Of a stretch of DNA of 64,000 bases, positions 1-64,000 are shown piece by piece. The notes under the pieces were generated by a model. The model was given only the letters and a program-made list of their open reading frames with translations. It had not been told where the DNA came from and did no database searches. The first letter of the stretch is position 1, and every line of letters begins with the position of its first letter. The translations under genes and the position numbers were made by a program. The DNA is taken from IMG/VR virus record IMGVR_UViG_3300032236_000747, positions 186,001 to 250,000 of that record. The stretch is one strand, 5' to 3'.

Positions 1-2
1 TT

Positions 3-749
3 GTCTTAGCCTCAGGCAATGGAGCAAATATTGGATTATTCTTTAATGCCAATAGTGCTGTAAGTTTTGGTTCATCAACTGGTTTTGGTATTGCTGGTCA
101 ATCATTAATAAGTAACGGACCAAGCGCACCGCCAAGTTGGAGTTCTGCAGCCAGCGGTAGCTTAACCACTGGTACATTAAACATCAGTGAACAAACAGTT
201 ATAGCAACCACAAACACATTCAGCGTTGTTGGCGGATATGTTCCCGGACAAATACAGGTATTTGCCAACGGTATTTTACTAGGTTCAACTGATTATACAG
301 CGTCAATTAGTCCAACTGTTGTAACAAATAGATCTAGAAATCCAGGCGATGTCATGCGCTTCCAAGCATTGACAACAAACTTCTACAGCACTACAACATA
401 TGCTTATAGTGTAAAAGAAATAACTGCTAGCTCAAATAATCAAACGGTGTACACAGTAAGTGGCGGTTACAACACAGGAACTAGCCAAATATTCTTAAAT
501 GGTATTCAGCTACACAGCGCAGATTATACAGCAAATGATGGTTCTACCGTGGTATTAACTACTGGAACTGGTATTACCATAGGATCTATAGTGAGAGTTA
601 TCAGTTTTAATAGCTTTAACGTATCAGGCGCACTACCACTCAGCGGCGGAACTGTTAACGGGGTAGTTAATGTACAAGGTACAATCAGACAAAATAACGT
701 TCCTATCATAGCATTGAATGCTGCCATGAGCGTAGCACTGGGTGCGTAA
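3..749 (+). CDS. C-terminal part of a fibre/virion structural protein, 5'-truncated by the window edge
   Basis: Frame 3 is open from base 3 (VLASGNGANIG...) into the listed 354..749 ORF. It contains AVSFGSSTGFGIAGQSLISNGPSAPPSW, the same linker module seen in the 4078..12075 fibre, plus two 'NGI.L...DYTA' modules. It ends AMSVALGA. Confidence 0.8.
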   Translation, partial: VLASGNGANIGLFFNANSAVSFGSSTGFGIAGQSLISNGPSAPPSWSSAASGSLTTGTLNISEQTVIATTNTFSVVGGYVPGQIQVFANGILLGSTDYTASISPTVVTNRSRNPGDVMRFQALTTNFYSTTTYAYSVKEITASSNNQTVYTVSGGYNTGTSQIFLNGIQLHSADYTANDGSTVVLTTGTGITIGSIVRVISFNSFNVSGALPLSGGTVNGVVNVQGTIRQNNVPIIALNAAMSVALGA

Positions 750-786
750 ACAACATAAATAGACAATATCGGAGATCTAAGAACAA

Positions 787-3700
787 ATGGCCAAGCAACT
801 ACAACGGATTTATAGTTTCACCCCAGGAATAGCGGGTGCTGGAACGATTCAGATTCCCGGAAAAGTAGATTTAAATCAACTATTATTGATCACTAATGCT
901 ACGACTAACGGATTTTTATACAACTTCGCAGATCCCACATATGCAGGAACTACAATAACCTTTACTAGGGGTAATAGCACAGCTTTTCCGCAGACTGTTC
1001 AAAACACCGATGGTTATACAACCATCACCCTAGCTGTTGATACTAGTTCAATGTTGTCTAGCCACAACATTCAGATCTTTACAGAACGTCCTGAGATTAT
1101 CACACGCCCCTGGGCCATGGGCACAGACGCCTTTGAACGTACTCGTGTTGCAGCTCCACAGTCCATGCTTGACGCTGACTTTGAATATGGACTACAACCA
1201 ACCAAATGGCAACAGATTGAAACCATGCGTGGTTATCCTAGTATCTATGAAGTTCCGGGTACTGACCAGACTATTCTTAGTATTACCACTGACGCTAGCG
1301 GCGGCGGGGGTAATGATATACAAAGTTTGATTACAATTACCACTCAGTTCCCTCATAACCTAACGGTTGGTGGTGCTGTTACTGTTAATAATTTACAATC
1401 AACTATCACAGCATATGCTAGAGCACAAGGCAACTTTATTATCAATAGTACACCTAGTCCTAACACGTTGACCTACTATGCCAAGGGCAAGGTAGGTGTT
1501 AACAACGGTGATAGATTAGACAACGTCTACACTATTGTACGTAAAGGATTGTTCTACACTGGTTCTAGTATCGGAACTAGCACGTTTGTTACTGCTGGCA
1601 GTGGAGCAAGTACCACGGGTACAATAACCGTTACATTTGCTGCTAACCACGGATTAATACCTGGCGAAACGATTATCACTATTATTAACTCAGACAACGG
1701 CAGTAATAATCATAACCTATGTCAAGGTAGTTTTTACATTACATCAACACCTACTCCTACCACACTAACATATAATGCTCGCAACGTGGGTACTATTACC
1801 GGTACTCCTATCGGCGGAATATATGCTCGTCCTGATGCGTTCTTTGTACATAGACCCCTCGATGGCGGTGTTATGTTAGGCACAGGCGGTCCAAGTCATG
1901 GCTATCATGCGATACGTATGAGTAAGAAGTACATACGTTATCAGTCTGGTAAAGCAGTTAACTATAATACTGCGGCTCTGTTTGCTCCTAACTATGACCT
2001 ACGTGCTCTTACAGCTACCAATACCACAGTAGGATCTACTATCTATATTACCATGGATGACGTTGATCACGGACTACAAGCAGGCGCTGGTATATTAGTC
2101 AGCGGTGCAATAACATCTGGGTATAACGGATATTATGCGGTAAACTCCGTTATTGACGAACGTAACATTACAGTTATTAGTACAAGCACGCTAGGTTCTA
2201 CTTCCGCAGCTTTTGCTGCACCTGCTACACTACAACATATTTCGTGGCACGGAAGCACAATCCGTTCAGGAACATTTGATGATCAAAACGGAATGTACTG
2301 GCAGTTTGACGGTATACAGATGGCAATTGGTCAACGTAGTTCAACTTTCCAAACTGCGGGCACAGTTAACGTTGTTCCAGACAGCAACTTGGTCACAGGA
2401 AACAGCAGCAGATTTGATAGTCAAATGGCAGCAGGTGATCGTGTTGTTATCAAAGGTATGACGCATGTTATCACTGCTATTTCTAGCGCAACTTGGATGT
2501 ATGTAAATCCTGACTATCGAGGAACCACAGCGTCTGGTGGTGTTAAGATGGTTAAAGTAACCGACAAAGTAGTCCCTCAAAGCCAGTGGAACGTGGACCG
2601 CTGTGACGGTACCAATGGTCCATTTAATCCTAGCGGATACTATCTACAACCTAACAGATTACAGATGATCGGCTTACAGTGGACATGGTACGGAGCTGGA
2701 TTTATTGATTGGATGCTACGTGGCCCAGACGGTAACTATATGACAGTTCATCGTATGAAGAACTCGAACATAAACACAGAAGCTTATATGCGTTCTGGTA
2801 ATCAACCTGTTCGTTACGAAGTTCAAAATGAAGGTGCACGCAGTACATTGAACACCGACCTCAGCACAGTTGGCACAGTAATGACTGTTACGGATATTAC
2901 CTATTTCCCAAGCACAGGCACTGTTTACATCGACAACGAACTTATTAACTTCAGTGGTAAGACTGGTACAACTGGTATAGGTCAACTAACCGGACTAACA
3001 AGAACAGGTAACTTAACTTACTTTGCCGGCGGCGCAACACGTACATTTACTGCTACTAACATAGCACAAACACACGCAACAGGCGTTGGGGTTGTATTGA
3101 TAAGTCAAACATCTAGCCCAAGTATTAGTCACTGGGGTAGTGCATTCTTAACAGACGGTGGCTTTGATCAAGACCGTGGATATATCTTTAACTATCAAGC
3201 TAACAATATTACTATTTCAACCAAGAAATCTACAGCGTTTGCTATTCGACTAGCACCAAGTGTTAGTAACGCGGTTACTGGCGACCTAGGGGTTCGTGAC
3301 CTGATTAACAGAGCGCAGTTGTTGCTGCAAGGTCTTGAAAACACAGCAGGTGGATCAACACAGACCAACCAGGCTATTGTTATTGAAGGCGTATTGAATC
3401 CTAGTAACTTCCCATCTAACCCAGCAAGTATTACCTGGTATAACCTACAAGGTAGTGTAAGCGGTGGTAACTTGTTAGGTTCAGGTCAGCCAAGTTTTAC
3501 ACAGATTTCTCCAGGTTCGTATATTAACTTTGACGGAACTGCTACATACACAACTACGGCTGCTCAAACAATTGCTGCAGGTAGTGTAAATATACAAGTT
3601 AACTCAACTGCTACCATGCAGGTTGGAGATGCTGTAGTTTCTCCAGCTACTACTTTTGTTTCTATACCGGGAAATACCTTAATATCTAGCATTGGTAACG

Positions 3701-3993
3701 GTGTAATATCCATTACTAACCCGCTAGTTGGTACACTACCCAGCGGGTCGACACTTAACTTCTATCGTAATCAATGGGCTGTACCGGGCGAAACTATTTT
3801 CTCAACAGTTTCTAACCCAGGTTCAAAGGATATATTAGACTTATCACCGTTGAAAGAACTTACAAATACTCCGCTAGGTGGAAGAGGAACATATCCAAAC
3901 GGTCCAGATACCTTGTTTATTAACGTCTATCTAACCCAAGGTAATCCGATTTTGACTAACTTAGTACTACGTTGGGGTGAAGCTCAGGCTTAA
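787..3993 (+). CDS. Large beta-rich virion structural protein (tail/baseplate-associated); paralog of 12082..14919
   Basis: 1068 aa, Thr/Gly/Ser-rich, with repeated 'T.T....H.L..G' modules. Shares DxDFEYGxQPTKW, RYQSGK, WYGAG, NTEAYMRSGN, ISHWGS and the terminal W-x-EAQA with 12082..14919. TAAATA at 756-761. Confidence 0.7.
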   Translation: MAKQLQRIYSFTPGIAGAGTIQIPGKVDLNQLLLITNATTNGFLYNFADPTYAGTTITFTRGNSTAFPQTVQNTDGYTTITLAVDTSSMLSSHNIQIFTERPEIITRPWAMGTDAFERTRVAAPQSMLDADFEYGLQPTKWQQIETMRGYPSIYEVPGTDQTILSITTDASGGGGNDIQSLITITTQFPHNLTVGGAVTVNNLQSTITAYARAQGNFIINSTPSPNTLTYYAKGKVGVNNGDRLDNVYTIVRKGLFYTGSSIGTSTFVTAGSGASTTGTITVTFAANHGLIPGETIITIINSDNGSNNHNLCQGSFYITSTPTPTTLTYNARNVGTITGTPIGGIYARPDAFFVHRPLDGGVMLGTGGPSHGYHAIRMSKKYIRYQSGKAVNYNTAALFAPNYDLRALTATNTTVGSTIYITMDDVDHGLQAGAGILVSGAITSGYNGYYAVNSVIDERNITVISTSTLGSTSAAFAAPATLQHISWHGSTIRSGTFDDQNGMYWQFDGIQMAIGQRSSTFQTAGTVNVVPDSNLVTGNSSRFDSQMAAGDRVVIKGMTHVITAISSATWMYVNPDYRGTTASGGVKMVKVTDKVVPQSQWNVDRCDGTNGPFNPSGYYLQPNRLQMIGLQWTWYGAGFIDWMLRGPDGNYMTVHRMKNSNINTEAYMRSGNQPVRYEVQNEGARSTLNTDLSTVGTVMTVTDITYFPSTGTVYIDNELINFSGKTGTTGIGQLTGLTRTGNLTYFAGGATRTFTATNIAQTHATGVGVVLISQTSSPSISHWGSAFLTDGGFDQDRGYIFNYQANNITISTKKSTAFAIRLAPSVSNAVTGDLGVRDLINRAQLLLQGLENTAGGSTQTNQAIVIEGVLNPSNFPSNPASITWYNLQGSVSGGNLLGSGQPSFTQISPGSYINFDGTATYTTTAAQTIAAGSVNIQVNSTATMQVGDAVVSPATTFVSIPGNTLISSIGNGVISITNPLVGTLPSGSTLNFYRNQWAVPGETIFSTVSNPGSKDILDLSPLKELTNTPLGGRGTYPNGPDTLFINVYLTQGNPILTNLVLRWGEAQA

Positions 3994-4007
3994 TCTTTTT
4001 TAAATAC

Positions 4008-4029
4008 AAGCCCGCAACCTGCGGGCTTT
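4008..4029 (+). terminator. Hairpin, possible intrinsic terminator
   Basis: AAGCCCGCA-acc-TGCGGGCTT, 15 nt after the 3993 stop; the T-tail is short. Confidence 0.55.
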
Positions 4030-4077
4030 CCCTTGAACATATTTAGGTAAATACAAATACTTGGATATATATTACAC

Positions 4078-7000
4078 ATGTCAATAGCAGAAAGCCTAAG
4101 TTTTTTCCTCTCAACCGCAACTACTACTGCGACCATATTCACCTATTCTCCGGAAAGCATTCTTAACCCTGCTGCGAGTACTAGTACCAATACAGGTGCT
4201 CTAACTGTAGTAGGCGGTGTTGGTGTAGGCGGCAGCATTTATGCGGGAAACATTTACAGTAATGGTACATTAATTACTTCCGGTGGTAGCGGAACTACTG
4301 CTACTAACACAGCCAGCGGATTGTTAATAGGTTATACAAATACTGCAACTTATAACGCAGGCTTAGGTTATCAGTCGGGTAACTTGACCATGACTGGCGC
4401 TAATAACCTGGCTATTGGTCGGTGTGCTCTATGCATTAATACTACTGGCACTAATAATACTGCTTTAGGATATGGCGCATTATATTGTAATACATACGGC
4501 AACAATAATTTTGCTATAGGTTATAATGTCCTTAAGTGTAATACTACTGGTTTTAATAATATCGCAATTGGCTGTAATGCTCTATGCGGTAATACCACAG
4601 GACAAATGAACATTGCCTTTGGTACTTGTGCCGGCGGAAGTGGAAGCTACAATTTTGCCGCAGGTTGTAATGCAATGTATAGCGCCAACGGTAACAGTAA
4701 TATTGGTATTGGACCTTTTGCACTAACAATTGTTTCGGGAAGCTATAATGTAGCACTCGGTCCTTATACTATGCAAAGTGCTTCTAGCGCCTGTAATAAC
4801 TTTGCAGCAGGGTTTCGCTCACAACAATGTGTAACCACTGGTTGCAATAACTTTTCACAAGGCTTATGTGCTCTCTACGGTAATACTACCGGTTGCAATA
4901 ACTTTGCTGTAGGTTATCAATCTATGGGATGTACTAACGGCGGTAGCAATAATATAGCTATTGGACAATGTACTTTACGTGCCAACATTACCGGCTCTTT
5001 TAATATTGCATTAGGATGTGGTGCTCTTCAATCTAATACAGCCAGTAATAATATTGCTGTAGGCTATCAAACATTGTATTGTAACACAGCCGGAACCTAT
5101 AATATTGCGCTAGGTTATAACGTATTATACAATAACAGTGTAGGTTGTGGAAACTTTGCAGGTGGCACTTCGGCTCTTTACAGTAATACTACCGGTTGCA
5201 ATAACTTTGCTGTTGGAAACTTATCACAGTATTCTAGCACTGTTGGATGTAATAATATTTCTGTTGGATTTGATTCTCTTTTTTCTAATATCAGCGGTTC
5301 TAATAATATTGCGCTTGGTTATTTTACTTTATTTTGCAGTACAGCATCTAACAATATTGCTATTGGTGGCTCATCTCTAAGATACGCTAGCTACGGTGCA
5401 AATAATATTGCACTAGGTTGTAACACATTATATTGTAATTCTACGGGTTGTAATAACCTTGCTCTAGGTATATGTGCTCTTTATTGCAATACCGGTAGCA
5501 ACAACATAGCACTAGGTACTAGTGCAGGTTCTTCCCTTGCTATTGCCTGCAACAATGTAATCATAGGTGGCTATGGTGCTGTTAACTTTGCTAACAGCAA
5601 CAGTAACATCATCTTAGCCACAGGCGCAGGAGTAGTTCAACAACTACATAATGCCCAGGGTGCTGTTAGCTTTGGTTCAACAAGCTCATTTGGTGCAGCC
5701 GGCCAGGTACTATTAAGTAATGGTCCAAGTGCTCCTCCTACATGGGTTAATACTAGTTCGCTTGGATTAGGTGGTGGCGGCGGAGGTGCTGGCGCAAGTT
5801 TAAACACTTACTGCTCATTGATTATTCAAGGCGCAACTGCTGGTTCAAGCACAGGTCTAAATAACTTTGCCGTTGGATGTTGCGCATTATTTGCCAATAC
5901 TACTGGTGTTAATAATGTAGCGTTAGGTATATATACTCTTAAACTTAACACCTACGGTAGTAATAACTTTGCTGCTGGCTGCGTAGCTCTATGCGCAAAC
6001 ACCAGCGGATGCCATAACGTTGCGATTGGTTTTGGCGCACTAACTGCAAACTTAACTGGTTCCAATAATACAGCGATTGGGTGCGGTGCTCTTAGAAGTA
6101 ACACTTCCGCATGCCATAATACTGCTATTGGCTGTCAAGCTCTTGCTTGTAATACCATTGGTGGTAATAACACCGCTATAGGTGCCACAGCACTCAAATG
6201 TACTTCAACTGGTTGTAACAATATTGGTATAGGCTATGCTGCCCTAACATCTAATGTTACTGGTTGCAGTAATATAGGTATGGGATACGGTGCCCTTTAC
6301 AGCAATATTACTGGCAGTCAAAACATTGCTCTCGGTCAAAGTACCTTATGTTGTAGCCTTACTGGAAATAATAATACCGCGATTGGTCAGAATGCTGGCT
6401 GCGCTATTATAGGCGGTTCAAATAACACTATTATAGGTGGTTATGGTGCTGTTAACTTTGCTAACAGCAATAGTAATATTATTATAGCCACCGGTACAGG
6501 TACAGTTCAACAACTACATAATGCCCAGGGTGCTGTTAGCTTTGGTTCAACAAGCTCATTCGGTACTGCTGGTCAAGTATTATGTAGTCAAGGACCTAGT
6601 TTACCACCTGTGTGGGCTACAGTAAGTGCCGGCGGAGGTAGTTCGGCAACTTCTATCAGTTTAGGCACAGTATATGCATATACTCCGTCTGCTCTTGGTA
6701 ACTCAAATCTAGGATACCTAGCTGGCAACTCAACAATGACCGGATGTAATAACATCAGCATTGGATGTTGTGCTAACTGTTCTTTAACTTCAGCGTGCCA
6801 TACTATTGCTATTGGCGGTTACGCACTAAAATCTGGAACTACCGGCTATGGTAATATAGCAATTGGTTACAGTTCTGGATGTTTAACCAACGGCGGTCTT
6901 AACAACGTTGCAGTTGGTGCGTGTGCGCTGAGATGCAATATTACTGGTAATCAATCTATTGCGATTGGCGGCGGCGCACTAAACTGTAGTACTGCTAACT

Positions 7001-10000
7001 ATAACGTTGCAGTTGGTAGTTGTGCTGCCACAAACACAACAGGTGCTAATAATACCGCAATAGGTCACTCTGCCCTAAGTCAAAGTGCTACTAGCTGTTC
7101 TGCTGTTGCTGTTGGATTCTGTGCGTCATACGCAAACTTTTTATTCAGGGGTGTGGCCATTGGTGCTTACGCAATGGCTCAGGGCGTAGGTAGAAGTTTT
7201 AACAACGTGGCTATTGGCTACGGTGCTATGTGTAATAACACAACTGGTAGTCAAAATACTGCCCTCGGCACACGAGCGCTAGCTGCTAATACCTGTGGTT
7301 GCGGTAACTTTGCCACTGGTTACCAAGCATTAGTTTCTAATACCTACGGTAATAATAATATAGCATTTGGTTACGGTGCTGTGTGTAGCAACACTTCGGG
7401 ATGTAATAACATAGGTGTCGGTGTTTGTTCGTTATACCTTAGCCTCACAGGAAATAATAACATCGCCCTAGGTGCATGTTCGGGAAACTGTATTACTACA
7501 GGTAGTAATAACGTTATTGTCGGTAGCTATGGTGCAGCTAACTTTGCTAATAGTAATAGTAATATTATCTTAGCCACTGGTGCTGGTGTAGTTCAACAAC
7601 TGTTTAACGCCACTGGTGCTGTCAGTTTCGGTTCAACAAGTTCATTTGGTACTGCTGGTCAAGTATTAAGCAGTCAAGGACCTGGATTACCTCCTGCCTG
7701 GGCCGCAGCAAGTGGCGGTAGTGCTATTCCTATTGCTACAGCAACTACACTAGGTCTTGTCTACGCATTTACAACTGCTACTTGTTTTAATACAAGTCTA
7801 GGATACAGTGCTGGTAATAATACAATGACCGGTACCTATAATGTAGCCATAGGTTATCGAGCTCTTATTGCTAACACTACAGGTTGCGGAAACATTGCAG
7901 CTGGTTATCAAGCACTATGTACTAATACCATCGGTGGTAATAATATTGCTTTTGGCGGACGTGCCCTTCAATGTAACCTTACAGGTAACTATAATATTGC
8001 GTTAGGATACGGTGCGTTACTTCAAAATACCTGCGGTGTTCAAAATATTGCGATTGGTCAAAGTGCTCTTAACACAAATCAACTAGGTTGTAGTAATATA
8101 GCGTTAGGCTGCAGGGCACTGGGATTTAGCACAACAAGTTTTAATATTGCAATCGGATCATTCTCGCTTGCTTGTAATATTACTGGTAGTTGTAATGTTG
8201 GTATTGGATATGGTACATTATACGGTAATCTTGCTGGAAATGGTAACTTTGCCGCAGGATATAAGGCCTTGTATGCTAACACCGTTGGTAACTATAACGT
8301 AGCTATTGGTTTTTGTGCATTAAAAGTTAATACCTCAGGCGCCAATAATACCGCAATAGGACTTTACGCACTTACATGCAATACCACTGGTTGTTCTAAT
8401 ATAGCTATTGGTCCGTATGCTCTTTATTGTAATATTACAGGCAGTCAGAATATTTCCATTGGATGTTGCGCACTTTTATGTAACTCTGGTGGTTCCTCTA
8501 ATATTGCTATAGGTGTACTTGCTCTTTACTGTAATACAACTGGTCTTGCTAATATTGCTATAGGATGCGGTGCTCTTAGGTCTAACTCAGCCGGCCAAAA
8601 CAATATTGCGTTGGGATCAGCTAGCCTTTACGGAAATACTTTTGGTACTAATAATATTGCGTTTGGCAATAGGGCATTAAACATTAATACCTATGGATGT
8701 GGTAATATTGCCATGGGTGCGTGTTCACTTCGTTGTAACATTACTGGAACAAATAACATTGCCCAAGGTTGCGGTACACTTTTCTGCAATACCTGCGGAT
8801 GTGGTAATATTGCCCAGGGATATAGTGCGCTTCGTTGCAATACTTACGGCAATCATAATACTGCCGTAGGTTATGCTGCTCTTAATAATAACTCTACCGG
8901 TAATAATAATATTGCCTTTGGTTATTGTGCACTTTACGGAAATAGCACCGGATCTAATAACTTTGCTGCGGGTTGTTTATCTCTTTTCTGTAACTCCAGC
9001 GGTCAAAACAATATTGCCGTTGGATTTTGTACTCTTTTCTGTAATGTCAGTGGTAACTGTAACATTGCGCTAGGTTATACTGCTCTTCGAAATAATCAAG
9101 GCGGCACTAATAATACAGCTATTGGCTCTGGCGCATTATCTAATAACACTATAGGCAATGAGAACGTGGCCTTTGGCTGGATGGCAATGGGTTGTAATGT
9201 TCTTGGCACAGGTAACATTGCTCTTGGTTCTTGTGCTATTGGATTAGGAACAGCTGGCTGTCAAAATATTGCTATGGGGCAAGCTGCATTATATTACAAT
9301 CTTTGCGGAGGCTACAATATAGCGGTTGGGCAAGCTTCTTTAAGATGCAATACCTATGGAAATCATAACGTGGCCTTAGGCTACGGAACTATGACTATTG
9401 GTACATGTGGTAACTGTAACGTTGCTATTGGTCGCTGTGCTTTATCAACTAACACTTGCGGAAGTTCTAACGTAGCAGTAGGAGCCGGCGCATTACTTGC
9501 TTCTCCGTGTTCGTTTGGTAACATAGCAGTAGGATATAACGCAGCATATTGCCAAGGTTCTATAGGTAACGTGGCCATGGGCTACGGTGCTATGCAATAC
9601 GGCATTTGTGGTTGTCAAAATATTGCCATCGGCTTTGCAGCAATGAAACAGTGCGCTACATCGGGATATGCACCGATTAACGGAAATCAATGTATTATAA
9701 ATCCCGGATCTGGTTGGACTGCGTATGCCATGAATCCTAGCACAGTGCTGGTAGCAAACTATGGAGGTTTCCAGCCTTCAATATGTAATGTTCTAGTAAG
9801 TATTGATCCGTTCGGATCACTGATGCAGGTATGTTCTCCGGTACCGTTAGTTGCAGGGTGTTTTTACTTTGTACAAGGCAATCCTTGTATTGGATACGGT
9901 AGCACTGCTAATATATGTGCTTCGTATGGGTTTGCTTCATCGCCAAGACACGGCGGATGTCTTAACATAGCAATAGGAACATGCAGTATGATGGCAGTCG

Positions 10001-12075
10001 ATTGCGGCTGTAATAACGTAGCGATTGGTGCTTATTCTCAGGTATGTACCTGCAACGGATATGGTAACGTTTCGTTTGGAACTCAATCATTACAGTGCAA
10101 TACCAGTGGTAACTATAACATTGCTGTTGGGTATAGCGCATTGCAAGGTAACATTACTGGCTGTAATAACATTGCGATGGGATATAAATCACTGTATAAC
10201 AACTGCTTTGGAAACGATAACTTTGCCGTTGGATATCAAGCACTATATGGTAATACCTACGGAAGTAGAAATATTTCTATAGGATGTATGGTGTTGAAAG
10301 CAAATTGTCACGGCTGTGAGAATATAGGCCTCGGATCAATGGCGCTGTATCAGAACACCAATGGATGTGGTAATATTGCAATCGGTTGCAATGCGCTATG
10401 CATGAATTATTACGGTAACAGTAATATAGCTATTGGTTACGGTGCTAGTGGATGTAATACCGGTGGCACCTGTAATATCGCAATAGGAAACCGTGCTCTT
10501 CTAAATAACGCCACTGGCGGTCAAAACATAGCAATAGGCTATGGTGCTGGCTGTTGTATTTTAGGCGGAAATAACAACATAATATTTGGTAACTACGGCG
10601 GTTCTGCAAACCTATCATGTACATTTGCTGTAACAGCAGGTACATGCGAAAGAATAAAAGTTAACGATAATGGATTATATGTTAACGGCTCGGCGTTTAA
10701 AGTTGGGTTAAATTCTTGTAACAGTATATACCTACAGGGAACAAGTCCGATTGTTTGCAATACTGGTGTAACAACAACTGTAACTGCTGCTAACTACAGC
10801 GGTAGTAACGGAGCAAGATTACCTACTAGCTCTGCACTAAGTTTTGGTTCGGGCAACTTTACCGTTGAATTCTGGATTTGCGCCCAATCAGCTCAATCAA
10901 CATATGCTACTGTTGCTGATGCCAGCACAAACAATACTGCAATCGGTATCGGAGTTGGAATTAACAACGGAGGTACTGCCGGCAAACTAAGTTTTGTACC
11001 TCAAGGTTCTGCATACGGAACCTTGAACAGTACTACAACAGTAACCGACAGTACCTGGAGACACGTAGCTGTTGTTAAGTCGGGATCAAATGGTTATATA
11101 TTCATCAACGGTGTATTAGAAGCTAGTACTGCCGGTTGGGGCAGCGTAACAGCAGCAACGCTAAGTGACGGCCAAATTGGTAGATCTAGATTTGGTACTG
11201 GTACTGGTGTTGACAACACACTTATTGGTAAAATAGCATATTTTAGAGTATCTAATATTGCAAGATATACAGCAGCGTTTACTCGTCCGTCGTTTGTTCC
11301 TCTATCATCTGATGCTAATACCGCACTATTAATGAACGTAGTAAACAGCGGAAGTATTCTAACAGACAGTAGCTCGAACGCACTTAGCATAACTGGTAAT
11401 ACTAGTCCGACATTTGCTACTGAGAGTGCTACAATAGGTGCATCTTCATCAGGCGGAACTGCTTATACTAGTTTTTCTACAGGAACCAACGATATAGCTA
11501 TAGGCGCAGGCGCACTAGTATCAGCTACATCTGGTTCTAATAATATAGCTATAGGTCGTACTGCAGGTTATTTCATAACAACCGGATCAAATAACACTAT
11601 TATTGGTGCACTAGCTGGTACATCTACGTTGTACAGCACGGTATTAATAGGAGCAGATTCTGCAGAACGTATAAAAGTAAACAGTTCTGGACTATATATC
11701 AATGGAACATCAACTGACCCTATTGTATTAAATGATATTAGTTCCGGGTTTGATGGAGTAACAACTGTGTTTAATCTCCTGCAGGATCAGACCTCTATAA
11801 ATACAATCGTTGATTCAAAAGATTTAGAAGTTGTAGTTAACGGGAACAGATTGACACCGTATGTTGACCTAGCAACATATCCGTGGTTAACACCCTATGA
11901 TGTACAACCAAAGGCATTTAGAGTGAAAACCAGTACCAGCACATCGCAAGTTGTAATATATAACGCACCTAACCCAGGTGATAGTGCGTTCATGATGGTA
12001 CGAGGTCTAGTATCTACTGCTAGACAAAAGAAAAAATACCCGTATTCAGCGACTACAATCGCATTTGGAGATTAA
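4078..12075 (+). CDS. Giant Cys-rich tail fibre/adhesin-like repeat protein with a LamG/concanavalin-A-like domain
   Basis: 2665 aa. Dozens of ~17-aa N-[ITVF]-A-[ILV]-G-x-x-A-L-x-x-N-T-T-G repeats, reminiscent of trimeric adhesin head repeats. LamG-like motifs (NFTVEFW, WRHVAVVKSG, IFINGV, FRVSNIARY) at about 10810-11340. Confidence 0.8.
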   Translation: MSIAESLSFFLSTATTTATIFTYSPESILNPAASTSTNTGALTVVGGVGVGGSIYAGNIYSNGTLITSGGSGTTATNTASGLLIGYTNTATYNAGLGYQSGNLTMTGANNLAIGRCALCINTTGTNNTALGYGALYCNTYGNNNFAIGYNVLKCNTTGFNNIAIGCNALCGNTTGQMNIAFGTCAGGSGSYNFAAGCNAMYSANGNSNIGIGPFALTIVSGSYNVALGPYTMQSASSACNNFAAGFRSQQCVTTGCNNFSQGLCALYGNTTGCNNFAVGYQSMGCTNGGSNNIAIGQCTLRANITGSFNIALGCGALQSNTASNNIAVGYQTLYCNTAGTYNIALGYNVLYNNSVGCGNFAGGTSALYSNTTGCNNFAVGNLSQYSSTVGCNNISVGFDSLFSNISGSNNIALGYFTLFCSTASNNIAIGGSSLRYASYGANNIALGCNTLYCNSTGCNNLALGICALYCNTGSNNIALGTSAGSSLAIACNNVIIGGYGAVNFANSNSNIILATGAGVVQQLHNAQGAVSFGSTSSFGAAGQVLLSNGPSAPPTWVNTSSLGLGGGGGGAGASLNTYCSLIIQGATAGSSTGLNNFAVGCCALFANTTGVNNVALGIYTLKLNTYGSNNFAAGCVALCANTSGCHNVAIGFGALTANLTGSNNTAIGCGALRSNTSACHNTAIGCQALACNTIGGNNTAIGATALKCTSTGCNNIGIGYAALTSNVTGCSNIGMGYGALYSNITGSQNIALGQSTLCCSLTGNNNTAIGQNAGCAIIGGSNNTIIGGYGAVNFANSNSNIIIATGTGTVQQLHNAQGAVSFGSTSSFGTAGQVLCSQGPSLPPVWATVSAGGGSSATSISLGTVYAYTPSALGNSNLGYLAGNSTMTGCNNISIGCCANCSLTSACHTIAIGGYALKSGTTGYGNIAIGYSSGCLTNGGLNNVAVGACALRCNITGNQSIAIGGGALNCSTANYNVAVGSCAATNTTGANNTAIGHSALSQSATSCSAVAVGFCASYANFLFRGVAIGAYAMAQGVGRSFNNVAIGYGAMCNNTTGSQNTALGTRALAANTCGCGNFATGYQALVSNTYGNNNIAFGYGAVCSNTSGCNNIGVGVCSLYLSLTGNNNIALGACSGNCITTGSNNVIVGSYGAANFANSNSNIILATGAGVVQQLFNATGAVSFGSTSSFGTAGQVLSSQGPGLPPAWAAASGGSAIPIATATTLGLVYAFTTATCFNTSLGYSAGNNTMTGTYNVAIGYRALIANTTGCGNIAAGYQALCTNTIGGNNIAFGGRALQCNLTGNYNIALGYGALLQNTCGVQNIAIGQSALNTNQLGCSNIALGCRALGFSTTSFNIAIGSFSLACNITGSCNVGIGYGTLYGNLAGNGNFAAGYKALYANTVGNYNVAIGFCALKVNTSGANNTAIGLYALTCNTTGCSNIAIGPYALYCNITGSQNISIGCCALLCNSGGSSNIAIGVLALYCNTTGLANIAIGCGALRSNSAGQNNIALGSASLYGNTFGTNNIAFGNRALNINTYGCGNIAMGACSLRCNITGTNNIAQGCGTLFCNTCGCGNIAQGYSALRCNTYGNHNTAVGYAALNNNSTGNNNIAFGYCALYGNSTGSNNFAAGCLSLFCNSSGQNNIAVGFCTLFCNVSGNCNIALGYTALRNNQGGTNNTAIGSGALSNNTIGNENVAFGWMAMGCNVLGTGNIALGSCAIGLGTAGCQNIAMGQAALYYNLCGGYNIAVGQASLRCNTYGNHNVALGYGTMTIGTCGNCNVAIGRCALSTNTCGSSNVAVGAGALLASPCSFGNIAVGYNAAYCQGSIGNVAMGYGAMQYGICGCQNIAIGFAAMKQCATSGYAPINGNQCIINPGSGWTAYAMNPSTVLVANYGGFQPSICNVLVSIDPFGSLMQVCSPVPLVAGCFYFVQGNPCIGYGSTANICASYGFASSPRHGGCLNIAIGTCSMMAVDCGCNNVAIGAYSQVCTCNGYGNVSFGTQSLQCNTSGNYNIAVGYSALQGNITGCNNIAMGYKSLYNNCFGNDNFAVGYQALYGNTYGSRNISIGCMVLKANCHGCENIGLGSMALYQNTNGCGNIAIGCNALCMNYYGNSNIAIGYGASGCNTGGTCNIAIGNRALLNNATGGQNIAIGYGAGCCILGGNNNIIFGNYGGSANLSCTFAVTAGTCERIKVNDNGLYVNGSAFKVGLNSCNSIYLQGTSPIVCNTGVTTTVTAANYSGSNGARLPTSSALSFGSGNFTVEFWICAQSAQSTYATVADASTNNTAIGIGVGINNGGTAGKLSFVPQGSAYGTLNSTTTVTDSTWRHVAVVKSGSNGYIFINGVLEASTAGWGSVTAATLSDGQIGRSRFGTGTGVDNTLIGKIAYFRVSNIARYTAAFTRPSFVPLSSDANTALLMNVVNSGSILTDSSSNALSITGNTSPTFATESATIGASSSGGTAYTSFSTGTNDIAIGAGALVSATSGSNNIAIGRTAGYFITTGSNNTIIGALAGTSTLYSTVLIGADSAERIKVNSSGLYINGTSTDPIVLNDISSGFDGVTTVFNLLQDQTSINTIVDSKDLEVVVNGNRLTPYVDLATYPWLTPYDVQPKAFRVKTSTSTSQVVIYNAPNPGDSAFMMVRGLVSTARQKKKYPYSATTIAFGD
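5560..7700 (+). repeat. Three copies of a ~170-190 bp linker module inside the giant fibre gene (about 5560-5745, 6430-6620, 7515-7700)
   Basis: Each copy encodes G-x-YGA-x-NFANSNSNII-x-ATG-x-G-x-VQQL-x-NA-x-GAVSFGSTSSFG-x-AGQVL...GP...PP-x-W. Copies 1 and 2 share long stretches of identical DNA. Confidence 0.85.
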
Positions 12076-12081
12076 AATAAA

Positions 12082-14919
12082 ATGGCAAAACACGTAATAT
12101 TAGAAAGCTATACCTTTACCCCGTCTACTAAGACCGTGGTTATCACAGGTAAAAACATTAGAAGAGAGCAGTTATTATTGATCACTAACGTTACCAGCAA
12201 CGTAGTTATCTATAACTTTTCAGACGCATCAGTTGGCGCCGCTTCTTACACTAACGCAGCTGATTCAATAACTGGTCAAGAAACAACTACCATTGTATTA
12301 AGTTATAACACAGCAGCTATGAGTGCCAGTGATAAGTTATCTATACTAGTTGAAGAAACTTATACTGAAATTATTCCTTCAGAAACTATGCGTGATCCAG
12401 TTGATAAACTACGTGTATCAACTCCACAAGCATTAATTGATACTGACTTTGAATACGGTACACAACCTACTAAATGGGAAGGTCTAAGTTTACTATCAAA
12501 TCGTCCGGGCACGTTCTATGATGTTACTACGCCAATCTCCAATACAACAATCACTAACATCACAGCGGCCGGCAGAGCTATTACAGTTACTCTAAACAAT
12601 ACCTCAATGGTATCAGTAGGACAACCGATCTTTATTATTGGTTCATTGGATACAGGTAACGTAGACGGATGGTGGGTTGTTGACAGTATTGTAGCTAACA
12701 CTAGCTTTACGTTCACTTCAACTAACATAGCGGCAACAAGTTTATTTGACGTACAAAAAACGTATGTATATCCTGCTAGTTTCTTTACAGGTGCCGGTAT
12801 TGGTGTTTCAAGTATTACTGTACTTAATAATACAGCAACAGTGACTACCTCGTTGCCACACGCACTTAACGTAGGCGACGGAATATATATTATAGGTACT
12901 ACTGGTGTAACAGGTCTCAACGGTTCATGGACAGTTGCTTCAACTCCTTATAACAACGTGTTTACCTATGTTGCTAGTCAGACACTGACAGGAACACCTA
13001 CATTAGCCAATGGACCTAACCAAACATTGTATCCAAGATCGTTGGGCTATATTCAACATAGAGCCTTTGACGGCGGAGTTCAGTTTAGTAACGTAACTCC
13101 TTATCATGGATATCAACTTGTACGTCAAACACGTCGTCAGTTCCGCTATCAATCGGGTAAAGGTATTCAGTTCTCAACTGGTAGTATCTTAAAACCAACA
13201 GTGAACCCAGATAGAATTACTAGTTCAGGTCAGGTAGTAACTGTGACAACAAAATATCCACATGGTCTATTACCTGGCGGTGTTATTAAAGTCAGCGGAG
13301 CCAACGAAACTGCATATAACGGTACGTTTACTGTAGTTTCTTCACCTTCGCCTACATCTTTTACCTATACAGCAGCTACTTCTCCTAGTGCTAGCCCTGC
13401 TACTGGATTCCCTATTACCATAAGTCCATTCAGCTGGTACGGTGGTAAGAACCGTGTAGGCATGTTTGATAGTCAAAACGGATTCTTCTTTGAATATGAC
13501 GGACAAACACTTTATGCCGTTAAACGCTCAAGCACCACACAGATTTCTGGTAACAGTCAAACTAGTCCATTAGGTTACATCGTAACTGGTACAAATACTA
13601 GATACAGTCAAGAACTTAAACCAGGTGACAACATTGTTATCCGTGGTATGACATATCTAGTAACAGGTATTATGAGCGATACTACAATGGCTATTAACCC
13701 TGAATACAGAGGTATGAATGCTACTACTGCTACAGTTATTAGTAAAACCATAGATCAACGTTATCCACAGAGTTCTTGGAACATTGACAAAATGGACGGA
13801 ACTGGTCAAAGTTTAATGAACCTTGACTTAAATAAAATGCAGATGTTCTACGCTGACTTTACATGGTATGGTGCTGGCGCTATACGTTTTGGCTTTAAAG
13901 ATAACCGTGGCCAAGTTATATACGCACATCGTATTCCAAACAACAACGTTAACACTGAAGCATATATGAGAAGCGGTAACTTAGTAGCACGCTATGAAAC
14001 AAACTCTATACCTCCAACTACGTATCTAACAGCTACCCTAGCTCAAGCAGCTACTACAGGTGCTGCTATCTATGTAGCTGATGCTAGTTTGTTCCCAAGT
14101 ACAGGTACTGTAGTAGTTACACAAACCGGTACTAGTTTTGCTTCTGTTGAATACATTAACTATTCTGCTAAAACAACTTCTACACTAACTATTTCCAGTC
14201 GTAACACATTTGGTGGTACGGGTACTGCGGCACAGTTTACACTAGTAGGAACATCGTCAACATTCCCAGGCGGAACAGCACCAACTATGGTCACATTGTT
14301 TAGCCCACAACAGGCTAGTTCTATTAGCCACTGGGGTTCAAGTGTTATCATGGACGGACGTTACGACGATGATAAATCACTAGTGTTTAACGTAGGTCAA
14401 AATACTCCATTTACCAACCTAACACAAAACGTTCGTGTTCCATTGTTGAGTATTCGTATTGCTCCAACAGTTGATAACGGTAGTATTGGATTGTTGGGTT
14501 ACAGAGAAATCATGAACCGTATGCAGTTAACACTACGTCAAATGGACGCCTATACAACAGGTACCGCTTTCCGTATAGAACTAGTATTGAACGGTCGTCC
14601 AACTCAGGGCGTGTGGCAAAACGTTGGTGGATCAAGTCTAGCACAGGTAGCATATCACTCAGGTGCTGGTACTATCTTGGGCGGTGAATCAGTATTTGGA
14701 TTCTTTACCAACATAGCAGCAGCAACATCACAAGACTTGTCACAGGTCCGAGACATTGGAACTAGTATTCTAAGTGGCGGAACTAGTACTAACGTAAGTA
14801 CCACAGTTAATAACGTATATCCAGATGGTCCGGACGTATTGACACTGTGCGCTACGGCTGTACAAAGTAGCAGTAACCAAATCTTTGCTCGTATAAGTTG
14901 GACAGAAGCTCAGGCTTAA
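12082..14919 (+). CDS. Large beta-rich virion structural protein; paralog of 787..3993
   Basis: 945 aa with the same conserved blocks and the same MAK start and EAQA end as 787..3993. Confidence 0.7.
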   Translation: MAKHVILESYTFTPSTKTVVITGKNIRREQLLLITNVTSNVVIYNFSDASVGAASYTNAADSITGQETTTIVLSYNTAAMSASDKLSILVEETYTEIIPSETMRDPVDKLRVSTPQALIDTDFEYGTQPTKWEGLSLLSNRPGTFYDVTTPISNTTITNITAAGRAITVTLNNTSMVSVGQPIFIIGSLDTGNVDGWWVVDSIVANTSFTFTSTNIAATSLFDVQKTYVYPASFFTGAGIGVSSITVLNNTATVTTSLPHALNVGDGIYIIGTTGVTGLNGSWTVASTPYNNVFTYVASQTLTGTPTLANGPNQTLYPRSLGYIQHRAFDGGVQFSNVTPYHGYQLVRQTRRQFRYQSGKGIQFSTGSILKPTVNPDRITSSGQVVTVTTKYPHGLLPGGVIKVSGANETAYNGTFTVVSSPSPTSFTYTAATSPSASPATGFPITISPFSWYGGKNRVGMFDSQNGFFFEYDGQTLYAVKRSSTTQISGNSQTSPLGYIVTGTNTRYSQELKPGDNIVIRGMTYLVTGIMSDTTMAINPEYRGMNATTATVISKTIDQRYPQSSWNIDKMDGTGQSLMNLDLNKMQMFYADFTWYGAGAIRFGFKDNRGQVIYAHRIPNNNVNTEAYMRSGNLVARYETNSIPPTTYLTATLAQAATTGAAIYVADASLFPSTGTVVVTQTGTSFASVEYINYSAKTTSTLTISSRNTFGGTGTAAQFTLVGTSSTFPGGTAPTMVTLFSPQQASSISHWGSSVIMDGRYDDDKSLVFNVGQNTPFTNLTQNVRVPLLSIRIAPTVDNGSIGLLGYREIMNRMQLTLRQMDAYTTGTAFRIELVLNGRPTQGVWQNVGGSSLAQVAYHSGAGTILGGESVFGFFTNIAAATSQDLSQVRDIGTSILSGGTSTNVSTTVNNVYPDGPDVLTLCATAVQSSSNQIFARISWTEAQA

Positions 14920-14932
14920 TAGGAGACCACTA

Positions 14933-17440
14933 GTGTCATCAAGAAATAGTGTTCAGCATTTTATATCAACTACTGAACCCAATAACGTACAGTTAGGTGA
15001 CGAGTGGTTAAATCCCACAACCGGTATTCTATACAAACGAACACTGGTCAATGGATCTGTTGCCTGGGCAGCTACCGGTCAAACTAACTCTAGTAATGTT
15101 ACATTGTTTAGTGGCGGTCAGTCTGGTCAAGTACTGCAGATAGTCAATAATACACCTACCTGGGTTAATACCAGTACTTTGATAGCGGTTGCTAGTAGTG
15201 GCGGCGGCGCAAGTTTAAATGCCAGCTGTTCTTTGATTATTAACGTATTTAATGCTGGTTCCGGTCCGGATAATATAGCAATAGGAGCCTATGCCCTTTG
15301 CTCAACTACTGCTGGCTGCAATATTGCACTTGGTCGTTCAGCACTGTTATCTAATACTACAGGTGTTTATAATTTTGCTGCCGGAGTCAACACTCTCGGA
15401 AGTAATACTTACGGTAATCATAATGTAGCCATTGGCGGAACAGCTCTTTACTCTAATACCAGCGGTGGATGTAATATTGCCATTGGCGTAAACACACTTT
15501 TTAAAAATACTAGCGGTTTTAATAATTTTGCTGCTGGCAGTAATGCGTTAACGTGTAATACTACAGGAAATAATAACACAGCTATTGGGTATTATGGACT
15601 GAAAAGTAACACCTATGGTATCAATAATACAGCGATCGGTTGCGGTGCACTCTGCTGCAATATTTCAGGTAATAGCAATACTGCTATTGGTTTTTATGCG
15701 TTAAGCAGAAGTAAAACATCAAATAATAACGTAGCAATCGGTTATTGTGCTTTATATTCGTTCAACGGCGGCGCAAGCTATGGAGGTTGTAATATTGCCA
15801 TAGGCACAGGTACCATGGCTTTAATAACATCTGGTTGTAATAATATTGCCATGGGCAATAATGCATTATGTTCCTCTCTTCTTAACGCCACATTTAATGT
15901 TGCTATTGGTAATAATGCAATGTCTACTACCTGTCTTTCTGACAGCAACGTAGCAATAGGACCTAGTGCTCTTAGGGGGGTTGTGGGAGTATGTAACGTT
16001 GCGTGTGATAGTGTTGCGATTGGTTCAGGTGCTTTAGGCTCTAGTGCTTGTTCTAAGTACGACGTAGCCATGGGCTATTCACCACTTAGTCAAAATACTG
16101 GTACAGGTAATGTTGCTATAGGACAGTTTGCTATGTATGCTAGTCTGTCGGCCTGCCACAGTATTGCAATCGGTAGTAATGCGTTAAGCTGTGCCTGTTG
16201 TGCTAACCTTAACATAGCACTAGGGTGCTATGCTCTAGCATGTTCATTATCGGGTACACAAAATATCGCAATCGGATCTACTGCTGCTTGCGCACTTGCT
16301 CAAGGCTACGGTAACGTGGCTATCGGATGTTGTGCTCTAGGTTTTTCAAATGTCGGATGTGATAATGTGTTCATTGGTCGAAATACTGGCCGAGGATCAA
16401 ACACTACCAGCAGCGCCGGCGTTCATAATCTGGCATTAGGTTATGGTGCATTAGTTAATAATAATGCTAATAGTTATAATATAGCCATGGGGTATCAAAG
16501 TCAGTATTGTGCTTCAAGCACATGTCAGAACATATCATTGGGTCGTTTATCAATGACGTGTGCGCTCACTGGCGCTAACAATATTGCCATTGGTTATTGT
16601 TCACTCTTTGCAAACTGCGGTCCTAATAACGTTGCCTTGGGATATGGCACAAACCCTGCCGGCGGAACTGGTAATATTTCTATAGGTAGCTATGCTAACT
16701 CTAACGTAAATGGAAACTACAATATAGCAATCGGCACATGTGCAAGCCTTGGCTGTAGCCTAGGTGCGCTATCTGGGTGTCATAATACTACTATGGGATT
16801 TAAAGCAGGATCCCTGTTGTGTTCAGCAGCCGTGCATAATCTTGCCATCGGCTGTGGCGCATTATGTAGTGCTTGTTTATCTTGTTGTAATATTGCTCTA
16901 GGTAATGGTACACTAATGTCAACTACTACCGGTAACAACAATACCGCAGTTGGTTATTGCGCAGGAACAACCAATACCTACGGAAATAATAATACATTTA
17001 TAGGTAGTGGAGCGTTTGGTGCTAGTGCTACTAGTTGTAATGCTATTACACTGGGTAATTCTAGTATTACCACAATTCGTGCTCAGGTAACTACCATTAC
17101 AGCACTATCAGATTGTCGTGATAAAACTAATATCTGCGGATTACCTATTGGACTTGATTTTATTCGTGCACTGCGTCCAGTTAAGTTTGACTGGAATATG
17201 CGAGATGGCGCCAAGGTAGGAATACCAGAAGCTGGATTTATTGCTCAAGAACTAGATGAAGTACAAACTAGATTTACAGCAACTGACTACCTAAACTTAA
17301 TCTTAAAAGAAAATACAGAACGATTAGAAGCTACTCCTGGTAAACTGTTACCAGTATTAGTAAAAGCAGTACAAGAACTAGCTCAAGAAAATGAAGATTT
17401 AAGATCTAGGATTGAAATCTTAGAAGGGAAAATAGTATAA
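14933..17440 (+). CDS. Cys-rich tail fibre with a C-terminal intramolecular chaperone (peptidase S74)
   Basis: GTG start after AGGAG. N-x-A-I-G repeats. The C-terminus has SDCRDKTNI...LRPVKFDW...GFIAQE...LVKAVQEL followed by a coiled coil. Confidence 0.85.
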   Translation: MSSRNSVQHFISTTEPNNVQLGDEWLNPTTGILYKRTLVNGSVAWAATGQTNSSNVTLFSGGQSGQVLQIVNNTPTWVNTSTLIAVASSGGGASLNASCSLIINVFNAGSGPDNIAIGAYALCSTTAGCNIALGRSALLSNTTGVYNFAAGVNTLGSNTYGNHNVAIGGTALYSNTSGGCNIAIGVNTLFKNTSGFNNFAAGSNALTCNTTGNNNTAIGYYGLKSNTYGINNTAIGCGALCCNISGNSNTAIGFYALSRSKTSNNNVAIGYCALYSFNGGASYGGCNIAIGTGTMALITSGCNNIAMGNNALCSSLLNATFNVAIGNNAMSTTCLSDSNVAIGPSALRGVVGVCNVACDSVAIGSGALGSSACSKYDVAMGYSPLSQNTGTGNVAIGQFAMYASLSACHSIAIGSNALSCACCANLNIALGCYALACSLSGTQNIAIGSTAACALAQGYGNVAIGCCALGFSNVGCDNVFIGRNTGRGSNTTSSAGVHNLALGYGALVNNNANSYNIAMGYQSQYCASSTCQNISLGRLSMTCALTGANNIAIGYCSLFANCGPNNVALGYGTNPAGGTGNISIGSYANSNVNGNYNIAIGTCASLGCSLGALSGCHNTTMGFKAGSLLCSAAVHNLAIGCGALCSACLSCCNIALGNGTLMSTTTGNNNTAVGYCAGTTNTYGNNNTFIGSGAFGASATSCNAITLGNSSITTIRAQVTTITALSDCRDKTNICGLPIGLDFIRALRPVKFDWNMRDGAKVGIPEAGFIAQELDEVQTRFTATDYLNLILKENTERLEATPGKLLPVLVKAVQELAQENEDLRSRIEILEGKIV

Positions 17441-17441
17441 C

Positions 17442-20400
17442 ATGACCATAGCTTTTAACATAGCTACTTTATTAAGTAGCACAGCTACTCAAACTATTGG
17501 TACTGCTACAAATAGTGCTGTTTCTGTAAACTTATCAGGCGGCGCCGCTGGCTCTTTACCCTACCAAAGTGCTCCTAATGCCACTGTATTTTTATCCGTA
17601 GGCACTAATGGACAGGTATTGCAGTTAGTTAGCGGAGTTCCAACTTGGGTTAACACCAGTACATTAATAGCAGCCGGCGCTGGTGGTGGCGCCAGTTTAA
17701 ACGCTTATTGTTCATTGATTATTCAAGGAGCAACTGTTGGGTCTAGCACTGGTCTAAACAACTTTGCCGTTGGATGTTGTGCTCTATTTGCCAACACCAC
17801 AGGTTGTAATAATATTGCCTTAGGTTTTAACAGTCTTAACGGAAATACTACAGGTAGTAATAATATTGGAATGGGCTACGGTTCTTTAAAAAATAGTGCC
17901 ACCGGCGTATGTAACATTGCTATCGGCATTCAAGCCATGTTCTGTAACTGTGGATATAATAATATTGCCATGGGCCAGGCCCTGGGTAGTAATGGTGTTG
18001 GTTCTATCAATGTTGCTATAGGTAATTTTGTTTTAAGCACAGCAGGTCATTCCGGGTGTTATAATATAGGTATAGGTAGCAACGCTCTTCAAAATAACGT
18101 AAGTGGTTGTAGCAATATTGCTCTTGGTTTTGCCTCTCTAATACTTAATAATGGCGGAAGCAATAACGTTGCGTTAGGACTGTGCGCCCTTTATAATAAT
18201 ACAGCAAGTAACAACATAGCCATTGGCAGCAATGCGCTAGTCTTAAATACTGCCAGCCAATTCAATACTGCAATAGGCATAGGTGCTGCTGCTGGACACT
18301 CTATTTTACTTAACTGTAGTAAAGGATGTAATACAGCAATAGGTTATTGTGCTTATAACTGCGTTGGCGGTTATGGTAATACTGCTATAGGTTTCTGTGC
18401 TATGAGTACAGGCACTGGCATAAACTATAATAATGTGGCACTGGGATACAAAGCTATGTCCTGTGTAGGTTGCTCAGCTAGCAGTTTTGGCAACGGATAC
18501 AATGTAGGCATCGGATATGGTGCAATGTCAAAGAGTGGTAACCAGGCCAACGTGGGCATTGGTTACCTTGCCTTAAATGGCGGACCAGCAGCTATTCCTG
18601 CTGATTTAGTAACAAATGCGTGTAATGTTGCCATAGGTACAACAGCAATGTCGTGTTCTACCGCAAGTATACATAATGTAGCAATAGGCGCCAGTGCATT
18701 AAAGGCAACAAAATGTGGGTGTTTTAATGTTGGTGTAGGAACCTGTGCAGGATACGGCATTGGTTCTCCGGCTTGTTTGAATACTTTTTTAGGAGCTTAT
18801 GCCGGTGGTGCTGGCTTGATTACCGGATGCTATAATGTTGGCATCGGTGCATGTTCAATGTATGCTGGTTCTTTTGCGGCAGGTTGTTTCAATATAGGTA
18901 TTGGGGCATGTACACACCGATTCGCTGTTAGTCCAGTTAATACCATAGCTATTGGTCAAACGGCCATGGGCGGCTCGTTGTGTACTACAGTTGATAATAT
19001 TGCTATTGGCTCATTTTCTATGTTTGGTTGCGGAATAAGTTCCAGCGGCGCTTGTAATATCGCAATTGGTTTGAACTCGATGTATACAAACTGTGCTGGC
19101 TATGGTAACGTAGCTATTGGTGCTAATACCATGGTCGGAGCTCCTTTTACTGGTTACACAGCATGCCTTAACGTGGCTATAGGACATTGTGCTCTAAATA
19201 CTGTTACTACTGCGATATCTAATATCGCTATTGGAGCTACTGCTCTAAAATCTAATACCAGCGGCTGTTATAATACAGCTATCGGATTGTGCGCATTGTA
19301 TAGTAACACTACTGGTCTTAGTAACGTAGCAATAGGAGTTAATACCTTACTTGGTAATACATACGGTTATAATAACTTTGCCGTTGGTCCAAACGCTCTG
19401 CGTTGTAATATCACAGGATGTAATAACATTGCTATAGGATATAGCGCCCTTTATAATAGCACTAGTGCCTTTAATATTGCTATTGGGTGTGCTGCCATGT
19501 GCTGTAACACTATCGGTACCTATAATGTTGCCATAGGAGACGGAGCAATACAATGTAACAGTACCGGTAAACAAAATGTAGCCGTTGGTGGTATAGCAAT
19601 GAACAGTAATACCAGCGGCTACGGTAATACTGCTATAGGTTATACTGCTATGGCATGTAATACTACCGGTGCAAACAACGTCGGAGTTGGGCGATATGCT
19701 TTATATGCTAATACTACCGGAAGTAATAATGTCGGATTAGGTGTCGGCGCACTATGCGGTAACATTACCGGAAATGCTAACATTGCTATTGGATATGATG
19801 CCCTTTATCAAAGTACAGGCGGTAACTGTAATATTTCGCTAGGTTCCTTCTCAATGCAGTCTAATACCAATGGTAGCTTTAATGTAGCACTTGGGTATCA
19901 ATCGTTGAGCTCTAATACCAGCGGTTGTTATAACATTATTATGGGATTTAACGCAGGGTATGCTAACACTGCTGGAAACTATAATAGTGCTATTGGATAC
20001 CAAGCTCTTAATAAAAATACCACTGGCTCTAATAATGTTGCTATAGGACCTAGTGCTCTTTATGGAAATACAACAGGTCAGCATAATATTGCTTTAGGGT
20101 TTAATACTTTAGTAACAGCGGGTTATGGATACTATAATGTAGCAATAGGATGTCAAGCACTATATCTTAATACTACTGGATGTAATAACGTTGCTATTGG
20201 TGGAATGGCAGGATGTACTAATACTACAGGCGTTAATAACGTATTCATAGGCTGTAATGCCAACGGTCTTGCTGCTACTTGCTCAAACACTATTACACTA
20301 GGTAATTCCAGTATCGCTACTATCCGTGCTCAGGTCACTACTATTACCGCGCTATCAGATTGTAGAGATAAAACAAATATTTGCGGATTACCAATTGGAC

Positions 20401-20675
20401 TTGATTTTATTCGTGCCCTACGCCCAGTTAAGTTTGACTGGAATATGCGAGATGGCGCCAAAGTAGGTATACCAGAAGCTGGATTTATTGCTCAAGATCT
20501 TGACGAAGTACAGAAGAAGTTCACAGCAACTGATTATCTAAACTTGATCATCAGCAACGAGGACGGGTCAAGATTGGAAGCAACGCCTGGTAAACTTTTA
20601 CCAGTTCTAGTACAAGCTGTTAAAGAACTAGCAGCCGAAGTAGATAGACTCCGTTTACTAGTAGAGCCACAATAA
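17442..20675 (+). CDS. Cys-rich tail fibre with a C-terminal intramolecular chaperone (peptidase S74)
   Basis: Same repeat type as 14933..17440, and an S74 domain nearly identical to it at the protein level. Confidence 0.85.
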   Translation: MTIAFNIATLLSSTATQTIGTATNSAVSVNLSGGAAGSLPYQSAPNATVFLSVGTNGQVLQLVSGVPTWVNTSTLIAAGAGGGASLNAYCSLIIQGATVGSSTGLNNFAVGCCALFANTTGCNNIALGFNSLNGNTTGSNNIGMGYGSLKNSATGVCNIAIGIQAMFCNCGYNNIAMGQALGSNGVGSINVAIGNFVLSTAGHSGCYNIGIGSNALQNNVSGCSNIALGFASLILNNGGSNNVALGLCALYNNTASNNIAIGSNALVLNTASQFNTAIGIGAAAGHSILLNCSKGCNTAIGYCAYNCVGGYGNTAIGFCAMSTGTGINYNNVALGYKAMSCVGCSASSFGNGYNVGIGYGAMSKSGNQANVGIGYLALNGGPAAIPADLVTNACNVAIGTTAMSCSTASIHNVAIGASALKATKCGCFNVGVGTCAGYGIGSPACLNTFLGAYAGGAGLITGCYNVGIGACSMYAGSFAAGCFNIGIGACTHRFAVSPVNTIAIGQTAMGGSLCTTVDNIAIGSFSMFGCGISSSGACNIAIGLNSMYTNCAGYGNVAIGANTMVGAPFTGYTACLNVAIGHCALNTVTTAISNIAIGATALKSNTSGCYNTAIGLCALYSNTTGLSNVAIGVNTLLGNTYGYNNFAVGPNALRCNITGCNNIAIGYSALYNSTSAFNIAIGCAAMCCNTIGTYNVAIGDGAIQCNSTGKQNVAVGGIAMNSNTSGYGNTAIGYTAMACNTTGANNVGVGRYALYANTTGSNNVGLGVGALCGNITGNANIAIGYDALYQSTGGNCNISLGSFSMQSNTNGSFNVALGYQSLSSNTSGCYNIIMGFNAGYANTAGNYNSAIGYQALNKNTTGSNNVAIGPSALYGNTTGQHNIALGFNTLVTAGYGYYNVAIGCQALYLNTTGCNNVAIGGMAGCTNTTGVNNVFIGCNANGLAATCSNTITLGNSSIATIRAQVTTITALSDCRDKTNICGLPIGLDFIRALRPVKFDWNMRDGAKVGIPEAGFIAQDLDEVQKKFTATDYLNLIISNEDGSRLEATPGKLLPVLVQAVKELAAEVDRLRLLVEPQ

Positions 20676-20688
20676 TTCTTCCAGGCCA

Positions 20689-20717
20689 TTGACTTCTTAT
20701 AATTAACTGTATATATT
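20689..20717 (+). promoter_or_regulatory. sigma70-type promoter of the modification operon
   Basis: TTGACT (20689-94), 17-nt spacer, TATATT (20712-17). GAGGA RBS before the ATG at 20740. Confidence 0.6.
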
Positions 20718-20739
20718 AGTATATCGTTAAGAGGATTCA

Positions 20740-21675
20740 ATGGCTAAAACAATAATCTATATCGACGGCGGCGCCGGTCGTGTTATCGCAGCAATACCTG
20801 CACTACTCAAATTCCACAGATTAAACCCGAACTTAGATTGGGCAATCGTTATCCCTGCTTGGGATTATCTGCTTTGGAGCATTCCAGAACTTCAAGATCG
20901 CGTCTATGGCGCAGATACGAAAGGTATTTGGGACAATGTAATCAAAGACGCAGATGAAATAATGACTCCAGAGCCCTACAGACTACCTGCTTATTTCCGT
21001 CAAGAAATCAGCTTAGTTGAAGGATTTGATCGTGAGATCAATGGTACCAAAGATCACAGCGATCTAGGTGTTCCAAAAATGATTTTCAACAAAACTGAAG
21101 AGAAATGGGCAGTAAACACCATTGCTGATGTCAAGCAACAACAGCAAAAAGCTAAGACTATTGTCATTCAACCATTTGGACGCGGCGCTACATTAGATCG
21201 CAATGACGTCATTGACAGCGCAAGTCGCAGTTTGAGTGCTGATGCGTATATCAGTTTAACTAAAAAACTTGCCGCAAGATATAACATGATCTTCTTTGGC
21301 GAACAACAACTCCAAATCACCACAGATAGTTACACAGTTAAACTACCTCCGCAGACTGATCTGCGTATGTGGGCATCATTGATTAGCTATGCTGATTACT
21401 TTGTTGGTGTTGATAGTGTGGGACAACACATGGCTCGTGCTACAGGTTGTCCAGGAACAGTTATTTTTGGATCAACATTCCCAGTTAACACAAGTTATCC
21501 TGATTATTTCCAGATCATTGAAAGAGCAGGACAAAAGAAATATAGTCCGATTCGTATCACTGGATTAGACAGTGTGTTAGCGGATCGTTACAATGATACA
21601 ATGATGGACTTTGAAGAAAGTGAAATTACTTCAATCTACAATCAAATTGTAGCGGACATTGAGAAAACAAAATAA
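20740..21675 (+). CDS. GT-B glycosyltransferase, GT9 (heptosyltransferase)-like
   Basis: N-terminal DGGAGRVIAAIPAL, middle IVIQPFG, and ADYFVGVDSVGQHMARATGCPGTVIFGST, which matches the GT9 'DSg.mHlA.a.g.p.v.lfG.t' signature. Confidence 0.75.
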   Translation: MAKTIIYIDGGAGRVIAAIPALLKFHRLNPNLDWAIVIPAWDYLLWSIPELQDRVYGADTKGIWDNVIKDADEIMTPEPYRLPAYFRQEISLVEGFDREINGTKDHSDLGVPKMIFNKTEEKWAVNTIADVKQQQQKAKTIVIQPFGRGATLDRNDVIDSASRSLSADAYISLTKKLAARYNMIFFGEQQLQITTDSYTVKLPPQTDLRMWASLISYADYFVGVDSVGQHMARATGCPGTVIFGSTFPVNTSYPDYFQIIERAGQKKYSPIRITGLDSVLADRYNDTMMDFEESEITSIYNQIVADIEKTK

Positions 21676-23357
21676 TGTATAACATACTAGCAATAAACCC
21701 CGGACACAATGGTTCTGCTGCGCTAATATCAGACGGCAACGTTGTGTTCTATGCTGAAGAAGAGCGCCTAAGTCGCATGAAATATGACGGTAATCCATTT
21801 CGTGCTATGCTTACAGTACTAGAAGAAACACACGTAGACGAACTAGTCATTGGCGGTACCAGTCCAGACCTAGTCAAACTTCCGTGGACCTACGAAGATG
21901 CCTATACAGCATTGGTTCGTAAGTTTAATCCTAGTGTAAAAGTTACGAACTTGGGTCATCAACACCACCTGGGACATGCTGCCGCCGCATTTTACAACAG
22001 TGGATTTACTACAGCAGTAGCAGTTATTGCTGACGGTGCTGGCAGTGTGCATCAAGCTAAAATGGGGGAAGATGATAATGCTCCAATGACTTCTGGATTT
22101 GAAACAGAAAGCATTTATAAATGTGCATATCCTGTGACTTTTGATACTGTCTATAAGCGTTACGCAGACGGCAACGCTAGATATTTTGACAATGGTGTAC
22201 AAGAGTTTGATAACTCTGTTACTATTACCAAAGCCTACGAAGCAGTTAGTAACTATCTAGGATTTGGTTTTATTGAAGCAGGTAAGACCATGGGGCTCGC
22301 ACCTTATGGAAAATATGATCCAAATATTCCTAACTTTTTTGTAGAAGGCAAAGGTAACAAAAACTTATTAGAACCTATGTATCCAGCGGGGGCACTAATA
22401 GATGAGAACAGATTTGCTTACCTTCGCAGAACACAAGACCCTAAAGTTTGGCATCATGATTTTAGTAAAGTGCGCGACATAGATAAAAATCTAGCATGGC
22501 ACATACAGCAAGAATCACAAGAGCAAATCGGCGATCTCATAGAACTAGCAGTTCAAAAGACAGGTGAAAAGAATGTAGTTATCGCTGGCGGATATGGTTT
22601 AAACTGTGTTGCTAACTATTACTACCTCAAACGTTTCCCCGATCTAAATATCTATGTAGATCCAGTTAGTCACGATGGCGGAACTGCCCTAGGCCTAGCA
22701 TTGTTAGCTTGGCACCTATACAGTAATAGTAGTGTTCCTAATCCTCTTACTTCTTTGTATCTAGGTATTGATCCTGATTTAACTGAAATCAATACAGCTG
22801 AATTTAAGGTGCAGGACGTTACCGCAGACGACATAGCAGAACTATTAGTAAATCAAAATATTGTTGCTATGTTTAATGGTCGTGCAGAAGCAGGTCCTAG
22901 AGCATTAGGTAATCGTAGTATCATGTTTGATCCACGTAGACCAGACGGCAAAGACTTTGTCAACAAGGTTAAAGGTCGTGAATGGTTCCGCCCATTTGCT
23001 GGATCGGTATTAGAAGAACACGCAGACAAATGGTTCGAGATGCGAGGGCTAAAATCTAGTCCGTTTATGATGTATGCTATCAATGTGTTGCCTGAAAAAC
23101 TCGGAGAGATTCCTGCGGTTACACACGTAGACGGTACATGCCGTGTTCAGACAGTTAGTAAAACTGACAACGAAGCATATTACAACTTAATCAATGCGTT
23201 TTATAAAAAGACAGGTGTACCGATGGTGTTCAATACTAGTTTTAATCTAGCAGGCGATCCTCTAGTAGAAACAGTTGACGACGCTATTGACACACTTCGC
23301 CGCTCGGATATAAAATATCTATATCTACCTGCGTTAAACAAACTAATATCAAAATAA
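21675..23357 (+). CDS. O-carbamoyltransferase, NodU/CmcH/TobZ family
   Basis: GHNGSAAL, EEERLSR.K, HHLGHAA, DGAG, GKTMGLAPYG, GGYGLNCVAN, GRAEAGPRALGNRS, KGREWFRPFA, HVDGTCRVQTV and NTSFN motifs. Confidence 0.95.
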   Translation: MYNILAINPGHNGSAALISDGNVVFYAEEERLSRMKYDGNPFRAMLTVLEETHVDELVIGGTSPDLVKLPWTYEDAYTALVRKFNPSVKVTNLGHQHHLGHAAAAFYNSGFTTAVAVIADGAGSVHQAKMGEDDNAPMTSGFETESIYKCAYPVTFDTVYKRYADGNARYFDNGVQEFDNSVTITKAYEAVSNYLGFGFIEAGKTMGLAPYGKYDPNIPNFFVEGKGNKNLLEPMYPAGALIDENRFAYLRRTQDPKVWHHDFSKVRDIDKNLAWHIQQESQEQIGDLIELAVQKTGEKNVVIAGGYGLNCVANYYYLKRFPDLNIYVDPVSHDGGTALGLALLAWHLYSNSSVPNPLTSLYLGIDPDLTEINTAEFKVQDVTADDIAELLVNQNIVAMFNGRAEAGPRALGNRSIMFDPRRPDGKDFVNKVKGREWFRPFAGSVLEEHADKWFEMRGLKSSPFMMYAINVLPEKLGEIPAVTHVDGTCRVQTVSKTDNEAYYNLINAFYKKTGVPMVFNTSFNLAGDPLVETVDDAIDTLRRSDIKYLYLPALNKLISK

Positions 23358-24176
23358 ATGCAACAACAATACTATTTTATATCAGGATTGCCGAGAAGTG
23401 GATCGACATTATTAACATCTATTTTAAAGCAAAATCCAAAGTTCACTGCGCAAATCAGTGATCCGTTACATGATTATGCTAGAAATATTTTAACAACAAC
23501 TCATGCGAGTGTAGGTATGGAAGCAGCAGTACCTATTCCTAAGAGACAACATCTTATTAAAGGTTTGTTTAACTCGTTTTATGAAGATGGCAACGAAGTT
23601 TGTTTTAATACAAACAGGGCCTGGACTGCTAATACTACTTTATTAAAAGACCTCTTTCCTTATACAAAGATTATTATTTGTATTAGGGATATTCCTTGGA
23701 TTTTAGATAGCTTCGAACAACTAAATGCTAAAAATCCGTATACCATTAAAGCATTGTATCACCACCAAGACCTTGGCACAGTTTATCATAGATGCGCTTC
23801 TTTAATGGATCCTAATAATGGTTATGTAGCAGGACCAATGACTTGTTTAAAACAAGCGTTGTTCAGTAATGAAAAAGAAATGTTGTGTATTGTTGACTAT
23901 GATGCCCTGGCTAAAAATCCAGAAGAGACAATGCGTAAAGTTTACAGCTTTATTAATCAACCATATTACAATCACGATTTTAACAATGTAGAAGATAGCT
24001 ATGATGAGTTTGACGAACAAACAAACATCAAGGGATTGCATACAGTACGCAAACAGGTGGAATACCGCCAAAGAAAACCAATCATACCTTCAGACCTGTG
24101 GCAACAAAATGTTGCTCAAAGTTTTTGGAAGTTTGATTTTGATCATATAAAGAGACAAATGTTATGGATAGAATAA
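23358..24176 (+). CDS. PAPS-dependent sulfotransferase
   Basis: 5'-PSB loop SGLPRSGSTLL, 3'-PB motif IRD...ILDS, and YDALAKNPEETMRKVYSFI. Confidence 0.9.
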   Translation: MQQQYYFISGLPRSGSTLLTSILKQNPKFTAQISDPLHDYARNILTTTHASVGMEAAVPIPKRQHLIKGLFNSFYEDGNEVCFNTNRAWTANTTLLKDLFPYTKIIICIRDIPWILDSFEQLNAKNPYTIKALYHHQDLGTVYHRCASLMDPNNGYVAGPMTCLKQALFSNEKEMLCIVDYDALAKNPEETMRKVYSFINQPYYNHDFNNVEDSYDEFDEQTNIKGLHTVRKQVEYRQRKPIIPSDLWQQNVAQSFWKFDFDHIKRQMLWIE

Positions 24177-24970
24177 GTAGAAAATTTAATAAACAACTGC
24201 AGGAACCACCTGCACCACAACAACAAGCACCCCAGCAACAACCACGCAGAGTACTAGTTGGTACTCCTTGTTATGATGGAAGGATTGAAGTTTGGTATGC
24301 AAATAGCCTTATACAAACTATTAGAGCAGGTCTGCAACTAGGTGTTGAAATTTTACCTATATGGTTAAGCTACGATGCTCTTATCCAACGAGCACGCAAC
24401 GACTTAATGGGTATTATGCATGAAACCGGGTTTGATGATATTGTTTTTATCGACAGCGATATAGAGTGGGCTCCCGAAGACTTCTTTAAACTACTAAATT
24501 ATCCAGTTGATGTAGTAGGCGGAACTTATCCCAAGAAAGGGGATATGGAACAATATGTGGCAAAAATTCTAGACCCTCAACGACAAAGAGATCCTAACAC
24601 AGGTTTATTACAAGTAGACGGTTTAGGCACTGGATTTTTACGTATGAGCAAGCGTGCTGTAGACTATCTATGGGATGTAAGCACACCATATGAAGAAAAA
24701 GACCAAGGAAAGGTCCGTCGTTGGATCTTTGATGTAGAGATTCAAAACGGGGAAATCTTTAGCGAAGATATACTAGTATGTCAAAAACTAAACAACGCAG
24801 GACTCAACGTATGGTTAGATCCTACTATTACTTGTGCTCACATCGGAACAAAAAGATATCAAGGAAACTTCGAAGCATGGTTTGGCAAATTACAAACAGG
24901 ACAACCTGCAGTTCCGTCAGGGTATGGCTTAACAGGAACTCCACCTGATATTAAATCACTTTACGAATAA
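24164..24970 (+). CDS. GT-A fold glycosyltransferase-like protein
   Basis: VLVGTPCY, LIQRARN, FIDSDI (DxD), GTGFLRM, SEDILVC and CAHIG motifs. Confidence 0.75.
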   Translation: MDRISRKFNKQLQEPPAPQQQAPQQQPRRVLVGTPCYDGRIEVWYANSLIQTIRAGLQLGVEILPIWLSYDALIQRARNDLMGIMHETGFDDIVFIDSDIEWAPEDFFKLLNYPVDVVGGTYPKKGDMEQYVAKILDPQRQRDPNTGLLQVDGLGTGFLRMSKRAVDYLWDVSTPYEEKDQGKVRRWIFDVEIQNGEIFSEDILVCQKLNNAGLNVWLDPTITCAHIGTKRYQGNFEAWFGKLQTGQPAVPSGYGLTGTPPDIKSLYE

Positions 24971-24972
24971 CT

Positions 24973-25620
24973 ATGGCAAGATTTAGTGTAGATAAAAACA
25001 TGGCCACTAACGCACCAGTGGCTCAACCAACGCTAGGGGTATACACTCCTTTACAAATGCCTGCTACATTTGACAAATATACCATTGCATTAGATAGAGA
25101 TGGTGTGCTAGTTGAATGTGCCGATGCTATTACAGGCCCGGAAACATTTAAACCTATTGACGGATCTTTTAGAGCAGTAGCTTTAATAAGAAGCAAAGGT
25201 CACAAAATTGTTGTGTTATTTGATCAACCAGGCGTAATACAACGAAAAGTTACAGTTGAACAAGTTGAAGATTGTAATCGTCATATGTTAAATCTATTAG
25301 GTCAAGCAGGTTGTACAAGTATCGACGGAATTTGGTATAATACAAGTAGTCGCAAAGACGACGCATATGCCAAACCTAACACAGGTTTATTTAAACATGC
25401 TGAAGCAAACAGTCCAGGTGTAAAACTTTCTGGAGGCGTGTATGTCGGTGATACCATTGACGATCTAGTAATGGCAGATAAAGCAGGGGCAACTCCTGTA
25501 TTAGTCCTTACTGGCAAAGGAAAAAAGACAGCAGAAATGTTAAAGAAGCCTATCTATCGTATGTTAGAACCCAAAGTTAAGATATTTGATAATCTATTAC
25601 AATACGCGGAGAGCCTATGA
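24973..25620 (+). CDS. GmhB-like HAD phosphatase (heptose-bisphosphate/histidinol-phosphate phosphatase family)
   Basis: LDRDGVL, DQPGV, KPNTG, VGDTIDDL and VLTGKG motifs. Confidence 0.85.
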   Translation: MARFSVDKNMATNAPVAQPTLGVYTPLQMPATFDKYTIALDRDGVLVECADAITGPETFKPIDGSFRAVALIRSKGHKIVVLFDQPGVIQRKVTVEQVEDCNRHMLNLLGQAGCTSIDGIWYNTSSRKDDAYAKPNTGLFKHAEANSPGVKLSGGVYVGDTIDDLVMADKAGATPVLVLTGKGKKTAEMLKKPIYRMLEPKVKIFDNLLQYAESL

Positions 25621-26531
25621 AACCGTTAGGCGGCAGTGAGTTAATGTATTACACAGTTGACAAACTGTTAAAACCGGGTTGGCAAGACAAAGTTAATCTC
25701 ATACTAAGTTTTTGCGATCATCAATATATCGATTCTACCAAGAAAAATGTAGTATGGCAACAACTTAATACAAATGAAGAAACTGTTGCTGCCATGTCTG
25801 ATCCTACGTTTATTGAAAAAGTAGACGCATTTGTTTGGGTCAGTTATTGGCAATATGAAAAGTTTAGAAAAGAGTTTAATGTTCCTGCATATAAAAGCAT
25901 AGTTATACGAAATGCTACTCAACCATGCCAGTGGATACCTAGAGAACGGGGAAAGTTTAAACTAGTGTACTCTTCAACTCCGTGGAGAGGTCTTGATATT
26001 TTAATCAAGGCTATTAGAATATTAAATAGACCCGACATCGAACTTGATGTATTTTCAAGTACAAAAATATATGGCCCTGCTTTTGAAAAACAAACGGAAG
26101 GCCAGTTTGATTGGTTGTGGGAAGAATGTAGGAAAACTCCTGGAGTAAACTATCATGGATATCAGCCCAACGATGTAGTCCGTGAAACAGTTAAAAAGGC
26201 ACATATAATGGCCTATCCTAACACCTTCGAAGAAACAAGCTGTATAGCTGCTATAGAAGCGTTAACGGCGGGTTGTAAGATGCTTACTACCGGTTACGGT
26301 GCACTACCAGAGACATGTGCTGGTTGGGCAGATTATGTACCCTATGGTCCTAATAGAGACGTTCTAGCCGAACGGTTTGCGTATGCTCTTAACAACACAC
26401 TCAACGAATATTGGACAAACAGTACACAAGAGCTGTTAAAAAGACAAAATGAATACTACAATGGATTTTATTCATGGAATACTCGTATGCCTGAATGGCA
26501 AAGTTTAATAGATAAGTTATCAAAGGGCTAA
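25617..26531 (+). CDS. GT-B glycosyltransferase, GT4-like
   Basis: N-terminal GGSE, YSSTPWRGLDIL, and the E-x7-E motif within FEETSCIAAIEA, followed by GALPET. Confidence 0.85.
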   Translation: MKPLGGSELMYYTVDKLLKPGWQDKVNLILSFCDHQYIDSTKKNVVWQQLNTNEETVAAMSDPTFIEKVDAFVWVSYWQYEKFRKEFNVPAYKSIVIRNATQPCQWIPRERGKFKLVYSSTPWRGLDILIKAIRILNRPDIELDVFSSTKIYGPAFEKQTEGQFDWLWEECRKTPGVNYHGYQPNDVVRETVKKAHIMAYPNTFEETSCIAAIEALTAGCKMLTTGYGALPETCAGWADYVPYGPNRDVLAERFAYALNNTLNEYWTNSTQELLKRQNEYYNGFYSWNTRMPEWQSLIDKLSKG

Positions 26532-26532
26532 A

Positions 26533-26898
26533 ATGACTAAAAAATTTGATTGGAAGAAAGAGACTGTACAGATGTTAGGTCGCTGGCAACCATGGCATGC
26601 TGGACATAGAAAGTTATTTGACCGTGCTATTTCTAAAACTGGCCAAGTATGTATTATGATTCGTGATTGTGAAGGATGGAATGATAGCAATCCTTTTAAA
26701 AAAGAAGAAGTAGAAAACTTTATTCATGCAGATTTAAAGGAAACTTACGAAGGACAGTACTGCATTTTATTTGTACCTAACATTACAAATATCACTTATG
26801 GCCGTAATGTTGGTTATAAAATTGAAAACGAAGTTTTTGACGAAGACACACATGCAATCTCGGCAACAGAAATTAGAAAATCGATGGGACTCAAATGA
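26533..26898 (+). CDS. Small HxGH nucleotidyltransferase (cytidylyltransferase-like fold)
   Basis: GRWQPWHAGH and a C-terminal ISATEIR motif; 121 aa. Confidence 0.8.
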   Translation: MTKKFDWKKETVQMLGRWQPWHAGHRKLFDRAISKTGQVCIMIRDCEGWNDSNPFKKEEVENFIHADLKETYEGQYCILFVPNITNITYGRNVGYKIENEVFDEDTHAISATEIRKSMGLK

Positions 26899-27515
26899 CC
26901 AAAAAGATATTAGTAATGGGACTTCCAGGCGCAGGCAAGACTACATTTACGCAAGAACTTGTTAAAAAACTAATGCTAACACATACTGTTAGTTGGTTTA
27001 ACGCAGACAGTGTACGTGAACAGTTTAACGATTGGGATTTTAGTCCAGAAGGTCGAAAAAGACAAGTAGAGCGTATGAGTAAAATGGCCAATGATGCTAC
27101 TGCTGATTATGCTATCTGCGATTTTGTATGCCCTACAGATGAACTAAGGTCTATATTCAACGCCGATGTTGTTATATGGTTAGATACTATCAAGGAAGGT
27201 AGATTTGAAGATACTAACAAGGCATTTGTTGCTCCTACAAAATATGATTTTAGGATCACTGATTGGAGCGATACATGGGTTAAAAGTGTAGCAGCAAGTT
27301 TAACTAAACCTGCAAGCGAAAGTCATTTACGCAGCATTGCTAAGGCTGTGAGCTGGAGAACACTAGGTACTGTTGATACTTTTATATTAAGTTTTATTAT
27401 CACAGGTCAGGCAAAACTTGCTCTAGCGATTAGCGGAGTTGAAATCTTTACCAAAATATTCTTATTTTGGGGACACGAACGCATTTGGCATAAGGTCAAA
27501 TGGGGAAAACAATAA
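26895..27515 (+). CDS. Adenylyl-sulfate (APS) kinase-like protein fused to a DUF2061-like membrane domain
   Basis: P-loop GLPGAGKTT, then NADSVR, DFSPEGR.RQ and FVCPT. The C-terminus RSIAKAVSWRTLGTVDT...HERIW is typical of DUF2061. Confidence 0.75.
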   Translation: MTKKILVMGLPGAGKTTFTQELVKKLMLTHTVSWFNADSVREQFNDWDFSPEGRKRQVERMSKMANDATADYAICDFVCPTDELRSIFNADVVIWLDTIKEGRFEDTNKAFVAPTKYDFRITDWSDTWVKSVAASLTKPASESHLRSIAKAVSWRTLGTVDTFILSFIITGQAKLALAISGVEIFTKIFLFWGHERIWHKVKWGKQ

Positions 27516-27538
27516 ATACTAGCATAAAGGAGTCAAAT

Positions 27539-27841
27539 ATGACACAAATTACATTAAACACACCAGTAGAAGTATCGCCAGCGGTTGCTGCTGTAACTTC
27601 AAATCAAGTTACCGTACTAGAAGTTAGAGAAAACTTTGGTTGGGACTATGATCCAGCTCAACCAGGCGGATTCTTCGGACCAGGTCGTCCTCAATCAGTT
27701 GAAGTTACTGTTTTGCTAGACAAAGAACGTAATATTCAACGTACCTTGGTAGCATGGGAAGGCGAAGCTTATGTAGCAGTTCGCGGAACATGGACTGACG
27801 CAGATCTAGCTGCTCGTATTGCTACTATTCTCGGTGCTTAA
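27539..27841 (+). CDS. Hypothetical late protein (100 aa)
   Basis: TAAATA at 27513 and AAGGAG RBS before the ATG at 27539, which is a better start than 27500. Confidence 0.7.
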   Translation: MTQITLNTPVEVSPAVAAVTSNQVTVLEVRENFGWDYDPAQPGGFFGPGRPQSVEVTVLLDKERNIQRTLVAWEGEAYVAVRGTWTDADLAARIATILGA

Positions 27842-28260
27842 ATTAAGTCTAATAATAACTCGATCTTAGTTTTTATAGATCGGTTATTTAGGCTAGTTTT
27901 CACGCCCTGGTGCAATGGTCTAGGCCATGCGTTTAAATCGCACCATGCATATCCCGAATGCTCTTCATTGAGCGTCGGGATAAACTCTTTTTCGACTATC
28001 AAAATATAGGTATTGTATTGAAACTGTTGATCGTTGCTAGTGAATAGTTCCAAGGGAACTACTTTTTTTATAGCAGGCGTCTTACCTACTTCTTCTTCTA
28101 TTTCTCTTTTTAGTGCGTCATACGGCGTATGATCTTCGGGTTCTTTTTTCCCGCCAACAAGACCCCAGGTTCCTGCTGTTTTACCTTGAGTTCTTAACAG
28201 GAATAAAAATCTTTTTGTATCTTTTGTTAGAAATAAACCGCCACTACAAACTATCTGCAT
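27838..28260 (-). CDS. NUDIX hydrolase
   Basis: Nudix box WGLVGGKKE...ALKREIEEEVG. Confidence 0.9.
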   Translation of the reverse strand: MQIVCSGGLFLTKDTKRFLFLLRTQGKTAGTWGLVGGKKEPEDHTPYDALKREIEEEVGKTPAIKKVVPLELFTSNDQQFQYNTYILIVEKEFIPTLNEEHSGYAWCDLNAWPRPLHQGVKTSLNNRSIKTKIELLLDLI

Positions 28261-29643
28261 TTATAATACCAAACTCCAGGCACCTCTGTCATACACTCCT
28301 TCAAAGGATTTGGTCCATTGCTCACCGTCCCATTTGTATTGTATGCCTGTATATGTATTAGTTATATAGGTAGCTTCTGTAGTTTGTGCAGAATTGAAAA
28401 TAACAGACCAGTTAGTTCCATTAGTCTGTATAATATCGTTTGCGTTTGCTGTAAACTGTGTTGAATCAGCATTGCGCCAAGCGTGTGCCTCTGGCGGAAT
28501 ATCTTCTAGTATCAAATATCTAGTATTTGCTTTGAGGACTCCGGGGTTAAATGTTATTGGATTTATAATGGCATCTATAGTTCCTCTACCAGCAATAACA
28601 GTATTAGACGGAATAGTGTCTACGTCAAAGTTTAAATTTAACGCAAAATCATTTAATGGATTTAATGAAACAAACGCTACAATCTGTCCGCCACTAGGAG
28701 TAGTTAATCTGATTTGACTTAGTCCTGCTTTAAATTCGCCGGGATAGATATCTAGTAATGTTTGCCATTGTATACTGTGTACAGACGAAGGACTTGTTAG
28801 TCCATCATATATTGCTGGATCTTTAATAGGCAATAGTGTAGCAGTATTATCTAACACTAGTAAATCAAAGTTTCCGGGAGTAACTGTAGTGCGAGCAGTT
28901 GGGGTTTGTCCGTCAAACAAATCTATCAATCCACCATAAGTTGAGTAAGGTGCCTCTGCTAGTGATCCTGTTGGTTCTGCGTATATGTTAGCAATAATCT
29001 TAGTAATAATACCCATCTGTTTTACTTTAGCAGGAGGTGTGATCCAAATAGGACTAGTAAAACTTAGACTACAAACGCTGATGTCACTTTCTAATCCTTG
29101 TGGTATACTGCGACTTTCAAAGGTCATGCTAGATATTTCTAGATAACTTAAACTTGTCCAATCTAGATAGTTGTCTGAACTTTGTATTTCTAAAGCAGGA
29201 TTAAACAGTACAACTATCTGCTCCCATAGTTGTAGTTTTTGCTCAGTGTTTGTTGTCCATAGGTCGGCATTAAATGTAACCTTATATGGACTAGGCATAA
29301 TACGCTCTACGGTATAGTTCTTTCCTTGCGCATTATAATATTCAGTGCCGTCCGGTGTAGTAGCCCTTTCCCTGATTTGTATAGAATCAATGAATGTAGG
29401 ATCTTGGACTCGTTCTCTATCAAACTGTATGTCTTTAATATAGCAGCTAATAAAAGGTGCACTTTGAACTACGTTCTCGCTGTTCTTACTAACAATCTGC
29501 GCTACTTGCCTAGTCATGTCTCCATATCTTACAGGTACCTGTGTGAGATTGCCTTTAGCATCCTTGTAGCTAAAGTTACTCATTACACGAATAAACTGTG
29601 TAAGAAAACGTCTTACCTGTCCGTCATAAAAGAAATCACTCAT
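28261..29643 (-). CDS. Tail sheath stabiliser/terminator, T4 gp15-like, with a C-terminal extension
   Basis: FFYDGQVRRF, VPVRYG and PSPYKVTFNADLWTTNTEQKLQLWEQI.VLFNP. Lies next to the neck genes. Confidence 0.7.
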   Translation of the reverse strand: MSDFFYDGQVRRFLTQFIRVMSNFSYKDAKGNLTQVPVRYGDMTRQVAQIVSKNSENVVQSAPFISCYIKDIQFDRERVQDPTFIDSIQIRERATTPDGTEYYNAQGKNYTVERIMPSPYKVTFNADLWTTNTEQKLQLWEQIVVLFNPALEIQSSDNYLDWTSLSYLEISSMTFESRSIPQGLESDISVCSLSFTSPIWITPPAKVKQMGIITKIIANIYAEPTGSLAEAPYSTYGGLIDLFDGQTPTARTTVTPGNFDLLVLDNTATLLPIKDPAIYDGLTSPSSVHSIQWQTLLDIYPGEFKAGLSQIRLTTPSGGQIVAFVSLNPLNDFALNLNFDVDTIPSNTVIAGRGTIDAIINPITFNPGVLKANTRYLILEDIPPEAHAWRNADSTQFTANANDIIQTNGTNWSVIFNSAQTTEATYITNTYTGIQYKWDGEQWTKSFEGVYDRGAWSLVL

Positions 29644-30854
29644 AGGTTATCTGCTTTCGGTCTTAATGCTTTGCTTAGTGCTTGTTTTTCTTGTATTACA
29701 ACACCGCCAATGGTAGCAGTATTATTGTTATTAATAAAACTGCCTTTTTCTGTTTGATTGGTAGCTTTTCCTGCGTTTGCAGTACCTGGTGCTACATCCT
29801 TGGCGCCGAAGTTATCCAGCGTCATTCTTATACTTTTCTCTACAAATACCCAATGACTACCGTCCCATCTAAACATAGTATTTGGTACATAATCTATTCT
29901 TAGACAATACTGTCCTAGAACTGGATTACTTGGGAAAGTAATGCCCGATGTAATAGGAGCACCGTTCGGCGGTAACGCACCGTCTGTGAGATAACCCGCA
30001 TATTGTGTATGTGATGCTTCGGAGCTAGAACTTAATACAAAGCTAGCGTCAACAACATTGCCATCGGAACTAACATTTATATCACTGGTTGTATCACTAG
30101 CAGCTGATAATCCAGATTCAACCAACGGTACCACATAGTAAGCTGATGTATCATATCCGCTTCTCGGAACATCAAGCTCTGCCTGTTGTATAATAGCTTC
30201 GTTGATTTCTAAATTTTTATTGTATGTACTCAATACATCACGAAGAGTTTTATTACCATCACCGCTAGGAGAATCGAGGATTTCTTTAAACTCCTGACTA
30301 TCGACTAAAGGCTGGCATTTTGCTCTTAACAAATGCGGATACCAAGTTTGACTAAACCCTGTAGCAGCACGAGTAACGTCTGTAACAACGTAAAATCTCT
30401 TAAGAGCTACCATACTATCATCTAGCGCATATTCGTCTTTTAAATGCGGTAACTCTAATACATCGCCTGACATTATCTTACGTCCTAGCGCATCAAATGT
30501 AGTGCGTAAGTGAAACGTAATCATAATATTATCATTCTGTAAAAACAATCCAAACTGACTTAGATTAAAATCTATATCTGTCATTGAATATATTCCGCGC
30601 AGATGATAAACATCCGGATCGTAGTGCCTATCTCTATTTTCCATAAACAACAAATCTTGTATACCTAGTTCTGATATATAGTTTGCGTTATTAGGCACTG
30701 CTGCTGTGCTTTCTCCTTCTTGAGGATTAACAGGTCCCAGATATTTGTGAACAAAAATATCGGTTCCGCCAACTTGAAATTGTTCGTTGATTGTGCGGTC
30801 TAGGAATCTAAAGTCCGGACCTTTTTCTGGTTTGTAAAGTGATAGACGGGGCAT
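29640..30854 (-). CDS. Neck/head-closure protein, T4 gp14-like
   Basis: Start MPRLSLYK at ATG 30854, preceded by TATAAATA. Contains DLLFMENRDR, LSQFGLFL and GDVLELPH. Confidence 0.6.
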   Translation of the reverse strand: MPRLSLYKPEKGPDFRFLDRTINEQFQVGGTDIFVHKYLGPVNPQEGESTAAVPNNANYISELGIQDLLFMENRDRHYDPDVYHLRGIYSMTDIDFNLSQFGLFLQNDNIMITFHLRTTFDALGRKIMSGDVLELPHLKDEYALDDSMVALKRFYVVTDVTRAATGFSQTWYPHLLRAKCQPLVDSQEFKEILDSPSGDGNKTLRDVLSTYNKNLEINEAIIQQAELDVPRSGYDTSAYYVVPLVESGLSAASDTTSDINVSSDGNVVDASFVLSSSSEASHTQYAGYLTDGALPPNGAPITSGITFPSNPVLGQYCLRIDYVPNTMFRWDGSHWVFVEKSIRMTLDNFGAKDVAPGTANAGKATNQTEKGSFINNNNTATIGGVVIQEKQALSKALRPKADNL

Positions 30855-30861
30855 AGTAGTA

Positions 30862-30877
30862 TATTTATAGGTAAATA
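30862..30877. promoter_or_regulatory. Back-to-back late promoters
   Basis: TATAAATA on the minus strand (30862-69) and TAAATA on the plus strand (30872-77), in the 28-nt gap between divergent neck genes. Confidence 0.7.
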
Positions 30878-30882
30878 ATGGT

Positions 30883-31683
30883 ATGTCCGATTCAAATAAA
30901 AACACCAGAGAATACGAAGATTATCTAAAACAACTAGAAGTAGCACGGCAAGATGTTGTCGAATATATCCGTACCTTTTTGGCAGACGGAATGGTCGATG
31001 TTGAGTTAGATCCTAAACATTATAATATTGCTATTGATAGAGCGTTGGCAAAATATCGCCAGCGCAGCAGCAATGCCGTAGAGGAAAGTTTTGGATTTCT
31101 TACCCTAGAAATAGATCAAAATGAATATATTTTACCCAGCGAAGTAACTGGGGTTAGAGAAATATTCCGTCGTAGTATTGGTAGTAGAACAGGTGGCGGA
31201 GATGGCGGCAGTTTATTTGAACCTTTTAACCTGGCATATTCTAACACCTACTTGTTAAGCACAAGTAACATGGGCGGACTAGCAACCTACTATATGTTTG
31301 CTAGCTATCAAAAGGAAGTTGGTAAACTATTTGGTAGTTACATTCTATTTGATTTTAACCCAGTAACTAAAAAACTTCGCATAACACAACGCCCTAGGGG
31401 ACAAGAAAGTGTGTTGCTATGGATGTATAATCGTCGCCCAGATTTCCAGTTATTCTCGGATCCATATTCCGGTATTTGGTTAAAAGACTACGCACTCGCT
31501 AATGCTAAGATCATGCTAGGTGAAGCCCGCGAAAAGTTTGCTACCATTGCTAGCCCACAAGGCGGTACACAACTAAACGGTGCTGCCCTCAAATCTGAAG
31601 GGCTTGCTGCCATTGAAAAACTTGAAGAAGCACTTAAAAATAACGAAGATAATCAACAGCCAATGTGGTTCACAAGGGGTTGA
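30883..31683 (+). CDS. Neck protein, T4 gp13-like
   Basis: VDVELD...AIDRAL, WLKDYALANAKIMLGEAREKF and GGTQLNGAALKSEG. Confidence 0.8.
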   Translation: MSDSNKNTREYEDYLKQLEVARQDVVEYIRTFLADGMVDVELDPKHYNIAIDRALAKYRQRSSNAVEESFGFLTLEIDQNEYILPSEVTGVREIFRRSIGSRTGGGDGGSLFEPFNLAYSNTYLLSTSNMGGLATYYMFASYQKEVGKLFGSYILFDFNPVTKKLRITQRPRGQESVLLWMYNRRPDFQLFSDPYSGIWLKDYALANAKIMLGEAREKFATIASPQGGTQLNGAALKSEGLAAIEKLEEALKNNEDNQQPMWFTRG

Positions 31684-31728
31684 CATTTACATCTAGTTGT
31701 AATAAATTATAGTATCGCAGGGGATGCT

Positions 31729-32379
31729 ATGATTATAGGTTTTGTAGGTTTTATAGGCTCTGGCAAAGATACAGCCGCCGACTATTTGGTTAACTATCAC
31801 GGATTTAGAAGAGACAGTTTTGCTAATACATTAAAAGATGCTGTTAGCCAAGTGTTCGGTTGGGACAGGATTATGTTAGAAGGCCGAACAGCAGAAGCCC
31901 GTAAATGGCGAGAACAGGTAGATCCTTGGTGGTCAGGACGACTAGCTATGCCTAATCTTACTCCTCGATGGGTATTACAACAATGGGGTACCGAAGTATG
32001 TCGCGCAGCTTTTCATGACGACATTTGGATCGCAAGTTTAGAAAACAAAATGCGTAAAACAGAAGATAACATTGTTATCTCAGATGTACGTTTCCCCAAT
32101 GAAATAAAAGCCATACACAACGCAGGTGGACTAGTTATACGCATTAAAAGAGGACCTGACCCTGATTGGTATGATTCAGCGGTTAGTGTAAATCGAGGAC
32201 CTGCCGGAAACTCTACATGGTCAATAAGTTTAGAAAAACTTAAAAAACTAGGTATTCACGCAAGCGAAACAGCATGGGTAGGTGGTAATATTGATCACAC
32301 TGTTTCCAACGATTCTAGTGTTGACGACCTATTTGATCAAATTAAAAATCTGGTGTCAAATCGCCTTGACGCCACTTGA
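31729..32379 (+). CDS. Deoxynucleoside monophosphate kinase (T4 gp1-like)
   Basis: GFIGSGKDT, SFANTLKD, TPRWVLQQWGTEVCR, ISDVRFPNE and HASE. TTGACA-17-TAAATT at 31680-31708. Confidence 0.9.
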   Translation: MIIGFVGFIGSGKDTAADYLVNYHGFRRDSFANTLKDAVSQVFGWDRIMLEGRTAEARKWREQVDPWWSGRLAMPNLTPRWVLQQWGTEVCRAAFHDDIWIASLENKMRKTEDNIVISDVRFPNEIKAIHNAGGLVIRIKRGPDPDWYDSAVSVNRGPAGNSTWSISLEKLKKLGIHASETAWVGGNIDHTVSNDSSVDDLFDQIKNLVSNRLDAT

Positions 32380-32680
32380 GGCCTTCGTCGTGTAGAAGCC
32401 TCTGACAGTTAGCACAAACTGTTTTGAGATTAGTATGTCGACAGTTATCTAAATCTCCGTCTAGGTGAAATACATTAAACTGCTTTGCATACCTGCTGGC
32501 AAATCCACATTTGTCGCATTTGAGTTTTAGTTTATAGCCTGCCTTGGCCCAACGAGGTACTCCGTCACTGTTACCCCTAGCACAGTGATCGCATTGACTT
32601 CTGTAGTAAGTCCTTCCTTCTTTGTGATAGTTGACTGCTCTAGGTCTACTTCCGCATTTTTTACACAATAATCTAGACAT
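32342..32680 (-). CDS. Small zinc-ribbon HNH-like protein
   Basis: Four CxxC pairs and HLDGDLDN...NLKTVCANCQ. Confidence 0.7.
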   Translation of the reverse strand: MSRLLCKKCGSRPRAVNYHKEGRTYYRSQCDHCARGNSDGVPRWAKAGYKLKLKCDKCGFASRYAKQFNVFHLDGDLDNCRHTNLKTVCANCQRLLHDEGLKWRQGDLTPDF

Positions 32681-32779
32681 TCGCGCCCTTTACCTGCCCT
32701 TTTGTACCAGTATTTAACCGGTAAAAAATCTCAGGAATCACTAAATAATACAAAGTGATCCAATTTAGGAGATTCGACA

Positions 32780-35700
32780 ATGGCAACAACACTACAATCA
32801 CCAGGCGTTAATGTAAGCGTAATAGACGAGAGTTTTTATACTCCAGCAGCACCTGGTACAGTTCCGATGATATTTGTAGCATCGGCAGCAAATAAAATAA
32901 ACAGTTCCGGAGTTATTGCTCAAGGAACTATCCCAGCAAATGCTGGAAAAGTATATACAATCAGCAGCCAGCTAGATCTAGCAAATACGTTCGGAACTCC
33001 GTTGTTCCCAACTGATAGTCAAGGCAATAGCATTAATGGCGGCGAACAAAACGAATACGGTCTACAAGCAGCTTATAGTTCTTTAGGTGTTAATAGCCAA
33101 GCGTTTGTAGTTAGAGCAAACATTGACCTAAGTCAACTAACCGCCAGTGCTAGTGTTCCTACAGGACTTCCTGTCAACGGAACATACTGGGTAGATACAA
33201 GTAATACACAGTTTGGCATCTACGAGTGGGATGCAGTAAACAAGGTATTCACATTACAAACTCCTCTAGTTATCGACGATAGCAACTCTGCTACTGATAC
33301 AGTCGACGGCATGACTCCTAGTGCTAGCTTTGGTACAATCGGTGCTTATGCTGTAGTTGCTACAAGTATGAACGAATGCCAAGTATGGTACAAAAACGCA
33401 GGCAATAATTGGGTTGTTGTTGGATCTAATGCTGAATCGTTGTTCGGTACAAGTATTTCCGGATACACATTTAAATCTACTTCATGGCAAACTAGCTACC
33501 CACTAGTAACTAGCACAGGTATTGTTGGCCTAACAGGTGGTTCAACATTTACTATTAACGGCACAACAGTTACTATTGGTTCGACATCAACTAACTCTGT
33601 TGCTACAACTATTAACACATTAATGCCACAACACGGCGTTGGCGCAAAAGTTAACAGCGACGGTCTTTTAGAGCTATACGCAGATGCTACAGCAAACAGT
33701 GGTGCAGGAACTATTGTTATTTCCGGTACTGCTGGAACTATTACTGCCCTAGGTTTAACAGCAGGTACATATGTACCTACAGCACTAACACTAGCACCAC
33801 ATACACAAGTTCCTAAATATGCTAGCCTAGGTGTACCAAGCGGTAGCGTTTACATCAAAACTACTTCTGCTAGCATTGGTGCAAACTGGGTTATCAAACT
33901 ATACAACAGCGTTACAGGTAGTTGGAGTACAAAATCTGCTCCTATATACAGCGGATCAGATAAAGCAATCTACGCACTTGATGCAGTAGGTGGCGGAGCA
34001 AATATTGCTGTTGGCACATTATTTGTTGAAAGCAACTATGATGGCGGAACCGGATCTGCCGGCAAGCCACAACTAGCAGAATTTAAAATACTACGTAGAT
34101 CAGCAGTCAAGCCTACAACAATCACTGGCGGCGCAAGTGTTAGTTCTTTTACTATTCACAGAGGCGCAAGCACAGTTACTACAGTTTATAGCTTTGCTAT
34201 TGAAGAAACTATTCCAGGAGTAGCCGGATATCAAAATACAGCAACAATCACCGTTGCTAGTATTCCTCCAACTACCGGAACAACAAGCGTAACAGTTAGT
34301 GGTTCTAGTATTGTTACTCAAATCAGCGCAGCAGGATTCCAAGAAGTTAGTGCAAGTATTAGCAGCAGCGGTTATATTTCGATTAACCATGCTACTGGAG
34401 GCGACTTCCACTTAACTGATAACGGAGCGGTTGCTATTCTAAACACTTTAGGATTTACAGCAACTGGAAATACTCCTACAGCTAATCTATATGCTGCCGG
34501 CGCTTATGACAGCTATACATTCAAAGCAAGTAACTGGGCACCGCTGGTGTTCGAAGCATCTACTACAGAACCAGTTACTGATCCAGCTAACGGACAGCTA
34601 TGGTACGGTAGCAATCTAGAAGAAGTTGATATTTTATATCACAACGGTACAACATGGGTTGGTTACCACTACGCTGGCGGCGGATTCCAAGGTGTTGACG
34701 CTGCGTTCCCTAACAGTGATCCTAACGGACCAATCGTATCAGCTACTCAACCTACTACACAAAGTGATGGTACTCCTTTAGTTGATGGAGATATTTGGAT
34801 TGATTCTAGTGCTACTCATACATACGGACAAACTATCTATGTTTACAACGGAAACTCCTTAACTTGGGTACTACAAGATCCTACTGATCATGTTACTCCT
34901 AATGGATGGGTATTTGCTGACGCACGTTGGGCAACAACTGGCCAAGCAATGGAACCAAGCACTATCAAAGCATTACTAGCTAGTAACTATCTAGATCCAG
35001 ACGCACCTGATCCTGCACTATACCCAGAAGGCACACGTCTATGGAACCTACGTCGTAGCGGATTTAACGTTAAGAAATACGAAGTAGGTTATATTGATAT
35101 CTATGCTAACAACGGTAAGAATATTCGTTATCAAAATGATCCAACTGATGGATCTAATGATACTATGCCTTACGCAACAAATCGTTGGGTAACTGTAAGC
35201 CCTAACGATCATCTAGGTCGTGGTTCATTTGGACGTCATGCGCAACGCGGTTTTGTTGTAGCAAGTCTAAAGTCGTTAATCGATACAAATGCAACTATCC
35301 GCGATACAGATACAGTTGTATACAACCTAATCACATGTCCAGGCTATCCAGAGACTATTCAAAATATGATAGGTCTTAATGCTGATAGAGGTTATACAGC
35401 ATTCGTAGTTGGCGATACTCCATTCCGTCTAGCTAGCGATGCAACATCATTGTCTAACTGGGGTAACAATACAGCTAACGCAGTTGATAACACTGAAGAA
35501 GGTTCAGTATCATACGATGATTACATGGGTATGTTCTATCCAAGTGGTTATACAAATGATAACACAGGAAACTATATCGTTGTTCCACCAAGCCACATGA
35601 TGCTACGCACTATTATTGAAAGCGATCAAAAGAGCTATCAATGGTTTGCTCCTAGTGGAGTTAACAGAGGCGCAATCAACAACGCAACAGCCGTTGGATA

Positions 35701-36211
35701 TGTTGACGTAGCTGGTGATTTTATCAAGGCAGCATTGCCACAAAGCACACGTGATGTAATGGCAAAGAATGGTAAGATTAATCCATTAGCTACGCTAAAC
35801 GGTGTTGGTATTGTTAACTACGGTAACTATACAAGATCACATGCAGCCAGCGCATTGGATAGAATTAACGTGGCTCGTTTAGTAGCTTATCTAAGACGTC
35901 AACTAAGCATCTTGGCTCAACCATACTTGTTTGAACCAAATGATGCCAGCACACGTCAAGCTATTAAGAACGCAGCTGATAGTTTGTTTATCGAACTAGT
36001 AGGACAACGTGCAATCTATGACTACATTGTAGTTTGCGATACAAGCAATAACACACCAGCAAGGATTGATAGATCTGAGCTATGGATGGATGTTGCTATT
36101 GAACCAGTTAAAGCAGTTGAGTTCATCTACATTCCGATGAGACTATTGAATACGGGTGCTATTGCTTCCGGTAATCTAGGCGCTGGATTCCCTGGATCGA
36201 AAAACGCTTAA
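32780..36211 (+). CDS. Contractile tail sheath protein (T4 gp18-like) with large insertions
   Basis: LQSPGVNVSVIDES start; C-terminal CPGYPE, VPPS, WFAPSGVNRG, DRINVARL, FEPND, VCDTSNNTP and IEPVKAVEFIYIP. Confidence 0.95.
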   Translation: MATTLQSPGVNVSVIDESFYTPAAPGTVPMIFVASAANKINSSGVIAQGTIPANAGKVYTISSQLDLANTFGTPLFPTDSQGNSINGGEQNEYGLQAAYSSLGVNSQAFVVRANIDLSQLTASASVPTGLPVNGTYWVDTSNTQFGIYEWDAVNKVFTLQTPLVIDDSNSATDTVDGMTPSASFGTIGAYAVVATSMNECQVWYKNAGNNWVVVGSNAESLFGTSISGYTFKSTSWQTSYPLVTSTGIVGLTGGSTFTINGTTVTIGSTSTNSVATTINTLMPQHGVGAKVNSDGLLELYADATANSGAGTIVISGTAGTITALGLTAGTYVPTALTLAPHTQVPKYASLGVPSGSVYIKTTSASIGANWVIKLYNSVTGSWSTKSAPIYSGSDKAIYALDAVGGGANIAVGTLFVESNYDGGTGSAGKPQLAEFKILRRSAVKPTTITGGASVSSFTIHRGASTVTTVYSFAIEETIPGVAGYQNTATITVASIPPTTGTTSVTVSGSSIVTQISAAGFQEVSASISSSGYISINHATGGDFHLTDNGAVAILNTLGFTATGNTPTANLYAAGAYDSYTFKASNWAPLVFEASTTEPVTDPANGQLWYGSNLEEVDILYHNGTTWVGYHYAGGGFQGVDAAFPNSDPNGPIVSATQPTTQSDGTPLVDGDIWIDSSATHTYGQTIYVYNGNSLTWVLQDPTDHVTPNGWVFADARWATTGQAMEPSTIKALLASNYLDPDAPDPALYPEGTRLWNLRRSGFNVKKYEVGYIDIYANNGKNIRYQNDPTDGSNDTMPYATNRWVTVSPNDHLGRGSFGRHAQRGFVVASLKSLIDTNATIRDTDTVVYNLITCPGYPETIQNMIGLNADRGYTAFVVGDTPFRLASDATSLSNWGNNTANAVDNTEEGSVSYDDYMGMFYPSGYTNDNTGNYIVVPPSHMMLRTIIESDQKSYQWFAPSGVNRGAINNATAVGYVDVAGDFIKAALPQSTRDVMAKNGKINPLATLNGVGIVNYGNYTRSHAASALDRINVARLVAYLRRQLSILAQPYLFEPNDASTRQAIKNAADSLFIELVGQRAIYDYIVVCDTSNNTPARIDRSELWMDVAIEPVKAVEFIYIPMRLLNTGAIASGNLGAGFPGSKNA

Positions 36212-36234
36212 ATAAAAGAACAAGGAGCATTTTG

Positions 36235-36849
36235 ATGGCAATATCAAGTTTATTAAATTATACAGTACCAGGAGCAGACGGCACTAAAGGCCAAGGCCTT
36301 TTAATGCCTAAACTGAAATATCGTTTCAGGGTAAGCTTCATTAACTTTGGTGCTGACAACGCAACATATCAGATGACTAAGCAAGTTGTTAGCGCAGGCC
36401 GTCCTAGTGTTTCGTGGGAAAACGTAGAGCTTAACGTATATAACAGCAAAATTAACTATGCTGGAAAGTATACATGGGAAGCTGTACAAGTCGTTCTAAG
36501 GGACGATATCAACAACGAAGTTACTAAGTTAGTTGGCCAACAAGTTCAGAAACAGTTCGACTTCATGGAACAATCTAGTGCCGCTAGCGGTAGCGATTAT
36601 AAGTTCCAAATGAACATCGATATCCTAGACGGCGGTAATGGCGCACAAGCCGCTAACGTTCTAGAAACTTTTGAACTGTATGGTTGCTACATCCAAAAAG
36701 TAGCATATCAACAAGGCGATTACAAAGTCAGCGATCCAATGGATATTACAATGGATATCAAGTTTGATAACGCATTACAAACTAACACACCTGGCGGCAT
36801 TGGCACAGATGTTGGTAGAGCATTCGGTGGTGTTTTAGCTAGTAACTAA
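36235..36849 (+). CDS. Tail tube protein (T4 gp19-like)
   Basis: Follows the sheath gene; AAGGAG RBS. Contains PKLKYRFRV, YAGKYTW and ETFELYGC. Confidence 0.85.
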   Translation: MAISSLLNYTVPGADGTKGQGLLMPKLKYRFRVSFINFGADNATYQMTKQVVSAGRPSVSWENVELNVYNSKINYAGKYTWEAVQVVLRDDINNEVTKLVGQQVQKQFDFMEQSSAASGSDYKFQMNIDILDGGNGAQAANVLETFELYGCYIQKVAYQQGDYKVSDPMDITMDIKFDNALQTNTPGGIGTDVGRAFGGVLASN

Positions 36850-36861
36850 TATACCCAAAAT

Positions 36862-36886
36862 AAAAGGCCCTTCGGGGCCTTTTTTT
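36862..36886 (+). terminator. Intrinsic terminator with a UUCG tetraloop
   Basis: AAAAGGCCC-TTCG-GGGCC-TTTTTTT. Confidence 0.9.
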
Positions 36887-36903
36887 ATCACATAAATATT
36901 ATC

Positions 36904-38004
36904 ATGAGTGATTTAACTTCGTTTCTTTCAAGCGTACTGTCCGAAGGGTGGATGCGTGATCAACAACACGCAAGCAGATTATATAGACAAGATAATCTAT
37001 ACGATTTAGCCCCTAAAACAACTTGGATATATTATGTTTCTTTTAAAATAAATCCTGCCATTACAAAATATTTAGACCCGTCGTGGTATACTAGATATGT
37101 TACAAATAACGTAATAGGTCAGTTAGTTAAATCCGCAGACCTTCCTAAATATACCGTTACTACTGAAACTCTTAATCAGTATAACAGAAAAACACAGGTA
37201 CAAACTAAACTAGAATACCAACCAATATCTATCACATTACATGATGATATGGCAAACTCTACAAATGATTTGTGGTTCAACTATTTTAGATATACCAATG
37301 CCGATGGAACTTATAGCAAGCCATCTAAAGGTGCAAGTCAATATTCAGTAAAACCTGCTGAATGGGGTAATACAAAATACGATACTATGCCTAATAGATA
37401 TGGTTTTGATCCGGAAGCAAACGAACCATTCTTTGATAACATAACAATATACCTGTTAAACAAACAAAGGTATCTAAGTTTTACACTTGTTAATCCTATT
37501 ATAAAAGAGTGGCGCCACGGTGAAGTTGACCAAACACAGGCTAATAAACTTCTTGATAGTAGAATGACAGTAGTCTATGAAACTGTACTGTACGGCAAAG
37601 GTCATGCAGGAACCATGGAACCTGCGTTTAACAAGAATCACTATGATAAGACACCTAGTCCACTAAGTATTGCTGGAGGCGGTGCTGCTAACTTATTTGG
37701 TGCTGGTGGTGTGGTAGCAGGAGCTACAGGTATATTCGGCGAAGGCGGAAGTCTAGCATCGGCATCAAGTCCATGGGATTATGCCAAGGTAGCTATTCAA
37801 ACAGCAAACCTAGCAAAGAATGTTAGTAATCTAAATAGCAAGGCTAGCATTAATGAAGTTTTAGGTCTTGGAGTCAGTGCTATCACTGGCGCTGCTCAAA
37901 ATATTAGATCCGGTCAATCACCGACTGGTGGTGGCCTACAAATACTAACTCCAACGCTTAATAATACTATTCAAGCATCACGAACATCAGTTACTGGAAA
38001 ATAA
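36904..38004 (+). CDS. Tube-fold baseplate/tail tube initiator protein (gp48/gp54-like)
   Basis: VKSADLPKY...NQYNRK...YQPISITLHDD resembles tube-fold proteins. Follows the tube gene; TAAATA at 36893. Confidence 0.55.
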   Translation: MSDLTSFLSSVLSEGWMRDQQHASRLYRQDNLYDLAPKTTWIYYVSFKINPAITKYLDPSWYTRYVTNNVIGQLVKSADLPKYTVTTETLNQYNRKTQVQTKLEYQPISITLHDDMANSTNDLWFNYFRYTNADGTYSKPSKGASQYSVKPAEWGNTKYDTMPNRYGFDPEANEPFFDNITIYLLNKQRYLSFTLVNPIIKEWRHGEVDQTQANKLLDSRMTVVYETVLYGKGHAGTMEPAFNKNHYDKTPSPLSIAGGGAANLFGAGGVVAGATGIFGEGGSLASASSPWDYAKVAIQTANLAKNVSNLNSKASINEVLGLGVSAITGAAQNIRSGQSPTGGGLQILTPTLNNTIQASRTSVTGK

Positions 38005-38006
38005 TT

Positions 38007-38381
38007 ATGACACTCTACAATAACGTTCCTAAAAGTTCTATCAAGTCTAGTTCTGATGCAACAGTTCAATACTTCAACACATTTTATCAAACGCCTATAT
38101 ATCTTAACGACGCTGATATAGCTGCGGTTACTGGTTTCTTTGAGACTAATGGGTTCGATCATCAAAGCGCAGATTCAGTTGCTATGATTATATTAAGTCA
38201 AGCAAAGTCCAGCAATATAAATGCTTTTCAACTTCTAGATAGTCTTAAACAACTAGACGGAGTTGGATTAAGCACACTAGTAGGGCAAGTTATGAACTAC
38301 AATAGATTTAAAACTAGTAGTCTAGGAACATCTAATATGTTATCTACTGCCGATGAAATACAAAGAAATATATTAGCATGA
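38007..38381 (+). CDS. Hypothetical protein in the tail module
   Basis: 124-aa ORF translationally coupled to its neighbours. Confidence 0.6.
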   Translation: MTLYNNVPKSSIKSSSDATVQYFNTFYQTPIYLNDADIAAVTGFFETNGFDHQSADSVAMIILSQAKSSNINAFQLLDSLKQLDGVGLSTLVGQVMNYNRFKTSSLGTSNMLSTADEIQRNILA

Positions 38382-38818
38382 GCATGAAATTTAGTCAGGG
38401 ATTCTACAAACTTAAGAATCCAGAAAAATACATAGGCCTAGGTACACCACGTTTTCGTTCTAGTTGGGAATTCAGCGTAATGAAGATGTGTGATGAAAAC
38501 GAAGCTATTAATCAATGGGCCAGTGAAAGCATTAAGATACCTTATAGAGATCCTCTAACAGGAAAAGCTACAATATATGTTCCTGATTTTTTAGTTGTGT
38601 TTGTTGACAACAAAAAGAATAAGCGTGCCGAAGTATGGGAAGTAAAACCCGTTAATCAAACCCTAAAAGAACATGTAGGAAAGAACCCCTATAATCAAGC
38701 CCAGTATGTTAAGAACATGGTTAAATGGGCTGCTGCCAAAGCATACTGTAGTCAAAATGGAATGAAGTTTAGAATCATAACCGAACACGATCTTTATCAC
38801 TCTGGTAAGAAGATGTAA
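38378..38818 (+). CDS. Head completion nuclease (T4 gp4-like, TnsA-type PD-(D/E)xK)
   Basis: KNPEKYIG, RSSWE, WASE, YVPDF, EVKP, KWAAAKAYC and FRIITE. Confidence 0.9.
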   Translation: MSMKFSQGFYKLKNPEKYIGLGTPRFRSSWEFSVMKMCDENEAINQWASESIKIPYRDPLTGKATIYVPDFLVVFVDNKKNKRAEVWEVKPVNQTLKEHVGKNPYNQAQYVKNMVKWAAAKAYCSQNGMKFRIITEHDLYHSGKKM

Positions 38819-38833
38819 CCGGTAAATACCAGT

Positions 38834-39307
38834 ATGACAAAAAAGCTCGAAGAAATATTAGACATTAATCCTCTCAAAGAAGAACCCATTCCTTCACCGG
38901 AAACAGTTCCAGAATCTCCTATTATTAGTTTAGAAGAAAAGCTAGAAGAGTTTGATAAAATATCAGCAGCACTACCTAGAGTTCGAGGACTAGGTGATAT
39001 CAGCGATGCTGAACTTGATAAACTTGCTAAAAAAGCAGAAGAAGCATACGACGATATCATGGACCTAGGAATGCAGGTTGAGCCCAAATATAGCGCACGT
39101 ATGTTTGAAGTTGCTACTGGTATGCTAAACGCTGCTATTACTGCTAAAACAAACAAGATCGATAAGAAGCTAAAAATGGTCGATCTACAGTTGAAAAAAC
39201 TAGCCATTGATAAGAAGAGCGGATCTAAAGACGAAACTGTAGAAGGCGAAGGTTTTATCCTCACAGATCGCAATAGCATACTAGCAAAACTTAGAGATTT
39301 GAAATAA
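38834..39307 (+). CDS. Helical/coiled-coil late protein, possibly the terminase small subunit
   Basis: 157 aa, helical, ending DRNSILAKL, upstream of the large terminase; TAAATA at 38823. The function is inferred from position and size only. Confidence 0.4.
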   Translation: MTKKLEEILDINPLKEEPIPSPETVPESPIISLEEKLEEFDKISAALPRVRGLGDISDAELDKLAKKAEEAYDDIMDLGMQVEPKYSARMFEVATGMLNAAITAKTNKIDKKLKMVDLQLKKLAIDKKSGSKDETVEGEGFILTDRNSILAKLRDLK

Positions 39308-39327
39308 ATAAAGCATAGGATACTCGC

Positions 39328-39912
39328 ATGACTTCATTCAAACAGATATTATCTGAAAGTGTTAAAAAATATGATTTCAAGGTCAAGATCGCAGGCGCGG
39401 TTGATAAAGACGTTGAAACAAAATTAGAATCACTTTTAGACAAATTTAAGGTTTCATCTTTTAAGAAAGCCGGTACAACTCCAGTACAAAGTTTTCCTTT
39501 AGATTTTCCTAAACTTAGAAATCAAAATGTAAACATCTACGAAGTTACATTAGAATACCCAACAACACAATTTGAACTAACAGAATATCTTGCTAGTGCT
39601 TTAGATGTTCATAAAGAGTCATTGGTTGTACGTAACCCAAATGAGCCAAGTGAAGAATACCAAAAACCTGTAGAAAAAAGAGAAGGTGCATTGTTAACAG
39701 ATAGTGAATACAAAGAATCAACTAATGCTAACTTTGATGATTACTACGGCGACAAATATAACTTAAACTTTGTTAAAGAACTAAATGATGTTCTGAAGTT
39801 ACAAAGAAAAGAAAGGGGAGAAGTAATCCCCGATGGCAATCAAACACAAATGCCACACTTCGAGCAGAAATCAAGTAGCCTTTTGAAACAAGCTACAGAT
39901 CCAAGGAAATAA
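39328..39912 (+). CDS. Hypothetical late protein
   Basis: 194 aa. The N-terminus MTSFKQILSES resembles the processed leaders of T4-type head proteins; TAAATA at 39305. Confidence 0.6.
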   Translation: MTSFKQILSESVKKYDFKVKIAGAVDKDVETKLESLLDKFKVSSFKKAGTTPVQSFPLDFPKLRNQNVNIYEVTLEYPTTQFELTEYLASALDVHKESLVVRNPNEPSEEYQKPVEKREGALLTDSEYKESTNANFDDYYGDKYNLNFVKELNDVLKLQRKERGEVIPDGNQTQMPHFEQKSSSLLKQATDPRK

Positions 39913-39916
39913 TAAT

Positions 39917-41485
39917 ATGAAAATGATCAACGTATTACAAAGACTAGCAGAGCTAGACGCAGGCAATCCTAACATTGCCAACCCACTAGCTGCTGGCCAA
40001 AAAAGGGTCATGGAAGCTGATCAAGTCGCACAACTACCTGACTTAACAGACATGGGCGACCTAAGGGCATTAAGCGGCCTTAAGCAGGTTAATGAATGCA
40101 TGCCAATGGGAATCGCAGAACTAGGCGGAATGTCAAGTAATCGTCCACCGGCTAGCTTTAGTATTAATGCTACAGCAGCAGACGGCGCAGAAGTTAGTTC
40201 TATGCTAAGTGATATTTTAAATCTAGCAGGCGTACATAAAGTTGGCCAAGAACACATGCCATCAGTAGACAGTCCTCAATCAGCAATGGTTCAACCACCT
40301 GCGATGGGAAATGCTAAAGATGCTATGAGATCTGCTTTAGACACAATGAACGGTGACGAAATGGGCGACGAAGTCGGCGAACCAGAAACAATCTCCGGCA
40401 TGGATGACGAAGCAGCTGAACCGATGGTCGGCATGGATGACATGGGCATGGGCGTAGGCGGTGACGACATGGGCGGAATAGCACAACCAGAAATGGGTGG
40501 CAGCATCGGTGGTGGAAGTCCAGAAATGGCGTCTATGGCTGATGAGATTCGTAACATGGCTGATCGTCTAAGTCAAATCGATAGCAAAGATGAACTACCA
40601 GGCGTCGACGGCGAAAGCGATGACGAAGCCAACGAATCGTATGATAACACTCCAGCAGACATGACAAGACATACATCATTTGATGCTAATAGTTTTGCTT
40701 ATAATGGAAACGCGGGCGGCGTTAATAAAGGCATTACAACACAGCCTACCGCTACAATGGAAGAGATTGAATCGAGTTTGTTTAAAGAATACAGTAACTT
40801 TGTTGCTGAATCAAAAAAAAAAGTAAAGTCAACAAATGAAGTAAAAGAAGGTCTTAACCACAGACCTTCTGGTCCAAAAATCGAAAAGAAAGATGTAGAT
40901 CGTGTGTGCGATGTAGCACATAAGTTAGGCATTCCTCTAGTACACGAAGACCAAGGATGCGTAATGGATTGCATGGCATCTTATCCTAAGTTCCACAAAC
41001 ACATAACAGGCAAGTACAACGAGTGCTGGGAAGATTTCCATCAAGCATGTTGTGATCATTATTCTACCAAGCACGGTCTCGGAATGAAAGACGAGCAAGC
41101 TATAACTGGTCCGGGTTCTATGAACGGTGGCGACGGCAGCTATGGTATGTTTGAAGCAAAAGAAAAAACTATGAGTCGTGCTGCTAAAGGTAACGAAAAA
41201 TATGGTAAGGCTGGTATGCAAGCATTAGCCAAGGCTGGTCGTGAAGGTAAAAGTCTAGAACCAATCAAAGCCAAATATAACAAATACGACGAAGGTTCGT
41301 CAAACACAAGTTTAAGCAAGGCTGCTAAGACTGTTAAAAAAGGCGCACTACACAAGCAAGAAGGTATTCCTCAAGATAAAAAGATTGGCGATGCCAAACT
41401 AAAAAGTCTAAAGAAAAGTGGTACACCTTTAGAAAAGAAACGTGCTAACTTTGCTTTAAACATTCAAGGCAAGGGTAAAAAATAA
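39917..41485 (+). CDS. Low-complexity protein with acidic and basic halves; probable internal head/scaffold-type protein
   Basis: Met/Gly/Asp-rich middle, Lys-rich C-terminus, and many hydrophobic-x-E sites. Confidence 0.5.
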   Translation: MKMINVLQRLAELDAGNPNIANPLAAGQKRVMEADQVAQLPDLTDMGDLRALSGLKQVNECMPMGIAELGGMSSNRPPASFSINATAADGAEVSSMLSDILNLAGVHKVGQEHMPSVDSPQSAMVQPPAMGNAKDAMRSALDTMNGDEMGDEVGEPETISGMDDEAAEPMVGMDDMGMGVGGDDMGGIAQPEMGGSIGGGSPEMASMADEIRNMADRLSQIDSKDELPGVDGESDDEANESYDNTPADMTRHTSFDANSFAYNGNAGGVNKGITTQPTATMEEIESSLFKEYSNFVAESKKKVKSTNEVKEGLNHRPSGPKIEKKDVDRVCDVAHKLGIPLVHEDQGCVMDCMASYPKFHKHITGKYNECWEDFHQACCDHYSTKHGLGMKDEQAITGPGSMNGGDGSYGMFEAKEKTMSRAAKGNEKYGKAGMQALAKAGREGKSLEPIKAKYNKYDEGSSNTSLSKAAKTVKKGALHKQEGIPQDKKIGDAKLKSLKKSGTPLEKKRANFALNIQGKGKK

Positions 41486-41497
41486 GCAATATAACCC

Positions 41498-41524
41498 AAT
41501 AGCCCCTTAGGGGGCTATTTTTTT
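41498..41524 (+). terminator. Intrinsic terminator
   Basis: AATAGCCCC-TTAG-GGGGCTATT followed by a T-run. Confidence 0.85.
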
Positions 41525-41538
41525 CAGTAAATAAAAGT

Positions 41539-43125
41539 ATGGCAAATAACTCCCCTGGTAACTTAGTCAAGACAGCCCACAGTAGACAAAGATATACTGA
41601 GCAGGATATCTTAGATCTTGAAAAATGCATGGATCCTATCAACGGTCCACATCATTTTCTTGATAACTTTTTCTACATTCAGCATCCCACAAAAGGTAGA
41701 TTGTTGTACGAGGCATTTGACTATCAACGTAGATTGATTGACAGTTATCACCAACATCGTTTCAATGTAAACTTATTACCTCGTCAAACAGGTAAGACGA
41801 CTACAGCAGCAGGATATTTGCTGTGGTACGCAATGTTTGTACCAGACGCAACTATTCTTATCGCAGCGCACAAATATACAGGTGCTCAAGAAATTATGAG
41901 TCGTATACGTTTTGCCTACGAACTATGCCCTGATCATATACGTTGCGGTGTTACAAGTTATAACAAACAAAGTATTGAGTTTGACAACGGTTCACGTATT
42001 ATCGCACAAACAACCACTGAAACAACTGGTCGTGGTTTGTCACTATCATTGCTGTATGCTGACGAATTTGCCTTCGTTCCGCCTAACGTAGCCACTGAGT
42101 TCTGGACATCTATTTCACCTACACTTGCTACAGGCGGTAAAGCGATTATTACTTCAACTCCTAACAGCGACGAAGATCAGTTTGCTACTATTTGGAAAGA
42201 AGCCAACAAACGCATTGACGAGTACGGTAATACACAAGAAGTCGGTCGTAACGGATTCTTTCCATTTAAGGCTCATTGGAGAGAACATCCTGATCGCAAC
42301 GACGAATGGGCAGCAGAAGAAAGATCGCGTATTGGTGAAGAAAGATTCCGTCGTGAACACGATTGCGAGTTCTTGGTATTTGATGAAACACTTATTAACA
42401 GTATATGCCTGGCAGAACTAGAAGGTGAAGAGCCATTGATAAAGATGGGTCAGGTACGTTGGTACAAAGATATTAATCCTGCCTCTACTTATGTAGTAGC
42501 ACACGATCCTAGCCTAGGCACCGGTGGTAACTACGCAGGTATAGAAATATTTGAACTACCTAGCCTAGAACAGGTCGGAGAGTGGCAACATAATCTCACA
42601 CCTATTCAACAGCAGGTTAAGGTGCTTAGAGAGATATGTAAGTACATAGATAACAAATGTCTAGAAGGCGGCAGAAACTCTACTATATATTTTAGTGTAG
42701 AAAATAATACCGTGGGAGAAGCAGCTCTAGTTGCCATTAACGAAATGGGAGAAGAAAGTATCCCGGGAATGTTTTTAAGTGAGCCTATGAAGAAAGGACA
42801 TGTGCGCCGTTTCCGCAGAGGCTTTAATACTACACACAACAGTAAAATATCCGCCTGTGCTAAAGCTAAACAGCTCATAGAGCAGCGCAAAATGAAGATT
42901 AATAGTAAGAGCTTGATCTCTGAACTTAAGACGTTTGTAGCGGCAGGTATTACATTTAAGGCCAAAGATCAACAATACGACGACCTAGTTTCTGCTCTAT
43001 TATTAGCAGTACGTATGATCGTTATGTTAGGTGATTGGGATCCTGTTATCTACAACAAGATGATAGAAGACGCCAAAATGGATGACTACGAAATGCCCAT
43101 GCCTATCTACGTCAGCAATTTTTAA
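41539..43125 (+). CDS. Terminase large subunit (T4 gp17-like)
   Basis: Walker A PRQTGKTT, Walker B LLYADEFAF, TSTPN, and nuclease motifs HDPSLG, VENN and DDLVSA. Confidence 0.97.
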   Translation: MANNSPGNLVKTAHSRQRYTEQDILDLEKCMDPINGPHHFLDNFFYIQHPTKGRLLYEAFDYQRRLIDSYHQHRFNVNLLPRQTGKTTTAAGYLLWYAMFVPDATILIAAHKYTGAQEIMSRIRFAYELCPDHIRCGVTSYNKQSIEFDNGSRIIAQTTTETTGRGLSLSLLYADEFAFVPPNVATEFWTSISPTLATGGKAIITSTPNSDEDQFATIWKEANKRIDEYGNTQEVGRNGFFPFKAHWREHPDRNDEWAAEERSRIGEERFRREHDCEFLVFDETLINSICLAELEGEEPLIKMGQVRWYKDINPASTYVVAHDPSLGTGGNYAGIEIFELPSLEQVGEWQHNLTPIQQQVKVLREICKYIDNKCLEGGRNSTIYFSVENNTVGEAALVAINEMGEESIPGMFLSEPMKKGHVRRFRRGFNTTHNSKISACAKAKQLIEQRKMKINSKSLISELKTFVAAGITFKAKDQQYDDLVSALLLAVRMIVMLGDWDPVIYNKMIEDAKMDDYEMPMPIYVSNF

Positions 43126-43136
43126 TAAATATAGCT

Positions 43137-45002
43137 ATGAAAACTATTGAAATAATCAGTCAAGATTTATTCGACAAAATACGCAGTCGCTTTGAAAATC
43201 TCCAAATGGGAGACGAACAAGGCGAAGTTACCATGGATCCTAGACAAGCTAGATTCTACGATTTTGATTTTACTGTTGAAGGTAAAGATCTAGGAAGAGT
43301 TAGTATTAGCATCAACGAGCTAGGAACACTTAAAATGTTTTATGGTAAAAGCATTTTAGAAGATGTTGATCCAGTTGGTAGAGATTATTGGTACGACTTT
43401 TTACGTGAGATGCGTAGTTTTGCTATGCGTAGATTGTTAAGATTTGATACCAGGGATATCACTAAATCAAACCTTAACAAAGATGATTTTCAATACTTGG
43501 CCGGCAAAGGCAACAAGGAAAACGGAATGAACGAATCAGCAAAATTTACAGGCGGAAAAATGACCAGTCATAGAGTACTAGAAAGAACTAAACTAGTCGT
43601 TAAACACAAAAAGGGAATCGAAGACGAAAGTTTTGGAGCTCGTAGCCGTAGTGCAAATATTGCTGCTATCTTTGTAGAAAACGAAGAAGGTGAAAGATTT
43701 AAGTATCCATTCATTCATATTGCAGGTGCCAAGGCAATGCAACGCCATGTAGCCAACGGTGGCCGACCGTATGATGAAAAAGGCAACGCCATTATTGATA
43801 TGAGCAGTAAGATTGCTCAACTAAGTGCGTTCCATCGCCACATGGGTAGACACGATGGCATGAACTCAGAGGTAAATGAGATTGCTAGCAAGACAACTTC
43901 TAAGTTAGAAAACCTAAGACACCAGTTACATTCTCTACACGGCCAGCGCGGCTACGAAGCATGGGCAGAAAGTTTCGATCCTGTTTCAACAATGCAAGGC
44001 ACTGTAGAAATGGACCAAGCTACCATGGAAAACTATAAATCTGCGTTCACAGTTAGTAGTTTTAAAGAAGACCTAGCTCAATATTTTCCATTAATACACA
44101 GCATCATGCAAGAAGCCGGAACTGTTGATCTAGAAGAATATGTTAAAGAAGGTACTACCTGCAAGGTGTGTAAAGAAGATCCGTGTTCATGTGATGACGA
44201 ATCTGTAAAAGAAAACGAGTTCGATATTTTCCGTAAGTGGACAGAATCTGTTGCTGAAGGAAGTTTAGAACCGGATACATTGGGCGAGCTTGTTGAACTA
44301 CTAGGCAGCGGACAAATTGCGCAAGTAGGCGTTGATGCTACAAGCACAGTCGAAGCATTGAATGGTATCGGAATTCAAGATGAGGATCTTCAAAACGAAC
44401 TTGAAGAACTTGCTAAACAAACTAACGGAACAGGTAATCCACAACACGCCATTCTAGCATGGTTGGAAAAAGTTGATCCAGAAGCTGCTGCTGAAATAGC
44501 ACAAAGTTCACAACAAGAACAACCGGCTCAACCTGCACCTGCTCCCCAACAACAACTAGTTCCTCAGCCTGCAGTACAAGAAGAGGAAGAAAATGAAGAT
44601 GAAGTTCACGGCCAAGAAGACGGCGGGCAAGAACAACCATCAATGCAAGACCTAGCACAATGGTTAGGTGCTTTCTATAATAAAGATTGGAAAGAGCAAG
44701 GATTCAACGGACCATGGCGTAAGGGTGTTACCGAACTAGGTATTATGGCCGAAAAGGAGTTCGGCGATCAATACGGCCATTTGGTAAAAGAACTCATGAG
44801 TCTTAAAGATGGTGAAACCAGACTTGAGCGTGTAACTCGTAAGAGCCACGAACGCAAGAAAGAAATGGAAAGTGGCGAAAGTGTTCTTAATAGATCAAAC
44901 GAACCAAAGATGGCTTCTGCACTACGCAAAGGACAGAACGTAGGCATGGCCGAAGATGAGCATTTTGAAGCCATTTTACGTCTTTCAGGATTGGCAAAAT
45001 AA
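43137..45002 (+). CDS. Conserved hypothetical late (probable head-associated) protein
   Basis: 621 aa with an acidic C-terminal half; TAAATA at 43126; ends ILRLSGLAK. Confidence 0.55.
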   Translation: MKTIEIISQDLFDKIRSRFENLQMGDEQGEVTMDPRQARFYDFDFTVEGKDLGRVSISINELGTLKMFYGKSILEDVDPVGRDYWYDFLREMRSFAMRRLLRFDTRDITKSNLNKDDFQYLAGKGNKENGMNESAKFTGGKMTSHRVLERTKLVVKHKKGIEDESFGARSRSANIAAIFVENEEGERFKYPFIHIAGAKAMQRHVANGGRPYDEKGNAIIDMSSKIAQLSAFHRHMGRHDGMNSEVNEIASKTTSKLENLRHQLHSLHGQRGYEAWAESFDPVSTMQGTVEMDQATMENYKSAFTVSSFKEDLAQYFPLIHSIMQEAGTVDLEEYVKEGTTCKVCKEDPCSCDDESVKENEFDIFRKWTESVAEGSLEPDTLGELVELLGSGQIAQVGVDATSTVEALNGIGIQDEDLQNELEELAKQTNGTGNPQHAILAWLEKVDPEAAAEIAQSSQQEQPAQPAPAPQQQLVPQPAVQEEEENEDEVHGQEDGGQEQPSMQDLAQWLGAFYNKDWKEQGFNGPWRKGVTELGIMAEKEFGDQYGHLVKELMSLKDGETRLERVTRKSHERKKEMESGESVLNRSNEPKMASALRKGQNVGMAEDEHFEAILRLSGLAK

Positions 45003-45026
45003 ACCATATTATAACCCCCTTTTAGG

Positions 45027-45072
45027 TTGTAAGTATAAATAAAAGTGCGTATAGTTAACTATATGCACTTTT
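45027..45072 (+). promoter_or_regulatory. Composite promoter for the gp32-uvsX operon with an overlapping 32-bp palindrome
   Basis: TTGTAA-17-TATAGT (45027-55), TATAAATA (45034-41), and the inverted repeat AAAAGTGCGTATAGTT/AACTATATGCACTTTT (45041-72). Confidence 0.65.
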
Positions 45073-45135
45073 TCTTTTTAGTCAGTGGGCTTTAAAGGAA
45101 TGGCACATAAAATACAACATTAAGGAAAAAACATT

Positions 45136-46122
45136 ATGGCAACTTTAGCAGAAATCAGAGCAAAACTACAAGCATCTTCACAACAAAACCAAGGCTCGGG
45201 TGGTGGAGACAACGCAATATTTCCACACTGGAACATTCAAGAAGGCGCTAACGCAACGATTAGATTCCTCCCAGATGCGGACCCAAACAACACATTCTTC
45301 TGGATCGAACGTAACATGATCAAGTTACCTTTCGCCGGTGTGAAAGGTGATACAGCTTCTAAGAAAGTCGAAGTACAAGTTCCTTGTATGGAGATGTGGG
45401 GTGAATCATGTCCAATCTTAACTGAGGTACGTCCTTGGTTTAAAGATAAGAGCATGGAAGAGTTGGGTCGTAGATATTGGAAAAAGAAAAGCTATCTATT
45501 CCAAGGATTTGTAGTTAGTACAGATCTAAAAGAAGATAAGCAACCAGAAAATCCAATCCGCCGCTTTATCATGAGCAGCCAGATTTTCAACATCATCAAG
45601 GCAGCATTGTTGGATCCAGACTTTGCTGAGCTTCCAACAGACTACGTTCGTGGTACTGACTTTAAAATCACAAAAACAACAAAAGGTGGTTATGCTGACT
45701 ACTCTACTTCAAACTGGGCTCGTCGTGAACGTGCTTTAGATGAAAATGAGTTGGCTGCTATTAAGCAACATGACTTGTTTAACCTGAAAGACTTTTTGCC
45801 TAAGAAACCAGGTGAAGTTGAACTCAAGGTTATGATGGAAATGTTTGAAGCAAGCGTTAACGGTGATGCGTTTGACATGGAACGTTGGGGTCAATACTTT
45901 AAGCCAAACGGCTATAAGGCACAAGGTAACGCAACGCCAGTAGCAAGCACACCAGCATCTACACCAGTAGCAAGCACACCAGTAGAACCTGATGAGCAAG
46001 ATGACGAACCGGCAAGTACTCCAGCATCAACACCGACACCAGCGGCATCAACAGGTGACGCAGGCAGTCGTGCTCAAGATATCTTGAACATGATTCGTAC
46101 ACGTAAGCAACAATCGGAATAA
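45136..46122 (+). CDS. Single-stranded DNA-binding protein (T4 gp32-like)
   Basis: ATIRFLPD, CMEMWGESCPI, GTDFKITKT and GYADYSTSNW, followed by a PAST-repeat acidic linker. Lies upstream of uvsX. Confidence 0.9.
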   Translation: MATLAEIRAKLQASSQQNQGSGGGDNAIFPHWNIQEGANATIRFLPDADPNNTFFWIERNMIKLPFAGVKGDTASKKVEVQVPCMEMWGESCPILTEVRPWFKDKSMEELGRRYWKKKSYLFQGFVVSTDLKEDKQPENPIRRFIMSSQIFNIIKAALLDPDFAELPTDYVRGTDFKITKTTKGGYADYSTSNWARRERALDENELAAIKQHDLFNLKDFLPKKPGEVELKVMMEMFEASVNGDAFDMERWGQYFKPNGYKAQGNATPVASTPASTPVASTPVEPDEQDDEPASTPASTPTPAASTGDAGSRAQDILNMIRTRKQQSE

Positions 46123-46133
46123 GGGGATAGACT

Positions 46134-47210
46134 ATGGCAAAGGCCTTCGATATTTCGAAGTTCCGCAAGTCTATCACTAAATCTATTGATGGCTTGGGAA
46201 TAGGGTTTAATGACCCAACCGATTGGATTTCAACCGGTAACTATGCCCTTAACTATCTTATCTCAGGGGACTTCTTCAAAGGAGTCCCTTTGGGAAAAGT
46301 AACAGTTTTTGCTGGCGAATCTGGTGCAGGTAAGAGTTATATCTGTTCAGGTAACATTATCAAAGCCGCACAAGAACAGGGCATTTATGTTATTCTTGTC
46401 GACAGCGAAAATGCTCTTGATCAGAAATGGCTTGAAGATCTCGGTGTTGATACAAGTGATGAAAAGCTTCTAAAACTTAACATGGCTATGATCGACGATG
46501 TAGCTAAAACTATTTCCGAGTTTATGAAAGAATACAAAGTTATGCCAGAGGAATCGCGTCCTAAGGTGTTATTTGTAATCGACAGCTTGGGTATGTTGTT
46601 GACTCCAACTGACGTTAATCAGTTTGAAGCAGGTGAAATGAAAGGTGACATGGGCCGTAAGCCTAAAGCACTTACATCACTTGTTCGTAACTGTGTAAAC
46701 ATGTTTGGTTCGTGGAACGTAGGTATGGTTTGTACAAATCACACATACGCAAGTCAAGATATGTTTGATCCAGATGATAAGATTAGCGGTGGACAAGGAT
46801 TCATTTATGCTAGCTCTATTGTAGTTGCTATGCGTAAGTTAAAACTTAAAACAGACGCAGATGGCAATAAAACATCAACTGTAAACGGTATTCGTAGTGC
46901 TTGTAAGATTATGAAAACTCGTTATGCTAAGCCATTTGAAAGTGTACAAGTTGAGATTCCATATACAACAGGTATGAGCCCGCACAGCGGATTGGTTGAT
47001 TTGTTTGAAGCTAAAGGTATGCTAACTAAAGAAGGTAATAGCCTTGTTTACACAACATCCGATGGCGAGATTATTAAGCAGTTCCGCAAGGCTTGGGAAA
47101 AGAATGAAAAAGATGGTTTAACAATCATGATGGCTGACATTTCCAAGAACGGAGAAAAACCTGAAGTTCTAGTAGTAACAGAAGATAGTGAGGAAACACA
47201 AAATGGATGA
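46134..47210 (+). CDS. uvsX: RecA-like recombinase UvsX
   Basis: ISTGNYALN, GESGAGKS, DSENALD, VIDSLGML, NHTY and SGGQGFIYASS. Confidence 0.95.
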   Translation: MAKAFDISKFRKSITKSIDGLGIGFNDPTDWISTGNYALNYLISGDFFKGVPLGKVTVFAGESGAGKSYICSGNIIKAAQEQGIYVILVDSENALDQKWLEDLGVDTSDEKLLKLNMAMIDDVAKTISEFMKEYKVMPEESRPKVLFVIDSLGMLLTPTDVNQFEAGEMKGDMGRKPKALTSLVRNCVNMFGSWNVGMVCTNHTYASQDMFDPDDKISGGQGFIYASSIVVAMRKLKLKTDADGNKTSTVNGIRSACKIMKTRYAKPFESVQVEIPYTTGMSPHSGLVDLFEAKGMLTKEGNSLVYTTSDGEIIKQFRKAWEKNEKDGLTIMMADISKNGEKPEVLVVTEDSEETQNG

Positions 47211-47451
47211 AGCATTGATTATGGAAATATGGGATACATTCAAAGAATATATCTCTGACAAAAATAAGGATATGGCTGCAACTCAATACGTAGATTACCT
47301 TCTAGGTAAAGATGTTGAAACTAGTATTCTTGAAGGACTTGTTGGTTATGACAGTCATTTAGACGATGCTATTAAACAAGCATTAGCAGATGAAGGTTAT
47401 GAAGACATCAGTGACGACGAAGAACACTATATCGACGACGAGGACTATTAA
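47203..47451 (+). CDS. Small acidic hypothetical protein
   Basis: GAGGA RBS, ATG at 47203, coupled to both neighbours. Confidence 0.65.
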   Translation: MDEALIMEIWDTFKEYISDKNKDMAATQYVDYLLGKDVETSILEGLVGYDSHLDDAIKQALADEGYEDISDDEEHYIDDEDY

Positions 47452-47909
47452 TGTCGCAATGGTATGCCAAGGTTAGCCAGGACATATCACATTTACCCGC
47501 TTGTATCGATTACTTCTACAAAGAGTTAACCGATGCTAGGTCTGAGATTAAGATTTATGGTGTTATCGAAAAAGCCAGTGCGTCATTGCCCGGAATAGTT
47601 GAACATCGTTTTAACCAGCTTCAAGAAATTGAAGCTGTGTTAGAATATCTTAACATCGAACTACGGCGTGTACGTTCTAAGACCTTTAAAAAATATCTCG
47701 AAAACTATCAACGTTCTCTTAGTTCACGCGATGTTGAAAAATATGTCGACGGTGAAGCAGATGTTGTTGATATGGAAAAGATTATCAACGAGTTTGCGCT
47801 TTTGCGCAATCAATGGTTAGGTATTGTCAAAGGCCTTGACATTAAACAATGGCAACTTTCAAATATTATTAAACTACGGGCTGCGGGACTAGACGACGCA
47901 TCACTATAA
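47451..47909 (+). CDS. uvsY: Recombination mediator UvsY-like
   Basis: 152-aa helical protein with DVEKYVDGE and KGLDIKQWQLSNIIKLR, located between uvsX and uvsW. Confidence 0.75.
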   Translation: MSQWYAKVSQDISHLPACIDYFYKELTDARSEIKIYGVIEKASASLPGIVEHRFNQLQEIEAVLEYLNIELRRVRSKTFKKYLENYQRSLSSRDVEKYVDGEADVVDMEKIINEFALLRNQWLGIVKGLDIKQWQLSNIIKLRAAGLDDASL

Positions 47910-49144
47910 TGTATATAGAAGACATTCTTAGCAAACTAGTTGGGCATCACGCCATCTTTCATACTCAATATCCTCCTAAATTTCTTAGTCCTAATGAACT
48001 TGGGTTACTAACTAGTTTTGTATCACAAATAGAGAATCTCAACGGTCTAAGTGAAAAGCAGGCAACCATAGCTGAACGTATATTGAGAAGCAGATGCTTG
48101 GAAGTGTCGGCGTATATTGCTGTTGACATACTCAAATACCTAGAAAATCCTAGATATAGACTAGCTAGAAAAATGTTTAGTAAAAATAAAACAGCAAAAC
48201 TAGTAACAGAGGCCAACGGAGTTAAACAAATCGCCTTGTCGTTCCCCTACGACGAAGAACTTGTTCTTTCAATCAAAGCCAAGAAGGCAGACCTGTTTTC
48301 GAAGAAAAATCTCCCAGGTAGAAAAACTATATTATGGGACCCGGAAACTAGATCTTGGAAATTTGGCCTATACGAAGACCTCATTAGTTGGCTGAATCAA
48401 ACTCTTATCAATAGAGGATTTACTTTTGATGAAGATTTACAGACATATATGTCTGCCGTTAAAGAAATAGAAGAAAATGTAGAAAAACACATACCTATGG
48501 TAGTGTTCGAAGACAACGAATTCAAATATATTAACGTGCATAAAAATATTCCTCAACCCGTTAGTACACATTTGTTAGAAGTATTGTTTGAGGCGAGAAA
48601 ATACGGAATCAATACATGGGATGAACACATTGACCAAGCATTGAAAGACAAAATGATTGGAAAATTGTCTAGACATGTATTAGTTGACAGTGATTTCTTA
48701 AGGCATGATAAAGTTGCCAAGATAAATCCTAATGATTTTACGTTTTCCGACTTTGAAGATATAATAAAATATAATGATGCTGCGGTTATTGTTATCCCAG
48801 GTGGGGCTGAACTCGAATCCATGCGTTACTGCTACCAGCAACTGAAAAATTTAGGGTACACTAGTGAACAACTGGCGGCAATGTTTAGAGTAGACGGAGA
48901 AAAGGGAAAAGCGGCCAATGATTTTATCAAAGAAAACTACCTCAATAATCCTATCTCTGAAAAAGTAAAAATTTATTTTGTTAGTCAGAAGTATCCTAAG
49001 CCTATGATCAAGAATAAAGTAAAAGTTGGTACTGTGATAACCTTGGGAAATACAAATCCACACAATACGTTGAGAAATTTCATCAATAATCATAACACTG
49101 TATTTTCCTATGACCTAAAAAAAGAAAAAAATGGCAACCTGTAA
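47909..49144 (+). CDS. Hypothetical protein
   Basis: 411-aa ORF overlapping its neighbours; contains SFPYDEELV...WDPETRSWKF. Confidence 0.65.
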   Translation: MYIEDILSKLVGHHAIFHTQYPPKFLSPNELGLLTSFVSQIENLNGLSEKQATIAERILRSRCLEVSAYIAVDILKYLENPRYRLARKMFSKNKTAKLVTEANGVKQIALSFPYDEELVLSIKAKKADLFSKKNLPGRKTILWDPETRSWKFGLYEDLISWLNQTLINRGFTFDEDLQTYMSAVKEIEENVEKHIPMVVFEDNEFKYINVHKNIPQPVSTHLLEVLFEARKYGINTWDEHIDQALKDKMIGKLSRHVLVDSDFLRHDKVAKINPNDFTFSDFEDIIKYNDAAVIVIPGGAELESMRYCYQQLKNLGYTSEQLAAMFRVDGEKGKAANDFIKENYLNNPISEKVKIYFVSQKYPKPMIKNKVKVGTVITLGNTNPHNTLRNFINNHNTVFSYDLKKEKNGNL

Positions 49145-50594
49145 AGTTATAATAAAAGATGAAGTAAACGTTAAGATAGAAAATTTAGATCTTGACACAC
49201 GAAAGGCATTGGTTAAGAAATTTAAGTACGAAGACCCAACAGCACGCTATCGTCCGGCCTATAAATTGGGTCGATGGGACGGATCTATCCCATTTTTTGG
49301 TCTAGGAGGAACTACCTATCTTTCATTGATTGAGCGAGTCCTTGAAGAATTAGAAAATAGACATTATTACATTGAGATCGAAGATCTGCGAGTTAGCCCG
49401 GTCCTGGAATTTCCTGAAATTTCTGAGGATTTTTGGGGTGATGCAACGTGGCCAGAAGGGCATCGTTTCGCCGGCGAAAAGATTAGACTGCGTGATGACC
49501 AAGTTGAAGTAGTTAACATCTTTTTACGTAATCCACAAAGCATACAAGAGATTGCTACTGGTTTTGGCAAGACCATTACCACCGCAACTTTGGCGAAAAT
49601 TTGTGAAAAATACGGTCGTACAGTAACCATTGTTCCTAACAAAAGTTTAGTTGAACAAACTGAGGAAGATTTTGTTAACGTAGGTTTAGACGTAGGTGTT
49701 TATTATGGAGATAGGAAACAACTCAACAAAACACACACAATCTGTACTTGGCAAAGTCTCAATATTTTAGACAAAAATAGCAAAAATGCCTCAGAAAATG
49801 AGGAAATTTTAACCCTGGCAGAATTGCTTGATGGAGTTAAATGTGTAATGGTTGACGAAGTACACATGGCTAAGGCAGAAGTTCTAAAAAAGCTAATGAC
49901 ACACAACTTAGCCAATACTCCTATTCGCTGGGGATTAACAGGAACCATTCCAAAACAGGATTTTGAGGTGGAAACTATTAAAGCAAGCATTGGAGATATT
50001 GTAAATCATGTCAAGGCTCACACATTACAAGAAGCAGGTGTATTAAGTCAATGTCACGTTAATATTGTTCAAACAGCCGAGTGGAAAGAGTTTGGCAGCT
50101 ATCCTGAAGAGTTAAAATATATCGTCACAGATGAGAAAAGAATGAAGTATGTTAGCAACCTTATCGACGAAATATCTAAAACAGGTAATACACTAGTATT
50201 GGTTGACAGAATAGAGACAGGGCGTATAATAACAAGTAATATAGAGGATAGTGTTTTTGTTTCAGGTGAAGTAAAGACAACGAAACGCAAAGAAGAATAT
50301 GACGAAATTAAAACATCTGATAACAAGATTATTGTGGCGACTTACGGTGTGGCCGCTGTGGGTATTAATATTCCAAGGATTTTTAATTTGGTTCTTCTTG
50401 AACCCGGAAAGAGCTTTGTACGAGTTATACAAAGTATTGGGCGAGGTATTAGAAAGGCAGATGACAAAGACTTTGTCCAAATCTGGGACATAACTGCTGG
50501 TACAAAATATGCCAAGAGACACCTCACTGATAGAAAGAAATTTTATCGAGAAGCACACTATCCTTTTACGATAGAAAAGACAAAATACATATAA
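49131..50594 (+). CDS. uvsW: SF2 DNA helicase UvsW-like
   Basis: LRDDQ, ATGFGKT, DEVH, GLTGT, AVGINIP and QSIGRGIR. Confidence 0.92.
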   Translation: MATCKVIIKDEVNVKIENLDLDTRKALVKKFKYEDPTARYRPAYKLGRWDGSIPFFGLGGTTYLSLIERVLEELENRHYYIEIEDLRVSPVLEFPEISEDFWGDATWPEGHRFAGEKIRLRDDQVEVVNIFLRNPQSIQEIATGFGKTITTATLAKICEKYGRTVTIVPNKSLVEQTEEDFVNVGLDVGVYYGDRKQLNKTHTICTWQSLNILDKNSKNASENEEILTLAELLDGVKCVMVDEVHMAKAEVLKKLMTHNLANTPIRWGLTGTIPKQDFEVETIKASIGDIVNHVKAHTLQEAGVLSQCHVNIVQTAEWKEFGSYPEELKYIVTDEKRMKYVSNLIDEISKTGNTLVLVDRIETGRIITSNIEDSVFVSGEVKTTKRKEEYDEIKTSDNKIIVATYGVAAVGINIPRIFNLVLLEPGKSFVRVIQSIGRGIRKADDKDFVQIWDITAGTKYAKRHLTDRKKFYREAHYPFTIEKTKYI

Positions 50595-51097
50595 TGCAAA
50601 TATTAACACTAGACAACAAAACATTTTATCTCAACGATTTACCAGAAGAGATTGAAGACGATATGAGATTCGCTGTACTTGATAACAGCGACTCTAGCAA
50701 CCCTGATTACTTTTATATACCACTGATTTTTCTGGAGAGTTTTACTGGTCCAGCAGTAGTATTGAGAATAGGGAAACATGAACTTACTATGCCACTTGAT
50801 TGGTGTACTATTGTAGGAGACCCAGAAGGTCCTGACATGGAAGTGCTACCCATTACAAGTTTAAATGACCGAGGATTTAAAACATTTTGTTTCAATCCAC
50901 TGAGCAGTTTTAGGCCAGAATTTCATGAAATTGATATCATAAATGTTTACCAAGATGTTAAATGGTACTTTCCTAAAATGCGTCAAGGTCAACTGTTATG
51001 CACTCCCTTAGAGCCGGGAGAGAATCCTTTGTGTGCTTATTTTGTTAAAGAAGTTAGTAGACAAAGTGAGTTAGTAGATTATACTAAATGTTGGTAA
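50594..51097 (+). CDS. Conserved hypothetical protein
   Basis: 167-aa ORF coupled to uvsW by a TAATG overlap. Confidence 0.7.
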   Translation: MQILTLDNKTFYLNDLPEEIEDDMRFAVLDNSDSSNPDYFYIPLIFLESFTGPAVVLRIGKHELTMPLDWCTIVGDPEGPDMEVLPITSLNDRGFKTFCFNPLSSFRPEFHEIDIINVYQDVKWYFPKMRQGQLLCTPLEPGENPLCAYFVKEVSRQSELVDYTKCW

Positions 51098-51109
51098 AAT
51101 AAGGAAAAT

Positions 51110-52210
51110 ATGAGTTATTTGTTTACAAGCGAAAGTGTGTCAGAAGGACACCCAGATAAAGTTGCTGATGCGATCAGTGACGCCATTCTAGACCTAGTAA
51201 TGGCACAAGAAAATCCTGCACTACGTTGTGCATGTGAAACATTAGTTACTACCAATCAAGTAGTAGTTGCTGGCGAATACAAAGGCATCTTACATAATGA
51301 AGATGTTGAATCAGCTATTCGCAAAACAATCAAAAATATTGGATATGAACAAGATGGATTTAACTGGGAAACAGTTAACATCACAAATCTATTACACGGA
51401 CAAAGCGCAGATATTGCCTTGGGTACAGATACATTTGGTGCAGGTGACCAGGGACTAATGTTTGGATATGCCTGTGATGAAACTGACAGTCTTATGCCTA
51501 GTGCGATTTACTGGAGCCATAAGATTGTTGAAAAGTTAACCGTTGAACGTAAGGCAGGTAGATTACCTTGGTTAGGCCCAGACGCAAAGAGCCAAGTTAC
51601 ATTTGAATATGATGATGTTGGTCGTCCATCTCGCATTGCTAAAGTTGTTTGTTCTACACAGCACAGCGAAGACATGCCTATTGAAGTAGTACGTGCGGCA
51701 GTTGAAGAAGTTATTCGCGGTGTGTTACCCATGGAGTATATTGATGATAGAACTAGTTTCCATATTAATCCTACCGGTCGCTTTGTTATTGGAGGGCCTG
51801 ATGGAGATACTGGACTCACCGGAAGAAAAATTATCGTTGATACTTACGGTGGTTATAGTCCTCATGGCGGAGGTGCCTTTAGCGGAAAAGATCCTACTAA
51901 AGTTGATAGAAGTGCTGCTTACATGATGCGTTGGATTGCTAAGAATATCGTAGACAGTGGAAGAGCACGTTGGGCAACTTGTCAGATTAGTTATGCTATC
52001 GGTCTAGCTGAACCTATGAGCTTTTATATTGAAACCTACGACCCTGTTGTGTCACGTAACCTAGTTAGTTGGATTCAAGACAACATTGACCTAACTCCCA
52101 AAGGTATCATTGAACGCTTTGATCTATTCCGTCCGATCTACAGTTCAACTACAAATTACGGTCATTTTGGTAAAAAAGATTTACCATGGGAAGAAACTAA
52201 TCTATTCTAA
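51110..52210 (+). CDS. metK: S-adenosylmethionine synthetase
   Basis: FTSESVSEGHPDK, GAGDQG, PDAKSQVT, INPTGRFVIGGP.GD.GLTGRKIIVDTYGG, GGGAFSGKDPTKVDRS and YGHFG. Confidence 0.98.
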   Translation: MSYLFTSESVSEGHPDKVADAISDAILDLVMAQENPALRCACETLVTTNQVVVAGEYKGILHNEDVESAIRKTIKNIGYEQDGFNWETVNITNLLHGQSADIALGTDTFGAGDQGLMFGYACDETDSLMPSAIYWSHKIVEKLTVERKAGRLPWLGPDAKSQVTFEYDDVGRPSRIAKVVCSTQHSEDMPIEVVRAAVEEVIRGVLPMEYIDDRTSFHINPTGRFVIGGPDGDTGLTGRKIIVDTYGGYSPHGGGAFSGKDPTKVDRSAAYMMRWIAKNIVDSGRARWATCQISYAIGLAEPMSFYIETYDPVVSRNLVSWIQDNIDLTPKGIIERFDLFRPIYSSTTNYGHFGKKDLPWEETNLF

Positions 52211-52477
52211 ATGCTGGTAGTCAACTCCATTGAAATGGTAATATTCCATTACAAAAACGGAAAACACGGTGCCTGGGCTAAACAAAAAGATGGCCCAGGT
52301 GTAGTGTATGGAAACTACAACAGAACTGAATGGAACCCTTGCGAAAATATTCTAGATCCGTTACAATATACAGAAGCTCTCGAACTATCAGAATCGGTAC
52401 CTGCTTTGAAAAAAGCACTAGAGCAAGTAGCACTTTTATATAAACTTAGTAACGACAATGGCAACCGCAAAACTTGA
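52211..52477 (+). CDS. Hypothetical protein
   Basis: 88-aa ORF filling the gap between metK and the next gene. Confidence 0.55.
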   Translation: MLVVNSIEMVIFHYKNGKHGAWAKQKDGPGVVYGNYNRTEWNPCENILDPLQYTEALELSESVPALKKALEQVALLYKLSNDNGNRKT

Positions 52478-52922
52478 TATTAAACGTGAACTGGCTGCAG
52501 TAGACCTCAAAAACTATGAGTTTTATCAAAAGTTAGATCCAGACGAGCAAAAAGCGTTTAGTCCTTATATATTGATGCGTTACGTATCCAATGTACAAGG
52601 CGATGCCGATACACAAGAATGGTTTTTAGAAATGACCAATGAAATGGTTAATAAAAATCATTGGAATCTCAGCAAGGATCACAAAGGCCTTTTGTGGAAA
52701 CTGTTTGCTAGTGTAGGCACCGGTGCTACTGCGTTTCATCCATATCTAGCAGCAGGCAAGAAAGAAAAAGCAGTTAAGATTGAAAAACTTTTAGCCGAGC
52801 TTTATCCAGCACGCAAAATGGATGAGATTAAACTCCTAGCAAGTTTAATGGACAAGAACGACAAAGATGAGTTGTTTGATAAAATGGGGTTTGATAAAAA
52901 ACAACGCAAGGAATACGAATGA
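52458..52922 (+). CDS. Putative clamp-loader small subunit (T4 gp62-like)
   Basis: KAFSPYILMRYVS...TNEMVN resembles the gp62 'Y.P...NR.LS...ANEMN' pattern; replication context. Confidence 0.5.
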   Translation: MATAKLDIKRELAAVDLKNYEFYQKLDPDEQKAFSPYILMRYVSNVQGDADTQEWFLEMTNEMVNKNHWNLSKDHKGLLWKLFASVGTGATAFHPYLAAGKKEKAVKIEKLLAELYPARKMDEIKLLASLMDKNDKDELFDKMGFDKKQRKEYE

Positions 52923-53401
52923 CTGAAACAATTTTTTACGTAAAGAAAGGCCGTCGCTATGTTCCCGCCAGCACCTACTCTACTGAGTTCTGTGACAGTT
53001 TCCCTAAAGGTACTCATCTTGTGCAAAGTTATCCTGGTGGTAGCAGCCGTAGGTACAATATTGATCCTGCGTATGCTCCCATGATTGCCGCAGGGCGTGT
53101 TGCTGAAGATGTTATTAGCAAACGTATTATGGATGCTACAGAGATTCGCCGCAACTCACGTAGTAGAGAAACACCACTTACGCCCGAACAAAAAGCAGCT
53201 TGGGACCATCTTGTAGAAGTTTTTGGACCCGATGCTAAACAACTAGAATGGCCCAGCGCTCGTGAGTGTGCAGAAGCGGCTGTTGAAGCAATGACCAAGG
53301 AAGCAGAGAAACTTTTAGCCAATCCTGCGGTTCGTAAGGCCTATGATCATTTTCTATGTGTTGCTGCACTAACAAAAGAAAATGTTAAGGACACTGTATG
53401 A
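52919..53401 (+). CDS. Hypothetical protein
   Basis: 160 aa, ATGA-coupled on both sides. Confidence 0.7.
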   Translation: MTETIFYVKKGRRYVPASTYSTEFCDSFPKGTHLVQSYPGGSSRRYNIDPAYAPMIAAGRVAEDVISKRIMDATEIRRNSRSRETPLTPEQKAAWDHLVEVFGPDAKQLEWPSARECAEAAVEAMTKEAEKLLANPAVRKAYDHFLCVAALTKENVKDTV

Positions 53402-53628
53402 AAGACATGAAAGGATTTGCATTTAATGTAGGCTGCAAAGTTGCTCGCGCTGTACTATGGTCGAGTCAAAGTCCTCGCATTGAAATCTGTGAAGTGACTG
53501 CTATCAAAGACGGAAAGATCTACTTAGACGATAGTAAACAAGCATTAAAATTTCCGGAACGCCTTTTAATCATTGAACAAGACCCATTGTACAGAATGGT
53601 TAAAAACTATAAGAAAGATGAAGAATGA
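53398..53628 (+). CDS. Hypothetical protein
   Basis: 76 aa, ATGA-coupled. Confidence 0.65.
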   Translation: MKDMKGFAFNVGCKVARAVLWSSQSPRIEICEVTAIKDGKIYLDDSKQALKFPERLLIIEQDPLYRMVKNYKKDEE

Positions 53629-53810
53629 AAGAGTTATCTCGCTTTACAAAAGATGATAAAACTGCTATCGTTAAAGGTGATGGCGGTAGTTATGTTGTTG
53701 AGTTATTTGTTAATAATCAACTAGTTGAAACAAAGGTCTTTGCCGAACATACTCTACGTATTGTTGAAAACAACGCCAAGACTTGGATTGAGAATGATAG
53801 CATTGGTTGA
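53625..53810 (+). CDS. Hypothetical protein
   Basis: 61 aa, ATGA-coupled. Confidence 0.6.
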   Translation: MKELSRFTKDDKTAIVKGDGGSYVVELFVNNQLVETKVFAEHTLRIVENNAKTWIENDSIG

Positions 53811-54489
53811 TCAACCTTTTACCTGTGTTCACTGTAGCAAGAGTTTTATGCAAGAGAAAACTCTCTATGCCCACATGTGTGAAAACAAACGCAGAGCCAT
53901 GCAGAAAGACGAGAAGCGTGTTCAGGCAGGCCTTCTAGTCTTTAATAGATTTTTTAGACTTACACAAAACGCCAAGAAAGACAAGACCTATGAGGACTTC
54001 ACTAAGAGTCCTTACTACAATGCGTTTGTTAAGTTTGGATCATTCATTTGTAATGTCAATCCTTTGTACCCTGACAAGTTTATTGACTATGTTATTAAGA
54101 GTGGCGTTAAGTTAGATCATTGGGCCAGTGATTCATTGTATGACAAATATCTCTATGACATCATCAAAACTGAACCAGTTGAATCAGCAGTTCAACGAAC
54201 TGTTAATCACATGATGGATTGGGGTGATACCAGCGGAGCACAGTTTAATCATTACTTTAACTATGTTAATATAAACAGATCTGTACAAGACATACGCAAT
54301 GGAAAAATAACTCCTTGGATATTGTTGAATACCAAAACAGGCAAGGAACTTTTATCAAAGTACAGCGACGAACAGTTAGAACTTATTGCTCCTGCCCTAG
54401 ACATTCCATATTGGTCGAGAAAGTTTAAACAGGTACCGGCGGATGTTGCGTTGGTGAAAGAAATATGCAAAGAGGCAGGCATAGAATGA
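53794..54489 (+). CDS. Protein with an N-terminal C2H2/C2HC-type zinc finger
   Basis: ATG at 53794; FTCVHCSKSFMQEKTLYAHMC. Confidence 0.7.
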   Translation: MIALVDQPFTCVHCSKSFMQEKTLYAHMCENKRRAMQKDEKRVQAGLLVFNRFFRLTQNAKKDKTYEDFTKSPYYNAFVKFGSFICNVNPLYPDKFIDYVIKSGVKLDHWASDSLYDKYLYDIIKTEPVESAVQRTVNHMMDWGDTSGAQFNHYFNYVNINRSVQDIRNGKITPWILLNTKTGKELLSKYSDEQLELIAPALDIPYWSRKFKQVPADVALVKEICKEAGIE

Positions 54490-54797
54490 ATCAAGATGTG
54501 TTATTGAAAAAGTTATGTCAGGAATTTGGCGGAACTGCAACTGTTAGTGAACAAAGATTTGTAAGGATCCACCCGCCGGGCTCCTGGGATTTTATGAGCA
54601 CCATTGCAGATTATAAATCCACAATAATAGAAGGTGTTGCTATACATATTCCGAAAGATAGGCTCGACGATTTTTTAAGTGTGTTTGATGAACAGAAGTA
54701 TTTAGAAATGCAAATAAGGGAAAACATACCTGCTGTAAAAATAGCCTACGAACGCTATCGAATGTTGTTAAAAATGTGTGGGAGCGACTATGCCTGA
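54486..54797 (+). CDS. Hypothetical protein
   Basis: ATGA overlap at 54486; ends with PAVKIAYERYRMLLKM. Confidence 0.65.
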   Translation: MNQDVLLKKLCQEFGGTATVSEQRFVRIHPPGSWDFMSTIADYKSTIIEGVAIHIPKDRLDDFLSVFDEQKYLEMQIRENIPAVKIAYERYRMLLKMCGSDYA

Positions 54798-55368
54798 TGT
54801 TGATATCGACTTCTTAAATAGGTTAGATGTACTTGATATAGTCAAGCATGTTCCCGCAAGACTTGAAGACGGTAAAAAACATAACACAGGCGTTTATTGT
54901 CAATCCATTCCAGTAAATCCCCTAACCGGACTTGCTAATATAAACTACACAGAAGCAGAAGCTAGGGGATATTTTAAGATTGACTTTTTGAATGTAAGTG
55001 CCTATTCAGGCATCAGAAATGAAGATCACATCAAAGAGTTACTAGCAGTTGAACCTCTATGGGATCTGTTATATGAGAAAGATATTTGTGATCAACTATT
55101 TCATATCAACGGTTATCATACATTATTAGCAACGCTAAAGCCTACTAGTATATTAGACCTAGCCACTGTGCTAGCGTTGATTAGACCGGGTAAAAAGCAC
55201 TTAGTTGACCAGTGCGTAAAGGAAGGATTTGGTAGTATACAGAAGGAAGTATGGACCAAGACTGACGAAGGATATAGTTTTAAAAAGAGTCATGCTGTAG
55301 GCTATGCCCACGTTATTGTTATGCAGTTAAATTTAATCTGCGAAAATATCAGCCTCGGGTTTTCTTAG
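54790..55368 (+). CDS. Minimal DNA polymerase III alpha (DnaE)-like catalytic core, 192 aa
   Basis: GGAG RBS. MPDVDIDF, KHNTGVY, GYFKIDFLNV, LALIRPG and GYSFKKSHAVGYA match DnaE motifs in the correct order. Confidence 0.85.
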   Translation: MPDVDIDFLNRLDVLDIVKHVPARLEDGKKHNTGVYCQSIPVNPLTGLANINYTEAEARGYFKIDFLNVSAYSGIRNEDHIKELLAVEPLWDLLYEKDICDQLFHINGYHTLLATLKPTSILDLATVLALIRPGKKHLVDQCVKEGFGSIQKEVWTKTDEGYSFKKSHAVGYAHVIVMQLNLICENISLGFS

Positions 55369-55732
55369 GATTTTTGACTAGTTGTATTGAACGTCTTTTG
55401 ATTCGTTTTTCTGCTATGTCCCCTAGATTTACAGTGGGTCCGAAAACGATTTCTATGTCTTTGCTATTAAATGTTTTGATATAGGGCCGGTAATAGATCA
55501 TTGTATCTTTTAGGAAAATATTAATAGGTATGCGTCTATTTGACTCCCACCACCAAGTTTCTCCTAGTTCTAAAAATACCTTTTTCTCATCGTCCGATTT
55601 CATGCATTCCAGATCATAGATACTGGTAACATAATCGTCGTAGTTGATAACAATTCCTACATATTCCACGTCGTTTGACTTGACGCAGGTAATAAATGGA
55701 AACTTTTCCTGAAACGTGTTCTTGATTGTCAT
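55349..55732 (-). CDS. Conserved hypothetical protein
   Basis: 127 aa containing WWWESNRRIPINIFL; minus-strand TATAAATA at 55770-77. Confidence 0.7.
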   Translation of the reverse strand: MTIKNTFQEKFPFITCVKSNDVEYVGIVINYDDYVTSIYDLECMKSDDEKKVFLELGETWWWESNRRIPINIFLKDTMIYYRPYIKTFNSKDIEIVFGPTVNLGDIAEKRIKRRSIQLVKNPKKTRG

Positions 55733-55751
55733 GAGTTAAAATAAATACATA

Positions 55752-56609
55752 ATGCTAAAATGCCCAGTCTATTTATATCCCAATTCGTTTGACGTAATAT
55801 TGGATTTGGACCAAAACAACAGGATTTATAATATCATGTACCAACGCGAGCTACAGATCCAGAAAGGTCTGAAAAACAAAATACAGTTCCAATTCAAGAA
55901 CAGCGATCAAAAGTTAGTTAGTATCAACGCAGGTGTTTACACCTTTAAAATGTTTGATGCCATTAACCAACGCCAACTAGTATCTAAGCCATTAACGGTA
56001 TTAGATGACGGTGCTACTACTTCTACTAGAGGGCTTGCTGTGCTAGAAATACTAGACGGGGATACCATAAACCTAGACAACGGGAAGTATCAGTTTACTA
56101 TCAGCGCACTTGATGCCGATGGTAGTTACGAACCAACCTATGCCAACACCTACTACGGTATGGCAGGTACCCTTGAACTTCGCAGCGACAGTTTCCCAAC
56201 TCTTCAACCTAGCTATGAAGTATTTGAGTTCCAACCTCAATACGATTATACCCAAAGTGCCTATGTGTACTACAGTGGCAATATCCCTAGTCACCCAGAG
56301 TTCAGCGGCGACAATGCTCTACACACAGTATCATATCATCTAAGCCTGTTCCGTGGTCAAGTTTGGGTCGAAGGAACCTTGGACAATAGTCCAGGATACT
56401 TTGGTAGCTTCTCAGAAATCCAAGGCACACGTAAAACCTATGGACAAGGTTTGATGGGTGTCAGTGGCAATGACTACGTAAACTTCCAAGGCGTGTGGAG
56501 TTACATCCGAATCAAGTATCAACCAACTAAAGATCCGTTTACACACAACAACGATTCTTCGGCTATCCCGTATCGCGGAAAATTTGACAAAGCTATATAT
56601 AGAAGTTAA
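55752..56609 (+). CDS. Hypothetical late protein (beta-sandwich, baseplate-like)
   Basis: TAAATA at 55742; beta-strand-rich, containing IQFQFKNSDQK. Confidence 0.6.
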   Translation: MLKCPVYLYPNSFDVILDLDQNNRIYNIMYQRELQIQKGLKNKIQFQFKNSDQKLVSINAGVYTFKMFDAINQRQLVSKPLTVLDDGATTSTRGLAVLEILDGDTINLDNGKYQFTISALDADGSYEPTYANTYYGMAGTLELRSDSFPTLQPSYEVFEFQPQYDYTQSAYVYYSGNIPSHPEFSGDNALHTVSYHLSLFRGQVWVEGTLDNSPGYFGSFSEIQGTRKTYGQGLMGVSGNDYVNFQGVWSYIRIKYQPTKDPFTHNNDSSAIPYRGKFDKAIYRS

Positions 56610-56612
56610 ACT
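56584..56612 (+). promoter_or_regulatory. sigma70-type promoter of the primase-helicase genes
   Basis: TTGACA-17-TAAACT; the ATG at 56619 begins 7 nt downstream. Confidence 0.65.
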
Positions 56613-56618
56613 ATAAGC

Positions 56619-57611
56619 ATGAGTTTCATGCTGAACGCTTTGCTAGCGGTCTTACCTCCAAATAGAAAACAAACACCCAGTGGATGGATGAGTTTTGATG
56701 CACCTTGTTGTCATCACAGGGGAGAAACTCGTGATGACCGCAAACGTGGCGGAGTAATGATATCCGGTGACGCTTTTAGCTATCATTGCTTTAACTGTAA
56801 CTTCAAAGCAGGATGGAGTCCGGGTAAAACTCTAAGCACCAACACACGCAAGTTGTTCAGTTGGTTGGGTGTATCAGACACAGAAATAGCCAGACTGGCC
56901 ATGGATGCACTGCGTGCGCATGAGTCGTTGCCTGTTAAGAAAAGAGAATACAGTTTTGAACTCAAAGAAGTTGAGCTTCCAGAAAACTGTCTACCCATAT
57001 TAGATCCTAGTCTAGTTGACAGGGCCGATACTAGATGGTTAGATGCTGTTATGTATCTAGCTGATCGCAAAATAGATCTTGATTGGTATCCATTTATGTG
57101 GGCAGATGCCGATGGTTATAGAGATCGTGTTATCATACCCTTTTACCAAGATAACAAGATAGTCGGTTATACAGCACGTAAAATCAAAGAAGGCAAGCCC
57201 AAATACCTAGCACACAATCAGCCTGGGTATGTGTTTAACCTAACTGGTCAACCTCGTGAAAGAAAGTATGTTATAGTAGTTGAAGGACAGTTTGATGCCA
57301 TATCTATAGACGGTGTGTGCGTAGGTCACAATGATCCCAACGAAACGCAAACATCGAGAATAAACGCACTGGCCCGTGAAGTTATAGTTGTACCAGATAG
57401 AGACAAAGCAGGCGCACAACTTCTTAACTCTGCGCTTGCCAATGGCTGGAGTGTGAGCTTACCACCCTGGGGCGATGACATAAAAGATGTAGCAGACGCA
57501 GTTAAGAGATATGGTAGATTATACACGCTAGCCGCGATATTAGAATACAGAACCGCTAATCAGCTAAAAATACAAGTAATGCAAAAGAAACTACAAGGAC
57601 TACATAAATGA
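56619..57611 (+). CDS. DNA primase (Zn-binding + TOPRIM; T4 gp61-like)
   Basis: APCCHH...YHCFNC, RVIIPF, GYTAR, PKY, VVEGQFDA and PDRDKAG. Confidence 0.9.
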   Translation: MSFMLNALLAVLPPNRKQTPSGWMSFDAPCCHHRGETRDDRKRGGVMISGDAFSYHCFNCNFKAGWSPGKTLSTNTRKLFSWLGVSDTEIARLAMDALRAHESLPVKKREYSFELKEVELPENCLPILDPSLVDRADTRWLDAVMYLADRKIDLDWYPFMWADADGYRDRVIIPFYQDNKIVGYTARKIKEGKPKYLAHNQPGYVFNLTGQPRERKYVIVVEGQFDAISIDGVCVGHNDPNETQTSRINALAREVIVVPDRDKAGAQLLNSALANGWSVSLPPWGDDIKDVADAVKRYGRLYTLAAILEYRTANQLKIQVMQKKLQGLHK

Positions 57612-59071
57612 TCAAACAAGACAAAGACAAACCTAACTACGATATTGAAATACAAAAACTCTACTTGGAAATGTTTCTCAGCGATGCTGAAACGTTTAGT
57701 CGTTGCCAAAGCATATTTGACCCTGATAATTTTGACCAAAAGTTACAGGAGACAGCAAGGTTTATTACCACATATGTAGACGAGTATAAACTTATTCCGG
57801 ACGTTAGTATTGTCAATGCTACTTGTAAAAAGGACCTACAGATAGTATCTTTGCCCGCTCAAAACTATGAATGGCTCAAGGATGAATTTGAGCAATTTTC
57901 CAGGCACAAGGCCTTGGAACGTGCGATCATGAAGAGCTTTGATTTGCTGGAAGAAGGCGAGTATGGGCCAGTTGAAAAGCTGGTCAAGGACGCTATTCAA
58001 ATCAGTTTAACCAAGGACATGGGCACTGATTACTTCGAAGATCCCAAAGCACGTCTAACTGCGCTCAAGGACGGAAATGGTCAAATTTCCACTGGTTGGC
58101 CCAGCATTGACAAAAAATTGTATGGGGGCTTTAATCGAGGTGAACTCAATATTTTCTGTGCTGGATCAGGCGGTGGTAAGAGTTTGTTTCTTGCTAACAT
58201 GGGCGTAAACTGGGCCATGCAGGGTCTAAACGTGCTTTACTTGACCTTTGAATTAAGTGAAAAATTAGTGGCCATGCGCCTGGATTCTATGGTCACAGGT
58301 ATCACAACCAGAGACATCTTTAAGAGCATTGATGATGTTGAATTAAAGGTTAAAATGATCGGAAAAGCTTCGGGAAGCATACAAATCAAGTATATGCCCA
58401 GCGGAAAAAATTGTAACGATATTCGGTCATATTTGAAGGAATATCAGGTCAAAAAAGGCCTAAAACCTGACGTAATTTTAATAGATTACCTGGATTTAAT
58501 GATGCCACTAAATGTGAAGGTATCGCCCAGCGATCTCTTTGTTAAAGACAAATATGTGTCAGAAGAGATACGTAACTTGGCCATGGAAACACAGTGTATC
58601 ACTGTAACAGCTAGTCAGCTAAACCGCGCTGCCGTTGAAGAAATTGAGTTCGATCACAGCCATATCAGCGGTGGCTTGTCAAAGATCATGACAGCGGATA
58701 ACGTTATTGGTATCTTTACCAGTCGTGCTATGCGTGAGCGTGGACGCTATCAAATCCAGTTTATGAAGACACGTTCCAGCTCAGGCGTGGGTCAAAAGGT
58801 AGACTTGGAATTTAACGTGGAAACCCTGCGTATCAGTGATCTAGGTGATGAAGGCGATGTGGGTGCAGGCAGCAACAATAGGCCTGGATCAAACACTACT
58901 CAGGGCAGTGTATATGCTGGACTCAAGCGTACCAGCACAGTCACAGCAGATCCAGAAACAGGTGAAATCGCAGATCCCACAGTGGGCATAAATGCTCCAA
59001 AAATACGTGCTGAAGTAGGTGGTTCGCAACTGCGCAGTATGTTGGCTAAACTTAACTCAGAACGAGATTAA
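57608..59071 (+). CDS. Replicative DnaB-family helicase (T4 gp41-like)
   Basis: STGW, GSGGGKS, TFELSE, IDYLDLM, TASQLNR and KTRSS. Confidence 0.95.
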   Translation: MIKQDKDKPNYDIEIQKLYLEMFLSDAETFSRCQSIFDPDNFDQKLQETARFITTYVDEYKLIPDVSIVNATCKKDLQIVSLPAQNYEWLKDEFEQFSRHKALERAIMKSFDLLEEGEYGPVEKLVKDAIQISLTKDMGTDYFEDPKARLTALKDGNGQISTGWPSIDKKLYGGFNRGELNIFCAGSGGGKSLFLANMGVNWAMQGLNVLYLTFELSEKLVAMRLDSMVTGITTRDIFKSIDDVELKVKMIGKASGSIQIKYMPSGKNCNDIRSYLKEYQVKKGLKPDVILIDYLDLMMPLNVKVSPSDLFVKDKYVSEEIRNLAMETQCITVTASQLNRAAVEEIEFDHSHISGGLSKIMTADNVIGIFTSRAMRERGRYQIQFMKTRSSSGVGQKVDLEFNVETLRISDLGDEGDVGAGSNNRPGSNTTQGSVYAGLKRTSTVTADPETGEIADPTVGINAPKIRAEVGGSQLRSMLAKLNSERD

Positions 59072-59631
59072 AACCAGTTAGCAACTTCTTGCTTGCCCGC
59101 AACGTCAATGGCGTGCAGCCACTGTTCGTCTAGCGTACCCTTGAATATGAGATCAGCAGTGGCGGGCACAGTTAACCAACGATGACCGGGTTTCCAAGGA
59201 TGTGCGCCCGACATTTCCCCTTCTAGGCCTCCGCTGCTTACCACACGTTGTCCCATGACGCAGCGCCACTTTTCCGGCCCTTCGTCAGTGGCTATGGCAG
59301 CAAGTATGCTGGTTTCGCTGGTTATGCCAAGCTCGTCATTGATTTGTCGAGTATTGGGCACAGCCCAGTCTAGGGTGTGTATAAACTGTACACGATGCGG
59401 CTCGTCTGGACCACCGTAGAATACAGGATCATTGTTATAGGCAGCAATACCTGCGTTGCGCAGCACAGCAGTAACAGGTATGTTGTTGACCGCGGGCTTG
59501 TTGATCATGATCATGCTGGAACCTGCACTCCAGTGGCTGGTCACCAACATAATACCACGATTGTATTCCGTGTGATCAGTGTTGGGTATGGCCACCAGTA
59601 CTTGTCCCATATAGTTGTCTCTTTGTCGCAT
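59068..59631 (-). CDS. YqgE/AlgH (DUF179) family protein
   Basis: GQVLVAIP, MINKP, PVFYGGP...FIH, LEGEM and WLTVPATADLIF. The start could be 59631 or 59610. Confidence 0.8.
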   Translation of the reverse strand: MRQRDNYMGQVLVAIPNTDHTEYNRGIMLVTSHWSAGSSMIMINKPAVNNIPVTAVLRNAGIAAYNNDPVFYGGPDEPHRVQFIHTLDWAVPNTRQINDELGITSETSILAAIATDEGPEKWRCVMGQRVVSSGGLEGEMSGAHPWKPGHRWLTVPATADLIFKGTLDEQWLHAIDVAGKQEVANWF

Positions 59632-59659
59632 CAAGTATTTATTGGTTAAATACTAGACC

Positions 59660-60352
59660 ATGAACATCCGTGAGTTTACCCCCGGTGTAGAAATACACCA
59701 AGAACTAAATCCCCTACTTTGGCAAGGCGATCAACTGAAACCAGAAGTACGCCTAGCCCTGCTGCACATAGCCCACAAGTTTGAAATCTTCCTGGGCATT
59801 GATATAGTGGTCAGGGACCGTATTATCACGGGCAGTCAAACCAGTTTTACCTATACAGAAGCCAGCGACATTGACCTGCACATTATTGTTGATTACTCTG
59901 CTATCACTGACTGCGCAGTGCCCGTGCACGAGCTTTTTGACACCAAACGCAAGCTGTGGAAAGAGCAGCACAGCATAGATATCCACGGTATACAAGTAGA
60001 GTGCTATGTAGAAGACACTGCTCAACCTGTGCGGGGACATGTCTACAGCTTGGATGAAGACGCTTGGGTATCACATCAGCCCACACAGGCTTCGGTGCAG
60101 AGCCTACCTCCAGATGTGGTCAAACAAGCAGCATGGTGGACTGATCGCATCAAAACAGCCATAGCCAGTCGCAATCTAGCTGTGATGATTTCCACGGCAC
60201 GTCTACTGCGTGATTATAGGGGCCGCGGCTTGGGCAAGGAAGGCGAAATGGGCACTGCCAATATAACCTATAAAACCCTGCGCAACAATGGTGTTATACA
60301 TGATCTAATCAAGGCTGTGCGCCGCCTAGAAGACAGGGCAATGAGCCTATAA
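59660..60352 (+). CDS. Pol-beta-superfamily nucleotidyltransferase
   Basis: ITGS...YTEASDIDLH (GS plus DxD), with a third acidic residue in VECYVE. Confidence 0.75.
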   Translation: MNIREFTPGVEIHQELNPLLWQGDQLKPEVRLALLHIAHKFEIFLGIDIVVRDRIITGSQTSFTYTEASDIDLHIIVDYSAITDCAVPVHELFDTKRKLWKEQHSIDIHGIQVECYVEDTAQPVRGHVYSLDEDAWVSHQPTQASVQSLPPDVVKQAAWWTDRIKTAIASRNLAVMISTARLLRDYRGRGLGKEGEMGTANITYKTLRNNGVIHDLIKAVRRLEDRAMSL

Positions 60353-60356
60353 ACTC

Positions 60357-60385
60357 TTGACCTGCACACTCCGGGGCTGTATAAT
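60357..60385 (+). promoter_or_regulatory. sigma70-type promoter
   Basis: TTGACC-17-TATAAT; the ATG at 60392 begins 7 nt downstream. Confidence 0.8.
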
Positions 60386-60391
60386 ACTAGT

Positions 60392-60892
60392 ATGCATACA
60401 CTATACTTAGACATGGACGGCGTAGTAGCCGATTGGGACCGAGCAGCCACTGAACTAGTGGGTAAACTGCGTAAAAGCATTGACGGACGTTGGAGTCACG
60501 AAGACTGGCAGACCATACGTCAAGATCAGCGATTCTACCGCAATCTCCCCCTCATGGATGGAGCTCATACACTAGTCAGCGTGTCCCGTGAGTTTAGATC
60601 CCGCGGTTGGCAACTCTTGTTTCTCACAGCCATACCACATGACAACGATCACCCTTGGGCATTTCATGACAAGATGTCCTGGGCACGTGAACACTTTCCA
60701 GATATTCCTGTGCACTTTGGACCCTACTCAGAAGACAAACAAGACCATACCCTACCCGGTGATATACTAGTAGATGACCGTGGCAGTAACTGTGTAGAGT
60801 GGGAATCCCGGGGTGGAATAGCTGTACATGTTACCAACAATGACTTGAAACCCACCATTGAGAAACTCCGGGAGCTGCTCGCCGAAGCCTAA
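60392..60892 (+). CDS. HAD-family 5'(3')-deoxyribonucleotidase-like protein
   Basis: LYLDMDGVVADW, FLTA, DKMSW and ILVDDR. Confidence 0.85.
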   Translation: MHTLYLDMDGVVADWDRAATELVGKLRKSIDGRWSHEDWQTIRQDQRFYRNLPLMDGAHTLVSVSREFRSRGWQLLFLTAIPHDNDHPWAFHDKMSWAREHFPDIPVHFGPYSEDKQDHTLPGDILVDDRGSNCVEWESRGGIAVHVTNNDLKPTIEKLRELLAEA

Positions 60893-60952
60893 CCCAGGCG
60901 CGAAGCGCCAGCGGTGCAAAAAGATTTTCCGGGTATATTAAATACGTATATT

Positions 60953-61129
60953 ATGCTCCTACCCCTGCTAGTAGACCTTAAAATACATCCAGAGTGGAGA
61001 GTACTTAAACGATTCAAAGATTCACGCCTGGCACGCATCTACTACTTGAGTCTTGATGATCGTAGACAGGTTAACATCGTGTTTAAACCCAAACATCCAC
61101 TACAATGGTGGGTAATAGAAAAGAAGTAA
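60953..61129 (+). CDS. Small hypothetical protein
   Basis: TAAATA at 60939 and ATG at 60953; 58 aa. Confidence 0.5.
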   Translation: MLLPLLVDLKIHPEWRVLKRFKDSRLARIYYLSLDDRRQVNIVFKPKHPLQWWVIEKK

Positions 61130-61133
61130 TAAC

Positions 61134-61400
61134 ATGGCACAAATCAAAATAATATGGCGCATGGGCCTACACAGTGAAATCAAAGAGGGCAACAAGCGTC
61201 TAAGCAAGCTGCACAGTGAGCTAGATCGTTGGTGTCAAGCTAATAAGGTAAGTAGAGACTACTTTAAACTGCGTATGACTGCTCCATATGTCTATGAGTG
61301 TGAACTAGATGAAGACAATGATACCACGCTGATATTCATGACAACATGGTATGGAACACCCTATAAAACGGCTTCAACTCTAACAAACTCTTCCTTGTAG
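61134..61400 (+). CDS. Hypothetical protein
   Basis: 88 aa, directly after the previous ORF. Confidence 0.6.
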   Translation: MAQIKIIWRMGLHSEIKEGNKRLSKLHSELDRWCQANKVSRDYFKLRMTAPYVYECELDEDNDTTLIFMTTWYGTPYKTASTLTNSSL

Positions 61401-61519
61401 AGACTGCGAGCGTGCTCCGCTGCGAGTGATTCTGTGTGAGCTAGCACAATACCAGTACTTGTAGTACCAGTGCGCACATGCTCCTGTGTGATGATTCTAA
61501 ATTGTAGATATTCTTGCAT
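61361..61519 (-). CDS. Small hypothetical protein
   Basis: ATG at 61519, 4 nt after the 61524 stop; 52 aa. Confidence 0.5.
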   Translation of the reverse strand: MQEYLQFRIITQEHVRTGTTSTGIVLAHTESLAAEHARSLYKEEFVRVEAVL

Positions 61520-61523
61520 GCAG

Positions 61524-61793
61524 TTATTTACTGAGCTGATCACTGTAGCGCAGTAAAAACAGAGTAGAGTACTTTTCCAGCTTGAAGCTAACAGCACATA
61601 TACTGGAGTTGTGTAGGGCCCAAGTATCCCAACACCATTCTCTGTAGTGTGGACCTATAGTGGATTCTAACCATGATTCCACTGTGTAGACACTTTCTAT
61701 CCAATCTATTTGCCCATGGTGTTCTACGAGGGGCCAAGGTGCGGCAGCACGATAGGGCAAGCGTAGACTGGGATGATCGTAGAGTGCTAGCAT
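61524..61793 (-). CDS. Hypothetical protein
   Basis: Minus-strand TAAATA at 61803-08. Trp-rich, ending F..EK..TLFLLRYS. Confidence 0.65.
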   Translation of the reverse strand: MLALYDHPSLRLPYRAAAPWPLVEHHGQIDWIESVYTVESWLESTIGPHYREWCWDTWALHNSSICAVSFKLEKYSTLFLLRYSDQLSK

Positions 61794-62603
61794 ACTAGTA
61801 CATATTTACACAGGATACTAAGGAGTCAGCGGACTCCTGCCCGGGGGGCGTTTTTTAAGACTGGGCGCCGAGGGTTAGGGGTTATGTAAAAAATTGCTGT
61901 GCAAAAATTCGTGGCCTTGGAGATCTCGGCCTATGGTGGATCTAATCTAAGTCACTTTTTATTTTGGGGGATTTTGCACGCCAAAGTTGCTTTTTAGCAA
62001 CAAGTTTTCAAATGCACTCCCGGGTACCCCCTCGGGGTCTCGGCCACCACTGTGTTCACTGCACGCTGCGTGCGACGCACGTGAGTAGCCCCGGGGTCTA
62101 GCCATATATCGGCCTTGACCCCAGCCTCTGCGAAGATAAGAATTATTATCTCCTTGGGCGGCTTCCCCGGGGTCTGCCCCAAGAGTATGTGCACGCTGCG
62201 TGTGTAGTATAGCGTGGCTACAGCTAGCAGCAGTGTAACAGCCCGCTCCCGCAGCAGTTCTTTCACGAGTGCAGAGTGAATGCTGCGTGGGGAGGGCCCG
62301 TGAGTGTGTACTATATACGTAGCCTAGCACACTAGTGTAGTACACATGTACTAGTGCTAGCAGCTTACCATACAGCGATATATCTAGGAGTGCAATCAAC
62401 TCTGCGTGGGGTTGTAAGGGAGCTATCCGTGTGTAGACCGCTGTGCTGCTGCTCGCTGCGGGGAAGATCATGCTAGGATCCCGGGGCAGCTCCTTGACAT
62501 TTGTGGCCGGGGTCTCTGTGTTACCCCAGGAGCTACCGCGAAGGTAGTGCATGGTGGTTAGCAGCAAAAGTATTAGCAAAAGCACAGTGAGCTCCTTGTT
62601 GTG

Positions 62604-62664
62604 TACTGACAGAGTCAGTATAGCATAACTTTAGCTCTTGTCAACCATTATTTTGATTTATTTT
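62604..62664 (-). promoter_or_regulatory. Early sigma70 promoter, copy 1 of a 61-bp direct repeat
   Basis: A-rich UP element, TTGACA, 16-nt spacer ending TGC (extended -10), TATACT, and the palindrome TACTGAC-aga-GTCAGTA. Confidence 0.8.
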
Positions 62665-62805
62665 GGTAGACCCCGGCCAGGTCCTTAACTGCGTAGCACT
62701 GTGGTCTTGTAAAACCCCGGTCAGGTCAACGATTGATCATCTGCGTGGTCTGCTGTTTAATTTAAAACCCCGGCCGCAAATTGTGCAGTAGTGCAGGGTG
62801 ATCTC

Positions 62806-62943
62806 TCAGGGATATATCTCGTGATATAACCGTTGTAGCTCAAACTGGTCTACCTCGTAGGCCGCCACGGTATCCTTGACCGCTTGTATATAATCGCAGC
62901 CAAGGTCTAGGAGCTGTTTAAAGTGGATCACAGCCTCTGTCAT
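62806..62943 (-). CDS. Small early protein (45 aa, MTEAVIHFKQLLDLG...)
   Basis: ATGA-coupled to the upstream 29-aa ORF, with a GAGG RBS; absent from the supplied ORF track. Confidence 0.6.
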   Translation of the reverse strand: MTEAVIHFKQLLDLGCDYIQAVKDTVAAYEVDQFELQRLYHEIYP

Positions 62944-63029
62944 TTGATGTACCTCTCTATATACCACACCTTAGCAGCAAAGATCACCACCACGGCTAGG
63001 GAGATCAAGATCACTTGTAGATCGCTCAT
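62940..63029 (-). CDS. Small membrane peptide (29 aa, MSDLQVILISLAVVVIFAAKVWYIERYIK)
   Basis: ATGA-coupled on both sides; a single hydrophobic segment. Confidence 0.6.
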   Translation of the reverse strand: MSDLQVILISLAVVVIFAAKVWYIERYIK

Positions 63030-63178
63030 CGTGCTAGCCTCACGGTGATGTCTGCGGAATAACCATCGTGTTTGATCAGTGCGCTGCGCACATCGTGTAA
63101 GGTCATGTCGCGGTCAAAGAACACGGTATCCACGATCTGACCGTTGCGGATAATGTCCCAGGCTTGCTGCTTGCTCAT
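63026..63178 (-). CDS. Small early protein (50 aa, MSKQQAWDIIRNG...)
   Basis: AAGGAG RBS before the ATG at 63178. The longer called ORF starts upstream of the promoter. Confidence 0.7.
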   Translation of the reverse strand: MSKQQAWDIIRNGQIVDTVFFDRDMTLHDVRSALIKHDGYSADITVRLAR

Positions 63179-63280
63179 CGTTGCTCCTTGAGGTGAAAAA
63201 GACCGCTGAGGGGAAGAACCACGGTTGCGGTACTGTGTACAGCACGGGCGGTGTGGCCCTAGGCCCCCAGCAGCAGAGTT

Positions 63281-63309
63281 ATTATAACACGGTTTTACCA
63301 AGTTGTCAA
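63281..63309 (-). promoter_or_regulatory. Perfect-consensus sigma70 promoter
   Basis: TTGACA-17-TATAAT on the minus strand. Confidence 0.9.
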
Positions 63310-63367
63310 CTGTGTTATTAAAATACTTGCTGACCTTGTCAAGGCCAGCGAGCACGTTAAGCGGGGT

Positions 63368-63619
63368 CTAGCAATCTGCGTCAAAATCTGCCCACTCCTG
63401 CGCTTCGTCGGGCTGACCGTCCCAGGCGCAATCTCGCTCGCGATCGCAGACCAATTCCCAGTAATCCTTGAGGGCGGCCATGGCGGCGGACAAGTTGCCG
63501 TTTGCCTCTGTGAGATACTGATCGTAGTCCTCAGCGCCAAAACACTCGTAGACCCAGTGCCCGCCGGCCTCGTAGTTGTCCAGTGCGTATTGCTCTAACA
63601 GTTTGATAGCTTGTGACAT
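63368..63619 (-). CDS. Small acidic early protein
   Basis: 83 aa, AAGGA RBS, directly downstream of promoter copy 2. Confidence 0.75.
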   Translation of the reverse strand: MSQAIKLLEQYALDNYEAGGHWVYECFGAEDYDQYLTEANGNLSAAMAALKDYWELVCDRERDCAWDGQPDEAQEWADFDADC

Positions 63620-63639
63620 AGCGTTGTTCCTTGTTTGTT

Positions 63640-63700
63640 TACTGACAGAGTCAGTATAGCATAACTTTAACGTTTGTCAACCATTATTTTAATTTATTTT
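63640..63700 (-). promoter_or_regulatory. Early sigma70 promoter, copy 2 of the 61-bp direct repeat
   Basis: Matches 62604-62664 with 4 mismatches. Confidence 0.8.
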
Positions 63701-63768
63701 TAGCCTAGCAAAAACCATGCTTTTAGACCCCGAGACGATTTCTCTGGATTTGCTCCGGGGTCTTTGAA

Positions 63769-63999
63769 TTAGATCTCTTCAGCCTCTAATTCGTCTGCAG
63801 CAGCGATGAAATCGTCGATGAGATCAGCAATGCTGTTCTTACGTCGTTCGCTGCGCTTGCGTGGTTTGACCGAGGTGCCCTCTTGGTAGACCTTCCATAC
63901 ATGGTCTTTACAGTAGCTCTTACCTTCGATGCTAGCTTGGCAGCAGGTGGGATGATGACTCTCTGTGTTGTCCCCGATGAACTGGCAGAGTGGTTCGTG
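63769..63999 (-). CDS. GcrA C-terminal-domain-like protein, start outside the window
   Basis: The translation ...LCQFIGDNTESHHPTCCQASIEGKSYCKDHVWKVYQ...EEI* resembles the GcrA pattern C.WP.GD......FCG.....G..YC..H...aYQ. Confidence 0.5.
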   Translation of the reverse strand, partial: HEPLCQFIGDNTESHHPTCCQASIEGKSYCKDHVWKVYQEGTSVKPRKRSERRKNSIADLIDDFIAAADELEAEEI

Positions 64000-64000
64000 A

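What the first reader, a model, noticed from the sequence alone, without database searches (positions are those of the whole stretch)
54790..55368. A 192-aa C-family polymerase: DnaE reduced to its catalytic motifs
Seen: PDVDID (two catalytic Asp), KHNTGV, KIDFL (third Asp), ALIRPG and YSFKKSHA..Y occur in DnaE order. The long segments between them are deleted internally, and there is no PHP, HhH, OB or clamp-binding region. It has its own RBS and a clean stop, and no other dnaE pieces flank it. Established: bacterial DnaE is over 1000 aa, and T4-like phages replicate with a B-family polymerase. Inference: internal compaction with retained catalytic residues argues for a functional non-replicative nucleotidyltransferase (primer synthesis or extension, terminal transfer, repair or signal synthesis), located near the primase and helicase genes. 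Similar stand-alone modules may already be annotated in related jumbo phages, but I know of no established function.
Basis: partly seen in the sequence, partly recalled or inferred. Interest (0 to 1): 0.75.

Follow-up and report, generated by a model that had tools for sequence, protein, structure and literature searches.

The report
Half of a split mini-polymerase
This 192-residue jumbo-phage protein is the metal-binding C-terminal half of a miniature DnaE-type polymerase whose nucleotide-binding N-terminal half is a separate gene 187 kb away, a two-gene arrangement described by comparative genomics in 2021 but, as far as I could find, never tested at the bench.

Summary
It is not a self-contained polymerase. 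It starts exactly at the PDxDxDF strand and lacks the N-terminal half of the palm, which carries the GS nucleotide-binding loop. That half is a separate 173-aa gene in the same 354,680-bp phage genome (G000:C1:53219-53740). It ends at EFLK, the DnaE residues that come just before PDxDxDF. The two halves co-occur one-to-one in about 92-96 sequenced phages, always apart (11-187 kb) and co-oriented. Each has thousands of metagenomic relatives. Three rare natural proteins of 375-376 aa fuse them. The pair is predicted to bind (score 0.91; best of 3 controls 0.00). The Asp triad is invariant in 80 diverse homologues, and dN/dS is about 0.08. The genome also has a PolB and no PHP, HhH or other dnaE piece. 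Iyer et al. 2021 (PMC7824862) already described this "minimal, split Pol III alpha" in group 2.2 jumbo phages, so this is a new member of a known, biochemically untested kind. The most likely role is a two-subunit accessory DNA polymerase at the fork or in repair.

The parts
54790..55368 (+). C-terminal (Mg2+-binding / finger-remnant) subunit of the split minimal Pol III alpha, 192 aa (P0001)
54779..54783 (+). Shine-Dalgarno GGGAG, 6 nt before the ATG. The upstream ORF's stop (54795-54797) overlaps the start, which suggests translational coupling.
   Evidence: read directly
54796..54810 (+). Codons of D3, D5 and D7 in the PDVDIDF strand. D3 and D5 are invariant and D7 is >=90% conserved in 80 homologues. 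They correspond to the first two catalytic Asp of DnaE.
54877..54894 (+). KHNTGV (K30-V35), with H31 and G34 >=90% conserved. It is the counterpart of the DnaE KH.GG strand. Only 26 residues separate it from the DxD strand, so the thumb is missing.
54976..54984 (+). K63-I64-D65, with K63 and D65 invariant. It aligns with E. coli K553/D555, the third catalytic Asp.
55183..55194 (+). R132-P133-G134-K135 of ALIRPGK. R132 and P133 are invariant. It aligns with E. coli ALFRPG 636-641 (finger remnant).
55282..55293 (+). K165-K166-S167-H168 of FKKSHA, with H168 >=90% conserved. It aligns with E. coli NKSH 757-760.
55349..55732 (-). Small convergent gene (phrog_11637, function unknown) overlapping the 3' end by 20 nt. 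The same arrangement occurs in PA5oct, GAP32, Atu_ph07, Slickus01, L015 and next to the fused gene in L010.
53794..54489 (+). Conserved upstream neighbour, a phage-only protein with an N-terminal C2H2-like zinc finger (phrog_11058). Function unknown.
56619..57611 (+). DnaG-type primase, a conserved downstream neighbour
   Evidence: weak Pfam DNAG_N; annotated as primase in relatives
57608..59071 (+). DnaB/gp41-type replicative helicase, a conserved downstream neighbour

Best explanation
The ORF encodes one of two obligate subunits of a miniature C-family (DnaE-type) polymerase. The C-half contributes the beta-strands carrying the three catalytic Asp (D3, D5, D65) and K63. It also contributes a helical remnant of the fingers (R132-P133, K165, H168). 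The partner is the 173-aa N-half, encoded 187,050 bp upstream on the same strand at G000:C1:53219-53740, outside the window. The N-half contributes the helices and the invariant GxGRGS loop that hold the incoming nucleotide's triphosphate in DnaE. It also has a family-specific N-terminal extension of about 95 residues that is predicted to wrap around the C-half. The halves are not joined by an intein or at the nucleic-acid level. They are predicted to assemble non-covalently into a nucleotidyltransferase of about 42 kDa with no PHP, thumb, clamp-binding or OB domain. Shown here: the homology, the complementarity at the exact break point, co-occurrence, natural fusions, conservation and purifying selection. 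Predicted only: that the halves bind. Inferred: that the heterodimer is an active, distributive, templated DNA polymerase assisting the phage's PolB replisome. It could extend primers made by the neighbouring primase, as B. subtilis DnaE does before hand-off to PolC, or fill gaps in repair. My odds are about 0.9 for an obligate two-gene enzyme, about 0.55 for a templated DNA polymerase and about 0.25-0.3 for primer extension or hand-off specifically.
For: PF07733 finds a second place in the genome. It is a 173-aa ORF ending at EFLK, with PF07733 positions 16-94 at E 2.5e-13, above the cut-off, and phrog_11127 at E 1.7e-44. N-half 100-172 aligns with E. coli alpha 320-392, and C-half 1-11 aligns with M. 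tuberculosis DnaE1 413-423, so only about 5 linker residues are missing at the break. Against an unsplit phage DnaE-like ORF, N-half 88-173 matches residues 11-97, right before that protein's own LPDVDIDF (prob 96.6%). At E<=1e-15 the C-half is in 96 phage records and the N-half in 92, one copy each, with matching genus tallies. Both halves were found in every record I checked: PA5oct, GAP32, Atu_ph07, G001 and Slickus01. Three natural fusions of 375-376 aa keep all motifs, and they sit at the C-half locus. Complex prediction: score 0.91, best of 3 controls 0.00. That mark was reached by 58 of 80 solved complexes and 2 of 110 mismatched pairs; the counts hold only roughly because I supplied my own alignments. 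The predicted interface includes the GS loop (N 134-147) against the DxD strand (C 2-9). Interface residues are more conserved than the rest. D3, D5, K63, D65, R132 and P133 are invariant in 80 representatives at 30-51% identity, and G139, G141, R142, G143 and S144 are invariant in the N-half. dN/dS is 0.083, against 0.071 for the helicase. Synteny with primase and helicase is conserved. PolB is present, and no PHP, HhH or other finger hit exists in the genome. Iyer et al. 2021 reached the same reading. PMC3664799 gives the DnaE-primase-helicase precedent.
Against: No biochemistry exists for any member. The complex score may reflect the model's memory of intact Pol III alpha rather than real binding. 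The thumb, the E. coli 642-739 finger segment, which by my recollection holds the conserved Arg pair that contacts the triphosphate, and all clamp- and DNA-binding C-terminal domains are missing. Stable primer-template binding is therefore unexplained, and I found no conserved tail motif for a clamp. The two genes lie in different blocks 11-187 kb apart, and co-expression has not been shown. No RNA data were available. dS is near saturation, so the dN/dS ratio is rough.
Confidence: 0.7

Rival explanations
1. The assembled heterodimer is a nucleotidyltransferase but not a templated DNA polymerase. It might instead do template-independent tailing, RNA or tRNA 3'-end work, nucleotide-signal synthesis, or nucleotidylation of a protein or small molecule.
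For: It has lost the thumb, most of the fingers and every DNA- or clamp-binding domain. The Pol-beta-like fold supports many non-polymerase transferases (established knowledge). The genome already has a PolB.
Against: The parts that were kept are DnaE-specific finger motifs (RPG and KSH), not just the generic transferase core, and they are invariant or nearly so. Synteny with primase and helicase is conserved from 141-kb to 490-kb phages. Neither half matches any defence or signalling model.
Confidence: 0.2
2. One reading: the 192-aa protein is by itself a functional stand-alone nucleotidyltransferase.
For: It has its own RBS and stop, is under strong selection, and models alone at pLDDT 96.
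Against: It begins at the DxD strand and lacks the preceding helices and the GS loop of the fold. That piece exists as a separate, strictly co-occurring gene, is fused to the C-half in three natural proteins, and is predicted to bind it.
Confidence: 0.05
3. A catalytically dead relic or scaffold: the protein keeps only a structural or regulatory role in the replisome.
For: Massive domain loss. No activity has been shown.
Against: Both halves' catalytic residues are invariant across relatives as low as 30% identical. dN/dS is about 0.08. There are thousands of intact homologues of constant length.
Confidence: 0.03
4. The halves are joined into one chain by a split intein, RNA trans-splicing or a DNA rearrangement.
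For: Cyanobacterial dnaE is split and rejoined by a split intein (Caspi et al. 2003, cited in PMC3919608).
Against: No intein sequence is present. The N-half stops at EFLK and the C-half starts MPDVDIDF, and Pfam finds no intein family. The probable source run holds the locus as one colinear contig without joints, which is weak evidence. The break point differs from the cyanobacterial one.
Confidence: 0.02

Closest known systems
Minimal split DNA Pol III alpha of group 2.2 jumbo phages (Iyer, Anantharaman, Krishnan, Burroughs & Aravind 2021, Viruses 13:63, PMC7824862); PHROG families 11778 (C) and 11127 (N)
   Same: It has the same two families, the same split into an N-terminal NTP-binding protein and a C-terminal Mg2+/template-binding protein from distant genes, the same company (PolB, gp41-type helicase, primase), and the same lack of other Pol III domains.
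   Different: Nothing essential differs. This copy is from an uncultured 355-kb phage and is at most 47% identical to sequenced phages. Here the halves lie 187 kb apart, against 30-45 kb in RaK2, GAP32 and PA5oct. My analysis adds these points: rare natural fusions, nested among split forms; the pair in a 141-kb phage; the family's size in metagenomes; a passing complex prediction.
Bacterial replicative Pol III alpha, DnaE (E. coli 2HNH, Taq 3E0D, M. tuberculosis 5LEW)
   Same: Pol-beta-like palm with the GS loop, DxD and a third Asp, and the finger motifs ALxRPG and NKSH in the same order. It is the only structural match in the PDB.
   Different: About 365 aa in two chains, against more than 1100 aa in one. 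It has no PHP, thumb, middle finger segment, beta-clamp-binding/HhH, OB or tau-binding domains.
Intein-split DnaE of cyanobacteria (DnaE-n / DnaE-c)
   Same: A dnaE gene encoded as two distant genes.
   Different: The cyanobacterial pair is full length, is split within the fingers, and is rejoined covalently by a split intein. Here there is no intein, the break lies inside the palm, and assembly would be non-covalent.
B. subtilis DnaE working with PolC (PMC3664799)
   Same: [quoted passage not shown] Here the gene sits next to primase and helicase in a genome with another main polymerase. This is an analogy only.
   Different: B. subtilis DnaE is full length and its role has been shown experimentally. 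Nothing has been shown for the phage enzyme.
Unsplit compact DnaE-like ORFs of related phages (563-579 aa, L097:2200-3891)
   Same: They lack PHP, are phage-encoded, and have the same motifs.
   Different: They are a single chain with the full PF07733 palm, a thumb and a finger domain. They are only about 30% identical to the N-half, and they coexist with a normal split C-half in the same contigs, so they are a separate gene and not the ancestor in place.

Membership tests
Split minimal Pol III alpha of group 2.2 jumbo phages (Iyer et al. 2021) | A C-terminal unit of about 190 aa carrying the Mg2+-binding Asp residues and a finger remnant | tested here: met
   phrog_11778 E 1.2e-60 over 3-186; D3, D5 and D65 invariant
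Split minimal Pol III alpha of group 2.2 jumbo phages (Iyer et al. 2021) | A separate N-terminal NTP-binding unit encoded by a distant gene in the same genome | tested here: met
   173-aa ORF at G000:C1:53219-53740, 187 kb away; PF07733 E 2.5e-13; phrog_11127 E 1.7e-44
Split minimal Pol III alpha of group 2.2 jumbo phages (Iyer et al. 2021) | Accompanied by a family B polymerase, with no other Pol III domain in the genome | tested here: met
   PolB in a 904-aa frame; no PHP; no HHH_6; the finger family hits only this ORF
Split minimal Pol III alpha of group 2.2 jumbo phages (Iyer et al. 2021) | The two units reconstitute one enzyme | tested here: inconclusive
   This rests on prediction and on natural fusions only. 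Complex score 0.91, best of 3 controls 0.00; the mark was reached by 58 of 80 solved and 2 of 110 mismatched pairs. Fusions P0228, P0391 and P0392. No experiment exists.
Split minimal Pol III alpha of group 2.2 jumbo phages (Iyer et al. 2021) | Polymerase activity | not testable with these tools
   No biochemical report found
Canonical bacterial DnaE / Pol III alpha | N-terminal PHP domain | tested here: not met
Canonical bacterial DnaE / Pol III alpha | A complete palm (GS loop plus Asp triad) in one polypeptide, scoring above the PF07733 cut-off | tested here: not met
   The ORF has no PF07733 hit, only DNA_pol3_finger at 19.3 bits, below the cut-off of 22. The GS loop is in another gene.
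Canonical bacterial DnaE / Pol III alpha | Thumb, full fingers, clamp-binding/HhH and OB domains | tested here: not met
   26 residues separate DxD from KH..G, against about 82 in an unsplit phage DnaE-like ORF. E. coli 642-739 has about 11 residues as its counterpart. No HHH_6.
Intein-split DnaE | Split-intein halves at the break | tested here: not met
   No intein family in either half, and the extein-like sequence runs to the very ends
Pol-beta-like nucleotidyltransferase superfamily | G[SG] loop, then [DE]x[DE], then a third acidic residue, in one fold | tested here: met
   This is met only by the pair: GRGS in the N-half, and D3/D5 plus D65 in the C-half. The C-half alone does not meet it.

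The most novel reading that the evidence does not exclude
The split mini-Pol III is a genuine two-subunit DNA polymerase, the smallest C-family polymerase known. On this reading it is coupled to the neighbouring primase and helicase and extends primers before hand-off to PolB, a phage counterpart of Pol alpha or B. subtilis DnaE. The split would itself be functional, because activity would appear only when two separately placed and separately regulated genes are both expressed.
Probability: 0.2. Interest if true: 0.7.

Novelty: new member of a known kind. Interest (0 to 1): 0.35.

Why it matters
If active, the pair would define the minimal catalytic core of the C-family replicases: about 365 aa, with no PHP, thumb or clamp-binding domain. 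It would give a tractable system for asking what a Pol III palm needs in order to work. It would also be a second example, after Firmicutes, of a replisome that combines two unrelated or specialised polymerases. The family is abundant, with at least about 7,900 protein clusters per half in public metagenomes, and is conserved from 141-kb to 490-kb phages, yet it is untested. For this scan the result is mostly a correction. The ORF is half of an enzyme that has already been described, not a new stand-alone polymerase.

Tried and rejected
(1) A single-chain model of the whole enzyme. I built block alignments on the natural fusion with the halves as rows (A5, A6), but MAFFT laid the N-half rows on the C-half block. 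I discarded both, so no model of the fusion was made.
I left those sequences out and resent only window, genome and search-result proteins.
(3) A clamp-binding tail. The C-terminal tails of 54 motif-anchored C-half representatives (of the 79 in A4) vary in length and sequence, with no motif. A Pfam search for a gp45-type clamp gave only a weak hit inside a 1905-aa ORF, which I did not accept.
(4) A 'PHP-N-half fusion' suggested by hits inside 567-579-aa frames in G002 and G003. These turned out to be a separate unsplit DnaE-like gene. P0404 and P0405 are ordinary truncated DnaE.
(5) dN/dS against G001. dS is saturated for both halves, so no ratio can be given. No relative close enough was available for the N-half.
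(6) RNA evidence or joints. Only one DNA run, probably the source, holds the locus, as one colinear contig. No RNA run holds it.
(7) Temporal expression of the PA5oct orthologues. The main text does not mention them and no supplement is held.
(8) Defence-system models gave no hit.
(9) The promoter and terminator scan showed nothing above shuffled expectation.
(10) The search for related loci with the diverse alignment failed for lack of a conserved stretch.
(11) The first 95 residues of the N-half resemble nothing outside the family.

Full report
OBSERVATION. The window holds an ORF at 54790-55368 (+) of 192 aa (P0001), with a TAG stop. A GGGAG ribosome-binding site lies 6 nt before the ATG. 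The upstream ORF's stop overlaps the start as ATGCCTGA.

The resemblance to DnaE is real but distant. Pfam gives only the finger domain, below its cut-off (19.3 bits against 22). NCBIfam gives weak Pol III alpha hits. PHROGs gives a dedicated 197-position family, phrog_11778, at E 1.2e-60, and the full-length phage DnaE family phrog_405 at E 1.1e-8. A profile of 79 diverse homologues hits only Pol III alpha chains in the PDB, with a best E of 1.2e-5. It places K.D.L on E. coli 553-557, ALxRPG on 636-641 and FxKSH on 756-760. The AlphaFold model of the protein has pLDDT 96.4 and pTM 0.89. Its top 14 Foldseek PDB matches are Pol III alpha from Taq, M. tuberculosis and E. coli. The first eight have prob 1.00, the fourteen have TMq 0.39-0.51, and everything below them has prob <=0.06.

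The protein begins exactly at the PDxDxDF strand. In DnaE that strand follows helices and a GS loop that bind the incoming nucleotide (established from the Pol III alpha structures; my own knowledge). The ORF has no counterpart of them.

Searching the whole 354,680-bp virus record with PF07733 found one other place, G000:C1:53498-53746. It is a 173-aa ORF (P0002, G000:C1:53219-53740, + strand). It contains an invariant GxGRGS loop and ends at EFLK. It scores PF07733 positions 16-94 at E 2.5e-13, above the cut-off, and phrog_11127 (171 positions) at E 1.7e-44. N-half residues 100-172 align without gaps to E. coli alpha 320-392. C-half residues 1-11 align to M. tuberculosis DnaE1 413-423. The two ORFs therefore meet at one point in the palm, with only about five linker residues missing.

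Against an unsplit phage DnaE-like protein, the N-half profile matches residues 11-97, immediately before that protein's own LPDVDIDF (prob 96.6%). Neither half contains an intein. The genome has no PHP domain, no HHH_6 domain, and no finger hit other than this ORF. It does have a PolB in a 904-aa frame.

THE TWO HALVES BELONG TOGETHER.
(a) Co-occurrence. At E<=1e-15 the C-half is found in 96 of 50,697 phage records and the N-half in 92, one copy each. The genus tallies are nearly identical: Escherichia 34/33, Pseudomonas 11/11, Klebsiella 11/10, Erwinia 8/8, Salmonella 8/8, Xanthomonas 4/4 and Yersinia 4/4. I confirmed both halves directly in PA5oct, GAP32 and Atu_ph07, in the 259-kb contig G001 and in the 141.6-kb Alishewanella phage Slickus01.
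(b) They are always apart and co-oriented. The distances are 11 kb (Slickus01), 34 kb (GAP32, RaK2), 43 kb (PA5oct), 174 kb (G001), 182 kb (Atu_ph07) and 187 kb here.
(c) The break point is fixed. Every N-half ends at EFLK, give or take a few residues.
(d) Natural fusions exist. An exhaustive HMMER search of 1.84 billion representatives found 387 relatives of the C-half. Of the 150 best listed, all are about 180-230 aa or shorter fragments except one of 375 aa (P0228), whose residues 75-180 match the N-half at 41% identity. A search with that fusion found two more, of 376 aa and 78-81% identity, from independent samples. All three are open through a conserved 9-10-residue linker and keep every motif. 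The gene downstream of the fusion is homologous to the small convergent gene downstream of the window's C-half, so the fusion sits at the C-half locus. In a maximum-likelihood tree of C-halves, the fusion is nested three supported nodes deep among split forms (98/85, 99/93, 100/92; midpoint root only). It is most simply a secondary re-joining.
(e) Complex prediction. The score is 0.91 in three runs, and the best of 3 controls is 0.00. That mark was reached by 58 of 80 solved complexes and 2 of 110 mismatched pairs. These counts hold only roughly because I supplied my own alignments, and the pass may reflect memory of intact Pol III alpha. About 186 contacts are predicted, including the GS loop (N 134-147) on the DxD strand (C 2-9), and much of N-half 1-31 and 66-79. 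Those segments belong to an N-terminal extension of about 95 residues that resembles nothing outside the family. Modelled alone, the N-half is weakest at 67-73 and 141-144 (pLDDT 78 overall). Even so, its best PDB matches are again C-family polymerases. Predicted interface residues are more conserved than the rest: 0.90 against 1.53 bits in the N-half (p<1e-4), and 1.96 against 2.28 bits in the C-half (p=0.027). This is confounded by burial and by the active site.

SELECTION. Across 80 representatives at 30-51% identity, D3, D5, K63, D65, R132 and P133 are invariant. D7, H31, G34, K135, K165 and H168 are at least 90% conserved. Against an 83%-identical relative, dN is 0.112, dS is 1.353 and dN/dS is 0.083, compared with 0.071 for the helicase and 0.146 for the primase next door. 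dS is near saturation, so these values are rough. Each half has at least about 7,900 protein clusters of constant length in the 5.8-billion-protein collection.

CONTEXT. The window is a Rak2/121Q/PA5oct-type jumbo-phage segment with virion paralogues, tail spikes, sheath and terminase. These are followed by a UvsX/RecA-like protein, a UvsW-like helicase, MetK, the C-half, a DnaG-type primase and a gp41/DnaB helicase. The local gene order is conserved in PA5oct, GAP32, Atu_ph07, Slickus01 and metagenomic relatives. It runs: zinc-finger protein, a small ORF, the C-half, a small convergent gene, a virion protein, primase, helicase. The N-half lies upstream of a GroES/gp31-like gene here and in PA5oct and GAP32, and near the clamp loader in GAP32. 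Neither half carries a virion (MS) note in the PA5oct or GAP32 annotation.

WHAT IS KNOWN. Iyer et al. [quoted passage not shown] It accompanies PolB, and they propose that it helps with one strand or with repair and that it models an ancestral form. I found no later paper that names it and no biochemistry. The 2014 survey of bacterial Pol III alpha homologues lists no such form, only intein-split cyanobacterial DnaE. This ORF is therefore a new member of a described kind.

MECHANISM. The shown and predicted steps are set out above. By inference, the pair forms a small distributive DNA polymerase. The DnaE-specific finger motifs were kept, not just the generic transferase core, and the gene's place beside primase and helicase is conserved. 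Both points favour a templated, fork-associated role. [quoted passage not shown] The loss of the thumb and of all DNA- and clamp-binding domains, with no conserved tail motif to replace them, keeps a non-templated transferase role open at roughly 0.2.

LIMITS. There are no expression data. No coordinates of the complex were available for checking active-site geometry. No single-chain model of the fusion could be made. The tree has no outgroup root. Co-occurrence rests on tallies plus five direct checks, not on a record-by-record match.

Noticed in passing
L097:2200-3891 (-) in G003 (IMGVR_UViG_3300020220_004906); L098:2325-4058 (-) in G002: Two related phage contigs that carry a normal split C-half in the usual synteny also carry a separate unsplit compact DnaE-like ORF of 563-577 aa. 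It has no PHP but has the full PF07733 palm (E 1e-41) and a finger domain (E 6e-15). The window's own genome has no such ORF. This bears on whether the split form arose by reduction.
   Followed up: partly
P0228, P0391, P0392; locus L010:1066-2193: Rare natural fusions of the N-half and C-half (375-376 aa) from independent metagenomes, nested among split forms in the C-half tree. I did not see them mentioned in the passages of the 2021 paper that I read.
   Followed up: yes
OQ508957.1 (Alishewanella phage Slickus01, 141.6 kb): C-half 68346-68957, N-half about 79811-80038: The split pair also occurs in a phage well under the 200-kb 'jumbo' limit. It has the same primase/helicase synteny, and the halves are only 11 kb apart.
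   Followed up: partly
window 55349-55732 (-): A small convergent gene (phrog_11637, function unknown) overlaps the 3' end of the C-half gene by 20 nt. This overlapping tail-to-tail arrangement is conserved in every relative I looked at, including next to the fused gene.
   Followed up: partly
window 53794-54489 (+): A conserved upstream neighbour, a phage-only 231-aa protein with an N-terminal C2H2-like zinc finger (phrog_11058, E 2e-57). It has no structural relative outside phages. Function unknown.
   Followed up: partly
window 51110-52210 (+): A full-length S-adenosylmethionine synthetase (MetK), with all three Pfam domains at E 4e-33 to 5e-58, sits inside the phage's recombination/replication block.
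   Followed up: no
window 21675-23357 (+): A Nol/NodU-like carbamoyltransferase (phrog_1601, E 5.5e-154) lies among the tail-spike and structural genes.
   Followed up: no
L097:6748-7935 (-): In relative G003 an ORF with a radical-SAM-like CxxxCxxC motif is inserted between helicase and primase. QueC-like and endonuclease III-like ORFs follow the helicase. None of this is seen at that position in the window. These calls were read by eye from the translations and were not scanned.
   Followed up: no
window 787-3993 and 12082-14919 (+); 14933-17440 and 17442-20675 (+); 4078-12075 (+): Two paralogous virion proteins (phrog_5838, E about 1e-255 each), two paralogous tail-spike-like proteins, and a 2665-aa ORF between them that I did not examine.
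   Followed up: no
L027:965-1579 (G001): In this 71%-identical relative the C-half reads CDIDIDF instead of PDVDIDF, and the longest ORF starts 12 codons further upstream. The Pro before the first Asp is therefore not conserved, although the Asp residues are.
   Followed up: no

What the first reader, a model, noticed from the sequence alone, without database searches (positions are those of the whole stretch)
61810..62800. Motif-dense, probably non-coding kilobase: candidate origin/packaging site or long structured RNA
Seen: in a genome that is otherwise wall-to-wall coding, this ~1 kb has no convincing protein. CGGGGTCT occurs four times in one orientation (62033, 62092, 62168, 62508), then flips (62668, with AAACCCCGG variants at 62712 and 62765) across the promoter at 62604-64. 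A second motif, CTGCGTG, recurs at about 62066, 62196, 62283, 62402 and 62741, with TGCACGCTGCGTG exact twice. Palindromes include AGGAGTC-agcg-GACTCCT (61821-38) and CTAGCAC...GTGCTAG (62324-60). A strong promoter fires leftwards into the region. Inference: iteron-like protein-binding sites around a transcription-primed (R-loop) origin, as T4 origins are promoter-driven; alternatively a terminase recognition region or a ~700-nt ncRNA.
Basis: partly seen in the sequence, partly recalled or inferred. Interest (0 to 1): 0.65.

Follow-up and report, generated by a model that had tools for sequence, protein, structure and literature searches.

The report
Phage early-region cassettes and boundary element
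This kilobase is the tail end of a jumbo phage's early-gene block: repeated promoter/stem-loop cassettes, an orphan reading frame, and a short DNA element conserved in about fifty related phages; nothing tested shows it to be a replication origin.

Summary
The motifs are real. CGGGGTCT occurs 15 times in 16 kb (0.25 expected), and all genome copies lie in one 9.6-kb leftward early block of a 354.7-kb jumbo phage. The four copies in the region are not spaced like iterons. Each is one arm of a G-run/loop/C-run stem-loop. The block has at least 14 near-consensus sigma-70 promoters, each with a stem-loop, an AT-rich tract, an SD and a start codon. This is the layout described for T4-type PeSL cassettes. 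The promoter at 62617-62644 belongs to a 66-nt cassette that is 92% identical to one 1,036 nt upstream.

"No protein" is only half right. The 208-codon frame is open far beyond chance (0.03% of shuffles). It has no relatives among 1.84 billion proteins, no codon periodicity, and no counterpart in close relatives whose flanking genes are conserved.

The firmest new result is at the left edge (61886-62040). A roughly 70-bp core plus a variable repeat, a hairpin and a C-tract is conserved at this early/late junction in about 50 related phage contigs. It also occurs in a small integrase-bearing island of a Limnohabitans genome. It matches no Rfam family, folds no better than shuffled sequence, and its function is unknown.

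Origin, pac site and long ncRNA all remain untested.

The parts
61803..61810 (-). T4-type late-promoter-like GTAAATAT, 9 nt before the ATG of conserved ORF89 (61524..61793)
   Evidence: ATAAATA is the most enriched 7-mer upstream of ORFs in this genome (29 observed, 2.5 expected). ORF89 is conserved in 22 related loci.
61821..61856 (.). Palindrome AGGAGTC-agcg-GACTCCT followed by a short GC hairpin and a T6 run; terminator-like on the + strand
   Evidence: Sequence; terminator scan (L003 1834-1850).
61886..61955 (.). Conserved core: A-run, TTGC-N3-GCAA, A/T tract, then a roughly 33-bp block with two GATC sites ending in TCTAAG
   Evidence: blastn/nhmmer hits at 77-86% identity, while flanking genes are 66-75% identical. 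64 profile hits in loci fetched through DnaB or an exact 22-mer, about 46 of them distinct, and one copy in the own genome. No consensus fold; z about 0 on both strands.
61956..62040 (.). Rest of the conserved module: T-run and G5; the place of the variable-number repeat in relatives; hairpin 61986-61991/61996-62001; C-rich tract
   Evidence: Anchored comparison of about 50 loci. The hairpin keeps its position while its stem sequence changes.
61959..62585 (-). Orphan 208-codon ORF (GTG start)
   Evidence: Open beyond chance. No homologues. No 3-periodicity. Hexamer score -0.004 against +0.19 to +0.51 for the neighbours that are conserved or show codon periodicity; three other small ORFs also score at or below zero. 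AF2 pLDDT 51.5, helices at residues 2-17 and 59-95, remainder below 50.
62026..62040 (.). Stem-loop 1 (ACCCC/GGGGT arms) carrying CGGGGTCT
62090..62124 (.). Stem-loop 2 (CCGGGGTC ... GACCCCAG) carrying CGGGGTCT
62165..62184 (.). Stem-loop 3 (GGGG-tctg-CCCC) carrying CGGGGTCT
62318..62365 (.). Long palindrome (CTAGCAC ... GTGCTAG)
   Evidence: Sequence; paired in the predicted folds of both strands.
62509..62527 (.). Stem-loop 4 (GGGGT ... ACCCC) carrying CGGGGTCT
62592..62597 (-). Shine-Dalgarno AAGGAG, 6 nt before the GTG. This initiation region is 85% identical to the sequence at L003 7787-7806, which I read as another early gene's start.
   Evidence: Sequence; repeat family D13.
62599..62664 (-). 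66-nt duplicated cassette: AT-rich tract, -35 TTGACA (62644-62639), extended -10 TATACT (62622-62617), and a 17-nt palindrome at about +1 (62604-62620). It is 92% identical to 63635-63700.
   Evidence: Repeat family D7; promoter scan; only two copies in the genome.
62665..62780 (-). Three ACCCCGG/CCGGGGT units (62667-62683, 62711-62727, about 62765-62775) downstream of ORF53. They form the stem-loop/terminator-like part of the cassette.
   Evidence: Repeat family D11; predicted pairing upstream of the promoter.

Best explanation
The kilobase is the distal end of the phage's leftward early block, which behaves as a hyperplastic region. The block is built from repeated composite cassettes: a stem-loop, an AT-rich tract, a near-consensus sigma-70 promoter, an SD and a start codon. 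Host RNA polymerase is expected to start at about 62610 and read leftwards (inferred; no RNA data).

The last cassette is a recent duplicate of the one in front of ORF83. It drives a lineage-specific 208-codon frame packed with G-run/loop/C-run and CACGC/GCGTG hairpins. These hairpins are the source of the CGGGGTCT and CTGCGTG motifs. Whether the frame makes a functional protein is about even odds.

By analogy with PeSL stem-loops, the hairpins most likely act as terminator or RNA-stabiliser structures and as recombination substrates (inferred). They do not look like initiator-binding iterons.

The transcript runs into a roughly 155-bp element (61886-62040) that is conserved across the clade and sits where early and late/replication transcription converge. 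This element is a sequence-specific cis-acting site of unknown function. Its 70-bp core is not a stable RNA fold.
For: - The window is genome 186001-250000 of a 354,680-bp virus record. Its DnaB is 48-54% identical to those of PA5oct and Atu_ph07.
- There are at least 14 minus-strand promoters matching 11-12 of 12 consensus positions in 10 kb.
- Printed side by side, the clearest cassettes show a stem-loop, an AT-rich tract, -35, -10, AAGGAG and ATG. Repeat families D1, D2, D4, D5 and D7 correspond to these parts.
- Each of the four CGGGGTCT copies lies in a predicted stem that pairs with a nearby GGGGT(C).
- Strict G4-loop-C4 hairpins number 8 in the genome: 4 in the block and 2 in this region.
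- The segment between ORF80 and the core is hypervariable. ORF53 and ORF50 have no counterpart, and ORF83 only two marginal partial hits. ORF89, ORF80, ORF105 and ORF292 are conserved in 20-40 loci.
- The closest relatives, L004 and L106, carry unalignable ORF-free hairpin arrays of about 440-510 nt at the same place.
- The PeSL description, including the G_N-loop-C_N stem-loops of RB49/phi1, comes from PMC4122927.
- Core conservation.
Against: - No transcript data exist for this phage, so the start, end and level of any RNA are inferred.
- The open frame is very unlikely by chance. The region may therefore be an ordinary, if odd, gene.
- Six CGGGGTCT sites carry the extension AGACCCCGCTG and are predicted unpaired. 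The hairpin reading does not explain them.
- PeSLs were defined in T4-like phages. Recombination at these cassettes is inferred here from one duplication and from hypervariability, not observed.
- The region folds only moderately better than shuffles (z -3.0 on the minus strand, -2.5 on the plus strand).
Confidence: 0.5

Rival explanations
1. ORF208 is a genuine protein gene, for example a small two-helix membrane protein with a disordered tail. The kilobase would then be ordinary coding sequence, and its motifs would be incidental or secondary.
For: - The frame has zero stops, against 8-14 in the other frames.
- Only 0.03% of shuffles reach 208 open codons.
- It has a consensus promoter, an AAGGAG SD and a GTG, in an initiation region like that of another early gene.
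- AF2 predicts two hydrophobic helices at pLDDT 70-86.
- The C-terminal half has a hexamer score of +0.30.
- Hyperplastic regions are rich in ORFans (PMC4122927).
Against: - There is no real relative in the 5.8-billion word search or the 1.84-billion exhaustive search. The only hit is a repeat-inflated chance match.
- tblastn finds nothing in about 110 related loci.
- There is no 3-periodicity (chi2 7.0, p 0.32), while most tested genes give chi2 29-66. The conserved ORF89 also shows none, so this test is not decisive on its own.
- GC by codon position is flat, 0.59/0.53/0.52.
- Residues 97-208 have pLDDT below 50.
- The last 27 or so codons run through the conserved non-coding module. In relatives the last gene stops before that module.
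- The repeated 8-mer sits in all three codon phases.
Confidence: 0.3
2. The promoter makes a roughly 650-730-nt early non-coding RNA. Its multiple AGACCCCG hairpins would bind or titrate a factor that also recognises the same motif next to early genes, as a decoy or sponge.
For: - The motif recurs immediately after the stop codons of ORF83, ORF80 and ORF122, and 31 nt after the stop of ORF117.
- There are four copies in one promoter-driven unit.
- The whole unit folds better than shuffles on the minus strand (z -6.3 with 20 shuffles; -3.0 with 60 shuffles).
- PA5oct, a distant relative, has transcribed ORF-free regions of 236-619 nt (PMC7318152).
Against: - There is no Rfam match.
- No sequence homologue is available to test covariation.
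- The plus strand folds almost as well (z -3.8 and -2.5), as DNA palindromes would.
- 150-nt windows are unremarkable.
- This reading does not explain the open frame.
Confidence: 0.12
3. The region, or its conserved left edge, is a replication origin. It would be either transcription-primed or iteron-type.
For: - A strong promoter reads into it.
- The primase-like gene and DnaB lie 2.8-5 kb to the left.
- In relatives the core is followed by G clusters and phased T-tract repeats of 11-19 nt. Their copy number varies between near-identical phages (L088 vs L089, L098 vs L104).
- The core also sits between an integrase gene and a helicase-like gene in a Limnohabitans island.
Against: - The window itself has no repeat array there and no AT-rich unwinding tract.
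- The CGGGGTCT copies are irregularly spaced hairpin arms.
- GC skew shows only the orientation of transcription.
- The island shares no protein with the phage apart from a generic AAA match.
- In L087 and L098 a second copy of the core is a plain sigma-70 promoter for a + strand gene.
Confidence: 0.1
4. It is a terminase recognition (pac) region.
For: It is a conserved non-coding sequence that is also carried by a small integrative element. Satellites are known to copy their helper's packaging site (general knowledge).
Against: No terminase gene was seen among the neighbouring genes scanned. The record has no end repeats and its ends do not lie here. No read data are available to map termini.
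Confidence: 0.04

Closest known systems
PeSL cassettes (promoter-early stem-loop) of T4-type phages (Arbiol et al. 2010, PMC2839356, seen in search results only; Comeau et al. 2014, PMC4122927)
   Same: The cassette has the same parts: an AT-rich tract, a near-perfect sigma-70 promoter, an SD plus start codon at the 3' end, and a G_N-loop-C_N stem-loop just upstream. The cassettes are repeated many times in a block of small, variable early genes. Duplicated cassettes lie next to lineage-specific ORFans.
   Different: The host phage is a roughly 355-kb jumbo phage whose DnaB resembles those of PA5oct and Atu_ph07, not a T4-like myovirus. Here several stem-loops lie inside an open frame rather than between genes. 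Cassette-mediated recombination is inferred, not shown.
ncRNA001-004 of Pseudomonas phage PA5oct (PMC7318152)
   Same: They are transcribed ORF-free stretches of 236-619 nt in a related jumbo phage that depends on host RNA polymerase.
   Different: No sequence similarity was found. Neither the 3-kb window stretch nor the core gave a blastn match in the phage collection. Our stretch has an open frame and no expression data.
Iteron-type origins (lambda ori, P1 oriR) and the promoter-primed T4 oriF/oriG (general knowledge)
   Same: There are repeated short motifs, palindromes, GATC sites in the conserved core, and a promoter reading into the region.
   Different: There are no regularly phased direct repeats and no AT-rich unwinding element in the window. 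No initiator is known. The motifs are spread over the whole early block.
REP/BIME-type intergenic hairpin arrays of enterobacteria (general knowledge)
   Same: They are clusters of GC-rich imperfect palindromes in transcribed 3' regions that evolve fast and can stabilise upstream mRNA.
   Different: There is no sequence relation. Here the hairpins are in a phage, behind a dedicated promoter, and within an ORF.

Membership tests
PeSL-type promoter/stem-loop cassette | Near-consensus sigma-70 promoter with an AT-rich tract upstream | tested here: met
   TTGACA-16-TATACT with upstream TG at 62644-62617, and an AT-rich 62645-62664.
PeSL-type promoter/stem-loop cassette | Stem-loop (G_N-loop-C_N in RB49/phi1) just upstream of the promoter | tested here: met
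   CCGGGGT units at 62667-62727 pair in the predicted fold. Clear examples lie upstream of the promoters at L003 7846 and 3680.
PeSL-type promoter/stem-loop cassette | SD and start codon of the downstream gene at the 3' end of the cassette | tested here: met
   AAGGAG at 62592-62597 and GTG at 62583-62585. Families D2, D5 and D13 cover these initiation regions.
PeSL-type promoter/stem-loop cassette | Many copies in a hyperplastic region, next to indels between close relatives | tested here: met
   At least 14 promoters in 10 kb. The ORF80-to-core interval differs completely among the window, L004, L106 and L008.
PeSL-type promoter/stem-loop cassette | Recombination between cassettes (mini-circle excision or integration) | not testable with these tools
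   Only indirect evidence: a 66-nt duplicate at 92% identity, 1,036 nt apart.
Iteron-type replication origin | Three or more direct repeats of about 17-22 bp at regular helical phasing | tested here: not met
   The CGGGGTCT copies are spaced 59, 76 and 340 nt apart. The direct-repeat search reported no phased family of this kind.
Iteron-type replication origin | Adjacent AT-rich unwinding element | tested here: not met
   GC is 0.51-0.56 across 61900-62650.
Iteron-type replication origin | Strand-composition switch at the site | tested here: inconclusive
   Cumulative skew follows gene orientation only.
Known RNA families (Rfam 15) | Covariance-model match at the gathering score | tested here: not met
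   No match in the window or in 10 related or host loci. Only two chance-level hits at E above 2.
Structured RNA (conserved core 61886-61955) | Conserved secondary structure with covariation | tested here: not met
   RNAalifold finds no pairs on 46 sequences. z is -0.2 to +1.7 on both strands. Strand inference from G-U pairs in the downstream hairpin is not significant (p 0.14).
Protein-coding gene (ORF208) | Open frame beyond chance, with an initiation region | tested here: met
Protein-coding gene (ORF208) | Homologues, codon periodicity, typical hexamer usage | tested here: not met
   homologues; chi2 7.0; score -0.004.

The most novel reading that the evidence does not exclude
The conserved core with its variable repeat, hairpin and C-tract (61886-62040) is the cis-acting site that the phage's replication or packaging machinery recognises. 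The small integrase-plus-helicase-like island in Limnohabitans sp. Jir72 that carries an exact 23-nt copy would then be a satellite that borrows this site from jumbo phages of this clade.
Probability: 0.1. Interest if true: 0.75.

Novelty: new variant of a known kind. Interest (0 to 1): 0.42.

Why it matters
If the cassette reading holds, PeSL-style modular shuffling of early genes extends beyond T4-like phages to a large clade of uncultured freshwater jumbo phages. It would also give a concrete case of a promoter cassette landing in front of hairpin-rich DNA and producing an open, apparently new reading frame.

The conserved core is the more useful lead. It is a short, sharply conserved non-coding site at the early/late junction. 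It is shared with an integrative element in a Limnohabitans genome. That points to the likely host and gives a defined target for finding the origin, the pac site or a key regulator of these phages.

Tried and rejected
- Rfam at gathering and at E up to 10, and a tRNA scan of the window, gave nothing.
- megablast and blastn of 61000-64000, and of a relative's core, against 50,697 phage records gave no match.
- A single-protein search of viral contigs with the 230-aa neighbour found nothing. DnaB worked.
- The word search for ORF208 found only itself. The other contig that carries it could not be fetched.
- The exhaustive protein search gave one hit, P0004 (E 1e-17). I rejected it: seven near-identical repeats each score about 31 bits, so the summed score is inflated.
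- RNAalifold on the core found no structure.
- Sliding z-scores depended on window size. One run timed out without output and another ended before its coding controls.
- I tried to assign the strand from G-U pairs and from z-scores of the module. Both strands average about -1.5, and the hairpin comparison gives p 0.14.
- I read the core by eye as a sigma-70, sigma-54, sigma-32 or sigma-E promoter. Spacing or key bases do not fit. This is my own reading, not a tool result.
- The public RNA-run search found only DNA contigs from the probable source sample.
- The core pattern was sought in 300 other genomes of the Limnohabitans family with up to 3 mismatches and was not found in those searched.
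- The island's proteins were compared with the phage. Only a generic AAA match appeared.
- I first recalled ORF80 as GcrA-like. Pfam gave no hit, so I dropped that name.

Full report
**Setting.** The window is bases 186001-250000 of a 354,680-bp virus record that is rated complete and has no end repeats. Its DnaB-like helicase (57608..59071) is 48-54% identical to those of Agrobacterium phage Atu_ph07 and Pseudomonas phage PA5oct. This is therefore a jumbo phage of that broad group. Genes run rightwards up to about 61400. From about 61500 to about 72300 (window scale) they run leftwards. That leftward block is richer in G+C than the genome as a whole (0.47-0.49 against 0.40). It holds at least 14 minus-strand promoters that match 11 or 12 of the 12 sigma-70 consensus positions. 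It is therefore the early block read by host polymerase. Late genes use a T4-like motif: ATAAATA is the most enriched 7-mer upstream of ORFs (29 observed, 2.5 expected).

**The observation.**
- CGGGGTCT occurs 15 times in the 16 kb around the region, against 0.25 expected. None of 200 shuffles comes close.
- CTGCGTG occurs 11 times against 2.6 expected.
- Every genome copy of CGGGGTCT, 13 on the + strand and 2 on the - strand, lies between genome 248033 and 257602. The motif therefore marks the whole early block, not only this kilobase.
- The promoter is TTGACA-16-TATACT with an upstream TG at 62644-62617.

**What the motifs are.** When the minus-strand RNA around each copy is folded, the four copies in the region each form one arm of a short stem with a nearby GGGGT(C). 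The stems are at 62026-62040, 62090-62124, 62165-62184 and 62509-62527. The copy after ORF80 pairs with the inverted copy 31 nt away to make a roughly 10-bp hairpin just after that gene's stop codon. Six further copies upstream in the block carry the longer form AGACCCCGCTG and are predicted unpaired. I have no explanation for those. CTGCGTG belongs to CACGC/GCGTG palindromes. Strict G4-loop-C4 hairpins are rare in this genome: 8 in all, 4 of them in the block and 2 in this region.

**The cassette structure.** I printed the 14 promoters with their flanks. The clearest ones share one layout:
- a stem-loop, often with CCCCGG/CCGGGG arms and sometimes a T-run;
- an AT-rich tract;
- the -35 and -10 elements;
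- AACAAGGAG;
- a start codon.

Repeat families D1, D2, D4, D5 and D7 correspond to these parts. This is the composition published for PeSL cassettes of T4-type phages, including the G_N-loop-C_N stem-loops of RB49/phi1 and their link with ORFans and indels in hyperplastic regions (PMC4122927). The promoter of this finding sits in a 66-nt cassette (62599-62664) that is 92% identical to the cassette in front of ORF83, 1,036 nt upstream. Only these two copies exist in the genome. The three ACCCCGG units at 62667-62775 are the stem-loop part of that cassette and lie just downstream of ORF53.

**Is there a protein?** The evidence is mixed.

For coding:
- The frame 61959..62585(-) has no stop, while the other five frames have 8-14 stops over the same span.
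- Only 0.03% of 3000 dinucleotide-preserving shuffles give 208 or more open codons.
- The frame has an AAGGAG and a GTG in an initiation region that is 85% identical to the sequence at L003 7787-7806, which I read as another early gene's start (D13).

Against coding:
- The word search found only itself.
- The exhaustive search of 1.84 billion representatives found one other protein. Its E-value comes from seven near-identical repeats that each score about 31 bits, so I discount it.
- tblastn finds nothing in about 110 related loci, although ORF89, ORF80, ORF105 and ORF292 are found in 20-40 of them.
- There is no codon periodicity (chi2 7.0, p 0.32), while most tested genes give chi2 29-66. 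The conserved ORF89 also lacks periodicity, so this test alone does not decide.
- The hexamer score is -0.004, against +0.19 to +0.51 for the neighbours that are conserved or periodic.
- GC by codon position is flat.
- AGACCCCG falls in all three codon phases.
- A single-sequence AlphaFold model has mean pLDDT 51.5. It shows two hydrophobic helices (residues 2-17 and 59-95) and nothing confident after residue 96.
- The last 27 or so codons run through the conserved non-coding module.

I put the chance of a functional protein near 0.3-0.5. A frame recently put behind a translation start by the cassette duplication would fit both sets of facts.

**Close relatives.** L004 (DnaB 90% identical) and L106 have, at the same place, 513 and 438 nt rich in G5-loop-C5 hairpins and in CAGTGTG and GCGTG-GGGG motifs. 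Their longest open runs are only 107 and 66 codons. These arrays cannot be aligned with the window or, beyond the module, with each other. In L008 the ORF80 homologue lies about 100 nt from the module. The interval is therefore hypervariable, as expected of a hyperplastic region.

**The conserved module.** blastn of 59000-64000 against 80 loci fetched through DnaB found one non-coding match. It covers 61885-61976 at 75-86% identity, where flanking genes reach only 66-75%.
- A profile built from it found 64 hits in the loci fetched through DnaB or through an exact 22-mer, about 46 of them distinct, and one copy in the own genome.
- From left to right the module usually has these parts:
  - a GGTCTATA-type box;
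  - an A-run, TTGC-N3-GCAA and an A/T tract;
  - a roughly 33-bp block with two GATC sites;
  - a T-run or G clusters;
  - a tandem repeat of 11-19 nt with phased T-tracts;
  - a GGCATGC box;
  - a perfect hairpin of 6-13 bp whose stem sequence differs between lineages;
  - a C-tract, followed directly by the stop codon of the last leftward gene.
- The repeat number differs between otherwise near-identical contigs (L088 vs L089; L098 vs L104).
- The core has no consensus fold and folds no better than shuffles on either strand. The downstream part averages z about -1.5 on both strands. G-U counts do not decide the strand.
- In L087 and L098 a second copy of the core, 1.4-2.5 kb to the left, has TTGACC-17-TATAAT and sits in front of a + strand gene. 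The core is therefore related to a promoter context.
- In the window the module spans about 61886-62040. It has a degenerate left box and no repeat array.

**A host link.** The exact 22-mer occurs in two prokaryote records.
- In Limnohabitans sp. Jir72 it lies between a 190-aa tyrosine integrase gene and a 494-aa DEAD-like protein (phrog_2467). These are followed by a DUF6641 protein and a second integrase.
- A weaker second copy lies next to an IS3-type end on another contig of the same genome.
- The pattern was not found, with up to 3 mismatches, in 300 other genomes of that family.
- The island shares no protein with the phage apart from a generic AAA match.
- The other record is a 3.6-kb contig binned as Methylophilaceae. 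It carries the whole left part of the module and may itself be phage DNA.

**Origin, pac site or RNA.** Nothing tested supports an origin within 62040-62800. The motif spacing is irregular, there is no AT-rich tract, and skew follows transcription only. The conserved module has some origin-like traits in relatives: phased repeats, G clusters, GATC pairs, and primase and helicase genes nearby. That reading stays open at low probability. A long leftward RNA is plausible. PA5oct has transcribed ORF-free stretches of 236-619 nt (PMC7318152). The whole unit folds better than shuffles, with z -6.3 on 20 shuffles and -3.0 on 60. The plus strand folds nearly as well, and no RNA data exist.

**Verdict.** The iteron/origin inference is not supported. 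The most economical reading is a PeSL-like cassette, a hairpin-rich orphan frame, and a clade-wide boundary element of unknown function.

Noticed in passing
L003:11100-11680 (genome 257100-257680; just outside the window): This is a second ORF-poor stretch, at the far end of the early block near the divergent switch at L003 about 12300. It holds many GTATATAC-type alternating repeats and inverted repeats. It also holds two 78-nt direct repeats, 355 nt apart, that contain CACGCAG-CGGGGTCT-TATAC. It shows no codon periodicity (chi2 3.5).
   Followed up: partly
L003:10750-10826 (-): A tRNA-Met (CAT) gene lies directly behind a perfect TTGACA-17-TATAAT promoter in the early block. The 64-kb window itself has no tRNA.
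   Followed up: yes
window 62604-62620 and 63640-63656: A 17-nt palindrome (TACTGAC-aga-GTCAGTA) lies at about +1 of both duplicated promoters and contains a GANTC site. It could be an operator, a methylation-sensitive site or a 5' RNA hairpin.
   Followed up: no
L124:3700-8800 (Limnohabitans sp. Jir72, NZ_NESC01000011.1) and L125:174-227: A small island carries two integrase genes, a 494-aa phrog_2467 DEAD-like protein and a DUF6641 protein. It holds an exact 23-nt copy of the phage core. A diverged second copy lies next to an IS3/IS407-type end. The island may be a satellite or a phage remnant, and it suggests a Limnohabitans-like host.
   Followed up: partly
L088 vs L089; L098 vs L104 (right after the core): Tandem repeats of 11-12 nt with phased T-tracts follow the core. 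Their copy number differs between otherwise near-identical phage contigs (about 2 vs 8, and 5 vs 3). L004 has four 19-nt units.
   Followed up: partly
L098:12204-12260 and L087:1910-1967: A second copy of the core, in the same orientation and 1.4-2.5 kb to the left, has a TTGACC-17-TATAAT promoter. In L098 it is followed within a few bases by the ATG of a + strand gene, so the mRNA may be leaderless. The two copies flank a small gene cassette.
   Followed up: partly
genome 245000-260000 (window about 58600 to beyond the end): This is a G+C-rich island (0.47-0.49 against 0.40 for the genome). It covers the end of the replication genes and the whole early block.
   Followed up: no
genome 250441 (L003 4441), L004:17151, L106:3715: The extended motif ACAGCGGGGTCT also lies inside the conserved 292-aa AAA-like gene, at the same position in the two closest relatives. 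That copy is therefore part of conserved coding sequence.
   Followed up: partly
window 63026-63178 (-): The 50-aa ORF matches phrog_6353 (E 1.5e-15). At least this small ORF of the variable interval belongs to a known phage family, although it has no counterpart in the fetched relatives.
   Followed up: no
window 61524-61793 (-): ORF89 is conserved in 22 related loci at 55-62% identity. Yet it shows no codon periodicity and a hexamer score near zero. These two statistics can therefore miss real small genes in this phage.
   Followed up: yes
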